NCBI GenBank assembly: GCA_011043415.1
Contig: DQXH01000040.1
Span: 1 to 59,002, forward strand
DNA from: Thermoprotei archaeon
Lineage (GTDB): Archaea; Thermoproteota; Nitrososphaeria; Geothermarchaeales; JDFR-13
Direction: 5' to 3'
DNA length: 59,002 nucleotides
Shown here: piece by piece, positions 1 through 59,002 of the stretch
Position numbering within the stretch: position 1 is the stretch's first letter
Layout of the letters: every line of letters starts with the position of its first letter
Program-made: the position numbers and the translations under genes
Notes under the pieces: generated by a model
What the model was told of the DNA's origin: nothing
Databases searched by the model: none
What the model saw: only the letters and a program-made list of their open reading frames with translations

Positions 1-1349
1 ACGTTAAATTGCTCTAAATCGAGGATATACATATCGCCATTGGATATAAGTATATTGTTTGATTTAGTATCCCCCAGCGTGAAGCCTTTACTATGAAGCA
101 TCCCCAATATCATACCAAACTTCTTAGCGAAGTCTTGAGCCTCCTTAAACTCCATATTATTTAGAGATAATCCATTAATATAGTCCATTATAATCATTTT
201 AGGACTCCAGACAACTGCATAGACTTTAGGGGTATTTACACCAATAGAATTTAATACATTGAGGCCGATGTACTCGTTAATCAGCCTTTTCCTAGGGTCT
301 AGCGAGAAATGCTTCAACCCTATTAGCCAGAGGAATATAAAGAGCCATTTAAATAGGTAGATGTAAGAATATCTCTTCGCCACCAATTTTCTAACTCCAT
401 CCTCATATTCTATGTCAATTAAATATACTTCACTGAACAGCCCCTTACGCTTAATTCTTTTAATTCTTATATCCTCACCCATAAGCGTCTTGATTACCTC
501 GTCTATCGACTTCGCTTCATTAATGAATACACCTTTAGTAAGCTCTAGTAAAGTATCTGGATCCCGCATTTCTAGAGGAGGCACTATAGACTCAAAACTC
601 CTCCTAATTTTAGATGAGAATTCATCTAAAACGATCTTAGGACTTACTTTAGCAGACCTGCCATGTGTATAATACATTTTAATTCCTCTAGAGATTATCG
701 ATACTATCTCCCTAAGACTACATGGAAGGATTTCAAGATCGGTGAGATATATATAGTCATCTTTAAAAGATAAAAAACCACGTCTATCTAAATTCTCAGC
801 CGCTTTTCTAAAGCCGTCCAAAGACTTTATTAAATTACGATATCCCTTATCCCCATAATATGTTTTATAATAACTGTATTTAACAGGGGGATACGCCATC
901 ATCCTCTTCTTCAATCTAGAGAAGAGAAAATACTTTAATGGTATTCTCATATATTTCAATAGCTCACCATACCTCGATTTTAATAGACACAACTCTTCTA
1001 AAATAGCTCTCTCCTTAAGCCTACACTCTAAACTCTGGATATAATCCCTATTTTTAACAACGTTATATACTGTATATAATCTACCCGACACAAATTCGCC
1101 ATGCTTACCCTCATATACATCTTCTTCAAAAAATGATTTATCCACAAGGAGAATAGAGAGGTAGATGTTATCTACCTTCTTATATAAATATTTAATACAC
1201 TCTTTATAATCCTCGATTATGACGATATAATCATAATCACTTTCCTCAGTAGCATAGCCAGCTACCCTAGATCCATATGCGATGACTGCATACGGTTCCT
1301 TTGGAAGAATCCTCGCCAATAGATCCTCTATCCCCTCATCTCTTTTCAT
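1..1349 (-). CDS. Fusion protein: N-terminal minimal (Pol-beta-type) nucleotidyltransferase domain + C-terminal RIO/Bud32-like atypical protein kinase domain; 3' end runs off the window
   Basis: Minus-strand ORF open from ATG 1349 (in-frame TAG directly upstream) to the window edge; it is absent from the ORF track because no stop lies inside the window. Own translation: MKRDEGIEDLLARILPKEPYAVIAYGSRVAGYATEESDYDYIVI (GS...DxD NTase signature) ... VRKLVAKRY ... MLHSKGFTLGDTKSNNILISNGDMYILDLEQFN (DxKxxN catalytic loop, D-x-x-Q metal site). Overlaps the upstream ORF by 14 nt. Confidence 0.6.
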   Translation of the reverse strand, partial: MKRDEGIEDLLARILPKEPYAVIAYGSRVAGYATEESDYDYIVIIEDYKECIKYLYKKVDNIYLSILLVDKSFFEEDVYEGKHGEFVSGRLYTVYNVVKNRDYIQSLECRLKERAILEELCLLKSRYGELLKYMRIPLKYFLFSRLKKRMMAYPPVKYSYYKTYYGDKGYRNLIKSLDGFRKAAENLDRRGFLSFKDDYIYLTDLEILPCSLREIVSIISRGIKMYYTHGRSAKVSPKIVLDEFSSKIRRSFESIVPPLEMRDPDTLLELTKGVFINEAKSIDEVIKTLMGEDIRIKRIKRKGLFSEVYLIDIEYEDGVRKLVAKRYSYIYLFKWLFIFLWLIGLKHFSLDPRKRLINEYIGLNVLNSIGVNTPKVYAVVWSPKMIIMDYINGLSLNNMEFKEAQDFAKKFGMILGMLHSKGFTLGDTKSNNILISNGDMYILDLEQFN

Positions 1350-2028
1350 CTAGTAAATCCCTCACCTTACTTAAGACATCATCAGGCAAATACATTTTAC
1401 TATAATCTTCGATAGATAATCTTACCCTAAACTCTGTAGAATGTATTAACTTAGTTGGAAGCCCCCTATCAATCCAGTTCCTCTTAATCCTATATCCTAT
1501 CCTACTCTTTCTAATAAAATCGTCGAACCTCTTTACAGCATTTAAAATACTGCCTTTTTTAAATATTGCATCCGGATCGATCTGATATACCTCCTCAAGA
1601 AAGACTCTCCCACTCAATGTAGATGTAGATATTAAGGGATTTATAAAATATTCATTTGAATAGAATTTAATAGCTATATAAATATAATGTAGAAATTCAT
1701 GCGAAAGAATAACAGTATATACCTTCTCATTACCATAGAGTAATAGGGGGAGAGTAAATTCTACCACTGGAGCTATAATATTATTTAACCTCTTTATAGA
1801 AAGATTTGCAAATACGATTGCAGATGATCCGTCATCCATCCATAGCACCCTAGCCTCAGGCACTATTACAATCGGTGGATAAGATAAGCCTCCCGTAGAC
1901 TGAGAAATCTTCTTGAGAGCCTTCTTCAAACCCACCAGACTATTTACACTATTAAAGAATATCCTAGTAGATAGAGACCCATTAAACCATTTAACAACCA
2001 CATCATCAAACTTAATTATATATTTCAT
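1336..2028 (-). CDS. Uncharacterised protein with HExxH (putative zinc metalloprotease) motif
   Basis: 230-aa ORF tightly packed between the DUF359 gene and the NTase-kinase gene. Contains LSHEFLHYIY (HExxH). No family recognised by eye. Confidence 0.5.
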   Translation of the reverse strand: MKYIIKFDDVVVKWFNGSLSTRIFFNSVNSLVGLKKALKKISQSTGGLSYPPIVIVPEARVLWMDDGSSAIVFANLSIKRLNNIIAPVVEFTLPLLLYGNEKVYTVILSHEFLHYIYIAIKFYSNEYFINPLISTSTLSGRVFLEEVYQIDPDAIFKKGSILNAVKRFDDFIRKSRIGYRIKRNWIDRGLPTKLIHSTEFRVRLSIEDYSKMYLPDDVLSKVRDLLDEKR

Positions 2029-2032
2029 ACCA

Positions 2033-2575
2033 TCAACCCAGGCTAGACCCAGATAACCCTAATATCGATGCCGCCATATACTTTACTTTATCGTCGATAT
2101 TAATAAGAACGATACCTATATTCGGCTGACCATATATCATACAGGAACCTACATCACATGCAAATACGATTGGAAAACCTACTAAATCCTCCTCACCCTT
2201 AACATATAGGAGGATTGGCCTATCCTTTAAATGCCTCCTTATCAAATTGACTAAAGCTATGTTAACATACCCTGGCTTATTCTCGACAAATATAACAAGA
2301 TTAAATTTCTTTAAATCAACTAAATCTACTTCCCTACGCCTTTCTTTACCGTCTATAACTGCTATATCGGGGATCAGGTTATTTTCAATAAGTGTATACG
2401 TTACTCTATCCCCGACAGATGCGATAAGACCATGTCTCCTACAGTCTACTAGATCATTAATCAACTTATCTATTTCATCTGGACGATATAATTTACCTAA
2501 TGGAGCTGAGACTTTTTCTCTCACATCCTTAGACGCTTTGATATATCGAGTCCCCTTAAAATATTTTAACTGCAT
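2033..2575 (-). CDS. DUF359/COG1909 protein, GTP-dependent dephospho-CoA kinase (archaeal type)
   Basis: 180 aa with SVGDRVT...VIDGKERR...GEEDL pattern of the DUF359 family. Lies in the conserved position directly downstream of spt4. Confidence 0.7.
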   Translation of the reverse strand: MQLKYFKGTRYIKASKDVREKVSAPLGKLYRPDEIDKLINDLVDCRRHGLIASVGDRVTYTLIENNLIPDIAVIDGKERRREVDLVDLKKFNLVIFVENKPGYVNIALVNLIRRHLKDRPILLYVKGEEDLVGFPIVFACDVGSCMIYGQPNIGIVLINIDDKVKYMAASILGLSGSSLG

Positions 2576-2753
2576 AGTCTCCTTCCATATTTATTCCTAA
2601 ATACTTTGCAATGTAACTATCAGTCGATATGATGATGAGGATACCCTCCCACCTAGTCGTGAAGGTCTCTGAACCACATACTGGACATTTATTAACCTTC
2701 TTATCTACAATCGCCTTACATTTTCTACATACCTTAACTCCCTTCCTCCTCAT
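2556..2753 (-). CDS. spt4: Transcription elongation factor Spt4 (RpoE'')
   Basis: Zn-ribbon CRKC...CPVCGS followed by W-G-ILII; about 65 aa from internal ATG (M9 of the track ORF 2556..2777). Follows rpoE. Confidence 0.85.
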   Translation of the reverse strand: MRRKGVKVCRKCKAIVDKKVNKCPVCGSETFTTRWEGILIIISTDSYIAKYLGINMEGDYAVKIF

Positions 2754-3312
2754 GTGAAGCACCCTTCTTAGAGACATTCTCCAAAATATAATCTACTTTA
2801 CCTAAGAATCTTGACTTCATATATAGCGCTATCTTCATAAGTGAAAGCCCTCTAGGGGGCGAGTAGTCTAATACACGAGCTCTAACGATATCACCCTTTC
2901 TAATTACGTACCCAGAGTTACGTCCTACAACGAGACCCTCTATTTTATTAATATCTACCGACGAATCCTCCATTAAAACCGATTTATGAACCAATGCATC
3001 TACAGGACCTAATCTAACGAATATCCCGAAATTCTCTATACCAACGACCTCCCCCTCAACAACCTCCCCCTTTAAAGGCTTATATGCATAAGCATAGAAC
3101 TCTACCTTATGGTTTGACGAGCCATCCTCGGCTATTATCTTCCCCAGCGAATCTACTTTAGGCTCCGAGATCATAAGGATGTATCCTAGGTCCTTATCAT
3201 ATACACCTACATATTTTTCGACCAGTTGCATATAAGCTGCCTTCTCAAGACCCTCCTTAAACATCCTAGGCTTTATGCTAATTACGTCCACGATCTTGTA
3301 TTTATAGAACAT
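2734..3312 (-). CDS. rpoE: RNA polymerase subunit E' (Rpo7) with S1 domain
   Basis: MFYKYKIVDVISIKP... N-terminal Rpo7 fold and S1 motif GEVVEGEVVGIENFGIFVRLGPVDALVH. ATG at M6 of the track ORF (the track start is TTG). Confidence 0.9.
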   Translation of the reverse strand: MFYKYKIVDVISIKPRMFKEGLEKAAYMQLVEKYVGVYDKDLGYILMISEPKVDSLGKIIAEDGSSNHKVEFYAYAYKPLKGEVVEGEVVGIENFGIFVRLGPVDALVHKSVLMEDSSVDINKIEGLVVGRNSGYVIRKGDIVRARVLDYSPPRGLSLMKIALYMKSRFLGKVDYILENVSKKGASHEEEGS

Positions 3313-3323
3313 ATCACCACCAT

Positions 3324-3698
3324 TCAATCGATAATGGGATATTTATCTCTAAAATATAAAACTTTAATGCCATATTCACCGGCTTTCCTCCTGACACTTC
3401 TATCTGTAGTAGCAACTATTGCATTATATCTTTTTGCAAGACATATAACATCCTCATCTACCTTATCCGATGTAGATTCGATGATCTTGAAATATTTACT
3501 ATAATTCTTAATAATCTTGAGTATAAGCCTAGATGATGAAGCCTTTTTAAAGCTACACCTAGCCAATTTATTTAGTTCATTGACGACAGATCTCGGAATC
3601 AGAAACTCATATTCCATATATCTATTTATAAATTCGTCGATAGAGTAATACTCAGCTAAACTAATTAGGAAACTAGTGTCAAATATAATTTTTCTCAT
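3324..3698 (-). CDS. PIN-domain protein (Fcf1/Utp24-like, COG1412)
   Basis: MRKIIFDTSFLI... and ...VATTDRSVRRKAGEYGIKVLYF. Lies in the conserved slot between aIF2-gamma and rpoE. Confidence 0.75.
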   Translation of the reverse strand: MRKIIFDTSFLISLAEYYSIDEFINRYMEYEFLIPRSVVNELNKLARCSFKKASSSRLILKIIKNYSKYFKIIESTSDKVDEDVICLAKRYNAIVATTDRSVRRKAGEYGIKVLYFRDKYPIID

Positions 3699-3701
3699 CT
3701 A

Positions 3702-4940
3702 TTAAACTACCGTACCTACAGCCACAAGTCTCCATTGATTATCATATCTAGCTGCTATTGCAGCCCTCCAACCTTCTTCAGCCACGACTGGTCTAGATAA
3801 CTTAAGATGATATATATTCTCCCTCTTACTCGTGACGATCCCTAGAGTGACGGCTGGACCTAGATTAATCCTTAATGGTTCCCCGAGGGATATCGGCCTA
3901 ACCTCTATCGTCTCATCAGTTCCAATAACGTATTTAAATAAATCTATATCAAGCTCTATCTCATATAGCACGGGGGGCAGGGTATCTGGTTTACCAGCGA
4001 TATTCCCGACCATACCATCAGACTTAGTCAGGGAGGGGTCTAAATCTGTCTGGATCCCTATTAATCCACCGGATGTAGCTTCCTTAAGCATTAAATACCT
4101 CGTACTTAAGGATAATACTTCAGTATATAATGGGATATTGACTATTTTATTACCCTCCTTAGTCAGGTAGCCGGGTTTAATCTCTAATTCGTCACCCACT
4201 CTAATCCTCCCATCAATGATACTCCCTCCTATAACCCCACCCCTCAATTTCTCAGGGGGGGTCCCAGGTGAGTTCACATCAAACGACCTTATAATGAACA
4301 TTCTATATGGCTTCGAGAAGTCTCTCTTCGGAGGTGGAATATATTTGTATAGGGCCTCGACGAGATACTCTAGATTAACCTTATGAATCGCGGATAGGGG
4401 TATTATAGGTGCATCAGCATACCGTGTAGTCGATAAAAACTCCCTTATAGCAATATAGTTTTCCTTAGCCTCCTCTTTAGATACGAGGTCAAGCTTATTC
4501 TGTACAACGACTACATTCTCCACACCCATAATCTGTAGAGCCATAGTATGTTCTTTAGTCTGGGGCCTAGGAACAGGCTCATCCGCGGCTATCACAAGCA
4601 TCGCACCATCCATTACAGCCGCTCCAGACAGCATGTTAGCCATTAGACTCTCATGCCCTGGACAGTCGACAAAGCTGATTACTCTTTGAATACCCTCATT
4701 AACCCAATCCTTATATTCTGGATATGACCAGTAGACTATCTCACCATCCTTCCTAAACTTATATATTGGCATGTCTGCATAACCTATTTTAATTGTAATA
4801 CCCCTCCTCAACTCCTCACTATGACTACTCGTCCATATCCCCGTTAAAGCCTGAATAATCGTCGTCTTCCCATGATCTACATGTCCAGCTGTGCCGATAT
4901 TTATCTCAGGCTGTCTATCTATCTTAACCTTCTTAGACAT
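3702..4940 (-). CDS. eif2g: Translation initiation factor aIF2 gamma subunit
   Basis: GTPase motifs GHVDHGKTT, DCPGH, NKLD; 412 aa, typical domain II/III length. Confidence 0.95.
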   Translation of the reverse strand: MSKKVKIDRQPEINIGTAGHVDHGKTTIIQALTGIWTSSHSEELRRGITIKIGYADMPIYKFRKDGEIVYWSYPEYKDWVNEGIQRVISFVDCPGHESLMANMLSGAAVMDGAMLVIAADEPVPRPQTKEHTMALQIMGVENVVVVQNKLDLVSKEEAKENYIAIREFLSTTRYADAPIIPLSAIHKVNLEYLVEALYKYIPPPKRDFSKPYRMFIIRSFDVNSPGTPPEKLRGGVIGGSIIDGRIRVGDELEIKPGYLTKEGNKIVNIPLYTEVLSLSTRYLMLKEATSGGLIGIQTDLDPSLTKSDGMVGNIAGKPDTLPPVLYEIELDIDLFKYVIGTDETIEVRPISLGEPLRINLGPAVTLGIVTSKRENIYHLKLSRPVVAEEGWRAAIAARYDNQWRLVAVGTVV

Positions 4941-4946
4941 AGTTAT

Positions 4947-5303
4947 TCACTCTATAATAACCATATTCACCTGATATATATCACGAGTTATCGTATTTCC
5001 CCTCACTAAAATCCTTTTTCTATACCCCTTTTTAGTTTTTCCTTTAATCGTCCTCAATCCTACACCCTTTCCTGTTAGGATATAGACCTTCCTTCCCCCA
5101 GGTATGTCGGGGCGCATGGGAAAACCACTTTTATCTGAACCTCCAGTGATCTTAAGTTTTTTATACTCTACACCTATTAATGAACCCTCTATAACGTCTC
5201 CTATCTTCTTACCAATTAAATTTAGGCTATATGGCTCATCTACCTCGATAGATTTTGCTGTACCATCCTTTGGATTCGAAATAACTACCTTAAATTTCAC
5301 CAT
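4947..5303 (-). CDS. rps6e: 30S ribosomal protein S6e
   Basis: KITGGSDKSGFPMRPDIPGGRKVYIL signature. Confidence 0.9.
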   Translation of the reverse strand: MVKFKVVISNPKDGTAKSIEVDEPYSLNLIGKKIGDVIEGSLIGVEYKKLKITGGSDKSGFPMRPDIPGGRKVYILTGKGVGLRTIKGKTKKGYRKRILVRGNTITRDIYQVNMVIIE

Positions 5304-5349
5304 ATTCCCACCTCTCTAAGACCTTTAGGATTAGATTCTAAATATATTT

Positions 5350-7581
5350 TTATCCCCTCGCCCATAATGGATTCTTCCTCCTCTTAATCTCGATAATCTC
5401 CTTCAATACTTCACGCATATCTTCAGAAAGCTCACCATAGAATTCTTTTAGTAATTTCCTTGCATCGTCTTCGGGTATATCTACATATAGTATATCTCCC
5501 TCGTCTATATCCCTCCCAACCACAGCCTCCCTAATAGATATTGCAACTTCCATATCTTTACTCGCCTCAGGAATATTTTTACCCATACTTTGAATCTGAT
5601 GAATAGTTCCTATTGATTCACCATCTGAATTCATTACCTTATACTTTTGCTTAATTAAACCTCCTAAAACTCTAATACCAAATATAGCTGGCTTACTCCT
5701 TCTAAATATATATCCCTCTAAAATCATAAACTTCCCGGGTTTAACAAGCTTCTCATACTCCTCATTCCTACGTCTAGTAAATACTTCATTAATCCATGCA
5801 AGATACTCCTCTAAAATCCTATATAATATATTTCCTTTGAATATCGGTATCTTCTTATTCCTGGCGAGCTCATAGGCATCTTCATAAATATCTACATTAA
5901 ACGCCAATATAACCCCCTTCAAGTCATCGAATTCCTTGACGATCTCGGCCTCAACTACATCTTTCTTAGAGACGGGTCCGACATCAGCCTTCCTAATAGG
6001 AATACCGTATCTTTTACACTGCATTATAAATGCCTCCAACGAACCAAGTGCATCAGCCTTAATAACTACGCCTATCTTATCACTTTCGATTTTTATCGAC
6101 GCCAGCTCCTGCTCCACATTTTTAGCATATTTCGAGACTAACGACTCGTCTGATATGGAGTAGAATGGTGATCCGGAGTATGCCTTATCTAGATCGGGGG
6201 CAGTTATAATAATCCCGGCTGCAGGATAACTGGCCTTCACACTCCTAAATTTTTTACGTGGGTCTCTAATCTCATCCAGCGGAGCGGGCATTAATATAGA
6301 TCTAATCCTCCTAACCATAGCACCTTCAGAACCGCCTATAACTAGGTAGTCACCCACCCTAACTACACCGTCTATGTGAATAGTCTTGAGAACCTTACCC
6401 AATCCATGCTCACTAGAGACCTCTAATACAACTCCATAACCTGGTTTACTTAGATCCACTTCCAACTTATCCAGCATAAACCTCTGGACAAGCCCTATTA
6501 ATATAGTCAGTAACTCCTGGATCCCCTCACCCGTCTTAGCGCTAACTGGTACTATGGCCACAGTCTTTCTAAAATCTTTAACCCGGTCGAATCTATCTGC
6601 ATCAAACTTATATGTATTTAAGGCTGAGATTATATATGCGATCTTCTCTTCCAACAAGATTAGAGTATCGCTATCCTGCCTCGTTAAAGAGTCTAAAATT
6701 GATAAAGTATTCTGGGGCTTCCATCCATGAATTAAATCCACTTTATTAGCCGCAACTAGGAAAGGTACCTTCCTATCAATTAGTATCTGAATACTTTCAT
6801 GGGTCTGGGGTTCGAAACCTTTCATAATATCTACAACTAAAATAGCGATATCGGATGCCGACCCACCTCTTCTCCTAAGATTTGAGAAGACCTCATGACC
6901 AGGTGTATCTATTACAAGAAGCCCAGGTACAGTTACTTTAAAATTAAATTTATTTAACAGGGGACGGCATATCTCCTCTATCGTTTCTCTAGGAAACATA
7001 CTTGCCCCAATATGCTGCGTGATCCCACCAGCCTCTCTCAATTGGACTGCGGTTCCCCTAATTTTATCAAGGAGAGTCGTATTATGGACTATGACATCTT
7101 CAACGGCGAAATTCTTTAGTGGAGACGAGATGTCATATACATCTATATGCTCATAATATCTAGAGATATTCTTGACTCTTTTAACATATGTCGTAGGTAG
7201 ATCGTCTGGGGTATATCCAGATATACTAACTACATAATCACCCTCGTTAAGATCTATCGATTTAACATAGTGGAAGACGCCTCTTCCTCTATAGACTAAG
7301 AATGAATGTTCACACGTAGTATCTATAGACGAATCATCTTCAAAACGGATCCTAACATACTTATCAACATATTGTCTCTCGATATAATCAGTGTATATGA
7401 TATAATATCCTTGTGTATATGGGTTGAATGAGATAATAGGGAAATATGGAGAATGATTTTCATATAGATCTCTAAGCGAGATATTCAACGGATTTATTAT
7501 AGCATCTCCACCTATGCATTTACCACTATCAACATGACCTAATATTGTAATTATAGGTTGTCGAATAACTTTATCTGACAT
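5350..7581 (-). CDS. infB: Translation initiation factor aIF5B (IF2 homologue), intein-containing precursor
   Basis: P-loop GHVDSGK interrupted, then TTLLDKIRG..., DTPGH, NKVD; 743 aa precursor, 597 aa after removal of the 146-aa insert. Confidence 0.95.
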   Translation of the reverse strand: MSDKVIRQPIITILGHVDSGKCIGGDAIINPLNISLRDLYENHSPYFPIISFNPYTQGYYIIYTDYIERQYVDKYVRIRFEDDSSIDTTCEHSFLVYRGRGVFHYVKSIDLNEGDYVVSISGYTPDDLPTTYVKRVKNISRYYEHIDVYDISSPLKNFAVEDVIVHNTTLLDKIRGTAVQLREAGGITQHIGASMFPRETIEEICRPLLNKFNFKVTVPGLLVIDTPGHEVFSNLRRRGGSASDIAILVVDIMKGFEPQTHESIQILIDRKVPFLVAANKVDLIHGWKPQNTLSILDSLTRQDSDTLILLEEKIAYIISALNTYKFDADRFDRVKDFRKTVAIVPVSAKTGEGIQELLTILIGLVQRFMLDKLEVDLSKPGYGVVLEVSSEHGLGKVLKTIHIDGVVRVGDYLVIGGSEGAMVRRIRSILMPAPLDEIRDPRKKFRSVKASYPAAGIIITAPDLDKAYSGSPFYSISDESLVSKYAKNVEQELASIKIESDKIGVVIKADALGSLEAFIMQCKRYGIPIRKADVGPVSKKDVVEAEIVKEFDDLKGVILAFNVDIYEDAYELARNKKIPIFKGNILYRILEEYLAWINEVFTRRRNEEYEKLVKPGKFMILEGYIFRRSKPAIFGIRVLGGLIKQKYKVMNSDGESIGTIHQIQSMGKNIPEASKDMEVAISIREAVVGRDIDEGDILYVDIPEDDARKLLKEFYGELSEDMREVLKEIIEIKRRKNPLWARG
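7081..7518 (-). mobile_element. Mini-intein (146 aa, no homing-endonuclease domain) in the aIF5B P-loop
   Basis: The insert starts with Cys (CIGGDAII, block A). It has TTCEHSF (block B, TxxH) and ends VEDVIVHN followed by Thr+1. The flanks rejoin to GHVDSGK|TTLLD. Confidence 0.85.
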
Positions 7582-7639
7582 AAGCCTCCTAAAGTAGATA
7601 TTTCACTTGGTAATTAAGCGTTTATAATTTTTTAATCAA

Positions 7640-8059
7640 CTAAATATTAAATTCAGGGAATAAGATTTTAGCCTCCCTTATAAAGCTCTCCCACGAATCC
7701 GAGGCGTGAATTATATTCTCAGTTATGTCCAATCCATAGTCTCCCCTTATAGTTCCGGGTTCAGCCTTAGTAGGATCAGTACTACCAATCATCCTCCTTA
7801 CAACTTCAACCGCATTTCTACCTTCTAATATAGCCGCGACAATTTCTTTACCAGCTATGGAATTCACTAAATCTTCAAAGAAGTGTTTCCCTCTATGAAT
7901 AGAATATAGTTCCTCAGTCTTTTCACGCGTCATCCTAATTAATTTTAAAGCCTTGAATCTAAACCCCTTCTTCTCAAACCTCGATAGAATCTCCCCTACC
8001 AAGCCCCTCTGAATAGCTATCGGCTTTAAGAAGATTAATGTATATTGAGGCTCATTCAT
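7640..8059 (-). CDS. ndk: Nucleoside diphosphate kinase
   Basis: TLIFLKP...[32 protein letters not shown] (active-site His). Confidence 0.93.
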
Positions 8060-8250
8060 TTCTTTATCGCACCCTTGACATATTTAGACGTCCATTTAAA
8101 CTTCCTCGGATCCCTCCTAAATTCTAAGTAGCTTATCCTGCATTTTCTACTGCAAAACCACAGTATCGTCCCATCATTCTTAACATACATTATCCCCGTT
8201 CCAGGAGGAATATCGTGGCCACAGAATGAACACTTATGTATACGGGGCAT
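8056..8250 (-). CDS. rpl24e: 50S ribosomal protein L24e
   Basis: [34 protein letters not shown] at M4 of the track ORF (the track start is GTG at 8259). Confidence 0.9.
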
Positions 8251-8259
8251 AATAGCCAC

Positions 8260-8484
8260 CTACTTAAGCTTCCTCGCCTCCCTCTCAGTCTCCCGCAACA
8301 TGACAATATCTCCTACTTTAATTGGACCCAGTATATTTCTAGTTATTACCCTACCCTTATCTTTACCCGCTAAGATCCTGACTCTGACCTGGGTAACTTC
8401 TCCAGTCATCCCAGTCCTACCTATTATTTGAATGACCTCAGCTGGAGTTATATCGTCTCTATACTTATACTCCTCCTCAGACAT
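8260..8484 (-). CDS. rps28e: 30S ribosomal protein S28e
   Basis: [17 protein letters not shown]...[27 protein letters not shown]. Confidence 0.93.
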
Positions 8485-8497
8485 ATCTAATCAACCA

Positions 8498-8875
8498 TCA
8501 CTCTTGATAGTGACCCTCTTTCTTAAGATATTCAATAATCTCTTTTATAAGTCTCTCGCCCTCACCCGGATCCACTATAGCTACAGATGCTGCAGCAACG
8601 TCTAAACCCGCCTGCTTACCCAGTTCTTTCTTAGATGGCACGAATATATATGGTACCTTCCTCTCCTTACATAACAGTGGAAGATGCGCAACAATCTCTG
8701 GCGGATCCACGTCTAATGCAATATAAACCAGCTTAGCTAACCCCCTCTCAACAGCTTTAGTAGTCTCATTAGTGCCTCTCTTAACACCCTTCACTTCAAG
8801 CGCCATTCTCAAGGCTTCATAGGCAGCCTCGAGATATTCTTTAGGTAATTCAAAAGTCTCAAATGGCAGACTCAT
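8498..8875 (-). CDS. rpl7ae: 50S ribosomal protein L7Ae (K-turn binding)
   Basis: [43 protein letters not shown] at M5 preceded by GGAGG. Confidence 0.93.
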
Positions 8876-8957
8876 CGCCGCCTCCACCTTTTAATAAAGT
8901 TTCTATATCTACTAATTAAATCTTATTACATATGCATTACTATTCAATATAGAAAAG

Positions 8958-10679
8958 CTAGTCATGCGCAAATACTACATTGATATTATTCCTCCCAAGA
9001 TCCTCGATACGAAAATATCCTATCCTTTCAAACTGTATTACAGAATCTACTTTTTCATCAAGTATATTTAGCTCTGAATAGCCTTCATACGTAGTATCTG
9101 GGTATATGAATATACATTTTATAGAATGGTCTACCGGGACCCAATGAATAAATTTATATCCTTCTTTCTTAGCCTTCTTAACATCATTATCAATATATCT
9201 TATTTTAACTTGTTTATCCGCCTCCTCCAAGATAAAATTGCCTATACCTATCAACCTAAATGGATCTCTAGAGATGATATTAGAATAATCTTCAAAGTCT
9301 ATATATAGGCTTATATACTCATCCCTAAATTCAAATCTCCTTACACCTCTCTCAGGATAGTCGGGGTGCTTCCTAATCTTAATTAGATCTATATGACTAA
9401 CCCGCTTGAAATATACTTTAAAGGGGTTTCTGACACCGAAATACCTATTAGCTAATCTATCTACAATCTTCCTATTTTCACTGGCTAGTAAGGAGAAGTC
9501 TATTACTGCATTTGATGGAGAGATTCCCACGCGTAATATAATATTCTTTAGAGCCTCGGGTCTAAAGCCTCTCCTTCTTAATGCAGGGACCGTAGCTAAC
9601 TTCGGATCATCTACACTCTTATATAATCCTTCTCTAATTCCTTTCAAGATCTTAGATTTACTTAATATACCTCCGGGAATAGCCAACCGCCCGTGATGGA
9701 TATAAGTAGGCTCTTTCCAATCTAGATACTTATATATGTAACGTTGCTTTTCCTCATTGACCTTATGCTCAACTCCCCTGAAAACGTGTGTTACACCCAT
9801 GTAATAATCGTCAATCGCACATGAAAAATTATATAGAGGCCATACTCTATATTTAACTCCTACACGGGGGTGAGGATATCTCTTTGTATCAATTATTCTT
9901 AAGGCAGGCCAATCCCGTACAGATGGATTTGGATGACTTAAATCTGTTTTAATTCTTAGAACCGCCTCACCCTCCTTAAACTCTCCACTAAGCATCTTGT
10001 CAAATAGCTCCATATTTTCACTAGGACTCTGTCCTCTATGTAGACACGCCACTCCAGACTTACTTAGTTTAGAGAATTCCTCTGAGGGACATAGACATAC
10101 GTATGCATACCCCCTTCCAATCAACTCCCTAGCAACATTATAATATAACTCGAGCCTATCACTCTGGTAATATACTTCATCAGGCTCTATACCAAGCCAT
10201 CTAATATCGTCTAAGATCAACTTATAGTATTCTAATTTAGGTTTCTTAGTCCTAGGATCTGTATCTTCAAATCTAACTATAAACCTGCCTTCATATATCT
10301 TCGCATACTCATATGATATTATTAATGGCCTAAGCGAACCTAAGTGTAGGACGAAATCAGGGTTTGGAGCGAATCTAGTGACTACCTTACCTATTTCGGC
10401 ATTAGGTAGAGGAGGTAAGGGAGACTTCTTCTCAGCCTTAGTCGGAGTCTTAACATAATCCTTATATTCTTCATATAACTTTAATAATTCATCTTGGGAT
10501 AAGCTATTGACATATTCTATTTTACTTTTGATATATTCAATTAAATCTTTAATAGCATTTCTATATTCAGGCTTTACAGATAATATCTTACCCAAAACGG
10601 ATTTTGACCTAGCCTTCCCACCATATTTAATAGCGTTCTCAAGGATAAATGCCATTACAAGTCTCTCATCAAAAACCAT
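8958..10679 (-). CDS. gltX: Glutamyl-tRNA synthetase (archaeal/eukaryotic type)
   Basis: RFAPNPDFVLHLGSLRP (HIGH-type), FEDTDPRT, class I core; 573 aa. Confidence 0.9.
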   Translation of the reverse strand: MVFDERLVMAFILENAIKYGGKARSKSVLGKILSVKPEYRNAIKDLIEYIKSKIEYVNSLSQDELLKLYEEYKDYVKTPTKAEKKSPLPPLPNAEIGKVVTRFAPNPDFVLHLGSLRPLIISYEYAKIYEGRFIVRFEDTDPRTKKPKLEYYKLILDDIRWLGIEPDEVYYQSDRLELYYNVARELIGRGYAYVCLCPSEEFSKLSKSGVACLHRGQSPSENMELFDKMLSGEFKEGEAVLRIKTDLSHPNPSVRDWPALRIIDTKRYPHPRVGVKYRVWPLYNFSCAIDDYYMGVTHVFRGVEHKVNEEKQRYIYKYLDWKEPTYIHHGRLAIPGGILSKSKILKGIREGLYKSVDDPKLATVPALRRRGFRPEALKNIILRVGISPSNAVIDFSLLASENRKIVDRLANRYFGVRNPFKVYFKRVSHIDLIKIRKHPDYPERGVRRFEFRDEYISLYIDFEDYSNIISRDPFRLIGIGNFILEEADKQVKIRYIDNDVKKAKKEGYKFIHWVPVDHSIKCIFIYPDTTYEGYSELNILDEKVDSVIQFERIGYFRIEDLGRNNINVVFAHD

Positions 10680-10681
10680 TT

Positions 10682-11677
10682 TTATATCTCCCTATATACT
10701 ATAAACCTAACTAGATCCTCTAAAAATAATTTAGCCGGATTCTCCTCGAATCTAGATAAAATCTTTATTGCTTCATCAGCCAAATTAATCATATACTTTC
10801 TAGTATACTCTATTGCACCTACATCAATTAATAATTTAATTATCTCATTTACTTCATTATCACTAGCCGACAGATTCCCAAATACTCTATCAAATTTTTC
10901 TTTAGAATCCACATCGAATTTATCTAATGCATATAAAATCGGTAATGTCCTCTTACCATTTCTAATATCACTTCCTACAGGCTTACCCGTCTTACTAGGG
11001 TCACCAATTATACCAAGTAGATCATCCGCCATCTGGAAAGCCAGCCCAATCTTAACACCGAAACTACTCATAACATCCATATACTCATCTCTACCCGACA
11101 GAACGACCCCCGATAATACAGATGCTTCGATAAGTGACGCGGTCTTCAGATAAATCATCTCCAAGTAATCATCCATATTCCTAATATATGTTTCAGGCTC
11201 TATATCCATGGCCTGACCTTTACATATTTTCATGGAGGCATCTGAGAATATATTAGTAAGTTTATTAGCTTTAGAGCCATTATAATGTGCTGATATTATA
11301 TTAAATACTATACTAAATAGGAAATCACCAGCTAAGAGAGCCATCGACTCTCCATAAACTACATGCGTAGTCTTAACACCTCTTCTATATTCATCCCGAT
11401 CCATTATATCATCATGTATCAATGTGAAATTATGGAGAAGCTCTATAGCGATAGCCGCCGGTATCGCCTCTGAAAAATCCCCACCAAACATCTCATTAAC
11501 CTTAACCAGGATTATAGGCCTTATCCTTTTTCCACCGCTTCTTATAAGGTGGAATGATGCATTATATAATTTATCTGGTGCCTTAACCTCATTAATATAT
11601 TTAAATAATTCAGCATTAATCTTCTCCCTTAATTCTTTAAACTCCTCTAAAAAGGACTCACTATATATATTATTCAT
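10682..11677 (-). CDS. Geranylgeranyl diphosphate synthase (trans-polyprenyl synthetase)
   Basis: First Asp-rich motif LIHDDIMDRD and second FQMADDLLG. Confidence 0.88.
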   Translation of the reverse strand: MNNIYSESFLEEFKELREKINAELFKYINEVKAPDKLYNASFHLIRSGGKRIRPIILVKVNEMFGGDFSEAIPAAIAIELLHNFTLIHDDIMDRDEYRRGVKTTHVVYGESMALLAGDFLFSIVFNIISAHYNGSKANKLTNIFSDASMKICKGQAMDIEPETYIRNMDDYLEMIYLKTASLIEASVLSGVVLSGRDEYMDVMSSFGVKIGLAFQMADDLLGIIGDPSKTGKPVGSDIRNGKRTLPILYALDKFDVDSKEKFDRVFGNLSASDNEVNEIIKLLIDVGAIEYTRKYMINLADEAIKILSRFEENPAKLFLEDLVRFIVYREI

Positions 11678-12752
11678 TACTTAAAACCCCCCTCTGAATT
11701 AACCATTCTCTTAAAGGACCTATAATAATATAGGGGATATTCTTCTTCTCCAATTCCTTGACCGATGCTATACCAGCCAGAAATAGAGCCAGTTTAAGTT
11801 CAAAAACTAGTTTATTAAACAGATACTCTAATTCCTTAAATCCCCCTCTATATAACGCCCTTATAAATGGTGCTGCTAAACCAGCTAGAGTTGCACCGAT
11901 GATTAAACTTTTCGCGATATCCAGCCCACTTCTAATCCCTCCGGAGGATATTACAGGGATTTCGACTGATTTGACTACTTCTATTAATGAAGCAGCAGTC
12001 GGGATACCCCACCCACGATATAATTCACCGACCTCACTTAGAAGCCGGTTATCTCTTAATCTATTTCTAATGGCCTCTACAGCAGACCAACTTGTCCCTC
12101 CAGCTCCAGATACATTAATAGCTGATACCCCGATAGACTCTAAAATCTTAGCTACACCCATTGAAATCCCTGATCCTGTCTCCTTTACAATAACTGGAAC
12201 ATCAAGGTGATCAACTACTTTTTCAATAGTATTGATAACCCCCTTATAATTAACGGTACCCCTCTGGATAACCTCCTGTAGAGGGTTTAGGTGAATAGCT
12301 AATGCGTTAGCCTCGATCATCTCAACGACCTTCTCAGCTGTATTTATAGGATCATTGACGAGATCCTGGGCACCGATATTCCCGATTAGAAAAACATCGG
12401 ATGATACCTCCCTAATTATATTATATGTATATTCCACGCTAGAGTCATTTAAAGCGGCTTTTTGACTTCCACATGATATAGGAATATTATATTTATCGGC
12501 TAGTAGTGCGAATTTTTCATTGATCTTCTCAGTGCCTTTTACCCCTCCTGTCATCGAGTCAATTAGTATGGGATACGAGAATTCTCTACCTAAGAAGTAT
12601 GTGGAGGTATCTACCTCATCAATATCCGCCTCTGGCAGAGAATTATGTACTAGATAAATATATTCGAACCATGTCGTAACTGTATGAGATACATCCTCCT
12701 CAACTACTATTTTGATATGCTCCAATTTCCTCTCCTTAATATCGACGCCCAT
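11670..12752 (-). CDS. fni: Isopentenyl-diphosphate delta-isomerase, type 2 (FMN-dependent)
   Basis: RKLEHI..., TIM-barrel FMN motifs VKETGSGIS, GAGGTSW, SGGIRSG. ATG at M6 of the track ORF. Confidence 0.9.
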   Translation of the reverse strand: MGVDIKERKLEHIKIVVEEDVSHTVTTWFEYIYLVHNSLPEADIDEVDTSTYFLGREFSYPILIDSMTGGVKGTEKINEKFALLADKYNIPISCGSQKAALNDSSVEYTYNIIREVSSDVFLIGNIGAQDLVNDPINTAEKVVEMIEANALAIHLNPLQEVIQRGTVNYKGVINTIEKVVDHLDVPVIVKETGSGISMGVAKILESIGVSAINVSGAGGTSWSAVEAIRNRLRDNRLLSEVGELYRGWGIPTAASLIEVVKSVEIPVISSGGIRSGLDIAKSLIIGATLAGLAAPFIRALYRGGFKELEYLFNKLVFELKLALFLAGIASVKELEKKNIPYIIIGPLREWLIQRGVLSNE

Positions 12753-12833
12753 ATTCCAACCTCTCAATCTTATGAAGATTATATAAATTGATAATTAAGA
12801 TTATATTTTAATCCTAGATTAGAGTATCAAAAA

Positions 12834-13691
12834 TTATTTTTCAACCTTGAATGAAGCATATGCGACTACACTCGAGTAGTCACCTGTTACATCTCCACTA
12901 TTCCCATATTTTAATAGACTTACATTACATCTACCCAGTAACTTCCCTACATAGAGTAGGGTGGCTACAGGTCCATATCCACACATCGAGACGTCATGCA
13001 TATATACGTTATTTATCAATGCCTCTGGATCACAATTTAATATTGCATCTATTACATACTTATCCTTCCTCCTGGCAGACTCAGCGGGTTCATAATGCGT
13101 GAAGTCTGTGGATGCAATTATAAGATAGTCGTTGAATGAATCCTTTATATACCGATAGATTGCTTCGCCCAGTATCTTCGCAGCTTCAATATTTTGAAGC
13201 ATCATCGTAATTGGTAAGATTTTATACTCGAGATCAAGGCCCCTATATAGAAACTGTATAAATGGTATCTGAACCTCAAGCGAATGCTCATTAAAATGCG
13301 CGTCCTCATCAAGACTTATTAAATCATGATACTCTGCAATTCCTTTACCTAAGCTTACATTGACTTGAACGATTCCTAGAGGCGTCTCCCAATAGTCCCC
13401 AGGATATACCGAAATAGCCGTCCCTAAACCAGTATGATTAGGCCCAATCAAAATTATATTTTTTGGTAATCCATCGGCAGCCACATGGTAATAGCCATAT
13501 GCAGCTATCCATCCACTGTACATATATCCAGCATGCGGAGAAACTATACCGATAATATTACGTTCACTTTTAATTACTGGCTTAGGCTCTCCAGGACCCT
13601 TTTTAAACAATGTAGAGATGTAATTTATTAACTCTCCCGGATCCCTCGGATAAAAATACCCGGCTACAGCAGGCCTCCTGATTTTACTCAT
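12834..13691 (-). CDS. MEMO1-family protein (AmmeMemoRadiSam system protein B)
   Basis: RRPAVAGYFYP...GIVSPHAGYMYSG...GPNHTG...H..EHSLEVQIPF motifs. Confidence 0.85.
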   Translation of the reverse strand: MSKIRRPAVAGYFYPRDPGELINYISTLFKKGPGEPKPVIKSERNIIGIVSPHAGYMYSGWIAAYGYYHVAADGLPKNIILIGPNHTGLGTAISVYPGDYWETPLGIVQVNVSLGKGIAEYHDLISLDEDAHFNEHSLEVQIPFIQFLYRGLDLEYKILPITMMLQNIEAAKILGEAIYRYIKDSFNDYLIIASTDFTHYEPAESARRKDKYVIDAILNCDPEALINNVYMHDVSMCGYGPVATLLYVGKLLGRCNVSLLKYGNSGDVTGDYSSVVAYASFKVEK

Positions 13692-14304
13692 ATTCAGGGG
13701 ACACCATAAAATCTTCTACAGACGCCTCTATAAATTCATTTGGCCCGAGTAATCCCTTCTCCCTCAACACTAATATAGTTAATGACCAGAGTAATGCAGC
13801 TATAGAATATTTACCCTTATTATTGGCTGGGATCGCTAGATCTACGTATGATCCATCTGAATTTGTATCTACAAATGAAATGATTGGAATACGCATCTTT
13901 ACAGCCTCATCCACAGCCTGCCTATCATATGTATGGTCAATAACGATAAGTAGGCTTATGCTTTTACTATATTTAAGCATATAGTTTGTCAATGTACCAG
14001 GTAGAAATCTACCTGTCACACCTTGGAAACCCGTTAACTTACACATTTCTTCAATGCCTTTACGAGCGAATTCACGGGCAGAATGGACCATAACCTCGCT
14101 AGGGTCGTATCTAGATAGCATTTTGGCCGCAATTCTCAGCTTTTCAAGAGTTTTATCGAGGTCGATTAGATAGAATCCCTTTGGATGAATAGCGTATATA
14201 AACTCCTCTGAGAACGGCGTCTTAATATTTCTACCATAATGAACACGATATTTTAATAGAAAATCTTTATTTATCTCAATAACTTCACCTGCCTCCTCAC
14301 TCAT
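13684..14304 (-). CDS. rps2: 30S ribosomal protein S2 (uS2)
   Basis: Archaeal uS2/SA-like sequence (VHYGRN..., IPIISFVDTNSD); conserved position next to eno/rpoN. Confidence 0.9.
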   Translation of the reverse strand: MSEEAGEVIEINKDFLLKYRVHYGRNIKTPFSEEFIYAIHPKGFYLIDLDKTLEKLRIAAKMLSRYDPSEVMVHSAREFARKGIEEMCKLTGFQGVTGRFLPGTLTNYMLKYSKSISLLIVIDHTYDRQAVDEAVKMRIPIISFVDTNSDGSYVDLAIPANNKGKYSIAALLWSLTILVLREKGLLGPNEFIEASVEDFMVSPEYE

Positions 14305-14308
14305 ATTA

Positions 14309-15556
14309 TCACCTCAGTCTAGTCATCTTAGTTTTACCCACACGGTCTTCAATTAGAATCAGCTCATTATGCTTCACTATCCTCTCACCATACATAACCC
14401 CTACTTTAAATAAATCGGATGATACTGCAAGAGCTAAGTGAGAGATATGTGGGTATGTCGTCTCTCCACTTCTATGCGATACCACTATTTTAAACCCACC
14501 ACTTTTCGCGGTGGATGCTGCTTCTATAGCCTTAGAGACGTCACCAACTTGATTAGGCTTTATTATAACTGCGTTACCAGCCTTCTCGCCAAGTCCGAGC
14601 ATTATCCTAGATGTGTTAGTAACATATAAATCGTCTCCTGTAACAAGTACATTTTTACCTACTCTTTTTGTAATTATCGAGAAGCCTGGAAAATCATTCT
14701 CATGTAACGGATCTTCGATATACGTTAAATTATGTCTTTTAACCAACTCGATTACATACTCAATCTGCTCTTCACGGTCTCTATAGACATTATTTTTACG
14801 ATAGATATAGAGTTTAGATTCATTATCCCACATAGTAGATGCCGCCATATCGATGCCTAATCCAAATTTTATTCCTGTATCTCTCCTAACTAGATCGATA
14901 GCCTCCCACATTATAGGGAAGACATCTTCATCAGGTAATGAAGTCACCCACGCACCCTCATCATTCCTTCCAGCAGTGAAGAAGTTATCTTTCTCAATTA
15001 AAATCTCCCCAACTTTTTTATGTAGTGTAAATAATGCTGTAATGGCGTCTCTATAGCTACTTGCATTGAGGGGGTAGGCTAATACCTCTTGAATATCAAT
15101 AGACCTACCCATGGCATGCTTCCCGCCACCTATGATATTCCCCAGCGGAATCGGAAAATTTAATATGGTGTCTTTATTAAGCCAGTAATACATCGGTATA
15201 TTCAATTCACTTGCTGCCGCTTCAGCGGCGGCGAAGGAGAGACCAAGTGAGAGTACGCTACCAAGGTTACTATAATTACCGCTACCATCTAATTCAAATA
15301 GCTTCTCATCAAACTCTTTCTGCGTAGAATACGTGAAACCAGTTAATTTAGGTATTACACGTTCTTTAAATATCTTTAAAGCTTCCTGAACGCCACCTTT
15401 AGGATATGGGCTTGCCTCCAACGTACCTACACTAGCTCCAGAGGGAGAAGCATATTTACCTACACCACCTCCCTCAGTATATATCCGGACCTCTATAGTC
15501 GGCCTCCCCCTAGAATCATATATGATAGAGGATTCTAAACGCCTAATCTTTACCAT
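14309..15556 (-). CDS. eno: Enolase
   Basis: [37 protein letters not shown] motifs. Confidence 0.93.
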
Positions 15557-15755
15557 ATTTTAACCCCCTATATATTAGAAATTCATCTATAATTTCCACA
15601 TGAGTGAGGAGCATCCTCCTACAACAATATCTTTTGACACCCAATTTATCTAAAGCCTCCTTAGGATCCATACCCTCCTCAACAAGCTTAATAAATTTCT
15701 CATATTTATCTCCGATGACCGATCCACATGTAAAACATCTTACAGGCGTTATCAT
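15543..15755 (-). CDS. rpoN: RNA polymerase subunit N (Rpo10)
   Basis: PVRCFTCG...[12 protein letters not shown]. Confidence 0.93.
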
Positions 15756-15763
15756 ATAACCAC

Positions 15764-16174
15764 CTACCTATATGAAGTCTGTTTCCTCCTACGGGGGCCT
15801 GGGCCTCCATATTTCTTAGGCTCGGTTTGCCTAGGATCACCAGCCAGTAGATGCCTATCAAATTCTAGATATATGCTTTTTAGCCGTTTACTTTTAGACA
15901 TACTGACTAATGCTCTAGCTATAGCAATACTAGTTGCCTCAGCCTGACCCATGAAACCACCACCCTCTACATATACGTCAATATCATATTTTTTAGCAAT
16001 ATCCTTAGCTAATAATAGAGTCTGTATAATCCTTAGTCGAGCCACCTCAGGCTGTAGAATCTCAACTGGAACCCCATTTATCCTGACTCTACCAGAACCT
16101 TCTCTAATAAATGCTCTAGCTATAGCAGTCTTCCTCTTACCCGTAAATACTTTTACCTTCGTTTTAGTAGTCAT
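15764..16174 (-). CDS. rps9: 30S ribosomal protein S9 (uS9)
   Basis: [10 protein letters not shown]...[10 protein letters not shown]...DPRQTEPKK...SYR C-terminus. Confidence 0.93.
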
Positions 16175-16178
16175 CTAA

Positions 16179-16640
16179 TCAACCCCCCATCCTCTCTTCA
16201 ATAGGGATCCACCCTACTAATTTTGAAACTTCATATAACGTCATATAACCATATGGATTCTCCCTATATATAACGTCTTCAAATTTTATCGGCTTACCCT
16301 TTTTTAATACCTCCTCAGGAACATTCCTATATACTCTAAGTCGTCTATATGCTGCCTTCCCCTTAGGCTTCCGCCTAGGAAGCATTCCCCTAACCATCCT
16401 CCTAAATATACCATCCGGACTCCTAGGTTTAAATGGACCATGTCTCCTTGGATTTACATTAGATTTTATCCGAAGCCTCTTCATAAAATCATTTACTATA
16501 ACTCTCCTCTTCCCTGTAATCACGGCTTTATCAATATTAACTACGATAACCTTCTTACCTTCAAGTAATAATTTAGCTACTTTAGATGCCAGTCTACCGG
16601 CTATCGAGTTCTCCGCATCGACTATTATGACTTCAGACAA
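16179..16640 (-). CDS. rpl13: 50S ribosomal protein L13 (uL13)
   Basis: IIVDAENSIAGRLAS.VAK.LL.GKKV.VVN...ITG, RMVRGMLPR. Confidence 0.93.
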   Translation of the reverse strand: MSEVIIVDAENSIAGRLASKVAKLLLEGKKVIVVNIDKAVITGKRRVIVNDFMKRLRIKSNVNPRRHGPFKPRSPDGIFRRMVRGMLPRRKPKGKAAYRRLRVYRNVPEEVLKKGKPIKFEDVIYRENPYGYMTLYEVSKLVGWIPIEERMGG

Positions 16641-17007
16641 TAATCTTCACCCCACTACCCTTAGGATATTTTTCTACAAGATCTTTAATGGATAAAATAA
16701 CACAGCCAGAATCTTTAAGCTTTTTATAGGCTGTAACTGAGTAATCATATGCACCTATTATAACTTTATGATTTATAGACCCGCTTCCAAGCACCTTACC
16801 AGGAACAACTACAATATCACCCTCTTTAGTATACCTATTTATCTTTGATATATTGACGGCTACCCTCCTTCTCTTAGGCCTTTCAAGTAGTTCCATCACC
16901 CTACGCCATATAGGTGCATCAGCTTCTTTAGACTTCTTCCTTAGAAAATTCAATAGCTCTAAGTAATATCTATTTTGGGATCGCATCCTCATATATCTCA
17001 ACCTCAT
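16633..17007 (-). CDS. rpl18e: 50S ribosomal protein L18e
   Basis: LL.FLRKKSKE...IWRRV.ELLERPKRRRVAVNISKINRY. The true start may be one of the internal ATGs (16992 or 16986). Confidence 0.88.
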   Translation of the reverse strand: MRLRYMRMRSQNRYYLELLNFLRKKSKEADAPIWRRVMELLERPKRRRVAVNISKINRYTKEGDIVVVPGKVLGSGSINHKVIIGAYDYSVTAYKKLKDSGCVILSIKDLVEKYPKGSGVKIIV

Positions 17008-17794
17008 TAAACTTTGTTAGGAAGTCATCGATTTTACTTATTAAAATATCGAATGACTTAGTAAGAATAGTTTTAATAGTTAATTGGCCAACTATCTCCA
17101 TCATAAACAGACTCGACTTCTCATCAATATCTACCTTAATATAGTCTGGACACTCAACTTCACATAGCTTACATCCAGTACAAAGATATAAGTTAGTTAC
17201 AGTTAATTTGCCGTTATTAATCTTTAAAATATTTTTTGGACACGCCTCAACACACTTCTTACAGTTACTATCACATTCCTTTAAGATCTTTATCACGGGC
17301 ACGCCTCTAACGACACATACCGTAACTGGAGACCATTTCGCATGCTCCCTCCCAGTACCCATTATAGCCCACATCTCAATATCTAAGCCTTCTCCAGGAG
17401 CTAACCTAACGATCTCAATATCCTCATAGAGTGGATAGACCTCCTTATCATTACTTTTAATATCTTTTGCATATACCGTCCTGAAATCATTTTTAGCTTC
17501 TATAGTTAATGATAATGACACATACTCCGGCTTTCCCTCTTCATCACCATATTTATATTTATCTACCGGAGTCTTTAGGGGAATCAAACCTAACCTATGT
17601 GCGAGCATCTGATCATTCAATACGCTATCATTTCTAAAGATAAATACCTTATCAATAGCTAGGGTAGGTACTTCAGACATCGAGATCCTTCTAATCGAAT
17701 TAATTATCTCAACAGGGATATTCTTAAATAGAATACTTATTGAGTCATCACTTTTATCCAGGATCTTGATGCTGAATCCTCTGCCTCTACTCAT
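16970..17794 (-). CDS. rpoD: RNA polymerase subunit D (Rpo3) with ferredoxin-like Cys-cluster domain
   Basis: Rpo3 fold (NSIRR...[17 protein letters not shown]) plus [13 protein letters not shown] and [12 protein letters not shown] motifs. Confidence 0.92.
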
Positions 17795-18207
17795 AGCCTA
17801 CGACCTCTACGACCCCCAGGCCTTCTAGTCCTATCGTGTGGAATCGGAGTTACATCCTCGACAATCCCTATCTTAAGTCCACTCCTAGCTAGAGCCCTGA
17901 TAGCAGCTTGAGCACCGGGACCAGGTATAGGTGAGAAATGACCTCCTACACCCCTAACCTTAATATGTAGGCCTGTGATCCCCCTAGCTTTAGCGACTTC
18001 AGCAGCCTTCTTAGCGGCCATCATCGCGGCATACGGCGACCCTTCATATCTATCTGCTTTAACAAACATTCCTCCTGAAGTAATTACAATAGTTTCAGCT
18101 CCTGTTAAGTCAGTTATATGTACTATCGTATTATTTAAGCTGCTATAGATATGCGCTACTCCCCACAACTCAACCTTCTTCTTCTGTTGACTCCCCTCCC
18201 TCGACAT
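17791..18207 (-). CDS. rps11: 30S ribosomal protein S11 (uS11)
   Basis: [19 protein letters not shown]...SGGM.VK; [20 protein letters not shown]. Confidence 0.93.
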
Positions 18208-18730
18208 ATTCAGTCACCTCCCTCCAAATTGGGTGATTAGGGTCTGCATATGGACTATTTGGATTTATCCTAATTTTATCTTCATCCTCCCTACTAATAA
18301 ATGCACTTGGACGATCCACGATCCTATCCCCCACCATTATATGCCTATGCACCACCATCTGTCTAGCATGATATATCGATTTAGCTAGGCCCTTCCTATA
18401 TACTAATGTCTGAAGTCTCCTCTCTAATAGATCCTTAACCTCAAGCTTTAATACATCGTCTATCGTCGCATCCTTATCCAATACGCCCATCTTATAAAGC
18501 TTATTCAATAACTCAGCTACAATTTTTCTCCTCTCATCCTCAGGCAGACCGAAGCTTCTTCTAGCGACATCCCTGATTTTTCTCAAGATTGTAGCTACCC
18601 TCCTCAACTCACGTTTATTCTTAAGCCCATACTCTCCTATTAACTTAAGATCCTCATATAGCAGTTCCCTATCCCACGGCTTGAATGGATTCTCATATTT
18701 CTTCCTAAATCTCCTAGGGTCGCCCATCAT
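18170..18730 (-). CDS. rps4: 30S ribosomal protein S4 (uS4)
   Basis: [19 protein letters not shown]...[11 protein letters not shown]; S4 domain. Internal ATG chosen (M12 of the track ORF). Confidence 0.92.
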
Positions 18731-18737
18731 CGACCAC

Positions 18738-19190
18738 CTACTTCTTCCTCCTCCTAACACCAACAGTAGCTCCTTTTTTACGGCCAGTCGTCCTAGTCCT
18801 CTGTCCGCGGACTTTTAGACCGAGTTTATGCCTCAACCCTCTCCAAGTATTTATCTTCTTCTCAAATTCAATATCCCTCTCCATAATAAACTTAACATCC
18901 TCACCAATAAGGTGGAGATCCTCACCAGTGTATCTATCGAATCTCCGGTTTAAGAGGTATGGTGGAAACTCGTTTTTAATATTCTTGATTATAGTCTCAA
19001 GCCTCTTAATTTCCTCATCAGTTAAAAATCCAGTCTTTTTATACATTGGAATACCTACTTTATTTAATATTGCACGGGAAAGGGTGGGGCCGATCCCTTT
19101 AATCCTAGTTAATCCCTCCACTATGGGAACCGATCCCTTTATATCTGTATCTAACATCCTCACGATCTCTTTATACCCCTGACTCGACAT
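18738..19190 (-). CDS. rps13: 30S ribosomal protein S13 (uS13)
   Basis: IVRMLDTDIKG...L.RIKGIG...RGLRHKLGLKVRGQRTRTTGR. Confidence 0.93.
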   Translation of the reverse strand: MSSQGYKEIVRMLDTDIKGSVPIVEGLTRIKGIGPTLSRAILNKVGIPMYKKTGFLTDEEIKRLETIIKNIKNEFPPYLLNRRFDRYTGEDLHLIGEDVKFIMERDIEFEKKINTWRGLRHKLGLKVRGQRTRTTGRKKGATVGVRRRKK

Positions 19191-19249
19191 ATCATCACCA
19201 TGGAATCAGTCTAATTATAATGTCGACCTTCTTATTAAATTCTTATATA

Positions 19250-20722
19250 TTATAATAGTCCACTACGTGGAAGATGCTGCGTAGGCGTGACAATGTCATG
19301 AGGCCTTATTTCATAGAAGCCTGTAGGTAGGATTATAGCAAACCTAGATTTTACCCACAACTCCCCTATATTTTTAGCCCCTACATATCCCATCGCAGCT
19401 TTTAAACCAGCGGATAACTCTTTCACTAGGTCGGATACAGTCCCCCTATATGGTACCCATCCCTCAATCCCCTCCTCAATTTCTTTAGAGGGATACGAAT
19501 ATCTATCTAAAGCCATTCTCTTCGCCCTCGCCCTTGCACTACCCATTCCATAATATTCTTTATAATATCTCCCTTCTATCGCAATTAGTCTACCTGGACT
19601 TTCCCTCGTACCAGCAAATAAATTACCCATCATCACAGCAGAAGCCCCGGCGGCTAGTGCTACTGCTATATCACCAGAGTTTTTAATCCCCCCATCAGCT
19701 ATAATTGGGATCCTACCGAAGGCACCTAACTCCTTTAATGCTGATACACTCTCTAAAACCGCAAATAGAGTTGGTGCAGCAACTCTAGTAACTATGCCAG
19801 TCGTGCATATTGATCCTGATCCAATGCCCACCCTCAATCCAGATACATCTTCAATATCAGAGACAGCGTCTAATACAGCCTCTCTAGTACCTAAGTTTCC
19901 GACTATGACGTCTGAATCCACCGATTTAATAATCTTCTTAGTAGCCTTAAAAACATTCTTATTATGAAAGTGGGCTACATCAGTCACTAAAATATCAACA
20001 TATTTAGATAATTTCTTAGCTCTCTCTAAGTCGAATGGAGATATAGCGGCAGCGACTAGTAGCCTACCATTTTCGTCTCTAACAGCATTCGGATACTTAC
20101 CCTTCAACTCCAGGTCTTTATATGTGATAAGGCCGATCAACCTATCTTTATCATCGACTAACGGAAGCTTCTCAATTTTATGCTTCTGCAGGATCTTTTT
20201 AGCCTCATCTATCGTGACACCTGGATGAGTCACTATCAACCTCTCCCTAGGAGTCATCACTTTAGAAACCCTTAAATTAGGCTCACTATACCTTATATCA
20301 CGAGATGTAACCAATCCAACTAATTTACCACTCGATACAACCGGTAATCCATGTATATTCAACTCCTCCATAATCCTCCTAGCATCCTCCACCCTCTTAT
20401 CCGGGGTGATTGTAACCACATCTCTAATAACAAAAGCCTCCGCCCTCTTAACTTTTCTAGCCATCTCAACCTGCTCCTCAACACTACAGTTTCTATGTAG
20501 CACACCTAATCCACCTTCTCTAGCTAATGCAATAGCTAAATCCGCTTCGGTAACCGTGTCCATAGGGGAAGATACAAATGGGATATTAAGCTTATGATTT
20601 TTATCTACATATGTGGATAAATCGATTTCTCTAGGCTCCACTTCAGTCCATCCAGGTAATAAGATCACATCGTTAAATGTCAATGCAATCTTAAAATTTT
20701 CGGGTAGACCAAAGTTATACAT
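19250..20722 (-). CDS. guaB: Inosine-5'-monophosphate dehydrogenase (with CBS pair)
   Basis: LTFNDVILLPG, CBS region, catalytic loop GIGSGSICTT, GGIKNSGD. ATG at M4 of the track ORF. Confidence 0.93.
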   Translation of the reverse strand: MYNFGLPENFKIALTFNDVILLPGWTEVEPREIDLSTYVDKNHKLNIPFVSSPMDTVTEADLAIALAREGGLGVLHRNCSVEEQVEMARKVKRAEAFVIRDVVTITPDKRVEDARRIMEELNIHGLPVVSSGKLVGLVTSRDIRYSEPNLRVSKVMTPRERLIVTHPGVTIDEAKKILQKHKIEKLPLVDDKDRLIGLITYKDLELKGKYPNAVRDENGRLLVAAAISPFDLERAKKLSKYVDILVTDVAHFHNKNVFKATKKIIKSVDSDVIVGNLGTREAVLDAVSDIEDVSGLRVGIGSGSICTTGIVTRVAAPTLFAVLESVSALKELGAFGRIPIIADGGIKNSGDIAVALAAGASAVMMGNLFAGTRESPGRLIAIEGRYYKEYYGMGSARARAKRMALDRYSYPSKEIEEGIEGWVPYRGTVSDLVKELSAGLKAAMGYVGAKNIGELWVKSRFAIILPTGFYEIRPHDIVTPTQHLPRSGLL

Positions 20723-20775
20723 TATAACCACCTTTTTAATTAGGTTAGAACTAGGAAAGAATTTATAAATTTATG

Positions 20776-22359
20776 TTATTCAAACTCTATAGTTGCAGGA
20801 GGCTTATTAGATATATCATATAATACCCTGTTTACCCCCTCAACCTCATTTAAAATCCTCTTAGAAATCCTCTCGAGAAGTTCCCACGATGCTTTATAGA
20901 AATTGGCTGTCATAGCATCCTCACTCTCGACTATCCTAATTACAATGATATATTCATAGCTCCTGACATCACCCTTTATACCGACTGACTTGACTGATAA
21001 TAGGATAGGGAAAGCCTGCCATACCTTATCATATACATTAGCTTTTTTAACCTCCTCATATACTATTTTATCCGCTTTCCTCAGTATCTCTAACTTCCGT
21101 TTAGTAATTCTACCTACTATACGAATAGCTAAGCCAGGTCCTGGAAAGGGATGCCTCAAATATACTTCTGAAGGAAGATTAAGCTCCCTCGCCAATACCC
21201 TAACCTCGTTTTTATATAGATCCTTCAACGGTTCAATAATCTTAAACCTATGCTTACCATATATTACAACATTATGATGAGATTTGATTCTATCGACATA
21301 TTTACTTACAACACCGCTTTCAACACGATCAGGGTATAGTGTTCCCTGAGCAAGATATTTAATATCACCATGTAATTTTTTAAGTCTATCAGCGACATCT
21401 TCAAAAACCTTAATATACGTCTCTGAAAAGATCCTCCTCTTCTTCTCAGGATTCCTAACATATGCTAGATTCTCTAAAAATATTTTAGATGCGTCATATA
21501 TGAAGAAATTCTTGAAATTTAGAATATCCTTATATAGCTCTTCAACCCAATCCCGCTCTCCATCCCTGAGTAGTCCGGTATCTATGAAGACGGGTATAAC
21601 GTTATCATCACCGATTATCCTCCTTAAAATAACTGAAGTAACTGTTGAGTCGACTCCTCCACTTACACCTACTATAACCTTCTCATTCTTCAGAAATTTT
21701 AACTCCTCCTCAAGTAAATCTAATATATTTACTGGACTCCAGTCCCTCCTACATTTAGTATAGAATCTTATGAAATTATCTAGTATTCTAGTACCATAGT
21801 CAGTATGTTTAACCTCAGGATGAAACTGTAAAGTAGTTATTGGATAATCCGTCTTCTCCATCGCAGCGATATTCCCATACTCTGTAAATGCTACTGCATT
21901 AAACCCTTCAGGAACATTTTCCACGACATCCCAATGACTCATCCATACTTTAAACCTTCCTGGAACCCCTGTAAACAGTCTCGACTCCCTTCTCTCTACA
22001 ACAACAGGACCATACTCACGCTTTACACCTCGTTTAACGATTCCACCAAAGTATTTAGCTACCAGCTGATGACCATAACAAATACCTAGTATCGGAAGCC
22101 TATGCTTAATTATTAGAGGTAACTCTATCGATGGATAGGCTTCATTCAATACACTTTTCGGCCCACCAGATAATATAACTCCGCAAGCATTCTTGAGTAT
22201 ATCAGGAACTAAATTAATATCGTCGGGAGAGACTATCTCAGTATACACCCCTAAAGACCTAATCCTCTGACTAATTAAATGAGTATACTGAGAACCAAAG
22301 TCTACAATTAAAATTATATTTCTATTATTCAACCTCGATCCAGACTCATTTATATACAT
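20776..22359 (-). CDS. guaA: GMP synthase (glutamine-hydrolysing), single-polypeptide GATase + ATP-pyrophosphatase
   Basis: GATase GICYGHQL / FHPEV; PP-loop VSGGVDSTV; C-terminal dimerisation domain ending PPATIEFE. Confidence 0.93.
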   Translation of the reverse strand: MYINESGSRLNNRNIILIVDFGSQYTHLISQRIRSLGVYTEIVSPDDINLVPDILKNACGVILSGGPKSVLNEAYPSIELPLIIKHRLPILGICYGHQLVAKYFGGIVKRGVKREYGPVVVERRESRLFTGVPGRFKVWMSHWDVVENVPEGFNAVAFTEYGNIAAMEKTDYPITTLQFHPEVKHTDYGTRILDNFIRFYTKCRRDWSPVNILDLLEEELKFLKNEKVIVGVSGGVDSTVTSVILRRIIGDDNVIPVFIDTGLLRDGERDWVEELYKDILNFKNFFIYDASKIFLENLAYVRNPEKKRRIFSETYIKVFEDVADRLKKLHGDIKYLAQGTLYPDRVESGVVSKYVDRIKSHHNVVIYGKHRFKIIEPLKDLYKNEVRVLARELNLPSEVYLRHPFPGPGLAIRIVGRITKRKLEILRKADKIVYEEVKKANVYDKVWQAFPILLSVKSVGIKGDVRSYEYIIVIRIVESEDAMTANFYKASWELLERISKRILNEVEGVNRVLYDISNKPPATIEFE

Positions 22360-22589
22360 CTTCTAATTCGATTATATATTAAATTGACTATATAAAACCA
22401 TTCTAAAAGCCATATACCTAATAGGGTTAACCCTATCACGAGCTTGACTAACTGGTCAATTACATTGTTTGGATATAAGGTTATAGTAACTATACCCCAG
22501 AATAATGAAAATATAACTATGAGGAGAATCCACTGGATGATTATAATAAATGCTATGTAAATAGTTTCAATATACTTCATACTCTTCAC
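22350..22589 (-). CDS. Small predicted membrane protein (2-3 TM helices)
   Basis: 79-aa hydrophobic ORF (IAFIIIIQWILLIVIFSLFWGIV..., VIGLTLLGIWLLEWFYIV) overlapping both neighbours by a few nt, which suggests translational coupling. Confidence 0.5.
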   Translation of the reverse strand: MKSMKYIETIYIAFIIIIQWILLIVIFSLFWGIVTITLYPNNVIDQLVKLVIGLTLLGIWLLEWFYIVNLIYNRIRRCI

Positions 22590-23569
22590 CCGAGGATTAT
22601 GAAAGTTATAACTGCTAAGGCTGATGAGACCGTAAATAACATTACTAATGATATAAAGGCTTCATACTCCTTCTTAGGGCAGCGTGCCACAATAAATCTT
22701 AATAGAGTGAGTGGAGAATCCTCGTTACATGCATCTATAATAAGCTCGGAGTTTTCATCGAAATGCGTGACCTCACTCTTCAACTTCTTGTGCTCAATAA
22801 ATCCCTTTACCTTATTTAAATAGAAAAATGAATTATGTATAAACGGCATCATCGAGATTAACACGGGGAACTCTGTTTTACTTATAATTGTAGAGATTAT
22901 AATCATCGTCCCGAGTATCAGGGATCCCGAGTTACCTAGGAAAATCTTTGCAGGATATAAGTTAAGTATTAGAAATCCGGCTAATATCGAGATAAATATT
23001 AATGTAAGGCTATTTAGAGTATTCTTCCTAAGGAAATAGACGATTAGAGATACAATGAGAGCATAGAATGTTCCAGTTGCAGCTGAACCATTTATTACGT
23101 CTAGCATATTAACCGTATTTAAGACTACTGCAAACGATACGAAAATTAACACTGGATATACTATTGAAAGGCGGAATACGATGCCGTCGAATATCTTTAA
23201 AATTGGATTATATAGCTTCAATAATATAATTGGTATAGCGCCGAACATAGTCGCAACAGGTTTATAGTAACCCGGTAAATTAGGGTATAAATCATCGATG
23301 AAGCCGATTATAAAAACTATAGTAAATGATAGTACCACCCCCGTAAATAGCTTATAATCGTTAACAATGCCGAGGAAATAAGCCACTACCATAGATAGAA
23401 TTATCGATAGGATTAATGCGACTCCACCCATCGACGATATTTTAGGATGCCCCCTCTTAAATGCATCATATCCTATAAAACGTGTTTTTAAACCTATTTT
23501 TGAAAATAATTTTGTAATTAATATTGAAAATACAAACGTGAATAAGAGGTATATAAATATGTTACTCAT
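22586..23569 (-). CDS. Glycosyltransferase family 4 (polyprenyl-phosphate HexNAc-1-phosphate transferase, AglH/WecA/MraY-like)
   Basis: Polytopic membrane protein with FIGFIDDL and NTVNMLDVINGSAATG motifs. Confidence 0.75.
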   Translation of the reverse strand: MSNIFIYLLFTFVFSILITKLFSKIGLKTRFIGYDAFKRGHPKISSMGGVALILSIILSMVVAYFLGIVNDYKLFTGVVLSFTIVFIIGFIDDLYPNLPGYYKPVATMFGAIPIILLKLYNPILKIFDGIVFRLSIVYPVLIFVSFAVVLNTVNMLDVINGSAATGTFYALIVSLIVYFLRKNTLNSLTLIFISILAGFLILNLYPAKIFLGNSGSLILGTMIIISTIISKTEFPVLISMMPFIHNSFFYLNKVKGFIEHKKLKSEVTHFDENSELIIDACNEDSPLTLLRFIVARCPKKEYEAFISLVMLFTVSSALAVITFIILG

Positions 23570-24926
23570 GACTTAATCCTACTCCATAGAACTTGATGCC
23601 GTACTTCTTATAAGCATCGGGATCCAATATTCTTCTACCATCGTATATAACTGGATTTTTCATTAATTTAACTAAGTTTAAAGGATCTAATGATCTAAAC
23701 TCATCCCAGTCTGTAGCGATTACTAGGTATTCACTCCCAGATACACATGAATCTAAGTCTTTACAAGGTATTATTTTCTCAGTAAATTGCTTCAGCTCTC
23801 TATCCAGCCTGATATAATCAATGAATTTATCTATTGCTTTAGGATCATAAACTTTTACAATAGCCCCCTCTCTAACGAAAGATCTAATAGTTTTAATAGC
23901 CTGCGACCCTCTGATATCCCCAACTCCACCCTTGTAGGAAACTCCTAATATTGTAACTACCTTATTCTTAAGTGACCCATAGATTTCAATAGCATTCTCA
24001 ATTGGTAAATTAGCTTGATACTCATTTATCTTATAGATGGATTTAAATAGATCCCTATATGGAGGGAATTTCTCGATAAACTTTATAAATGCATAAAGAT
24101 CTTTAGGTAGGCAGCCGCCGCCGAACCCTATTCCAGGATGCAAGTATTTCTCGCCAATTCTATCATCAAGCCCCATAACCTCCTTTATAGTCATTACGTC
24201 ACAGAACCCTATTTTCTCACAGATATATGCTATAGAATTTATAAAACTCAGTTTACATGTGAGAAATAGGTTTGACGCGTATTTAGATAACTCTGCATTT
24301 TCAATTGTAGTCCTTATTATAGGGGGTAGCTTACCATCATAAAATAACTGATAAAAGTTAATTAGCCTATCCCCAGACCGTTTATCAAACTCTCCAATAA
24401 CAATACGTTTAGGATCTCTAATATCATATAATGCACTACCCTCCCTCAAAAACTCTGGATTATATACATATCCTATCTCCTCGATCTTCAATCCGGAATA
24501 TCTCTCTAATATAGGAAATAGGATATTCCTAGATGTACCCGGCAGAATCGTACTTTTAACTACTATTAGAGGAATATTCCTTAAGCCCTTAAGCAAATGC
24601 GCTAATTTAATCATTACATATTTAATCGACTTTAGAGACTGCCCGCTTTTCACCGTGGGCGTATCAACCGATATAAATATATAATCTGGCCTAAAACGCT
24701 TTATCAAACTATATCTATTAGTAAACTTAATTAAGCCCTTATCAATAGAGGTACTAATTAATTGAGACAAACCAGGTTCATCCACTGGAACTAAACCTTT
24801 ATTCAGACTCTCTATTTTGTCTTTATCTATATCTATACCCAGGCACCTAATCCCTCTAGATGAAAAGGATGCAATATATGAAAGCCCTACGAAACCAAGT
24901 CCTATAACTGCTACTCTATACATCAT
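23562..24926 (-). CDS. Nucleotide-sugar dehydrogenase (UDP-glucose/GDP-mannose dehydrogenase family)
   Basis: N-terminal Rossmann VIGLGFVGL, catalytic GFGGGCLPKD, C-terminal UDP-binding domain. Confidence 0.88.
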   Translation of the reverse strand: MMYRVAVIGLGFVGLSYIASFSSRGIRCLGIDIDKDKIESLNKGLVPVDEPGLSQLISTSIDKGLIKFTNRYSLIKRFRPDYIFISVDTPTVKSGQSLKSIKYVMIKLAHLLKGLRNIPLIVVKSTILPGTSRNILFPILERYSGLKIEEIGYVYNPEFLREGSALYDIRDPKRIVIGEFDKRSGDRLINFYQLFYDGKLPPIIRTTIENAELSKYASNLFLTCKLSFINSIAYICEKIGFCDVMTIKEVMGLDDRIGEKYLHPGIGFGGGCLPKDLYAFIKFIEKFPPYRDLFKSIYKINEYQANLPIENAIEIYGSLKNKVVTILGVSYKGGVGDIRGSQAIKTIRSFVREGAIVKVYDPKAIDKFIDYIRLDRELKQFTEKIIPCKDLDSCVSGSEYLVIATDWDEFRSLDPLNLVKLMKNPVIYDGRRILDPDAYKKYGIKFYGVGLSHE

Positions 24927-24996
24927 TATTACCCTGAAGAGCCTGTAACGTTTAATAAAAATATTTTTGGACTATAGATATTAATAACTTACTTCA

Positions 24997-25084
24997 TGGC
25001 GCCGGGAGTGGGATTCGAACCCACGCGGGGCAGAGCCCCATCGGCTCTCAAGGCCGACCCCTTGGTCCACTCGGGCATCCCGGC
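24997..25084 (-). tRNA. tRNA-Ser (anticodon UGA), class II with long variable arm, CCA encoded
   Basis: Minus strand: GCCGGGA-TG-...-TCGGC-CTTGAGA-GCCGA-TGGGGCTCTGCCCCGC-GTGGG-TTCGAAT-CCCAC-TCCCGGC-G-CCA. All stems pair. Confidence 0.92.
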
Positions 25085-25154
25085 ATCCAAAGACAAGTTT
25101 ACCGTATTTAATTTATTAAACTTTAATTTACTTTAGGTTTTATAATTGGTTAGT

Positions 25155-25580
25155 ATGACCGGCGGATATAGATTCCTTCCACATACCGCCGACATTAAAG
25201 TAGAGGCGTGGGGGAGTGACCTTGAAGAGGCATTTAAATATGCTGGAATAGCGTTCTCCGATATAATCGTGGATGTGAGTAAAGTTAAAAAGAAGCTGAG
25301 TAGAGAATTTGATGCAGATGGCGGCGATATACAGGAATTGTTATATAATTTTATAGAGAGGCTGATATTATTTGTAGATCTCGAGAACATTATATTCTCA
25401 GACTTCAATATAGATATGAAGAAAGCCAGCACCTATATATTAAATTGTACGGCATACGGTGATTATATTGATCCAGATATACATGGTTATAAAACTTTAG
25501 TGAAGGCTATAACATATCATGAGATGGAGATTATTGAGATGCCAGAAAAAATTTTAATTAGATATGTAGTAGATATATGA
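25155..25580 (+). CDS. Archease (RtcB/tRNA-ligase cofactor family)
   Basis: YRFLPHTADIKVEAWGSDLEEAFKYAG...KAITYHEMEI. ATG at M4 of the track ORF. Confidence 0.88.
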   Translation: MTGGYRFLPHTADIKVEAWGSDLEEAFKYAGIAFSDIIVDVSKVKKKLSREFDADGGDIQELLYNFIERLILFVDLENIIFSDFNIDMKKASTYILNCTAYGDYIDPDIHGYKTLVKAITYHEMEIIEMPEKILIRYVVDI

Positions 25581-25582
25581 TG

Positions 25583-25906
25583 TTAATATGTTAATCTAAC
25601 TTCTATAAAAACATCTTCAGGAACCTTCAGCCTAATAAGATGTTTCATCGTCCTCTCATTCTGCTCTATATCAATCAACCTCTTATGTATCCTTAATTCA
25701 AACTTATCCCAAGTCTCCGACCCCTGTCCACATGGACTCTTCCTTGTGGGTATCACGATTCTTCTAGTAGGTAGGTAAACCGGCCCAGAGTATCTCGCAC
25801 CAGTCTTCTCAGCTATCTCCTTAATTTGATTCATGAAATCATCTAATACTTTATGGTCTGTACCTACAATTATTATCCTGGTCTTCGCTTTATAGCTCTT
25901 AGCCAT
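25583..25906 (-). CDS. rps10: 30S ribosomal protein S10 (uS10)
   Basis: ARIIIVGTDHKVLD...GPVYLPT...HKRLIDI; downstream of tuf. Confidence 0.93.
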   Translation of the reverse strand: MAKSYKAKTRIIIVGTDHKVLDDFMNQIKEIAEKTGARYSGPVYLPTRRIVIPTRKSPCGQGSETWDKFELRIHKRLIDIEQNERTMKHLIRLKVPEDVFIEVRLTY

Positions 25907-25955
25907 TAGCCCTCACTTATCTATGTATATTGTAATAAAGGTGAAGTTTAATGCT

Positions 25956-27272
25956 TTAACCCTTGATCTTTATCTCAGCCTTCTTAGTAATCTCTTTAAC
26001 AACACCTGCGGCTATTGTAGTACCCATATCTCTTATAGCGAATCTACCTATTTCTGGGAACTCCTTAAACTCCTCCATAGCCACTGGACGCATAGGTCTA
26101 AATCTGACTACAGCTACATCTCCAGTCTTTAGGAATTTAGGACTCTCTTCTACAACCTGTCCAGTCCTCCTATCTAATTTAGCAATTAACTCAATAAAAG
26201 ATACGGCTACTTGAGCAGTATGTATATGCATCACAGGCGTATATCCGACGCCTATCGCTGTCGGGTGGTATATTATGAAGATCTGGCCGATAAACTCCTC
26301 AGCTACTGTAGGTGGATTATCCAGATGCCCTACCACATCTCCCCTCCTTACATCCTTTCTAGCTATGCCCTTAACGTTGAATCCTATATTATCTCCCGCT
26401 ACAGCCTCCTGCATAGGCTGGTGATGCATCTCAATAGACTTTACCTCACCGACAAGCCCAGGTGGCATGAAGACTACTTTATCACCGACTTTAAGCCTAC
26501 CAGTCTCAATCCTACCAACGGGGACGGTGCCTACTCCCGTTATAGAATAGACATCCTGAATAGGTAATCTCAATGGCTTATCAACAGGCTTTGGAGGCTC
26601 TACAAACTCGTCTAAAGCCTCTATTAATGTCGGGCCATCATACCATGGCATCTTATCAGACTTTCTTATCACATTGTCTCCGGTCCAGGCCGATACTGGT
26701 ATAAATCTAATTTTATCTACCTTAAATCCGAGAGTCTTCAATAACCTAGATACCTCATTCTTAATCTCTTCATACCTCTCCTTACTCCAATTCACTTGTG
26801 GATCATCCATCTTATTAATTACTACAACAACCTGGTCTACACCCAGGATCTTCAGTAGGGATGCATGCTCCCTGGTCTGGCCACCTGGGGAGATTCCGGC
26901 CTCAAACTCACCCGGACGTGCTGAAACAACTAGTATAGCAACGTCAGCCTCACTCGCACCAGTAATCATATTTTTAATGAAGTCCCTATGACCTGGGGCG
27001 TCAATTAAAGTATATTCATATTTCTTTGTTTCGAATCTATAGAATGATAGGTCTATTGTTAGACCACGCTCACGCTCTTCTTTAAGCTTATCCATAACCC
27101 AAGCGAATTTGAATGACTCCTTACCAAGTTTCTTCGCCTCCTCCTCATACTGTTTAATTACTCTCTCGTCAATCGCTCCAGCCTCATATAGTAACCTACC
27201 CATTAAAGTAGATTTTCCATGGTCTACATGTCCTACTGTTACTAGGTTTAAATGGGGTTTCTCCCTAGGCAT
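25956..27272 (-). CDS. tuf: Elongation factor 1-alpha
   Basis: [21 protein letters not shown], full domains II/III; 438 aa. Confidence 0.97.
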
Positions 27273-27316
27273 GCTATCTCAACCTCCAATTCAATTCTAA
27301 GATTATAATATACACA

Positions 27317-27325
27317 TTTATAAAT
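27317..27325 (-). promoter_or_regulatory. Putative TATA box for tuf-rps10 transcript (with GGAGG Shine-Dalgarno at 27283-27287)
   Basis: TTTATAAAT-like element about 45-53 nt upstream of the tuf ATG; GGAGG 11-15 nt upstream of the ATG. Position-based prediction only. Confidence 0.3.
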
Positions 27326-27376
27326 GATACTCTTATGGAGATATATAAATGAGTAAATAAACTAGTTTTTTTAATA

Positions 27377-27958
27377 CTATCTAGAAGCTAGTGCAATCCT
27401 CTCGATTTCAATCCTCTTATTAATTGCATAACTGCCTAGATCATTCTTCGCTGCTAAAATAATTTCTTGCGCCAACGCCTCCTCAATACTCATACGATTA
27501 TTCCTAGCCCTATTTTTAGCTCCCTCTACAATATTCTTCAACGCTACATCTATCCTACGGAGTGGGGATACGTCGACGGATACGGTGTATGCGGCGCCTC
27601 CATATGCAATTGTAGTTACATCCTCACAGGGTCCAGCGTTCTCTATCGCATATACCAGTAATTGAATAGGATTCTTACCAGTCTCAAGCTCGATTATTCT
27701 AAATGCAGCTTTTACAATATTAATTGCTTTCGCCTTCTTACCGCCCATCTTACCCGGCCGCATCAACTTATTTACTAACCTCTCAACTATATTAACCTCA
27801 GCCTTCCCAAACTTCTTATGCTCATGCCTACCTCCACTCCATGGAACTAATACAGGTTTAAGAGAGATATATTGCTTTAAACTAATATCCCTAACTTCAA
27901 CATCCCCGAATGAGTATCTACCAAATAACTTTAGTGAAGGAATAGATTTACTGCTCAT
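27377..27958 (-). CDS. rps7: 30S ribosomal protein S7 (uS7)
   Basis: [16 protein letters not shown]; RLVNKLMR.G...GKK..A..IV..AF.II. Confidence 0.93.
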
Positions 27959-27964
27959 ATTAAA

Positions 27965-28405
27965 CTACCTCTTAGGCTTCTTCACCTTACCAGTTATCAG
28001 AAGCTTTAATGGAACTCCATTAACCATAAATACACGGTATCTTACTCCAGGTAGGTCGCCCATCGCCCTACCTTGGGACCCACCGATACCCTCTATCATC
28101 ACTTCATCATGCTCATCAACGACATTAAGTGCGCCGTCTCCAGGTAAGAAAGCGGTTACTTGCTTACCATTTTTAATTAACTGTACTCGAACACATTTCC
28201 TTAATGCAGAGTTAGGCTGCTTAGATTCTATACCCACCTTCTCTAATACTATAGCACGAGCCATAGGCGCACCCTCAAGCGGATCTGCCTTCTCATCTAA
28301 TCTAAGCATTCTACGCCTATATTTGATATCACTCCATCTAAACTTCTGCCTCTTCATTCTTAACTTTCTAGCTGCAAATAACCCTCTTGGACTCTTCCTT
28401 CCCAT
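27965..28405 (-). CDS. rps12: 30S ribosomal protein S12 (uS12)
   Basis: [30 protein letters not shown]. Confidence 0.95.
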
Positions 28406-28451
28406 AGACCATCCTCTCTATATACGATTATATCACCTTATAAAAATTTTA

Positions 28452-28955
28452 TCATCTAATAAGTATATTAGATACATTAAAGAAAGCCTTTGCAAGCTCC
28501 CTCCCGATCCTAGCTCTCAATCCTCCCCTACCTATAACCACGCCCCTTTTATCTGGAGGAACATTTATATATACGATTGTACTGCCATCGGATCTCTTCA
28601 TTATCCTTATACTATCTTCCCTACTTAATCCAAAGAAATTCTTTATGAACGATATTAGATCATCATTATAGATTACTATATATACCTTCTTCTTGAGGTT
28701 CTCAGATAATAATTTCGCTAATGCAGATACAAACTTCGTCGGCGTATACTTATTATATTTTAAATAACGTGATACATCGTTTACCAACGGCTTATTTATA
28801 AACATCTTATATACATCCCGCTCATGTACAATATAGAATATTATATCCTCGATCATCCTGCATGTAATAGGACTCACTGAAGTAATACCCTCAAATATAT
28901 TCATCAACAGCAATTCATCACTCGAGAGTTTTATAGGCTGATTACTATTAGCCAT
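28452..28955 (-). CDS. nusA: Archaeal NusA-like transcription termination/antitermination protein (two KH domains, first one divergent)
   Basis: LMNIFEGITSVSPITC... and second KH motif KRGVVIGRGGLRARIGRELAKAFF. ATG at M14 overlaps the rpl30e stop by 8 nt. Confidence 0.8.
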   Translation of the reverse strand: MANSNQPIKLSSDELLLMNIFEGITSVSPITCRMIEDIIFYIVHERDVYKMFINKPLVNDVSRYLKYNKYTPTKFVSALAKLLSENLKKKVYIVIYNDDLISFIKNFFGLSREDSIRIMKRSDGSTIVYINVPPDKRGVVIGRGGLRARIGRELAKAFFNVSNILIR

Positions 28956-29214
28956 AGAAAATATCCTCCGAAATCGGAGCAGATCCAATATCATATATAA
29001 CTAATGTTGAGATAGAGTGGGGGCGGCCGCATAAGTCGCCGATTTCAATATTTGTTTTAGTAAGCTTAATCACTGGAATCTCCCTATTTATAGACTTGAC
29101 TAACTTCATAATCTCCTCCTCATGCTCCTCAGGTATATTTCTAGCCAATAAAATAGCTTTTATCTTATCCTGCTCATTACTTAGAGCCCACTTAACATTA
29201 TTAAAGCCTATCAA
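28948..29214 (-). CDS. rpl30e: 50S ribosomal protein L30e (coordinates from the first canonical start, TTG; coding homology appears to continue upstream to about 29274)
   Basis: ...IGDLCGRPHSISTLVIYDIGSA (L30e C-terminal signature). The upstream same-frame translation DIKKIESNLPIIYKTGKV-L-IG matches the family N-terminus but has no ATG/GTG/TTG. Confidence 0.8.
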   Translation of the reverse strand: MIGFNNVKWALSNEQDKIKAILLARNIPEEHEEEIMKLVKSINREIPVIKLTKTNIEIGDLCGRPHSISTLVIYDIGSAPISEDIFYG

Positions 29215-29275
29215 AACCTTCCCTGTCTTATATATGATTGGGAGATTAGACTCTATCTTCTTAATATCCGTTATA

Positions 29276-32200
29276 TTAACCCACCTCCATATATAAATCT
29301 ACCGAACCAGTGCCAATAGGTACTCTTGAACCTACAATAATATTCTCAGTAGGCCCTCTTAACAAGTCCTCCTCACCCCTCACAGCAGCCCCGACAAGCA
29401 CTGGAACCGTTATCTCAAACGCTGCCCTCGTCAGTACAGAGTCTTTAACCGCCACTACACCATACCTACCCATCTGCCTAATCCTACCATCCCGCGTCAT
29501 AATATCTGCAACAAGCATAATATGACGATAATCTACGTCTAGACCCTGTTCCTCCATTACAGACTTAATCTCATTAATAATAGCGTTCCTAGCCGCCTCA
29601 ATACCTAATACTTCATATATTTCAAATATATCATTTGTAATCGTCCTCACAGGATCTACACCTTCAAATAATAGGACCTCCTTTAAATTACTTCCCGCAG
29701 TATATATAACCCATTCCTCTTCACCAGTCTCTTCATTCACAATCTTCTCCAGCGTCACCCTCACTACATTTGGTATGCCGGCTATATGCCTATCTAAGAA
29801 CCGGTCTCTAGCCTTCCTCAATTTCTCTAGTATAACATATTCGTCAGTCTCGTTTTCCTTTATCTTGATATTAGGCCTTATAATTAAAGTATCCTCCTTC
29901 AATTCAGTTGAATATCTCCTACTAAATATTCTCTTAACCTCTATCGGACTCTTCCCTACCGCCTTCAATGACTCTAAATCTAGTTTAAATATTATGCTTC
30001 TATTTATCAAGTCGATTGTAGCTTCCTTAACCACGTCTCTAAACTGAGTAGCTTTAATGCGATTCGCAACTGCCTCAGCTTTCTCCTGTGAATACCTATG
30101 TTCCTCATCTAAATAGATGATCATCCTTGGTGTGGAAGGTTTCTGTTTAGCGTCGATAATTTCTATAATTCTCGGTAGACCTATGGTGACGTCTTTCTCT
30201 TTTACACCAGCATAGTGGAATGTTCTTAAAGTCATCTGTGTACCAGGTTCTCCTATTGATTGCGCTGCAACTACGCCCACCGCCGCCCCAGGGTCTATCT
30301 TAGCGGTCCTATAATTTATTACAGCCTGTCTAATAGCCTCCTTAGCCACCTCCTTATTCGCCTTCTTCTCAATAAGCTTACTCCATAATTCATCCCTCAA
30401 TGAAGATGGGATCTCAGATTCAACCTTCTTCAATAACTTCTTAATATAGTCTTTAGTAGCCCTCTTACCCTTTGGATATAGCAGTGATATCGAGTCAATC
30501 AGCCTATCAATATTCACAGGCTTACCATGATCACTTCTAGCCGGATCGACAGCATCTTCACCATATTTAAACTGAACTATCTTACCATTCGATGTTCTTA
30601 CTACGAAGTCATGGTCGACATGTAGATCCTCTAGCGAATATACAAGACGCCTATATAAGTAACCACTCTGCTGGGTCTTTACAGCCGTATCCATCAAACC
30701 CTCTCTACCACCCATACTATGGAAGAAGAACTCTGTCGGAGTTAACCCGCTATAGAAACTACTTCCTACGAACCCTCTCGCCCTAGCCCCTATGTCACCC
30801 TCCTTAAATGTCGATAACGTTCTATTATCAAATCCTCTTGATATCCTCCTACCACGTATAGTCTGCTGTCCCAGCATCGCAGTTAACTGTGCAACGTTAA
30901 TGTCAGTCCCCCTAGCTCCACTCATAACCATGATATATAGCGGATTATCTTTACTTAGATATTCGAGGGCTATCAAACCGGCTTGTGTCCTAGCATCCGC
31001 CAAGACCTCATGGATATGTTGTTCTAGGCTCTCTTCAGGAGACAATCCCTTAATCAACTCAAGTTCACCACGTCTATATTTAGCAATGATCTCGTCAACT
31101 TTCTTAATAGCCTCCTCCTCAATTTTCTTAATCTTTATAATAGCCTCCTCTGGAAGCTTCAGATCCTCAATATCAATTGAGAAGCCTGTAAATGTTAGGA
31201 ACCTGTCTAATACTCTAGCGAACTGTGTAATAAACTTTCCTCCAAAACGGTTACCATACTCTCTTACAAGCCTATGTAGTACACTATCAGCCTGCTCAGC
31301 CCCAATTGAATTCTTATCTATAGTACCTTTAAGGAGGACTCCTTTCTTAATGATAACATCCTTATCTAATTTAGATTTCAACGAGTATGTAAATGTCTCT
31401 GGCAATAATATGCTAAACAATGATTTACCCGAGTATTTCCCTCTCTTATGCTTCTTAATTAAGTCCAGCTTTGCAACCCTATCATATGTCGACAATAGAT
31501 TGAAGAATAGATCCTTACTTAATTCATTACCCTCCATAGTCAAGATAAATGCAGAGGTAATGTAATCTTTTCCGAAACCTATTATAGGAGCGCCGTATCT
31601 AGGACTTATTATCTGGTTTTGAACCAGCATTAATGCCTTAGCCTCAGCAGCCGCTTCACTATTCTGCACTACATGCAGATTCATCTCATCCCCGTCGAAG
31701 TCCGCGTTATAGGGTGGACACACCGTTAAATGCAGTCTAAATGTACGGTAGGGTAAAACCTTAGCCACATGAGCCATTATAGACATTCTATGGAGAGATG
31801 GCTGCCTATTGAATAATACTATGTCACCATCCATAAGATGCCTTTCAACTATATCACCTACCTCAAGCATCTCCGCAACTTTATATCTATCTGCATACTT
31901 TAGATACATCCTATACCCGCCTTTTGTGGCTTTAATTACGTAATTAGCTCCGGGATGAATATCAGGACCGTTTATAACCAGTTTCCTCAGCTCTTCAATG
32001 TTATAGGGTGTGACTATCGTACTAACAGTCAGAATCTTTGCAATCTCCTCTGGAACACCTACTTCATTAATATTTAGATTAGAGTCTGGTGAAATTACAG
32101 TTCTTGCCGAGAAGTTTACTCTCTTTCCAATCAAATTATTTCTAAATCTACCTTCTTTACCCGAGAGACGCTGTGCAAGAGTCTTTAATCTCTTAACGCC

Positions 32201-33115
32201 TCTATGTGTGGATGGAGGTATACCAGGTAATTCATTATTAAAGTATGTTGCCACATGAAGCTGTAGAGCATCATAATCATTCTTCAACGCCATGGCAACG
32301 GATCCTGCAGCTTTATCACGCTTAATCTTGTTATTTATCTTTATGACATCTACCAGCTTATGTGTCAGGTCGTCTTCACTACGCTCACCAGTTTCAAGTT
32401 GTATAGATGGCCTTACAGTTAAAGGTGGGACAGGCAACACTGTAAGTATAAGCCATTCAGGCCTCATCGCCTCCTTATCAAACCCATACAGTATCAATTC
32501 ATCGTCGGGAATCCTCTCTAAAATATCTCTAATCTCACTTGGAGAGAGCTCTATCCTTCCTGCCTCAACATGCTTATAGAATTTATAAGGCTTTTCAAAC
32601 TCAATCTTTATACTACTTATACCACAATGTGGACATCTTTCTACGGAGGAAGCCTCCTTAATAACCTTCTTTACAAATGCTTTATACCTATCCGGCAGAT
32701 GCTTCTTTAGAAATTCAGCCCTCTTTATATATACAGGTATCTTCTCAGGGTCTAATTTAATCCTTCCACAATTGTGACAAACCCCTCTTAATGCATTGTA
32801 GATATGATCAGCGAATAGTACGTGGACTACAGGCAGTGACAGTTCAATATGTCCAAAATGACCTGGACAGTGATCCCTATCATTACCACATATTGGACAG
32901 TGTGAACCGGGTTCAGGGGCCCCAAACCTTGGATCTAAGAGGCCTCCGACGGTAGGAGCCCCGACTTCGTCTCGATACGCCTCATTAGTAACTTCAACGA
33001 CAGACATATTCCTAATTATTTGGGGTGATAAAACACCGAACTTAATTTTAGATATTCTATATCTACGCGCCTCTTCTAATAATCCTTTTAATTCACCGAC
33101 TATCCTCTCGCTCAT
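29276..33115 (-). CDS. rpoA: RNA polymerase subunit A, unsplit (A' + A'' in one 1279-aa polypeptide)
   Basis: [27 protein letters not shown] (A' part) and [22 protein letters not shown] to the C-terminus (A'' part) in a single frame. ATG overlaps the rpoB stop (TAATG). Confidence 0.93.
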   Translation of the reverse strand: [1279 protein letters not shown]

Positions 33116-36100
33116 TAAATCACCTCCTCAACATATATCCTAGGATATATCGCCATACTCTTCAACTCATCTAACAGAAGCTTAAATGCATAAGATACAT
33201 TGACAGGAACTAGTGGAGCGTCTGGACCATGGACCGGACACACCAACTTTCTATTTCTAGCATCATAGTAACCTTCTAAACCACATTTTGTACATACGAA
33301 GATAGTTGTCCTATCCGATGCATCAAGTAGACGCTCTTTAATAATCGATGAAGCACCATATGCGACAAATACGTCTTTCTCCATATCACCTATTCTAAGC
33401 CCACCATCTCTCGACCTACCCTCAGTCGGCTGTCGAGTTAGAATCTGGACGGGGCCTCTCGCTCTAGCATGCATCTTATCAGCAACCATATGATGAAGCT
33501 TCTGATAGTATACTATTCCTACGAATATATCAGCTTTAAACTTCTTACCGGTTCTACCGTCGTACATAACTTCGGTTCCCATAGGCTCGAATCCCATGGA
33601 CTTCAGTAACTTACCTAGATCCTCATAATCATACGAGATAAATGGAGTACCATCTACAAATCTACCAGCTAATGCACCGTATTTACCTGCGATGGATTCG
33701 AGGAACTGGCCTACAGTCATCCTTGATGGAAATGCATGTGGATTAATCAGTAGATCTGGTATTATTCCATCTGCAGTATATGGCATGTCTTCTGGAGGAG
33801 CAAGTAGACCTACTACACCCTTCTGCCCATGTCTTGATGCAACCTTATCACCTAATTCAGGGACTCTATGCTCACGTATCTTTACTAATGCAGTTAACTG
33901 TCCCTCTTTATCTAAAGTAAGCACTACTCTATCAACTACTCCAGTAAATTGATCTAGAGTTGTTGAATAATCTCTCTTCTGCTCCGTTAATCCAGCTTCT
34001 TCATATTCCACTAGGAACCTTGGCGGTCCCGTCTTACCTATTACAACATCACCCTTCTCGAGTTTAGCCTCTAAATATGGTAAACCATCTTCTTCAAGAC
34101 TCCTGTATGCGTCCTCGCCAATATAGTTTTTAACGTCTTCACCCGGCTTTTCAAAGCGGTCGCTGACGCCACCGCCATGAAGTCTAGCTGTAGATTCATA
34201 TGTTTTATAGAAGAACGATCTAAACAATCCTCTGTCGACGGCCGCTTTATTAATAACTACAGCATCCTCCATATTATAACTTTCATAAGACATGATAGCT
34301 ACTACTAGATTCTGCCCGACGGGTCTATCGTTCAAGCCGATTAAATCCATAACCCTAGTCTGTACAATTGGCATCTGCGGATACTCAAGTAAATGCCCTC
34401 TCGTATCCATGCGGAGCCTTATATTTGTATATGGAATCCCTAGAGCCTGTTTAGCCATCGCAGCTTCATATGAGTTCCTAGGTGATTGATTATGTTCTGC
34501 AAATGGGATTACTGAAGCAGTTATTCCTAGGAATAAGAATGGAGATAGCTCCAAGTGAGTATGGTCTTTAGTTAATTCCTCCGGGAAGAATGCAGTTAAT
34601 ACATTATACTCCTCATTCGCATCTATCAATTCAATAACACCTATCTTCAGTAGATCCGTGAACTTAAGCTTTCCTTCAGCCACCCGCCTGATATGTTCAT
34701 GCGTCAATAGAGGCTTTCCATCAACCACTCGAATTAATGGACGTAGTATTCTAGCGCTACTCGTCTCAATATATACTTCAGGAACAAGTTTATCCTTATT
34801 ATAATTCCTTACCGCTATACTTATGTCAGGGGGAATTAGACCTCTCCTCCTATATCCTCTCAGTCTTTCGACGAATGTCATTGGATCAGACACAAACCCG
34901 ATAAAATCTCCATTTAAGAAGACTCTAGCGCCGCTCTCCCATAATCTATCATCTGCCTCTTCAACTTTAACCATACCCTCCTCCATTAGGATTCCATATA
35001 TTTTATCTGGGGGATACTCGTTAGAAACTATTGCAGATAAGGCGAGGTTCTTAACTAATCCGATATTCTGACCCTCTGGACTCTCTACAGGACATATCCT
35101 ACCTAGATGTGATGCGTGGACCTCCCGGGCCTCAAACTGCGGCCTACTTCTACTAAGTGGGCTTTGAATCCTTCTTAAATGGCTTAATGTAGATAAGTAA
35201 TTTGTACGATCCAGCATCTGGGTAACTCCAGTAGTTCTCTGTGTCCAAGTTCCAGTAGCTAAGGCGTGATTAAAACGATGTGTAATCTTACTTGAACGAA
35301 CAAGATAAGATAATTGAATTCTAGATTTATACAAATAGTATTTTGTTATATTGTAATGTAGGTCTTTCAATAATGATTTAAGAGATTTTGCAAATATCTG
35401 GCCTAATAAGGGGCCAGCTAATCTCAGACGTTTATTCGCATAATGATCTCTATCATCCGGGTTTCTCCATCCCAATTTAAGTTCAATAGCCCGCCTCACC
35501 ATCTCCGCAAGGAGATAGGCCTTCCTCAATCTATACTCCGGGCCTATACCAACATGTGGGAACAGATACTTATCTAATATATGCCGAGCTCTATTCTTAC
35601 GTCTCTCGATAGGCTGTTGAGCCGCCTGAGTCCTATTACCAATATATAGCAATGCATCTTCCTGGGTGGATACACTCTCATACTTCTTTAATACAGGATA
35701 AAGTTCCTCAATAATTTCTTCCCTCCTAGATACAGCCTCGGCGATCTCACCCTCTTTAACCACTCCTAAAGCTTTCATCACGATCGGGAATGGAATCGGT
35801 GTTAGAGTGAATGGGATTGTGACATATATATTATTCTTTTTCACGGTTACCGTAACATGATTTCTAAGAGAACCTTTTACAGACAGTATCATTGAGATAT
35901 AAACCTTTGTGTTAGATACCTTCTCAACCCTGGTGATTATACTATTCGAAGCGAGATCCTCTAGTGCAACTATAGCTCTCTCACTACCATTAATTATGAA
36001 GTATCCTCCAGGGTCATTTGGATCCTCACCATATCTAATTAACTCCTCCTTAGACTTCCCGTGAAGTACACATATCTTCGATTTAACCATAACTGGAATA

Positions 36101-36498
36101 TGACCAATCTCAACATTATCCTCGATGTATTCAAATCCACCCTGCTTTCTCTTTATAGTAGCTATTATAGGCGCTGCATATGTTAATCCTCTTAATCTAC
36201 ATACTGCAGGTATATAACCACGCTCCTCATCAAGAGGAGAGCCGTCGACATCCTTTATACGAGGCCTATCAACCCTTACATCAGTTATCTCATAGATTAT
36301 CTCATCGTTAGGAGCAATTATTTTAATTATTTTATTTTCTTCAATGATCTCCTTAATTCCCTTCTCAATAAATTCATTATATGAATCTATATGCTGCTTT
36401 GCAAGACCAAACTCTCTTATCATAGCCTCAACTACAGGCCAGGTATCATATTCTAGAGGTTTTGAAACTAGATATTTCTTTATATCTAACCTTCTCAT
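33115..36498 (-). CDS. rpoB: RNA polymerase subunit B (unsplit)
   Basis: Full-length Rpo2: GRICPVESPEGQNIGLVKNLA, SRHGQKGV, GGLRIGDMEKD, C-terminal Zn ribbon CTKCG...CPVHG. ATG at M12 gives a TAA-T-ATG junction with rpoH. Confidence 0.95.
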   Translation of the reverse strand: MRRLDIKKYLVSKPLEYDTWPVVEAMIREFGLAKQHIDSYNEFIEKGIKEIIEENKIIKIIAPNDEIIYEITDVRVDRPRIKDVDGSPLDEERGYIPAVCRLRGLTYAAPIIATIKRKQGGFEYIEDNVEIGHIPVMVKSKICVLHGKSKEELIRYGEDPNDPGGYFIINGSERAIVALEDLASNSIITRVEKVSNTKVYISMILSVKGSLRNHVTVTVKKNNIYVTIPFTLTPIPFPIVMKALGVVKEGEIAEAVSRREEIIEELYPVLKKYESVSTQEDALLYIGNRTQAAQQPIERRKNRARHILDKYLFPHVGIGPEYRLRKAYLLAEMVRRAIELKLGWRNPDDRDHYANKRLRLAGPLLGQIFAKSLKSLLKDLHYNITKYYLYKSRIQLSYLVRSSKITHRFNHALATGTWTQRTTGVTQMLDRTNYLSTLSHLRRIQSPLSRSRPQFEAREVHASHLGRICPVESPEGQNIGLVKNLALSAIVSNEYPPDKIYGILMEEGMVKVEEADDRLWESGARVFLNGDFIGFVSDPMTFVERLRGYRRRGLIPPDISIAVRNYNKDKLVPEVYIETSSARILRPLIRVVDGKPLLTHEHIRRVAEGKLKFTDLLKIGVIELIDANEEYNVLTAFFPEELTKDHTHLELSPFLFLGITASVIPFAEHNQSPRNSYEAAMAKQALGIPYTNIRLRMDTRGHLLEYPQMPIVQTRVMDLIGLNDRPVGQNLVVAIMSYESYNMEDAVVINKAAVDRGLFRSFFYKTYESTARLHGGGVSDRFEKPGEDVKNYIGEDAYRSLEEDGLPYLEAKLEKGDVVIGKTGPPRFLVEYEEAGLTEQKRDYSTTLDQFTGVVDRVVLTLDKEGQLTALVKIREHRVPELGDKVASRHGQKGVVGLLAPPEDMPYTADGIIPDLLINPHAFPSRMTVGQFLESIAGKYGALAGRFVDGTPFISYDYEDLGKLLKSMGFEPMGTEVMYDGRTGKKFKADIFVGIVYYQKLHHMVADKMHARARGPVQILTRQPTEGRSRDGGLRIGDMEKDVFVAYGASSIIKERLLDASDRTTIFVCTKCGLEGYYDARNRKLVCPVHGPDAPLVPVNVSYAFKLLLDELKSMAIYPRIYVEEVI

Positions 36499-36499
36499 A

Positions 36500-36745
36500 T
36501 TAAACCACCAGCCTATAATAGACAGTTTCACCGGCAGTAGGGCTTTTACGTATAATCTTAATCACATCACCCGGCTTAGCTCCAATTACTTTCACAACAG
36601 GATCATTTCGGGATATATATGGTAATTTAAATGGATCTCCCCCAGCATACTTCTTAATAATCTCCTTCTTCTCTCTCTCATCTAGTATAACATGCTTAGG
36701 AACAAGTTTATGAGATAATATAATATTTTTAAGCTTTTCATCCAT
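36500..36745 (-). CDS. rpoH: RNA polymerase subunit H (Rpo5)
   Basis: SHKLVPKHVIL...LP.I...DPV.K.IGAKPGDVIKIIRKSPTAGE.VYYRLVV; 81 aa from the internal ATG. Confidence 0.9.
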   Translation of the reverse strand: MDEKLKNIILSHKLVPKHVILDEREKKEIIKKYAGGDPFKLPYISRNDPVVKVIGAKPGDVIKIIRKSPTAGETVYYRLVV

Positions 36746-36782
36746 ACTCAGTACAACCACCTTCAGATGATATACCAATACC

Positions 36783-36791
36783 TATTTATAA
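36783..36791 (-). promoter_or_regulatory. Putative TATA box of the rpoH-rpoB-rpoA operon
   Basis: Minus-strand TTATAAATA about 40 nt upstream of the rpoH ATG (36745). Positional prediction only. Confidence 0.3.
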
Positions 36792-36880
36792 CACAATATA
36801 CGATTAATTTAAATTTTTATACAATGTAAATTATAGTTAACATCAAAACAATTAAGAAATATATTGTAGAGGGGATAATG

Positions 36881-37014
36881 CGGGCCCGGCGGGATTTGAA
36901 CCCGCGACCCCCGGGTATGAAGCCTTTTTCTTCCCCGGTCCTATCATCCTTACGTCAACGCTTTTATCCATATGGATAAAAGCCCGGTGCTCCACCTGGC
37001 TGAGCTACGGGCCC
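36881..37014 (-). tRNA. tRNA-Lys (anticodon UUU) with a 60-nt intron at 37/38 (intron 36917..36976); CCA not encoded
   Basis: GGGCCCG-TA-GCTC-AGCCAGGTG-GAGC-A-CCGGG-CTTTTA[60 nt]A-CCCGG-GGGTC-GCGGG-TTCAAAT-CCCGC-CGGGCCC-G; mature length 74 nt. Other splice registers give the implausible UCA/UUA anticodons. Confidence 0.8.
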
Positions 37015-37099
37015 GTCCAACGATTCGATATTAATTAGGTAATATATAAAAATTTTTAGCTTTAATTAATTAGTATCCAACCTTAGATTTAGATGCTGG

Positions 37100-37870
37100 T
37101 TGGTTATATTGACGCTATATATTATTGGCTTAGGAATTAGAGAGGAGACTGAGCTTACAGAGAAACTTATCAGTATACTTAGGAGATGTAAATATGTATA
37201 CTGGGAAAATTATACTAGCCCAGCTACATACAACCTTAGCGACATAATAAGAATATTGGAGAGGGAAGTCAGGGTATTGAGAAGAGAGGATTTGGAGGAA
37301 AGAATCGAGGATATTATAGTCGATGCTAAGAAGGAAAATGTAGCAATACTTGTATGCGGAGACCCTTTAATTGCTACTACACATGTAAACATAATTTTAG
37401 AGGCTAAAAGAATGGGGATAGAATATAGAGTCTTTCATGCATCATCTATATTATCCGCTGGAATCGGAGAGAGCGGCCTACATTTATATAAATTTGGTCC
37501 CTCGGGAACGATTGTAAGAGAGGAGAAGGTGTCTAATAAGAGAAACATCGATATTCTTAAGTTTAATCTGGAGAATGGACTCCATACACTATATTTCCTA
37601 GAATATGATAAGGATGAAGAGTATATCATGCCACCATCCTACGCTATTAAAATCCTCTCTAAATACGCTGGAAACATCCTATCTAACTATAATCCATATA
37701 TTATTATATTATGCGGCATAGGGACCCAGAATCCATACAAAAGAGCTTTAAAATACAACGAAGTAATTAAGTTACTGAATAAATTACCTGTAGATAAACC
37801 ATGTATTATTATAGTCAGCGGCCAACTCCATTATATGGAGAAAGAGTATATCGAGAAGGTACTCCGGTGA
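37100..37870 (+). CDS. dph5: Diphthine synthase (Dph5)
   Basis: LYIIGLGI...YWENYTS...CGDPLIATTH tetrapyrrole-methylase-fold signature; TTG start. Confidence 0.88.
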   Translation: MVILTLYIIGLGIREETELTEKLISILRRCKYVYWENYTSPATYNLSDIIRILEREVRVLRREDLEERIEDIIVDAKKENVAILVCGDPLIATTHVNIILEAKRMGIEYRVFHASSILSAGIGESGLHLYKFGPSGTIVREEKVSNKRNIDILKFNLENGLHTLYFLEYDKDEEYIMPPSYAIKILSKYAGNILSNYNPYIIILCGIGTQNPYKRALKYNEVIKLLNKLPVDKPCIIIVSGQLHYMEKEYIEKVLR

Positions 37871-37875
37871 AATAC

Positions 37876-38475
37876 ATGGATATATATAAGGAAGTAATAA
37901 AACACGTCTATATCAGTCAAATAGCCAGGGAGAATACATTGGATAAGATAAAGGAAAAAATAAGATACCCTAATCTTGACGAGATTCTAGAGTCACTTGT
38001 TAATAGAGGGTGTATAGAAATTAAAAATAATAGAGTCTTCGTAACTGAAGATGGAAGAAAATTAATAAAAGTAGGATTGATAGGAGGTACATTTGATATA
38101 ATTCATGTAGGACATATAGCTACATTACATGATGCAAAGAAATTAGTGGATGTTCTGGCAGTCGTAATAGCACGTGATCAAACAGTTTATAAAAATAAGG
38201 GTAGATACCCGATTAATAATGAGATAATGAGGCTTAAAGTAGTAAGCGCACTAAAAGATGTAGATGTAGCTATATTAGGTGATGAAATGGATTTTATGAA
38301 GCCTATCAATATAATAAAACCTGATTATATTTTCCTAGGCTATGATCAAGAGCTTCCAAATGCAATTAAAGATAGAATACCTAATAATATTACAATTGTA
38401 AGGCTTAATACTGAAATAAAGGGGGTTAAGACTACTTATATAATTAGAAAATTAAGAGAGATATTTGGATTGTAA
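37876..38475 (+). CDS. ribL: FAD synthetase RibL-type (FMN adenylyltransferase, cytidylyltransferase fold) with N-terminal winged-helix domain
   Basis: GGTFDIIHVGH (HxGH), VVIARDQTVYKNKGRYPI, ALKDVDVAILG resemble the archaeal RibL core. It is preceded by about 65 aa with a wHTH-like LDEILESLVNRGCIEIKNNRVFVTEDGRKL. ATG at M26 of the track ORF. Confidence 0.7.
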   Translation: MDIYKEVIKHVYISQIARENTLDKIKEKIRYPNLDEILESLVNRGCIEIKNNRVFVTEDGRKLIKVGLIGGTFDIIHVGHIATLHDAKKLVDVLAVVIARDQTVYKNKGRYPINNEIMRLKVVSALKDVDVAILGDEMDFMKPINIIKPDYIFLGYDQELPNAIKDRIPNNITIVRLNTEIKGVKTTYIIRKLREIFGL

Positions 38476-39153
38476 TTACTCCATATTTAGATATATGACG
38501 ACTTTAATTTTATCACCATCCTTCAGTTTAAAAAACCCTCTTAAATATTCTGGGGCGATCACCTCAAGCATATCAAACCCATATATCGATCTCTCAGCAT
38601 ATATTACAGCGCCGTCAATCCTATCATTGATAATCGCTTTAAAAGCCTTTACATCACCGAATACCCTCTCTTTCGTCCTAAAACCCTTAATCTTATAGCC
38701 ATTTAAACGCCTGAGAAGCCTATTTTGGTAGATATAGAAGGGATTCTTTAATCTTACATTAAGAGTCCCAGGATAAGGCTTAAACCCGAGTATCGATTCA
38801 AATTGAGTAACATACTGCTTCCTACTCATATAGTATGCTCCTTCACCCAATCCCGTAGAGACATATCCCTCGAATACAAATCGCCCGGGATTAACATATA
38901 CGTCATTAACATATTTAATATAATCCTCTATCTCCATCAATCCCTTTTCGGTTATCCTGATCCATAGTACCCTATTACGAAGCTCCTTATATATATAATC
39001 CTGTGTATGAAGCTTATTCAAAATTCTAGATACAGACTGCTGACTAACACCTAAAAAATTAGCTAATTCAGTCGTAGGCGCTTTAATCATCTTTTCCCCA
39101 GCACCTAATTTGTATAAGTCAAGTAGATAACTCCGGATTAGACGGATATTCAC
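38476..39153 (-). CDS. ribK: RbkR-type bifunctional CTP-dependent riboflavin kinase / HTH regulator
   Basis: N-terminal HTH TTELANFLGVSQQSVSRILNKL plus archaeal riboflavin kinase core GYVSTGLGEGAYYMS...FKPYPGTLNV. Confidence 0.8.
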   Translation of the reverse strand: MNIRLIRSYLLDLYKLGAGEKMIKAPTTELANFLGVSQQSVSRILNKLHTQDYIYKELRNRVLWIRITEKGLMEIEDYIKYVNDVYVNPGRFVFEGYVSTGLGEGAYYMSRKQYVTQFESILGFKPYPGTLNVRLKNPFYIYQNRLLRRLNGYKIKGFRTKERVFGDVKAFKAIINDRIDGAVIYAERSIYGFDMLEVIAPEYLRGFFKLKDGDKIKVVIYLNME

Positions 39154-39783
39154 CTAAACACCCCTCCTATACTTTACATATATAAAATCTTCTTTAGAAC
39201 GTTCCAATTGAGACCTCAGCTGATCCAGACGTCTTTTATAATCTGGTATAAAGTAATTTGGAAAATATTTGGTAGATAATAATTGATATGAACTTGAAAG
39301 AAAGTTTAGATGATTAGATGCTGAATGTATATCGTCATTAATCAAGTTATCTATATAAAGCCTCCTAACCTCCCCGAGAAACTCGAAATATGATTCGACT
39401 ATTATAGTTTCATCAAATCTCAATAAGTCGTCAATTAAATTATAACTACCTGTAAGATATATATAGAATAAAATTGCTTCGATAGACTCTTTCATAACAT
39501 CCTTAAAAATCCTATATAGCATTTGCTTATCATCATGCTCTACTATAATTGAGTATAGCTCACCAAGCATTTTCATTATATCTATAGTCAGTTTCTTAGC
39601 ATTATCAAAATCATTATTGAAAAGTAGATTAATTAACGATCTATTATATGTAATTAATGTACGTGATTTAGAATAGATTTTATTTCTTAATGAATCGATC
39701 TCTTTATATCTATCTTCCAAGTTGTTTAGTATCTGATTTACGAAAATAAGTAGTCTTTTAGACTCTCCATACAATTTCGACAC
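39154..39783 (-). CDS. Translin-family protein (COG2178-like), tentative
   Basis: All-helical 209 aa; ESYFEFLGEVRRLYIDNL resembles the translin E..G.L.GEL.R motif. Abuts both neighbours with 0-nt spacing. Confidence 0.5.
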   Translation of the reverse strand: MSKLYGESKRLLIFVNQILNNLEDRYKEIDSLRNKIYSKSRTLITYNRSLINLLFNNDFDNAKKLTIDIMKMLGELYSIIVEHDDKQMLYRIFKDVMKESIEAILFYIYLTGSYNLIDDLLRFDETIIVESYFEFLGEVRRLYIDNLINDDIHSASNHLNFLSSSYQLLSTKYFPNYFIPDYKRRLDQLRSQLERSKEDFIYVKYRRGV

Positions 39784-40383
39784 CTAAATTAATGATTTAC
39801 TCACAATTTTATAACCATCTTTATCAATAGTCATTATATCAATTTCACTTCCACTCAATACATCTCTCTTTATCGTAGCCTTGAATGCCTTCAATGCAAT
39901 AGAGAAAGCCTCCTCACTACTTATATCGATTGAATATTCGGAGTCTAGGATTCCAATAGCATTTTCAGCGCCACTACCAATAACTATATAGTCATCTCCT
40001 ATCAAAGAACCGAGTGAGTCAAGTGAATATAACTCAGGTTTATTTAAATAGCCTCCTATGAGAATTTGGGTAAAGTATGGGAATAGTCTTCTGTGATACA
40101 TTATTACAGACGTCAATTTTGCTATCGACCTAACTTCTAAAGGCCTATTTATCGTCCGGTATCTTAAATTCGCGTACCAACTAACTTCTTTAAATAATTC
40201 CTGCATATCGGCTACAATTCCGGCGGCAGCCGCACCTACATAATTTGTAATAGGAAATATCTTTCTTACACCGCTACTCAATACCATATTACCTAGGATA
40301 TAGGCCTTATCAGCTGCGAGTAATACACCTCCATTATATTTTAATCCTATTGCAGTCCCACCGATATAGGACATGAAATCCAC
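39784..40383 (-). CDS. psmB: Proteasome beta subunit, apparently lacking the Thr1 nucleophile
   Basis: Ntn-hydrolase beta-subunit sequence. Ungapped alignment of D17/K33 (AADK...VRKIFPI) places Gly at position 1 (YIG-GTAIGL vs G-TTTVG). Confidence 0.85.
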   Translation of the reverse strand: MDFMSYIGGTAIGLKYNGGVLLAADKAYILGNMVLSSGVRKIFPITNYVGAAAAGIVADMQELFKEVSWYANLRYRTINRPLEVRSIAKLTSVIMYHRRLFPYFTQILIGGYLNKPELYSLDSLGSLIGDDYIVIGSGAENAIGILDSEYSIDISSEEAFSIALKAFKATIKRDVLSGSEIDIMTIDKDGYKIVSKSLI

Positions 40384-40518
40384 CTTATAATATAGATTCA
40401 GTAATCACTTAAAATAATATGTTTAAGCTCTAGCTACATTAATATCTAGTTATTTTATAAAAATAGATGTTTAACCCGAATTTTCTTATTATCACGATGA
40501 TACATTTAATATATAGTA

Positions 40519-41538
40519 ATGAATCCCTGGGAAAAGTTGAAGCCACCTTTAAAATGTGATGTACTCGAGGAGGAAGCATTCTCTAAAGCCTCTAAAGCCG
40601 CAAATAAAATACCTTACCAAGGTAAGTTACGCACAGCGAGGAGGAGAGAAGAAGCACGTGTAATGGTTCTTGCAAATGTATTTGAAAAACATCTGAATAG
40701 GGCGATTAAGATCCTATCGACATATTTCGAGACAGATGAATTCTATAGGGAGTTAGTAAAACTTTACTTCAGCGAGGGAGATATAAAGAGGATATTAAAA
40801 AGATTTAGAGGTCTTCTAGAAGTCATAAATAAAATTAGAGGAGATTATATACATCGAATCAGTAGAGAAGAGGATATATCTAAATTAACCAGAATTCGAC
40901 GTGAAGCACAGGGTAGGATAGCCTCCCTGATAAAAGATATCGCTGAGGATATGGATATAGTGATAGACCTTTATAAATACTGTAGAAGACTACCTAGTTT
41001 AGATCTCGAATACCCAGTTTTTATAGTTGCTGGAGCCCCGAATACAGGTAAATCATCATTAGTGAAAAAACTATCTACAGCCAATGTAAAAATAGCGAGT
41101 TATCCCTTCACTACAAAGGAGATTCATGTAGGTCATATGAGAGAGAATTATTTTATAGCACAATTCATAGACACTCCAGGTCTTTTAGATAGGCCTATAT
41201 CTGAGAAGAATCCCGTCGAAATGAAAGCGATCCTAGCATTGAAATACTTAAAAGGAGAAATAATATATCTTTTTGACCCAAGTCCAGAGAGATACTATGA
41301 TCCCGATAAACAATTTAATATATATTTCAGTATCACTGAATCCTTCCCTGATAAAGAAGTCTTACCTGTAATTAATAAGGTAGATTATATAGATGGAAAT
41401 GTATATAACGAAATTAAAAAAAGGTTGGAGAACCTGGATTACCTCGAGATCTCAATATTAAAAGATATTAACATATCTATGTTAAAGAAAAAGATTATTG
41501 AATATATTAAGAAAAATTATCTAAAGCTTAGGACATAA
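40519..41538 (+). CDS. NOG1-family GTPase
   Basis: N-terminal NOG1 helical domain, G1 GAPNTGKSS, G2 PFTT, G3 DTPG, G4 NKVD. Confidence 0.85.
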   Translation: MNPWEKLKPPLKCDVLEEEAFSKASKAANKIPYQGKLRTARRREEARVMVLANVFEKHLNRAIKILSTYFETDEFYRELVKLYFSEGDIKRILKRFRGLLEVINKIRGDYIHRISREEDISKLTRIRREAQGRIASLIKDIAEDMDIVIDLYKYCRRLPSLDLEYPVFIVAGAPNTGKSSLVKKLSTANVKIASYPFTTKEIHVGHMRENYFIAQFIDTPGLLDRPISEKNPVEMKAILALKYLKGEIIYLFDPSPERYYDPDKQFNIYFSITESFPDKEVLPVINKVDYIDGNVYNEIKKRLENLDYLEISILKDINISMLKKKIIEYIKKNYLKLRT

Positions 41539-42539
41539 TAAGACTGTCTTTTTTCAATCATAATTTTCTTATCACTAAATAACTTAGCGACATATATCGC
41601 AGAATCCATATGCGGAGTATATTCTGGAACCGAATATAACACCTTTGAGTCCGCAAGAGTCGCTATAGGGATTATCATATCACCAGCATGGATATCGAGA
41701 CTGGCCTTAGACAAATACCATGATTTAAATTTTATAAAAGCCTCTTCTGATACTTTTTCGGCAGGTTTCCCACGCTCTCCTAAGGAGTCACCACCGGATA
41801 CAAAGCTATCATATATTCCAGCTAAAACTATAGAGGTACCCGGATCCAATGAGTCACGTCCATACTCGTCAAAGACTTCTAGAGGGACGTCTATAAAACC
41901 TTTAATTAACTTCTCTATAGTCTCCCGCTGCCTATTCAAAACATGTCTAGGAAGCTTGTATACAACGTTATAGACTAATACTTTAGATATACTATTTCTC
42001 TCTATCCTCTCCCACCCCTTCAACTCCGCTGGCTCAACATAAACATCAACTATACCTCCACCCCGAGGATAAAATCCGCGTCTACGTATTTTAATATCGA
42101 TGAAACCCCCATACAGGTGGATCAGTCTCGAGTATATTGCTTTCATATAGTCAATAGGTGGACTCCATCTAACGTCTGTACCACCTTTTAACGTAAATTG
42201 AGAGGGGGAATCAGCTAATAATAACGGTGGTATCAATGCTTGTAGAATGAGTGAAATACTTCCAGCGGTCCCTATATCATATGTTCCTCTAATTGCCTTT
42301 ATCTTTGAGAAATTCATCGTAACTCTAGTGGATCCTACATATAATCCGTCGATATAACCCCCAAATACATTATTCATTATTTTAAGTAATGTCATATGCT
42401 GTGGACGTAAACCAGGATTAGGTCGTTTAACTCGGATATTGTATACTTCAACCTTAGTATTAAAGGCTGCTGCATATGAAGCGGCATACCTAAGTATCTG
42501 TCCACCGCCTTCTCCGTAACTTCCATCTATACTTATCAT
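41517..42539 (-). CDS. rtcA: RNA 3'-terminal phosphate cyclase
   Basis: MISIDGSYGEGGGQILRYA..., RPGL.PQH, active-site His region DIHAGDMIIP. ATG at M12 of the track ORF. Confidence 0.9.
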   Translation of the reverse strand: MISIDGSYGEGGGQILRYAASYAAAFNTKVEVYNIRVKRPNPGLRPQHMTLLKIMNNVFGGYIDGLYVGSTRVTMNFSKIKAIRGTYDIGTAGSISLILQALIPPLLLADSPSQFTLKGGTDVRWSPPIDYMKAIYSRLIHLYGGFIDIKIRRRGFYPRGGGIVDVYVEPAELKGWERIERNSISKVLVYNVVYKLPRHVLNRQRETIEKLIKGFIDVPLEVFDEYGRDSLDPGTSIVLAGIYDSFVSGGDSLGERGKPAEKVSEEAFIKFKSWYLSKASLDIHAGDMIIPIATLADSKVLYSVPEYTPHMDSAIYVAKLFSDKKIMIEKRQSYYVLSFR

Positions 42540-42572
42540 ATTTATCAATTGATTAAGTTTCAAACCCTTCAA

Positions 42573-42971
42573 TTATGTAGGTTTAACCCTCATTATCATT
42601 CTTCTACCCATAATCTCCCAATACTCTACATTAACTCCAGGTTCAAGCTTCTCCTTTATCGACTCATCCTCTGGAATCAATGTCTCAAATACCTCGTATG
42701 TCTCTAAATCCATAAGTTGAATCACATCCGAAATCGCCACTACCTGGGCGGTTCTCTTATTTATAATGGGAATCTCGACTTGACTATCTACAGGTCCTAC
42801 AATACTTCTTTTAACCCCATCAAAAATCCCTATTGCCGTTACCCTAGCCTTCGCACTACCGTGTTTACCTGGTTTAGACTTCTCTATACTAACAACTTTA
42901 CAGGGTTCTCCGTCAATGACCACTAAATTACCTGGTTTTAAAGATCCTAGGTCGACGGGTCTTGTACTCAT
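42573..42971 (-). CDS. eif5a: Translation initiation factor 5A (hypusine-containing)
   Basis: Hypusination loop [13 protein letters not shown]; SH3-like + OB fold length (132 aa). Confidence 0.93.
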
Positions 42972-43040
42972 ATCATCACCATTAAATGATGTAGATACTA
43001 TAATAATAATTTTCTAAATATATTTAAGGGGGTTATCTGT

Positions 43041-43910
43041 ATGAAGCAGACTATTTTAAAGAAGATTGGAGTCGTGATCTCCGAGCGTAATGATAAGGCG
43101 ATTGAAATAGGAAGAGATACATTAAGATACTTACTAGATAATGGTATTAATTTAATTGTATACCCATCAAAATTCTGCAAATTCCTGGGTTATAACAATA
43201 TCGAATACACAAATTCTATCCAAGAATTATCTGGTGATATAATAATCAGTATAGGTGGCGATGGAACAGTATTAAGGACATTTCTTTTTCTTAAAGATAA
43301 AGAAACTCCGGTTATGGGAATAGGATTAGGCGAAAAGAATTTTCTAGCATCTATACCTGGAGACAATTTTATGGAGGGGTTAAAACGGTTACTTGATGGA
43401 AAATTTTATATAAGGAGGGAGATGAGGTTAAATACTGAAATAGAGGGATTAACATATACTCTACCACCTGTTTTAAATGAAGTACTGTTTATTACTGGGA
43501 CTCCAGGTAAAACTATCGACGCATATCTTGCAATCGATAAATATGGTAAGGAGATATTATGGAGTTCTAAGGCTGACGGAGTTTTAATATCTACGCCAGT
43601 GGGATCTACAGCTTATGCATTTGCAGCGGATGGACCCGTTTTAGACACTGATTTAGATGCTATATTAATAGTACCCCTCTTACCCGTCGATAGGAAACCA
43701 ATTTATGTTGTAAATTCAGACATGACTATACATACATGGGCCTCAGAGAAGAGAAGTAGACCGATGGTGGTATTAGATGGGCAAATCACAATAGAATTAG
43801 AGTGTAATCAAGTCGTTAAAGTATTTAAAGCAGATACCCCAGCAAACTTAATTACATTTGATAAGAAAACAAATATAGTTAGATTGAGGAAGGCCTCCGG
43901 ATATGCATAA
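43041..43910 (+). CDS. nadK: NAD kinase
   Basis: GGDGTVLR, NEV, STPVGSTAYAFAADGP motifs. Confidence 0.9.
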   Translation: MKQTILKKIGVVISERNDKAIEIGRDTLRYLLDNGINLIVYPSKFCKFLGYNNIEYTNSIQELSGDIIISIGGDGTVLRTFLFLKDKETPVMGIGLGEKNFLASIPGDNFMEGLKRLLDGKFYIRREMRLNTEIEGLTYTLPPVLNEVLFITGTPGKTIDAYLAIDKYGKEILWSSKADGVLISTPVGSTAYAFAADGPVLDTDLDAILIVPLLPVDRKPIYVVNSDMTIHTWASEKRSRPMVVLDGQITIELECNQVVKVFKADTPANLITFDKKTNIVRLRKASGYA

Positions 43911-44415
43911 TAAAAGATATAGGATAATAGACACTACAGCACTATTAATGTGGCATATACCATTTGATACAGATGTAATTAATGTTACAACGGATAGTGT
44001 ATTAAAGGAAATTAAAAAAGATGAACTTACAAAGTCGATCGTAGATAGCTATTTAGAGGCTAAAAGAATAATTGTGAAGAAGCCGAAGAAGGAGTATATT
44101 GATAGGGCGTATAGGCTAGCGCTCGAGACTGGTGATAAAATTAAAATGTCAGACACAGATATAGAAATTGTTGCATTAGCATTACAATTAGCCGATGAAG
44201 GATCTGATGTTGAGGTTATAACAGATGACTACTCAATCCAGAATATTCTACAGCGGATGAATATCAACATACTGAGTTACTTTAGGAAGATTAAAAACAT
44301 ATATAACTGGGTTCTAGTCTGCGAAAAATGCGGAAAGAAGTATCCAAACGATTACGATAAAGAATATTGCGAAATCTGTGGAGGTAGAATCATTAGAAAG
44401 AGAAAAAATCTATAG
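43903..44415 (+). CDS. nob1: Nob1-like endonuclease (PIN domain + C-terminal zinc ribbon)
   Basis: PIN start RIIDTTALL..., acidic residues DTDIE/TDD, then CEKCGKKY...CEICGG. Confidence 0.75.
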   Translation: MHNKRYRIIDTTALLMWHIPFDTDVINVTTDSVLKEIKKDELTKSIVDSYLEAKRIIVKKPKKEYIDRAYRLALETGDKIKMSDTDIEIVALALQLADEGSDVEVITDDYSIQNILQRMNINILSYFRKIKNIYNWVLVCEKCGKKYPNDYDKEYCEICGGRIIRKRKNL

Positions 44416-44499
44416 TGTTTACTTTCACTGATGTCTCAGAGTATATGTAATCCAATCTCTTAAAATAAAATTATTTGGTATGCATTTATATGGAGAGAC

Positions 44500-45675
44500 A
44501 TGAGTGTTTTTAAAAGCAAAGAGAAATTACTGCCTAGTCATATACCAGATAAGATGCCCCATAGAGAAGAGAAGTTTAAGGAATTACTTGATTACTTTAA
44601 TCAAGTTATAAAAAATGAGATTAATTATACGCATGTTTTCATAATCGGTAATACGGGTACTGGAAAAACCCTCGTTGCCAGACGTTTCGAAAGTACTATT
44701 AATGAAAAAAATATAGAGGATATAATCACAATCTATGTAAACGCTAGGATTGAGAGAATCCCAGGTAATATTGTGAGGCAGATGATTAAGAGAGTTTCTC
44801 CATACCTTCCGATTAGAGGATATTCTGTCGAGGAAATGTATTTGCATATGCTATTAAGCGTGTTAGAAAGTGGGAAAAAAATACTTTTGATATTAGATGA
44901 CGCTGATCACATTTTTGAAAAATACCCCGAATTTATATATAAATTGAGTAGAGTAGAGGAATTACTTGAGAACAAACCAAATCCACTTTCAATATTATTT
45001 ATATTACATAATAAATATGCATTAAGTAGGTTAGATTCTTGGACTTTAGCTGGATTACGGAAGAATATACTGTATTTTGAGGATTATGATTATGATGAAT
45101 TAGTTGATATATTATCATTCCGTGCCCAAGAAGCTTTTAATGAGGGAGCAATTGAGGATAGTGCTATTGAAGCCGCCGCAGATATAGCTTCAGTATATAC
45201 TTATAATGCTAGATATGGAATAGAGCTGCTTTTAAGAGCCGGAGAGATCGTGGATAAAAAAGGAGAGAACGTAGTGAAAGCGGAACATGTGAGAATGGCT
45301 AGATTTGAGGTCCCACCTTCGTTTTCATATGACGATATAGCTAGCCTACGTTTGCATGAGAAGATACTTTTATATGCACTAGCTGAAAAACTGAGCTCTG
45401 AAGATCGTTCATTTGTGACGACCGGGGAGCTCGAGAGGAGATATAGAGAGATATCATTTTATTTTAATGTAGATCCAGCGGGACATACATGGTTCTGGAA
45501 GATGATAGACACGTTATCATCATTTGGAATCGTCTCTAAAAGGATAGTATCTAAAGATATCAGGGGGAGAACTACTCTAATTGGTCTCCCATCCTTCTCG
45601 GCTAGCATGCTACTTAATAAACTAAAGGAGATGATTACAAATGAAATCAATAAATATAAAGAGTATCAACTTTAA
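44500..45675 (+). CDS. cdc6: Orc1/Cdc6 replication initiator
   Basis: HREEKF, Walker A GNTGTGKT, Walker B LILDDADH, C-terminal winged helix. Confidence 0.9.
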   Translation: MSVFKSKEKLLPSHIPDKMPHREEKFKELLDYFNQVIKNEINYTHVFIIGNTGTGKTLVARRFESTINEKNIEDIITIYVNARIERIPGNIVRQMIKRVSPYLPIRGYSVEEMYLHMLLSVLESGKKILLILDDADHIFEKYPEFIYKLSRVEELLENKPNPLSILFILHNKYALSRLDSWTLAGLRKNILYFEDYDYDELVDILSFRAQEAFNEGAIEDSAIEAAADIASVYTYNARYGIELLLRAGEIVDKKGENVVKAEHVRMARFEVPPSFSYDDIASLRLHEKILLYALAEKLSSEDRSFVTTGELERRYREISFYFNVDPAGHTWFWKMIDTLSSFGIVSKRIVSKDIRGRTTLIGLPSFSASMLLNKLKEMITNEINKYKEYQL

Positions 45676-45949
45676 TGAGGTAGTTTCACCAATTAAATTC
45701 AAAATTATTGAATACTTATATGATAACCAGTATGCGACCTTAGCAACGTTAATTCAACATTGTAGGACAAGCTATGTTAACATAATGAAGCATATAGAAG
45801 CATTAAAGAAAATGAATGTACTCCGAGAACATAGGATAAATAAGATCAGGGTATTTAGCCTAAATTATGATAGCAATTATACAAAGATATATTTGACATT
45901 TATTTTTGACTTGAAGAGAGTTTTAAACCAAGAAACTTATTTTGTTTAG
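45641..45949 (+). CDS. Small winged-helix (ArsR-like) DNA-binding protein
   Basis: KIIEYLYDNQYATLATLIQHCRTSYVNIMKHIEALKKMNVLREHRINKIRVFSL. AAGGAG lies 11 nt upstream of the ATG. Overlaps the cdc6 3' end by 35 nt. Confidence 0.55.
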   Translation: MKSINIKSINFNEVVSPIKFKIIEYLYDNQYATLATLIQHCRTSYVNIMKHIEALKKMNVLREHRINKIRVFSLNYDSNYTKIYLTFIFDLKRVLNQETYFV

Positions 45950-46283
45950 CTAGATATATATTAAGAATATTTTTATTATTCAGACAGTCATCACATATAC
46001 AAATAGTCACATCCCTCTTACAATTGTTTCTAAATTCACATTTCTCACAATCCACATATTTACCGCATATGAAGCATCTGACCTCTGGAGTCAAGATAAG
46101 CCCTAATCTTGCAAGTATTTTATTCAAATTGCTTAATGCATAGTAATCTCTAACAATGAAACCCTTCCCTTTAATATATTCAACCCCCTTAATCCTCACC
46201 ACCTCTCTAAATAAATTCCCTAACCTTCTAGGGATTGAGAATGTTTCACCGTATCTGATCTTCATATATTGCATTGCTACCAC
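45900..46283 (-). CDS. Uncharacterised 8-Cys (Zn or Fe-S) protein co-transcribed with RFC
   Basis: 127 aa; the C-terminal half reads CFIC-x5-CEKC-x5-C-x6-CIC-x2-C. Start overlaps the rfcL stop by 7 nt. Confidence 0.5.
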   Translation of the reverse strand: MVAMQYMKIRYGETFSIPRRLGNLFREVVRIKGVEYIKGKGFIVRDYYALSNLNKILARLGLILTPEVRCFICGKYVDCEKCEFRNNCKRDVTICICDDCLNNKNILNIYLAKQNKFLGLKLSSSQK

Positions 46284-47470
46284 CCATAAACTTTCTTAAC
46301 CCATTCACACAGTTTAGAATACTTTCTTTTAACTAACTTACAGAAAGTCGGTAATGTATATAATGTAAACTTCCTTCTCGACTCATGGATCGATCTGCCT
46401 AATGCCTCAGATAATTCAGTAAATTCCTCTCTAGCGTCCCTATTAAATACAAATTTGTATAATCTATACTCTGGAATCCTACCATCATATACAGCACCAG
46501 ACCTATTTGCATTATAGATTAACCAAGCAATTAAATGACTTAGATAACGTAGGTAAAAGAACTGGCGCTCCTTATTCATTCTACCCAAGTATATGTCTAT
46601 CTTACTTAGAGCATCTAGTAATTGGATCTTAGCATCAAATTTTAAAACGGGGCTTCTGGCGATAATATCGAAGTAAGTATATATTACATCTTCCCACAGA
46701 CTTGAATTAGCATCTATCAACTGCTTTATTTCATAATATGATATGGATGAGGATAATCTTCTCAATAATTCATCTAGAGGAAGATTTTCAAGTGACTGTG
46801 AAATACTCTCCACAGGAATACCTAGGGAAGCTGCCTGAAGCATATTAATCGCCAACCTTGCATCACCTCGTGCCCTCTCTGCAATTTTCTTGATTATTTC
46901 ATAGTCAATTTTTAATCCTTCTCTCTCCACAATCCTTTTTAAAAGAATGATGATGTGCTTTGGAGTTAACTGTCTAAATTCAACTACCTTAAATAACTCA
47001 AATAGCTTCTTATGCTTTTGAGGATCAGGTACATTAGCCGCCGCTACAACTGGAAAATCTCTTTTACCAGCTATCTCTATAACCGCATCCAATCCACCAC
47101 GATCCTCTTTAGGATCTATTCCATCTATCTCGTCAAAAAATACAATTATACGCCTCTCCCTACCTGTAAAATATCTCTCTAATGTGTATGACCTGCCGAG
47201 CGAGCCTAATTTCTCATAAATCTTCTCGGCGGTTCTATATTCACTCGCGTTCAATTCAACAACATGATATGAAAAATCATTTGCTAATGCATGAACAGCC
47301 GTCGTCTTACCGATACCAGGAGGACCCACTAACAATATTCCAGGAAAATCAGATTTACCTTCCTCCCAATTTCTTAACCATCTAACTAATTCCAATTTAG
47401 CTTCTTCATTGCCAATTATCTCATTTAAACTACGTGGCCTATGCTTCTCAGTCCAAACCATTTCTACCAC
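46277..47470 (-). CDS. rfcL: Replication factor C large subunit
   Basis: W.EKHRP, LLVGPPGIGKTT, FFDEIDG; start overlaps the rfcS stop by 1 nt. Confidence 0.9.
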   Translation of the reverse strand: MVEMVWTEKHRPRSLNEIIGNEEAKLELVRWLRNWEEGKSDFPGILLVGPPGIGKTTAVHALANDFSYHVVELNASEYRTAEKIYEKLGSLGRSYTLERYFTGRERRIIVFFDEIDGIDPKEDRGGLDAVIEIAGKRDFPVVAAANVPDPQKHKKLFELFKVVEFRQLTPKHIIILLKRIVEREGLKIDYEIIKKIAERARGDARLAINMLQAASLGIPVESISQSLENLPLDELLRRLSSSISYYEIKQLIDANSSLWEDVIYTYFDIIARSPVLKFDAKIQLLDALSKIDIYLGRMNKERQFFYLRYLSHLIAWLIYNANRSGAVYDGRIPEYRLYKFVFNRDAREEFTELSEALGRSIHESRRKFTLYTLPTFCKLVKRKYSKLCEWVKKVYGW

Positions 47471-48447
47471 TATTGTCCACGGCTACCCAATAATCTACTG
47501 AGCTTAGCCAGCAATGCAGTTAATTGAATCTCATAATATGCACTTGTTAGTATCCGATATTCATACTCAGCTAATACCTCAGCTACTTCAGGCTGTAACA
47601 AATTCCTCATCATTAGCTCATTAAAGATTAATTTAATTACTTCTTGACCATCTAAATTAGATACACTTATAAAATCAAATAATAGATTTCTTGCACTATT
47701 GAAATCACCCATTCGTAGAGCATCTATCATTTTTACAATGGCTTCTGGAGTAGCCTTACCAACTATCGATTCAACATCTTTAACCGTAGGCTTCCCTCCT
47801 GTGACGGTGGATACCGACTGAAGAAGATTTATCGCCTTCCTCAAATCACCTAATGATGCTTCATAAATTTTATCTAAAACATCTGGAGAACATTCTACAC
47901 CCTCTGAATCACAGATCATCTTTAAATATTGAATAGCACCTTCCTTAGGAAGCCTCTTAAATCTAAATATAGCGGTTCTACTTTGAATCGGTGAAATTAT
48001 TCTAGTTATGTAATTACATATTAGTATAAATCTAGTTACCCTTGCATTAATCTCCATAATTCTCCTCAATGCCGTCTGGGCTTCGGAAGTCATCATATCA
48101 GCTTCGTCTAGAATTACGATTTTAAACGGTGCCTTCTCCGAAGGAGTAAAATACTGGGCAAATATTTTAACCCTCTCTCTAATTACATTAATCCCTCTCT
48201 CGTCAGATGCATTTAACTCCAATACATAATCTCTCCATTGACCACCATATATCTCTCTAGCTAATGCTAGGGCTGTTGTAGTCTTTCCAGTTCCTGGTGG
48301 TCCGGCGAACAACAGATGCGGCATCTCTTTAATATCACCCTTAAGCAGATTCTTCAAACCCTGTATAACCTCCTCCTGATCAACGATGTCATCCAGTTTC
48401 TTAGGGCGGTACTTTTCAATCCATAGTAACTCTAATCTTGTTGACAT
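47470..48447 (-). CDS. rfcS: Replication factor C small subunit
   Basis: WIEKYRP, FAGPPGTGKTT, ILDEADMMT, SR(T/C) motif SRTAIFRF. ATG at M4 of the track ORF (the track start is GTG at 48456). Confidence 0.93.
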   Translation of the reverse strand: MSTRLELLWIEKYRPKKLDDIVDQEEVIQGLKNLLKGDIKEMPHLLFAGPPGTGKTTTALALAREIYGGQWRDYVLELNASDERGINVIRERVKIFAQYFTPSEKAPFKIVILDEADMMTSEAQTALRRIMEINARVTRFILICNYITRIISPIQSRTAIFRFKRLPKEGAIQYLKMICDSEGVECSPDVLDKIYEASLGDLRKAINLLQSVSTVTGGKPTVKDVESIVGKATPEAIVKMIDALRMGDFNSARNLLFDFISVSNLDGQEVIKLIFNELMMRNLLQPEVAEVLAEYEYRILTSAYYEIQLTALLAKLSRLLGSRGQ

Positions 48448-48504
48448 GATTCTCACTAAATTAAAGATTATCTAAAAGAATATAATTAATTTGAGGAGAG
48501 GGGA

Positions 48505-49059
48505 GTGGATAAAAATAAATCGAATAGTGAGATAGAGTTGTTGAAGAGACTCGTGAAATTTCAATTAGTTGAAGTAGTCACTAATGTGAATCTAGACCCT
48601 ATAAAAACAGCTACATTTTCTTTAGATAGAAAGATAAGAGACTCGAAAATTAAAGTTCCTTTATGGCTTGCCGAGGAATTACTTAAGGATGGTAAGGTTA
48701 GAGTCTCTGAAAGCTTATTTAGTTGGCTAAACCAAGTTCTATGGAAGGAAAAAGCTAAATTTGATAAAAAAGGTGCATCCATCTCTAAACAAGATGATAA
48801 GTTTTACCCGAATATATTTCTAATAGAGGCTGCTTTAAAGTATGATAAAACTCTAGGATTCGATGAAAACACGATTACTAATGTTAAGAATCTAATCAGA
48901 TTGATTATAAATAAGAGGGTAGAGGCTATAGTTCGGATGGCGGAGAGTGGGGATACAAGGTTATTTGATAAACTCACACCTGAAGAAAAAGTTCTTTATA
49001 AGAATATCCGTAATATATTAGAGAATTGGATGGAGTTTACGGGAGTTGAAGAGTTATGA
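48505..49059 (+). CDS. gins23: GINS subunit Gins23 (Psf2/3-like)
   Basis: KVPLWLAEELLKDGKVRV (Psf2-type B-domain motif) followed by a helical A-domain. Lies directly upstream of mcm and overlaps it by 4 nt. GTG start with a purine-rich SD. Confidence 0.75.
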   Translation: MDKNKSNSEIELLKRLVKFQLVEVVTNVNLDPIKTATFSLDRKIRDSKIKVPLWLAEELLKDGKVRVSESLFSWLNQVLWKEKAKFDKKGASISKQDDKFYPNIFLIEAALKYDKTLGFDENTITNVKNLIRLIINKRVEAIVRMAESGDTRLFDKLTPEEKVLYKNIRNILENWMEFTGVEEL

Positions 49060-51146
49060 CTTCAGATGAAATTAGTTTAGAAGACTATGAAAAAAGATTT
49101 TTCCAATTCATAACCAATTTTAAATCTGGCAACATATACAAATATAGGGAGAGAGTTAAAAGCCTACCGGATCAACATGAAAAAATATTGTATATAGATT
49201 TTGATGACCTGGTTTTTTACGACGGTGACCTAGCATTAGCATTATCCGAGAACCCGAAAAATTTAATTAAAGCACTGAAATACGCTGTATACGAGACACT
49301 GAAGATTGAGAGACCTCTAGAGGCCGAGGAATTTACACCAGATGACATATATATTGCCCTACGAGGCGAGAATATCGGCCATGCAATAAAATTAAGAGAG
49401 ATCTCCTCGAAATACATCGGTAAGTTAATCTCCATACAGGGATTATTAGTTAAACTTTCTCAATTATACACAAAACCAGTTAAAGCGGTTTTTAAATGCA
49501 GTTACTGTGGGTATGTTACTGAGGTATCCCGCAGTAACCCCGGTGAATCAATTAAAAAACCTACTTGGTGTGAAAGAGAGAATAAAAGGAGAGAGTTTGT
49601 ATTAGTTAAGGAGGAGACTAAATTCATTGATATACAGTTTGCAAGAATACAGGAAAGGCCAGACGAATTACCTCCAGGGCAGATTCCTAGATTCATCGAC
49701 ATATACATTGAATCGCCTATGACTGAGAAGGCGTATCCGGGAGAGTATGTTAGGATAGTGGGTATACTCGATATTAAACTAAGTCCATCTAAAGAGAGGG
49801 GATACGAGTTTATCTTAATTACAAACAATATAGAGAGCCTAGGTAAGGAAGATATTAAAGTAACACTTACGAGGAAAGATGAAGAGTTATTGAAGAAGTA
49901 TTCTAAAGACCCGGGATTCTACACTAAGGTATTAAGGAGCTTCGCTCCGAGTATATATGGATATGAAGAGGTTAAAGAAGCGTTATTACTTGCAATTATA
50001 GGGGCGGATGATAGGATACTTCCTGATGGAACACGTATAAGAGGAAAAATTCATGTTTTACTAGTTGGCGATCCCGGCGTAGCCAAAAGCCAGCTACTTA
50101 AGTATGCTGCCATGATAGCGCCTAAAGGACTATATACTAGTGGAAGAGGATCCACAGCTGCGGGTTTAACTGCAGCTGTTTTAAGAGACCCGGGTGGGGG
50201 GATGAGCTTAGAAGCGGGGGCTGTAGTCTTAGCCGATATGGGTGTATGCGCTATCGATGAAATTGATAAGATGAGATCTGAAGATAGGGTTGCACTCCAT
50301 GAGGCGATGGAACAATTAACGGTATCTATATCTAAAGGAGGAATTATCGCTACCTTAAACGCTAGGACAACGATACTAGCTGCAGCGAATCCGAAACATG
50401 GTAGATATAATCCTGATCTTTGGTTTAACGACAACGTAAACCTACCATCTACATTAATTTCTAGATTCGACATAATACATGTTATGAGAGACGTACCAGA
50501 TATTGAGAGGGACGAGAAATTAATTAGACATATGGTAGACGCTCGAATAAAGGAGGCAGTATATGAAGATATATTTGATGTAGCCTTCTTAAGAAAATAC
50601 ATAATTTATGCGAGGAAGCTGAAGGTCACGTTTGAAGAAGAAGCTATAAATAGGCTTATGGAGTTTTATAAGCAAATGCGTGCAAAATATAGTTCAGAAA
50701 GAGAGAATATACCTATAACACCAAGGCAGTTCGAGGCGTTCCTAAGGATTGCCGAGGCGAGTGCTAAGGCACATTTAAGGAGAATAGTTACATTAGAAGA
50801 TGCTGAGGTAGCGATTCGACAAATAACAAAGTTTCTATATGAAGTAGCCAGGGATATTGAGACGGGAGAGATTGATGTAACAATAATCTCTACAGGAGTA
50901 CCCGGTAGAAAAGCATCTAGGGTGGAGACCGTTAAGAGGATAATAGAGAAAATTCAAAGAGAAAAGAAGGGTGAGGCGGTGCCGAAAGATGAAATCATAG
51001 AAAGGGTGATTAGAGATACTAATTTGAAGGATCCAGACGTAATTGAAGAGATAATTGACAGACTTGAGAGAGAAGGTGTAATCTATCAGCCTGCACCATA
51101 TAAATACTCACTTGTAGGATTCAAGAGAGAGGAGAGGAAATGGTGA
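49056..51146 (+). CDS. mcm: MCM replicative helicase
   Basis: Walker A GDPGVAKSQLL, Walker B CAIDEIDKM, arginine finger SRFD, C-terminal wH; 696 aa, no intein. Confidence 0.95.
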   Translation: MTSDEISLEDYEKRFFQFITNFKSGNIYKYRERVKSLPDQHEKILYIDFDDLVFYDGDLALALSENPKNLIKALKYAVYETLKIERPLEAEEFTPDDIYIALRGENIGHAIKLREISSKYIGKLISIQGLLVKLSQLYTKPVKAVFKCSYCGYVTEVSRSNPGESIKKPTWCERENKRREFVLVKEETKFIDIQFARIQERPDELPPGQIPRFIDIYIESPMTEKAYPGEYVRIVGILDIKLSPSKERGYEFILITNNIESLGKEDIKVTLTRKDEELLKKYSKDPGFYTKVLRSFAPSIYGYEEVKEALLLAIIGADDRILPDGTRIRGKIHVLLVGDPGVAKSQLLKYAAMIAPKGLYTSGRGSTAAGLTAAVLRDPGGGMSLEAGAVVLADMGVCAIDEIDKMRSEDRVALHEAMEQLTVSISKGGIIATLNARTTILAAANPKHGRYNPDLWFNDNVNLPSTLISRFDIIHVMRDVPDIERDEKLIRHMVDARIKEAVYEDIFDVAFLRKYIIYARKLKVTFEEEAINRLMEFYKQMRAKYSSERENIPITPRQFEAFLRIAEASAKAHLRRIVTLEDAEVAIRQITKFLYEVARDIETGEIDVTIISTGVPGRKASRVETVKRIIEKIQREKKGEAVPKDEIIERVIRDTNLKDPDVIEEIIDRLEREGVIYQPAPYKYSLVGFKREERKW

Positions 51147-51147
51147 A

Positions 51148-53343
51148 ATGGAACTTAAGGAACTTAATCTACCTCAACCAATCCACGAACACCTCAGTAA
51201 ACTAGGTTATAAAACATTATATCCTCCCCAAATTGAAGCATTTAAAAAAGGAATACTAGACGGAAAAAATTTTGTTATAGCCACGCCAACAGCGAGCGGA
51301 AAGACGTTAATAGCTATTATTCTAATATTAAAGCGTCTATATGATGAAGGATATGGCGGGAAATATATTTATCTAGTACCGTTAAAAGCTCTCGCTAATG
51401 AGAAATACAATGAATTTAAGTCTCATTTTGATATTTTAATCGGCGAAAGAAAACCTAGGATATCAATAGCAACTGGAGACTATGATACCAGTGGAGAAGA
51501 GCTTAAAAAGGCAGATGTTATAATAGCAACGAATGAAAAGATGGATTCGCTGCTTAGGCATAAGCCGAGCTGGATTAATAAAATTAAAGTATTAATTATA
51601 GATGAAGGACATACGATAGGATACCCTGACAGGGGACCGATATTAGAGGGACTTATATCAAGGGTTAAAACAGATCTGCCCAATGTACAAATTGTTATAC
51701 TAAGTGCGACAATATCTAACATAGATGAATTTGCTGAATGGATTAGAGGGGAGAAGGTAGTTACAAATTGGCGTCCAGTTCCACTATATGAAGGAATTTT
51801 ATATAACCATATAATAGTATATTCAGATTTTAAGGAGATAGAGATACCGAAGTATTATGGAGAACCTATTATCGATAAGATTATAGAAACTATACTTGAT
51901 AGCGGGCAAGTGATTATATTCACCCAGACTAGATCCGAGGCTAAAAGGAGAGCTAAGCAGATAGGGTACTACATCTCGAAATACCTTCCAAGAATCTATA
52001 CTGAAGATCAGTTGATGGAGCTTACACGAATTAGTAAGGTGATACTCGAGAAAGGTGAAAGAACCAAGCTTAGTGAAGCATTAGCGGATGTAGTTAGATT
52101 CGGCGTGGGTTTCCATCACGCTGGATTAAATCCACAGCATAGAACTATAATCGAGGACTCATTCAGAAAAGGTATAATTAAAGTATTGACAGCCACCCCC
52201 ACATTAGCTGCAGGTGTAAATCTACCTGGTAGAGTAGTTATAATAACCTATACAAGTAGGAGAAGTGTAGGCGGCTTTCAAGAGGATATCAGTGTATTTG
52301 AATATAAGCAGATGGCTGGTAGAGCCGGGAGACCTCAGTATGATACATATGGTGAAGCATTAATCCATACAAAGTATGAGAATATGATTGATGTACTACT
52401 AGATAACTATATATTGAATGAGCCAGAGCCTATAGAGAGTCATTTAATGAATAACGAGTATCCTGACGTTTTTATTATCAGCATTGCATCTACACTCCGG
52501 CATCTGAATGATACAAAAATAGCGAATTACCTTCGTAATACACTAATTTACCTGCAGAAGGATATAAGATATATTAATCAGAAAATTAAACATGCATTAC
52601 AGAGGTTGATAGACGGGGGGTTATTAGAGCTAAGGGATATTAGAGGAAAAACATACTATAGGATAACGCCTCTAGGCGAAAGAACCGCTGAATTATATAT
52701 TTTCCCTTCAACAGCCTCATATCTATGGAGGATTTCAAATGAATATAGGACTTACATACCGTCAGACATAATGTTATTATATCATTTATCTAAGACTAGA
52801 GACATGCCCAAGTTAGGATTGAGAAGACGTGATTATAGGCTTATAGTTAATGAAATGGCTAGGAGAGGAGTGGAGGAAGAGTATATTATCAATATTATAG
52901 ATAATCCGTATAGAGAACTTGTCGATGATGAAGTAGCGGTATGGAAAACCACGTTAGTACTAGATGATTGGATAAATGAGGCTACTGAGGAAGAAATACT
53001 AAGTAGATGGGGGGTAGAGCCAGGTGATTTATATGTACTATATTCTACTGGTGAATGGCTGGCATATTCCGCTAGGGAGATAGCGTTGATAGCTGGTAAC
53101 AAGGAGCTATACAATAGGTTTAGTTCATTAATTTATAGACTGAAGTATGGTGTAAAGTCTGAACTCGTACCACTTGTACAAATTCCTAAAATTGGTCGTA
53201 GGAGGGCGCGAGCATTATATAATCATGGATACAAGACACTATCCACTCTGGCTAAGGCTAGGCTGGAAGATCTAATATCCATACCTGGGATAGGGATCTC
53301 CACTGCAAAAGAAATTTTAAGGGAACTCTCTAAAATCTTATAG
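51148..53343 (+). CDS. hel308: Hel308/Hjm-type Ski2-like DNA helicase
   Basis: ATPTASGKT, DEGH, SAT, TPTLAAGVNLP, QMAGRAGRP, C-terminal HhH IPGIGISTAKEIL. Starts 1 nt after the mcm stop. Confidence 0.88.
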   Translation: MELKELNLPQPIHEHLSKLGYKTLYPPQIEAFKKGILDGKNFVIATPTASGKTLIAIILILKRLYDEGYGGKYIYLVPLKALANEKYNEFKSHFDILIGERKPRISIATGDYDTSGEELKKADVIIATNEKMDSLLRHKPSWINKIKVLIIDEGHTIGYPDRGPILEGLISRVKTDLPNVQIVILSATISNIDEFAEWIRGEKVVTNWRPVPLYEGILYNHIIVYSDFKEIEIPKYYGEPIIDKIIETILDSGQVIIFTQTRSEAKRRAKQIGYYISKYLPRIYTEDQLMELTRISKVILEKGERTKLSEALADVVRFGVGFHHAGLNPQHRTIIEDSFRKGIIKVLTATPTLAAGVNLPGRVVIITYTSRRSVGGFQEDISVFEYKQMAGRAGRPQYDTYGEALIHTKYENMIDVLLDNYILNEPEPIESHLMNNEYPDVFIISIASTLRHLNDTKIANYLRNTLIYLQKDIRYINQKIKHALQRLIDGGLLELRDIRGKTYYRITPLGERTAELYIFPSTASYLWRISNEYRTYIPSDIMLLYHLSKTRDMPKLGLRRRDYRLIVNEMARRGVEEEYIINIIDNPYRELVDDEVAVWKTTLVLDDWINEATEEEILSRWGVEPGDLYVLYSTGEWLAYSAREIALIAGNKELYNRFSSLIYRLKYGVKSELVPLVQIPKIGRRRARALYNHGYKTLSTLAKARLEDLISIPGIGISTAKEILRELSKIL

Positions 53344-54675
53344 CTTGACACTTTCCAGTAGTTTTTTAGCCTTACTTACAGCACTTTCTATGAATAATCT
53401 CAGCGACATCAAATCTTCTATATCTTCCATGGTAATATACTTACTTAAATATTCGTCACCCTCGACCGCCTTAATAAACTCCTTCAAATCCGTAGTCCTT
53501 TTCACAGCTAGGATAATACGTAATTTGTCATGCAAAACCTGCCTATCTCCACCCCTTAATGTAGCAATTTGAACCAAAATATCCGAAAAGATCCCAGGGA
53601 TATTTTCTCGAATATTCTTTAAAGCCTTCTCCCTATTAACCTTGAAATTAGATAATATTTTATTGAGAGTCTCAAGCTGTTCATCTACAATTAAGAAGAC
53701 TTCTGGAACAACTATCCTCTCAAAACTACTATTCCTTAAATCTCGTTCATGCTCCGAAATTATGTTTTCAATCACAGAACTAGCGTAGCTTCTAGTTACT
53801 CGAGCTAATCCACAAATCTTTTCACTCTTGACCGGGTTCCTTTTATGCGGCATTATAGAAGATCCAACCTGCTCTTCTTCAAAACCCTCATCAAACTCAT
53901 CTATCTCACTCCTCTGTAGATGCCTAATTTCATTTGCAAAATGCTCTAATACTGTGGATAAGACTATTACATCCAAAATTATATATGCCAATCTATCTCT
54001 AGGGATAATCTGGGTGTAGAATGTAGCCTTCTTTAGATTAAGATTATTCAAGATAATATCTTCAATTTTATCCATATATGGATAAAGTTCAACCTGAGAG
54101 CCTACGGCGCCGCCGATTTTACCAGCTATAAATCTAAAGTCATCCTTTAACCGAATATAGCTTCGATATAGCTCATCTATATATAAGCTGATTTTAAATC
54201 CCACTGTAACTGGTAGTGCTGCCCTGCCATGGGTTCTACCTAATATAGGCGTATCTAACTCTCTGTAGGCGATATCAAGGAGCTTCAACAGAATATCCTT
54301 TAATTTATTTAATAGGATATTTAGGGCGTCTCTAACCTGCATCATCAAAACATTATCTAAAACATCATTTGACGTCAACCCTAGATGAATATATTTCCCA
54401 TATTCGCCAGCGGCCTCAGATAAAGCCTTAACTAGTGCCATGGTCTCGTGCTTCGTAATTTTTTCATACTCAACTACGTCGGAATAATCAACCTTCTTAA
54501 ACATTTTATGAACATATTGAAGTTCTTCCTCAGTATACGGTATAAGCTTCTTTTCAGCCAGCGCCCTTAATAAATTATATTCTACAGATTTAGCATAATC
54601 AACCCATGTATTCCGCTCGAATACCTTCCTCATCTCACTAGAACCATATCTATATTCCACTGGATGAATGACCAT
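53338..54675 (-). CDS. purB: Adenylosuccinate lyase
   Basis: HPVEYRYGS.EMR, TSNDV, fumarate-lyase signature GSSIMPHKRNP. ATG at M4 of the track ORF. Confidence 0.92.
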   Translation of the reverse strand: MVIHPVEYRYGSSEMRKVFERNTWVDYAKSVEYNLLRALAEKKLIPYTEEELQYVHKMFKKVDYSDVVEYEKITKHETMALVKALSEAAGEYGKYIHLGLTSNDVLDNVLMMQVRDALNILLNKLKDILLKLLDIAYRELDTPILGRTHGRAALPVTVGFKISLYIDELYRSYIRLKDDFRFIAGKIGGAVGSQVELYPYMDKIEDIILNNLNLKKATFYTQIIPRDRLAYIILDVIVLSTVLEHFANEIRHLQRSEIDEFDEGFEEEQVGSSIMPHKRNPVKSEKICGLARVTRSYASSVIENIISEHERDLRNSSFERIVVPEVFLIVDEQLETLNKILSNFKVNREKALKNIRENIPGIFSDILVQIATLRGGDRQVLHDKLRIILAVKRTTDLKEFIKAVEGDEYLSKYITMEDIEDLMSLRLFIESAVSKAKKLLESVKL

Positions 54676-54737
54676 TATATACACCCTAAAATAACTATAT
54701 TAAATTAAATATTAAGTAGTGAGAAAATCTGTCTAGA

Positions 54738-56129
54738 ATGATTATAAGTTGCGATGATGAGCTAGATACACAATATTCATCTATATATACAGATATGAAA
54801 CATCTAACTAGCGACTTATGTAAAATATATTATGAGAAGGGTTATAGGATTCTCAGATTTAATGAATACATAATTATAACACGATACCTGAATTATATTC
54901 CATCGATTCATAGATATGAAGAGTTGTCTGAATATATCAAAATCTTTAGGAAAACACTAGTAAATTGGTCGCACGAGGATCTTATAAACCTTCTTATTGA
55001 GATTGATAATATATTGGATGGAAGATATATAGCAATAAAAATAAATTGTAATGGTAAGAATGATAAAGCATCAATATTTAGAGATCCACTTGGATTAGCT
55101 AGCTTATATAGCAATGAAAAAATACTCTCTGATCAAAAGAAGCTGATATATGGGTTGATAAAAGAAGACTTTAATAGAATCGTATTCTCTGTTCCACCTG
55201 GGATATGGTACAATTTCTCTAAGGTTGATAATAGAATATGGTATTATAAAGCGCTAAACGATAGTATGTGGAGGGAAAACCCACATCATATTAAGTTAAC
55301 TAGTAGTTTAGATAAGGTTTCAAGATTATATCTAGACTATCTTTTAATTAGACTTGAAATGATTAGAAAGAAGGAGAAGATAAAAAATGTTTTAGTAGCA
55401 TATTCTGGTGGAGTAGATAGTAGTTTAACCGCAAAACTCGCAATTGAATCTGGGTTAAATGTAGAAATCGCAATTATATATTCTAAGGGATCAAAGGATG
55501 AGGTAATATATGAATATGCATATAAAGCGTTTCCAGACGCCGATGTAAAACCTATCGTATTTGACCAGGACCAGTTACATAATGATCTTAAATCAATTAT
55601 TTACGTCGTTGAAAACTATAGCCCTATAAATATTTCAGTAGCTATTCCGGAGTATTACTTATTCGCATATTCAGGGACTAAACATGTTTTTATGGGTCAG
55701 GGAAGCGATGAATTATTTGGTGGATATAAGAAGTATGTAGATAACTACGAAATGGCTAATGAATTAATTAAAAAAGATGTTATAAGGTCGTATAGAGCGA
55801 ATTTTGAGAGAGAAGATAAGTTATCAAGATTCTTTAATAAAGTCCTTTATTATCCACTTATAAGTCCCGCCATAACTATATTCGCCTTGAACCTACCATT
55901 GGAATATAAAATTTTGAGTAGAGAGGATCACCTACGAAAATGGGTCGTTAGATATGCATCCAAGTATTTAGATCTTCCTGATGACATCGTCTTGAGGGAA
56001 AAGAGATCAATGCAGTACTCTACTGGAAGCATGAAACTACTACGTAAAATAGCTAAGAAAATGAATACTAGTCTGACTAATTTATTATATGACATATATT
56101 CTGAAACCGTGTTGAAGTTATATAAGTAG
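54738..56129 (+). CDS. Asparagine-synthetase-like PP-loop ATPase lacking the N-terminal catalytic Cys
   Basis: FRDPLGLASLY, PP-loop AYSGGVDSS, GQGSDELFGGY (AsnB-type). The N-terminus is MIISCDD rather than MCG. Confidence 0.7.
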   Translation: MIISCDDELDTQYSSIYTDMKHLTSDLCKIYYEKGYRILRFNEYIIITRYLNYIPSIHRYEELSEYIKIFRKTLVNWSHEDLINLLIEIDNILDGRYIAIKINCNGKNDKASIFRDPLGLASLYSNEKILSDQKKLIYGLIKEDFNRIVFSVPPGIWYNFSKVDNRIWYYKALNDSMWRENPHHIKLTSSLDKVSRLYLDYLLIRLEMIRKKEKIKNVLVAYSGGVDSSLTAKLAIESGLNVEIAIIYSKGSKDEVIYEYAYKAFPDADVKPIVFDQDQLHNDLKSIIYVVENYSPINISVAIPEYYLFAYSGTKHVFMGQGSDELFGGYKKYVDNYEMANELIKKDVIRSYRANFEREDKLSRFFNKVLYYPLISPAITIFALNLPLEYKILSREDHLRKWVVRYASKYLDLPDDIVLREKRSMQYSTGSMKLLRKIAKKMNTSLTNLLYDIYSETVLKLYK

Positions 56130-56156
56130 GTATTATAATAATATAATAGCTAGTTC

Positions 56157-58157
56157 ATGAGATGGATAATAACATCTGCATGGCCCTATGCACATGGAAC
56201 ACCGCATCTAGGCAATATAGTTTCATCACTATTATCTGCCGATATCTTTACAAGATTCTTGCGTATACAAGGTCATGAGGTAATATATGTTACAGGATCA
56301 GATGAACATGGTACACCTATAGAAGTGAAGGCTATACAACTAGGGGTAAAGCCTAAAGATTTAACTGATAAGGTACACAACGAAATATTAAAGATCTTAA
56401 AAGGATTTAAAATAGAACCCGACAATTATACAAGGACACATAACGAGGTTCATATCCAATTTGTGAGGGAGGTCTTCGATAAAATTTATAAGAATGGGTA
56501 TATATTTACGAAGAAAGATAAATTGTTATACTGTCCTAGAGACAAAATATATTTGCCAGATAGATTTGTAATTGGGAAATGTCCATATTGTGGATATGAG
56601 AGTGCGAGAGGAGATCAATGTGAAAACTGTGGAAGACTATTGACACCCACCGAATTAATTAATCCAAGATGTGTAATATGTGGAGAAACCCCTATAGTAA
56701 AGGAGAGTATCCACTATTATTTTGATTTAACAAAGTTTGAGAGTATTTTATATAAATGGATTTCAGAGTCTAAAACCCTGAGTGAAAACGCTAAAAATTT
56801 CTCGATTCAGATGCTTAAACAGGGACTTAAACCAAGATCCGTCACGAGAAATAATAGGTGGGGAATACCAGCACCATTCCCCGATGCTTCAGATTTAACA
56901 ATATATGTGTGGTTTGACGCCGTTTTAGGGTATGTATCTGCAGTTAAAGAATTATTTTTGAAAAGAGATATGGACCCGGATAAATGGAAGGAGTGGTGGT
57001 GGGATAAAGATACTAATGTAGCATTTTTTATAGGTAAAGATAACATCCCGTTTCATACCATTATATTTCCAGCACTATTGTTAGGCACACATGACCCCTA
57101 TACATTAAAATTCCATATAGGGTCAACTGAATGGCTTACCTTTGAAGGCAAGAAATTCTCTAAATCCAAGGGAATTGGGATATGGGGTGAAGAAGCAATT
57201 TCACTATTACCTGCAGATTACTGGAGATATACATTGACTTTAATTAGGCCGGAGACTAAAGATACGGATTTTACATGGAAGATCCTAGAATATGCCGTTA
57301 ATGAGGAATTGAATAACCATATTGGAAACCTAGTCCATAGAGTCCTCAAATTAATAGCCAAGTATAATGGTTATAAAGTAATTCCATCGAGCATAACTAG
57401 AGATAGTGAAAAAGAGTTAAATAAATTGGTATATGAAGTTAGTGCTAAAGTAGAAGAACTATATTATAACATGCGGTTTCAAAGAGTAATAAATGAAGTT
57501 ATGAAAGTAGTCAAGAGGGCGAATGCCGTAATTAACGATGAGAGGCCTTGGGAGTTATATAAGACGGATTATAACGCTTTTAAAAGTATGATACATACAT
57601 TAGCTAAAGTTATTAGAGATATTGCGATAATGTTATATCCTATAATACCTGATACCTCTATCAAGATATTTGACTATTTAAATCTCCCTATGCAGAACCT
57701 GAGGTGGGATATAATTGGAAAAGATTTTGATCATGAGGTAGAGATAAAGCGCGACTTCAAGCCTTTATTTAAGAAGATTGATATAGAGGAGCTTAAGAAA
57801 AAATTAAGTCTAATGAGGGGTGAGCATATTAAAATTGATGAAAACTACTTGAAAAAGCTGGATCTACGGGTGGGAAAAATTTTAGAGGCGGAGTATAAGA
57901 AGGGTTCTACTAAAATTATTAGACTTAAGGTGGATATAGGAGATAAAATTATAAAGATTCTAGGCGGATTAGGAGAATACTATAAACCTACAGACTTAAT
58001 TGGGAAGACGGTGGTGGTAGTAGCCAATATTAAGGAGAAAAAGATTATGGGTGAATATTCAGAGGGGATGCTACTAGCAGCTATAGATGAGGGAGGAGGA
58101 ATTAGCTTACTAACTCCAGATAGAGAAGATGTAAAGGCGGGTACAAGAGTGGGATGA
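56157..58157 (+). CDS. metG: Methionyl-tRNA synthetase with C-terminal Trbp111/EMAPII-like tRNA-binding domain
   Basis: AWPYAHGTPHLGN (HIGH), Zn knuckles CPYCGY...CENCG, KFSKSKG (KMSKS), C-terminal LDLRVGKILEAE OB domain. Confidence 0.95.
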   Translation: MRWIITSAWPYAHGTPHLGNIVSSLLSADIFTRFLRIQGHEVIYVTGSDEHGTPIEVKAIQLGVKPKDLTDKVHNEILKILKGFKIEPDNYTRTHNEVHIQFVREVFDKIYKNGYIFTKKDKLLYCPRDKIYLPDRFVIGKCPYCGYESARGDQCENCGRLLTPTELINPRCVICGETPIVKESIHYYFDLTKFESILYKWISESKTLSENAKNFSIQMLKQGLKPRSVTRNNRWGIPAPFPDASDLTIYVWFDAVLGYVSAVKELFLKRDMDPDKWKEWWWDKDTNVAFFIGKDNIPFHTIIFPALLLGTHDPYTLKFHIGSTEWLTFEGKKFSKSKGIGIWGEEAISLLPADYWRYTLTLIRPETKDTDFTWKILEYAVNEELNNHIGNLVHRVLKLIAKYNGYKVIPSSITRDSEKELNKLVYEVSAKVEELYYNMRFQRVINEVMKVVKRANAVINDERPWELYKTDYNAFKSMIHTLAKVIRDIAIMLYPIIPDTSIKIFDYLNLPMQNLRWDIIGKDFDHEVEIKRDFKPLFKKIDIEELKKKLSLMRGEHIKIDENYLKKLDLRVGKILEAEYKKGSTKIIRLKVDIGDKIIKILGGLGEYYKPTDLIGKTVVVVANIKEKKIMGEYSEGMLLAAIDEGGGISLLTPDREDVKAGTRVG

Positions 58158-58819
58158 GATTAGATTTACATATTCATACATTCTACTCTAGAGACGCTGT
58201 AAATACTATAGATGATATTATTAAATTCGCCCGCCTAAGGGGGATTGATGGAATAGCTATAACAGATCATAATCGGATCGATGCAGCATTGAAATATAGT
58301 AAAACTATAGATGAAATACTTGTTATACCGGGTATAGAAGTAGATACTAGATATGGTCATATAATATTATTGAATGTACATAAAGAACCGCCAAAAACAG
58401 ACAATTTAGATATACTGAAAGAGTTTGCTGAAGATGAGAATGGGATAATGGTTCTAGCACATCCATATGCCTCACTTTTTACTAAAAGAAAAAATGTTGA
58501 GACTATAATTCATAAGGTACATGCTGTTGAAGTTGCTAACGCCTCAGACTTTAAAGTTGATACAAACTTCAGAAAACTCCTGGATTTAGCCAAGAGATAT
58601 AATATTGGAATAACAGCGGGAAGTGACTCTCATATACCAGATACAATTGGATATGCATATATTGAAGTTGAATCAAAGGAAGTTGATGAAATTATCAGGG
58701 ATATTATTAATAGGCGATGTAAGATTTACTATAAGAGTGTATCCATAAATCTAAGAATGAAGAAGATTTTTTACGATATTCTCCATAGAGCCAGGTTGTA
58801 TAGGCCTTCACCGCCTTAA
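58154..58819 (+). CDS. PHP-domain metal-dependent phosphoesterase
   Basis: MRLDLHIHTFYSRD...GIAITDHN...AHP...GSDSH metal-ligand pattern. ATGA overlap with the metG stop. Confidence 0.8.
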   Translation: MRLDLHIHTFYSRDAVNTIDDIIKFARLRGIDGIAITDHNRIDAALKYSKTIDEILVIPGIEVDTRYGHIILLNVHKEPPKTDNLDILKEFAEDENGIMVLAHPYASLFTKRKNVETIIHKVHAVEVANASDFKVDTNFRKLLDLAKRYNIGITAGSDSHIPDTIGYAYIEVESKEVDEIIRDIINRRCKIYYKSVSINLRMKKIFYDILHRARLYRPSPP

Positions 58820-59002
58820 TATGGATAATATCACCTATATTGAGATCATCCCTATCAACAGCAAATATCTTATATGCATAATTTCTCCCTAAAATTCTAT
58901 CTCCCCTTCTACCAAGTTCATTCAATAATATAGCACCCTTCCAACCGACCCATAACATATTCCGCTTATACAATACTTCATCAGATACTTGAGATAAGAT
59001 CG
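58707..59002 (-). CDS. C-terminal TRAM domain of a MiaB/MtaB-like radical-SAM methylthiotransferase; 5' end lies beyond the window
   Basis: Frame is open from the window edge: ILSQVSDEVLYKRNMLWVGWKGAILLNELGRRGDRILGRNYAYKIFAVDRDDLNIGDIIHIKAVKAYTTWLYGE (TRAM pattern GR..Y..V.V....G..v.V.I......L.GE). Confidence 0.5.
   Translation of the reverse strand, partial: ILSQVSDEVLYKRNMLWVGWKGAILLNELGRRGDRILGRNYAYKIFAVDRDDLNIGDIIHIKAVKAYTTWLYGEYRKKSSSFLDLWIHSYSKSYIAY

Follow-up and report, generated by a model that had tools for sequence, protein, structure and literature searches.

An unsplit A-type rpoA gene in a Geothermarchaeales archaeon

Among rare genomic changes, the splitting of rpoA is a classic character: whether the gene is split or whole has been invoked in arguments on deep archaeal phylogeny and rooting and on how archaeal and eukaryotic RNA polymerases are related (PMC5484517, PMC4084955). 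Split rpoA is the rule in Crenarchaeota and Euryarchaeota, and the unsplit form has been stressed for Thaumarchaeota (Zhalnina et al. 2014, PMC4084955; PMC3082918). An initial annotation, whose account of this distribution agrees with these papers, described an unsplit rpoA in a metagenome-derived stretch of 59,002 nt (contig DQXH01000040.1 of assembly GCA_011043415.1, forward strand; hereafter the window, meaning the whole stretch analysed). It contrasted the gene with an otherwise 'crenarchaeal-type' operon, which raises the question of whether the fused gene is genuine, whether it is new, and whether it retains an unsplit state or arose by secondary re-fusion.

One reading frame for A' and A''

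The rpoA (Rpo1) gene occupies 29276..33115 (-) as a single open reading frame (ORF) of 1279 aa plus a stop codon, with zero internal stops across aa 1-1279. Stop codons make up 2-15 % of the remaining five frames of this stretch; thus, the probability of 1279 open codons arising by chance is about 10^-48. The product contains the complete set of Pfam Rpb1 domains 1 to 5, and all the A' and A'' motifs quoted in the initial annotation were located by motif search: the Zn site at aa 73-89, the catalytic active-site motif at aa 470-479 and the trigger-loop-region motif at aa 950-971. The A' module matches NCBIfam TIGR02390 over aa 20-873 (profile positions 3-867 of 867; 1169 bits, cut-off 1042), and the A'' module matches TIGR02389 over aa 902-1276 (profile positions 2-366 of 367; 427 bits, cut-off 421). 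The window gene is an archaeal unsplit A-type rpoA with a complete A' and a complete A'' in the same frame; it does not show the stop-plus-new-start pattern of the split A'/A'' type found in Thermoprotei and Euryarchaeota.

The A'-equivalent (Rpo1N) part comprises aa 1-881 (30473..33115, (-)), as delimited by TIGR02390 and the Sulfolobus Rpo1N alignment, and holds the clamp, the Zn site, the catalytic motif and the bridge helix (aa 810-831). The A''-equivalent (Rpo1C) part comprises aa 882-1279 (29279..30472, (-)), as delimited by TIGR02389, the Rpo1C alignment and Foldseek, and holds the trigger-loop region, the jaw and the C-terminal cleft/clamp. Rpo1C chains, together with continuous chains of RPC1/RPB1, top its list of Foldseek matches.

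The split Rpo1N and Rpo1C of Sulfolobus/Saccharolobus, Thermococcus and Pyrococcus (PDB 7ok0, 2waq, 4qiw, 8cro) are homologous to the window protein end to end and carry the same catalytic and trigger-loop motifs, but they are encoded by two genes and made as two polypeptides, whereas the window encodes one, in which an 8-residue loop joins two helices. Residues 6-875 of the 880 of S. acidocaldarius Rpo1N align to aa 21-876 of the window RpoA, and residues 6-389 of the 393 of Rpo1C align to aa 887-1277. Because the alignment runs end to end and the summed lengths (880+393 = 1273 aa) approach 1279 aa, the gene is a fusion rather than an insertion, as the initial annotation had proposed.

A single chain over the same junction is also found in eukaryotic Rpb1/RPC1, and the structural alignment is continuous across the join, the eukaryotic chains aligning over 524-636 columns. 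A reading of the window protein as a eukaryote-like subunit marking a special affinity to eukaryotes is nevertheless exceedingly improbable. Rpb1 has a C-terminal domain (CTD) that the window RpoA lacks: no Y[ST]P[ST][ST]P heptad motif occurs in the window RpoA, whose A'' homology reaches residue 1276 of 1279, so that the protein ends three residues past it. The foot, measured between the alignable bridge-helix and trigger-loop blocks, spans 72 aa (aa 861-933) in the window and 173 aa (878-1051) in yeast Rpb1, and among solved structures it is archaeal Rpo1N and Rpo1C that match the window RpoA best in sequence. Moreover, bacterial beta' is unsplit too; hence, being unsplit is probably an ancestral trait rather than a specifically eukaryotic one (PMC5484517). 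With both the CTD and the foot expansion missing, the Rpb1-like reading was rejected.

The junction and the reality of the fusion

The two parts are joined by the 8-residue loop YPKGKRAT (aa 880-887; 30455..30478, (-)), which separates helix 869-879 from helix 888-898. According to the junction alignments, this loop marks the place where, in split genomes, A' terminates and A'' starts anew; the junction text quoted in the initial annotation corresponds to aa 873-903 (nt 30407-30499). In an AlphaFold2 model of aa 801-1279, residues 871-900 form a helix-loop-helix with pLDDT values of 86-89, and the junction is accordingly predicted to be an ordered helix-loop-helix.

Metagenome-derived sequence leaves room for an assembly or sequencing artefact, in which a missed stop or a compensated indel would conceal truly split genes, and a single base change suffices to erase a stop. 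Against this, the same 1279-aa product was recovered, letter-identical, from eight contigs of independent ENA, JGI and Logan assemblies, and NCBI nr already holds an RpoA variant in the 90 %-identity cluster of the window protein. Relatives at 97, 86, 84 and 77 % identity, and more distant ones, all carry the fused gene at the same length. The longest homopolymer run in the junction DNA does not exceed 3 nt. At the amino-acid level, conservation is no lower at the junction than elsewhere in the protein and proceeds at an equal rate: identity is 28/40 at the junction and 0.77 protein-wide in the comparison with the closest genome locus (L034), and 20/40 at the junction, equal to the protein-wide 0.52, in the comparison with Bathyarchaeota JdFR-07. 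The artefact explanation was rejected on reproducibility and conservation and is effectively refuted, its residual probability being negligible.

Genomic context and distribution of the fused gene

The neighbours named in the initial annotation (rpoH, unsplit rpoB, L30e, NusA, S12, S7, EF-1alpha, S10 and RFC-GINS-MCM) are present in the window. Upstream of rpoA lie rpoH (36500..36778, (-); NF007129, 101.8 bits) and an unsplit rpoB of 1138 aa (33115..36531, (-); NF006335, 1507 bits, profile positions 9-1114 of 1116). Direct reading of the sequence at 33113..33129 (-) places the rpoB stop over the rpoA start in a TAATG overlap (33117-33113), preceded by the Shine-Dalgarno-like element GAGGAGGTGAT at 33129-33119; rpoA is probably translationally coupled to rpoB. 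Downstream, a conserved cluster (25583..29214, (-)) contains L30e (28948-29214), a NusA-like gene (28452-28994), S12 (27965-28405), S7 (27377-27958), EF-1alpha (25956-27272) and S10 (25583-25906), all on the (-) strand and identified by NCBIfam.

The order rpoH-rpoB-rpoA-L30e-nusA-S12-S7-EF1a-S10 is common to Nitrososphaeria, other Geothermarchaeota, Methanosarcinales, Hadarchaeota and Thermoprotei, and the order of the downstream cluster is the same in archaeal lineages with fused and with split rpoA. Thus, gene order is uninformative on lineage, and the rpoH-to-S10 synteny is pan-archaeal with no crenarchaeal signature; the contrast drawn in the initial annotation between an unsplit rpoA and a crenarchaeal operon does not hold.

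Judged from its sequence, the window derives from an archaeon of the Geothermarchaeota (GTDB order Geothermarchaeales). The best-matching genome loci are L034 (77 % RpoA identity) and L001, labelled 'Ca. Geothermarchaeota' (72 %), and the named RpoA matches (P0015, P0018, P0020, P0023, P0024) belong to Geothermarchaeota or Geothermarchaeales. These two loci and the RpoA proteins of 'Ca. Geothermarchaeota' metagenome-assembled genomes (for example, ex4572_27; P0018, P0020) represent the same clade, with the fused form and the full operon order, at 59-77 % identity to the window; their divergence from it is at the species or genus level only. The Geothermarchaeota trio is monophyletic in 100/100 replicates of a neighbor-joining (NJ) analysis of RpoA+RpoB and in 200/200 replicates with four non-RNA polymerase (RNAP) markers.

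Among the 120 best homologues listed, all 120 have the five Rpb1 domains and nearly all measure about 1230-1340 aa; the two shorter ones, of 1143 and 1176 aa, look partial. The state of rpoA was scored at 80 genome loci by tracing ORFs from stop to stop, with the catalytic and trigger-loop motifs as anchors, which gave 66 fused, 13 split and one unresolved. All sampled loci of Geothermarchaeota, Bathyarchaeia, Nitrososphaeria and Aigarchaeota are fused, as are all sampled Thaumarchaeota. Split genes occur in loci of Thermoprotei, Hadarchaeota, Methanosarcinales, Woesearchaeota, Hodarchaeota and haloarchaea, where stops are present at the junction (L035, L042, L046, L058-L060, L066, L069, L073, L075-L077, L079).

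The literature contains the same pattern. Nunoura et al. (2011, PMC3082918, Table 1) enter a 'fusion' for RpoA in Thaum-, Aig- and Korarchaeota, and Thaum- and Bathyarchaeal fused sequences are mentioned by Da Cunha et al. (2017, PMC5484517). Asgard cases (Loki 3) are cited here through PMC5484517; a search of the available literature found no account of a fused rpoA in Heimdallarchaeota. The A-type RpoA of Thaum-, Aig-, Bathy- and Korarchaeota resembles that of the window in being a single ORF of about 1270-1290 aa with five Rpb1 Pfam domains, likewise located after an unsplit rpoB, with a collinear junction and 46-53 % identity; lineage and a long branch in the RNAP tree set the window apart, whereas architecture does not. 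NCBI names the geothermarchaeotal homologues 'subunit A'/A'''. The fused rpoA of Geothermarchaeota is real, ordinary, and already published and annotated. Since all sampled close relatives already carry the fused gene, the novelty implied by the initial annotation falls away, in line with its own remark that the feature would then be real but not novel.

Probable inheritance of the unsplit state

The initial annotation left two origins side by side, a retained unsplit state and a secondary re-fusion. Under re-fusion, a split crenarchaeal-type ancestor would have lost its A' stop separately from the fusion seen in Thaum-, Aig- and Bathyarchaeota. Such a change is mutationally easy, as A' and A'' share a frame with a lone stop codon in between at 11 of the 13 split loci, and it has a precedent in the secondary rpoA fusion reported in Pacearchaeota (PMC5484517). 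At the join, however, the window residues LLY-PKG-KRA are alignable and equal in length with the Bathyarchaeia residues IVA-GKG-RPA and NM-KKG-RAA, which would not be expected from an independent read-through. Junction length differs by at most one residue among all fused lineages in the Bathy-, Aig- and Thaumarchaeal alignments.

Re-fusion also bears on phylogenetic placement, for which the initial annotation had proposed trees of RpoA/RpoB and ribosomal proteins. Such trees recover the trio described above, but its wider placement is method-dependent. With a rough distance method (NJ, 2301 columns of RpoA+RpoB, long-branch DPANN-like taxa removed), 20-state data place the trio beside two split Thermoprotei in 81/100 replicates, on a stem of 0.50, and slow sites give 78/100. 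The grouping falls to 55/100 under Dayhoff-6 recoding and to just 21/100 under Dayhoff-6 on slow sites, where a clean fused|split bipartition appears in 76/100 replicates. This drop and the very long branch point to long-branch or compositional attraction as a likely cause. The markers S12+S7+EF1a+S10 (834 columns) unite Geothermarchaeota with Nitrososphaeria in 136/200 replicates of the 20-state analysis and with Thermoprotei in 108/200 under Dayhoff-6, the latter in favour of re-fusion. A tree of RpoB only put Geothermarchaeota beside DPANN-like long branches, a result judged to be long-branch attraction and set aside.

A scan of RpoA and RpoB for indels found none joining Geothermarchaeota to Thermoprotei and one weak 1-residue indel joining them to fused lineages; a Thermoprotei-specific RpoB insertion of 9-10 aa is missing in Geothermarchaeota, which speaks against re-fusion. 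Geothermarchaeota were not nested inside Nitrososphaeria in the rough distance trees, an outcome that varies with method, whereas multi-marker phylogenomics places Geothermarchaeales with Conexivisphaerales and Nitrososphaerales inside Nitrososphaeria, with Caldarchaeales as sister (PMC10547907). On these sequence comparisons, it is unlikely, although suggested by the uncorrected distance trees, that the geothermarchaeotal RNAP is the closest relative of the split Thermoprotei enzyme, in a lineage that either brackets the split very tightly, being the nearest unsplit outgroup, or was independently re-fused, and an independent secondary re-fusion appears slightly less likely still. Retention is the better supported of the two origins, and the fused state is most likely neither a recent re-fusion nor an error.

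The window rpoA is thus very probably an ordinary functional gene of Geothermarchaeales, encoding one polypeptide, whose fused state was inherited vertically. It would be transcribed inside the conserved rpoH-rpoB-rpoA-L30e-nusA-S12-S7 cluster, and its product would be made as one A-type polypeptide of about 145 kDa, expression being suggested by conservation and by the ordered junction model. The clamp/active-site/bridge-helix module (A'/Rpo1N elsewhere) and the trigger-loop/jaw module (A''/Rpo1C elsewhere) would lie in a single chain, linked at the reduced 'foot' by a short, ordered loop where split genomes have a stop and a new start. The fused state most likely goes back to a common ancestor with the other fused lineages.

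If the geothermarchaeotal RNAP were in fact nearest to that of Thermoprotei, the locus would provide a new data point on the number of split and fusion events and on the archaeal root. As it stands, the window contributes a further genome of a lineage whose unsplit rpoA is already known and annotated, and the overall picture is unchanged. For annotation, the conserved operon order is not to be taken as a crenarchaeal signature, and the gene should be called as a single 'A'/A''' gene.

A single gene for both Rpo1 modules

The largest RNA polymerase subunit (RpoA) is encoded by one uninterrupted ORF of 1279 codons plus stop at 29276..33115 (-), as the initial annotation had stated. Stop codons make up 2-15% of the remaining five frames over this stretch, and the chance probability of an open run of this length is therefore about 10^-48. 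All of the hallmark motifs proposed for the protein were located in it: the Zn site (aa 73-89), the catalytic motif (aa 470-479), the trigger-loop block (aa 950-971) and the junction stretch (aa 873-903, nt 30407-30499 (-)). Rpb1 domains 1 to 5 are present in order (Pfam), together with complete matches to the A' equivalog TIGR02390 (aa 20-873, profile 3-867 of 867) and the A'' equivalog TIGR02389 (aa 902-1276, profile 2-366 of 367; NCBIfam). One gene codes for both the clamp, active-site and bridge-helix module (A', Rpo1N) and the trigger-loop and jaw module (A'', Rpo1C).

The view that this is a fusion rather than an insertion agrees with the solved structures of Sulfolobus acidocaldarius: Rpo1N residues 6-875 (of 880) align to RpoA aa 21-876 and Rpo1C residues 6-389 (of 393) to aa 887-1277. 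Because the two align end to end (880 + 393 = 1273 aa versus 1279 aa in the window), RpoA is A' plus A'' without an extra linker or domain. In junction alignments, the A' tail, stop codon and A'' N-terminus of split genomes correspond to an equally long continuous stretch in the window; the segment from the conserved GKxxN to the (I/L)P motif measures 33 aa, versus 13 + 21 aa in a Thermoprotei locus (L079).

An AlphaFold2 model of RpoA aa 801-1279, built with 35 homologues as input, has moderate overall confidence (mean pLDDT 69, pTM 0.50), as expected for a fragment outside its complex. The join is modelled confidently (pLDDT 86-89 over aa 871-900) as a helix (869-879), an 8-residue loop (YPKGKRAT) and a second helix (888-898). 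Foldseek matched the part downstream of the join to archaeal Rpo1C chains, and also retrieved eukaryotic RPC1/RPB1 chains, which are continuous and span the join in the alignment. The unsplit state is common to RpoA and eukaryotic Rpb1; however, the window RpoA sequence contains no CTD heptads and lacks the foot expansion (72 aa between alignable blocks versus 173 aa in yeast Rpb1), and an Rpb1-like protein beyond the unsplit state was rejected.

An assembly artefact was also rejected. The identical 1279-aa product occurs on eight contigs in ENA (ERZ27247980), JGI (3300021472) and Logan (SRR7051320) assemblies, and NCBI nr holds a variant from the same 90%-identity cluster. Homopolymer runs in the junction DNA do not exceed 3 nt, and the junction is conserved: its identity to the relative L034 is 28/40, versus 0.77 over the whole protein, and it evolves at the protein-wide rate.

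Gene context

The order rpoH-rpoB-rpoA-L30e-nusA-S12-S7-EF1a-S10, initially regarded as crenarchaeal, is found in Geothermarchaeota (L001, L034), Nitrososphaeria (L019, L027 and L080, and partially in many others), Methanosarcinales (L059, L060), Hadarchaeota (L046) and Thermoprotei (L079, L066). This order is pan-archaeal and gives no information on lineage, so that the crenarchaeal label does not hold. Unsplit rpoB is common to Thaum-, Aig- and Korarchaeota as well (PMC3082918). RFC-GINS-MCM is present as described, at 46.3-51.1 kb of the window, but is just as uninformative on lineage.

One base is shared by the rpoB stop and the rpoA start in TAATG (33117-33113 (-), element 33113..33129; sequence read directly), and a strong Shine-Dalgarno-like GAGGAGGTGAT lies just upstream of the rpoA start, inside the end of rpoB. 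This arrangement suggests that translation of rpoA is coupled to that of rpoB, which would link synthesis of the two large subunits.

The L30e-like ORF (28948..29214 (-)) is short, at 88 aa from a TTG start, and falls below its NCBIfam cut-off (49 versus 77 bits), as does the overlapping NusA-like ORF (28452..28994 (-); 63 versus 74 bits); both encode divergent forms of these small proteins. Just upstream of rpoH, a 134-nt tRNA missed by ARAGORN (36881..37014 (-); Rfam, 56.4 bits) folds with the usual acceptor stem and T arm and a long additional hairpin following the anticodon region. This is probably an archaeal tRNA that contains an intron, possibly tRNA-Lys as judged from its putative anticodon loop, CU-UUU-AU. 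Elsewhere, the 743-aa aIF5B/IF-2 (5350..7581 (-)) has a GTPase domain interrupted by an Intein_splicing match (aa 67-167; 33.9 bits, just below the Pfam cut-off of 35.8), the Pfam GTPase match beginning at aa 182, profile position 50; it likely carries a mini-intein near the P-loop. Two adjacent conserved genes, of 230 aa (1336..2028 (-)) and, downstream, 528 aa (19331-20917 in locus L084), adjoin DUF359 and Spt4/RpoE, and neither matched a Pfam family.

Fused and split rpoA across archaea

All five Rpb1 domains are present in each of the best 120 homologues listed, nearly all of which are about 1230-1340 aa long; two shorter sequences, of 1143 and 1176 aa, appear to be partial. In 80 genome loci, the catalytic and trigger-loop motifs were placed in explicit stop-to-stop ORFs. 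By this test rpoA is fused in 66 loci and split in 13, with L071 in neither class. Fused genes occur in every Geothermarchaeota, Bathyarchaeia, Nitrososphaeria/Thaumarchaeota and Aigarchaeota (L032, L070) locus among the 80, as well as in L055 (labelled Thermoproteota) and L072 (labelled Methanocella). The split loci belong to Hadarchaeota, Hodarchaeota, Methanosarcinales, Woesearchaeota, Methanobacteriota, Natrialbaceae, Tiamatella and Thermoprotei B12_G17. L072 (JBLNCY010000047.1, Methanocella sp. MAG113) has a Bathyarchaeia-type rpoA and an RpoB deep within Bathyarchaeia, and the contig was probably placed in the wrong bin; in contrast to L072, rpoA is genuinely split in the three loci labelled Hadarchaeota.

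In 11 of the 13 split loci, a sample biased by tblastn ranking, which favours in-frame loci, A' and A'' share a frame and are separated by a single stop codon. The loci listed are L035, L042, L046, L058, L059, L060, L066, L073, L075 and L077, and L069 and L076 with a 45-48 nt gap; where inspected, the A'' Met follows the A' stop by 0-4 codons. Since one substitution would fuse such genes, the split/fused state may flip easily.

RpoA was tabulated as 'fusion' in Caldiarchaeum, Thaumarchaeota and Korarchaeota and 'split' in Cren- and Euryarchaeota by Nunoura et al. 2011 (Table 1, PMC3082918), and the single rpoA of Thaumarchaeota was restated by Zhalnina et al. 2014 (PMC4084955). Da Cunha et al. 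2017 (PMC5484517) described A-type and A'A''-type enzymes, mentioned fused Thaum- and Bathyarchaeal sequences and a fused 'Loki 3' sequence, reported a secondary fusion in Pacearchaeota, and drew on the character in discussing the archaeal root.

Lineage and origin of the unsplit gene

The best genome locus by RpoA is L034 (77% identity, labelled uncultured Nitrososphaeria), followed by L001 (72%, Candidatus Geothermarchaeota), and these form a clade with the window at 100% support in all trees built. The named protein matches, 57-69% identical, belong to Candidatus Geothermarchaeota or Geothermarchaeales, two of them already titled 'DNA-directed RNA polymerase subunit A'/A''' by NCBI, which treats Candidatus Geothermarchaeota as a phylum within Thermoproteati. 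The lineage first received its name from MAGs of the Juan de Fuca subsurface (PMC5369317). Phylogenomics on GTDB r207 ranks it as the order Geothermarchaeales, grouped with Conexivisphaerales and Nitrososphaerales, with Caldarchaeales (Aigarchaeota) as sister (PMC10547907).

The initial annotation had left a choice between retention of the unsplit state and secondary re-fusion, which our trees, rough neighbour-joining (NJ) on corrected p-distances, do not settle. Independent re-fusion of a split gene in Geothermarchaeota would fit the RpoA+RpoB tree (2301 columns), in which the trio sits beside two split Thermoprotei (81/100). However, this grouping falls to 55/100 with Dayhoff-6 recoding and to 21/100 when the recoding is limited to the slowest 60% of sites, where a clean fused-versus-split bipartition rises to 76/100. 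The trio's stem is long in these trees (about 0.50 substitutions per site) and its position shifts with recoding, reflecting either accelerated RNAP evolution in Geothermarchaeota or sparse sampling. Four linked non-RNAP markers (834 columns) group Geothermarchaeota with Nitrososphaeria under 20 states (136/200) and, in favour of re-fusion, with Thermoprotei under Dayhoff-6 (108/200).

Indels give no support for a Thermoprotei affinity of Geothermarchaeota, and a 9-10 aa RpoB insertion specific to Thermoprotei is absent from them. The residues that bridge the join, LLY-PKG-KRA, are similar to and as long as their counterparts in Bathyarchaeia (IVA-GKG-RPA, NM-KKG-RAA); an inherited junction thus fits better than independent read-through. 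Together with the published multi-marker placement (PMC10547907), these results make vertical inheritance of the unsplit rpoA the best explanation, and re-fusion appears very unlikely.

The initial annotation had considered that a fused gene already known in close relatives would be real but not novel, and both published and sampled relatives place it there. Thus, the unsplit rpoA is real, correctly described, expected and already documented for this lineage. Its product would be one Rpo1 polypeptide of about 145 kDa, assembling like A' plus A''.
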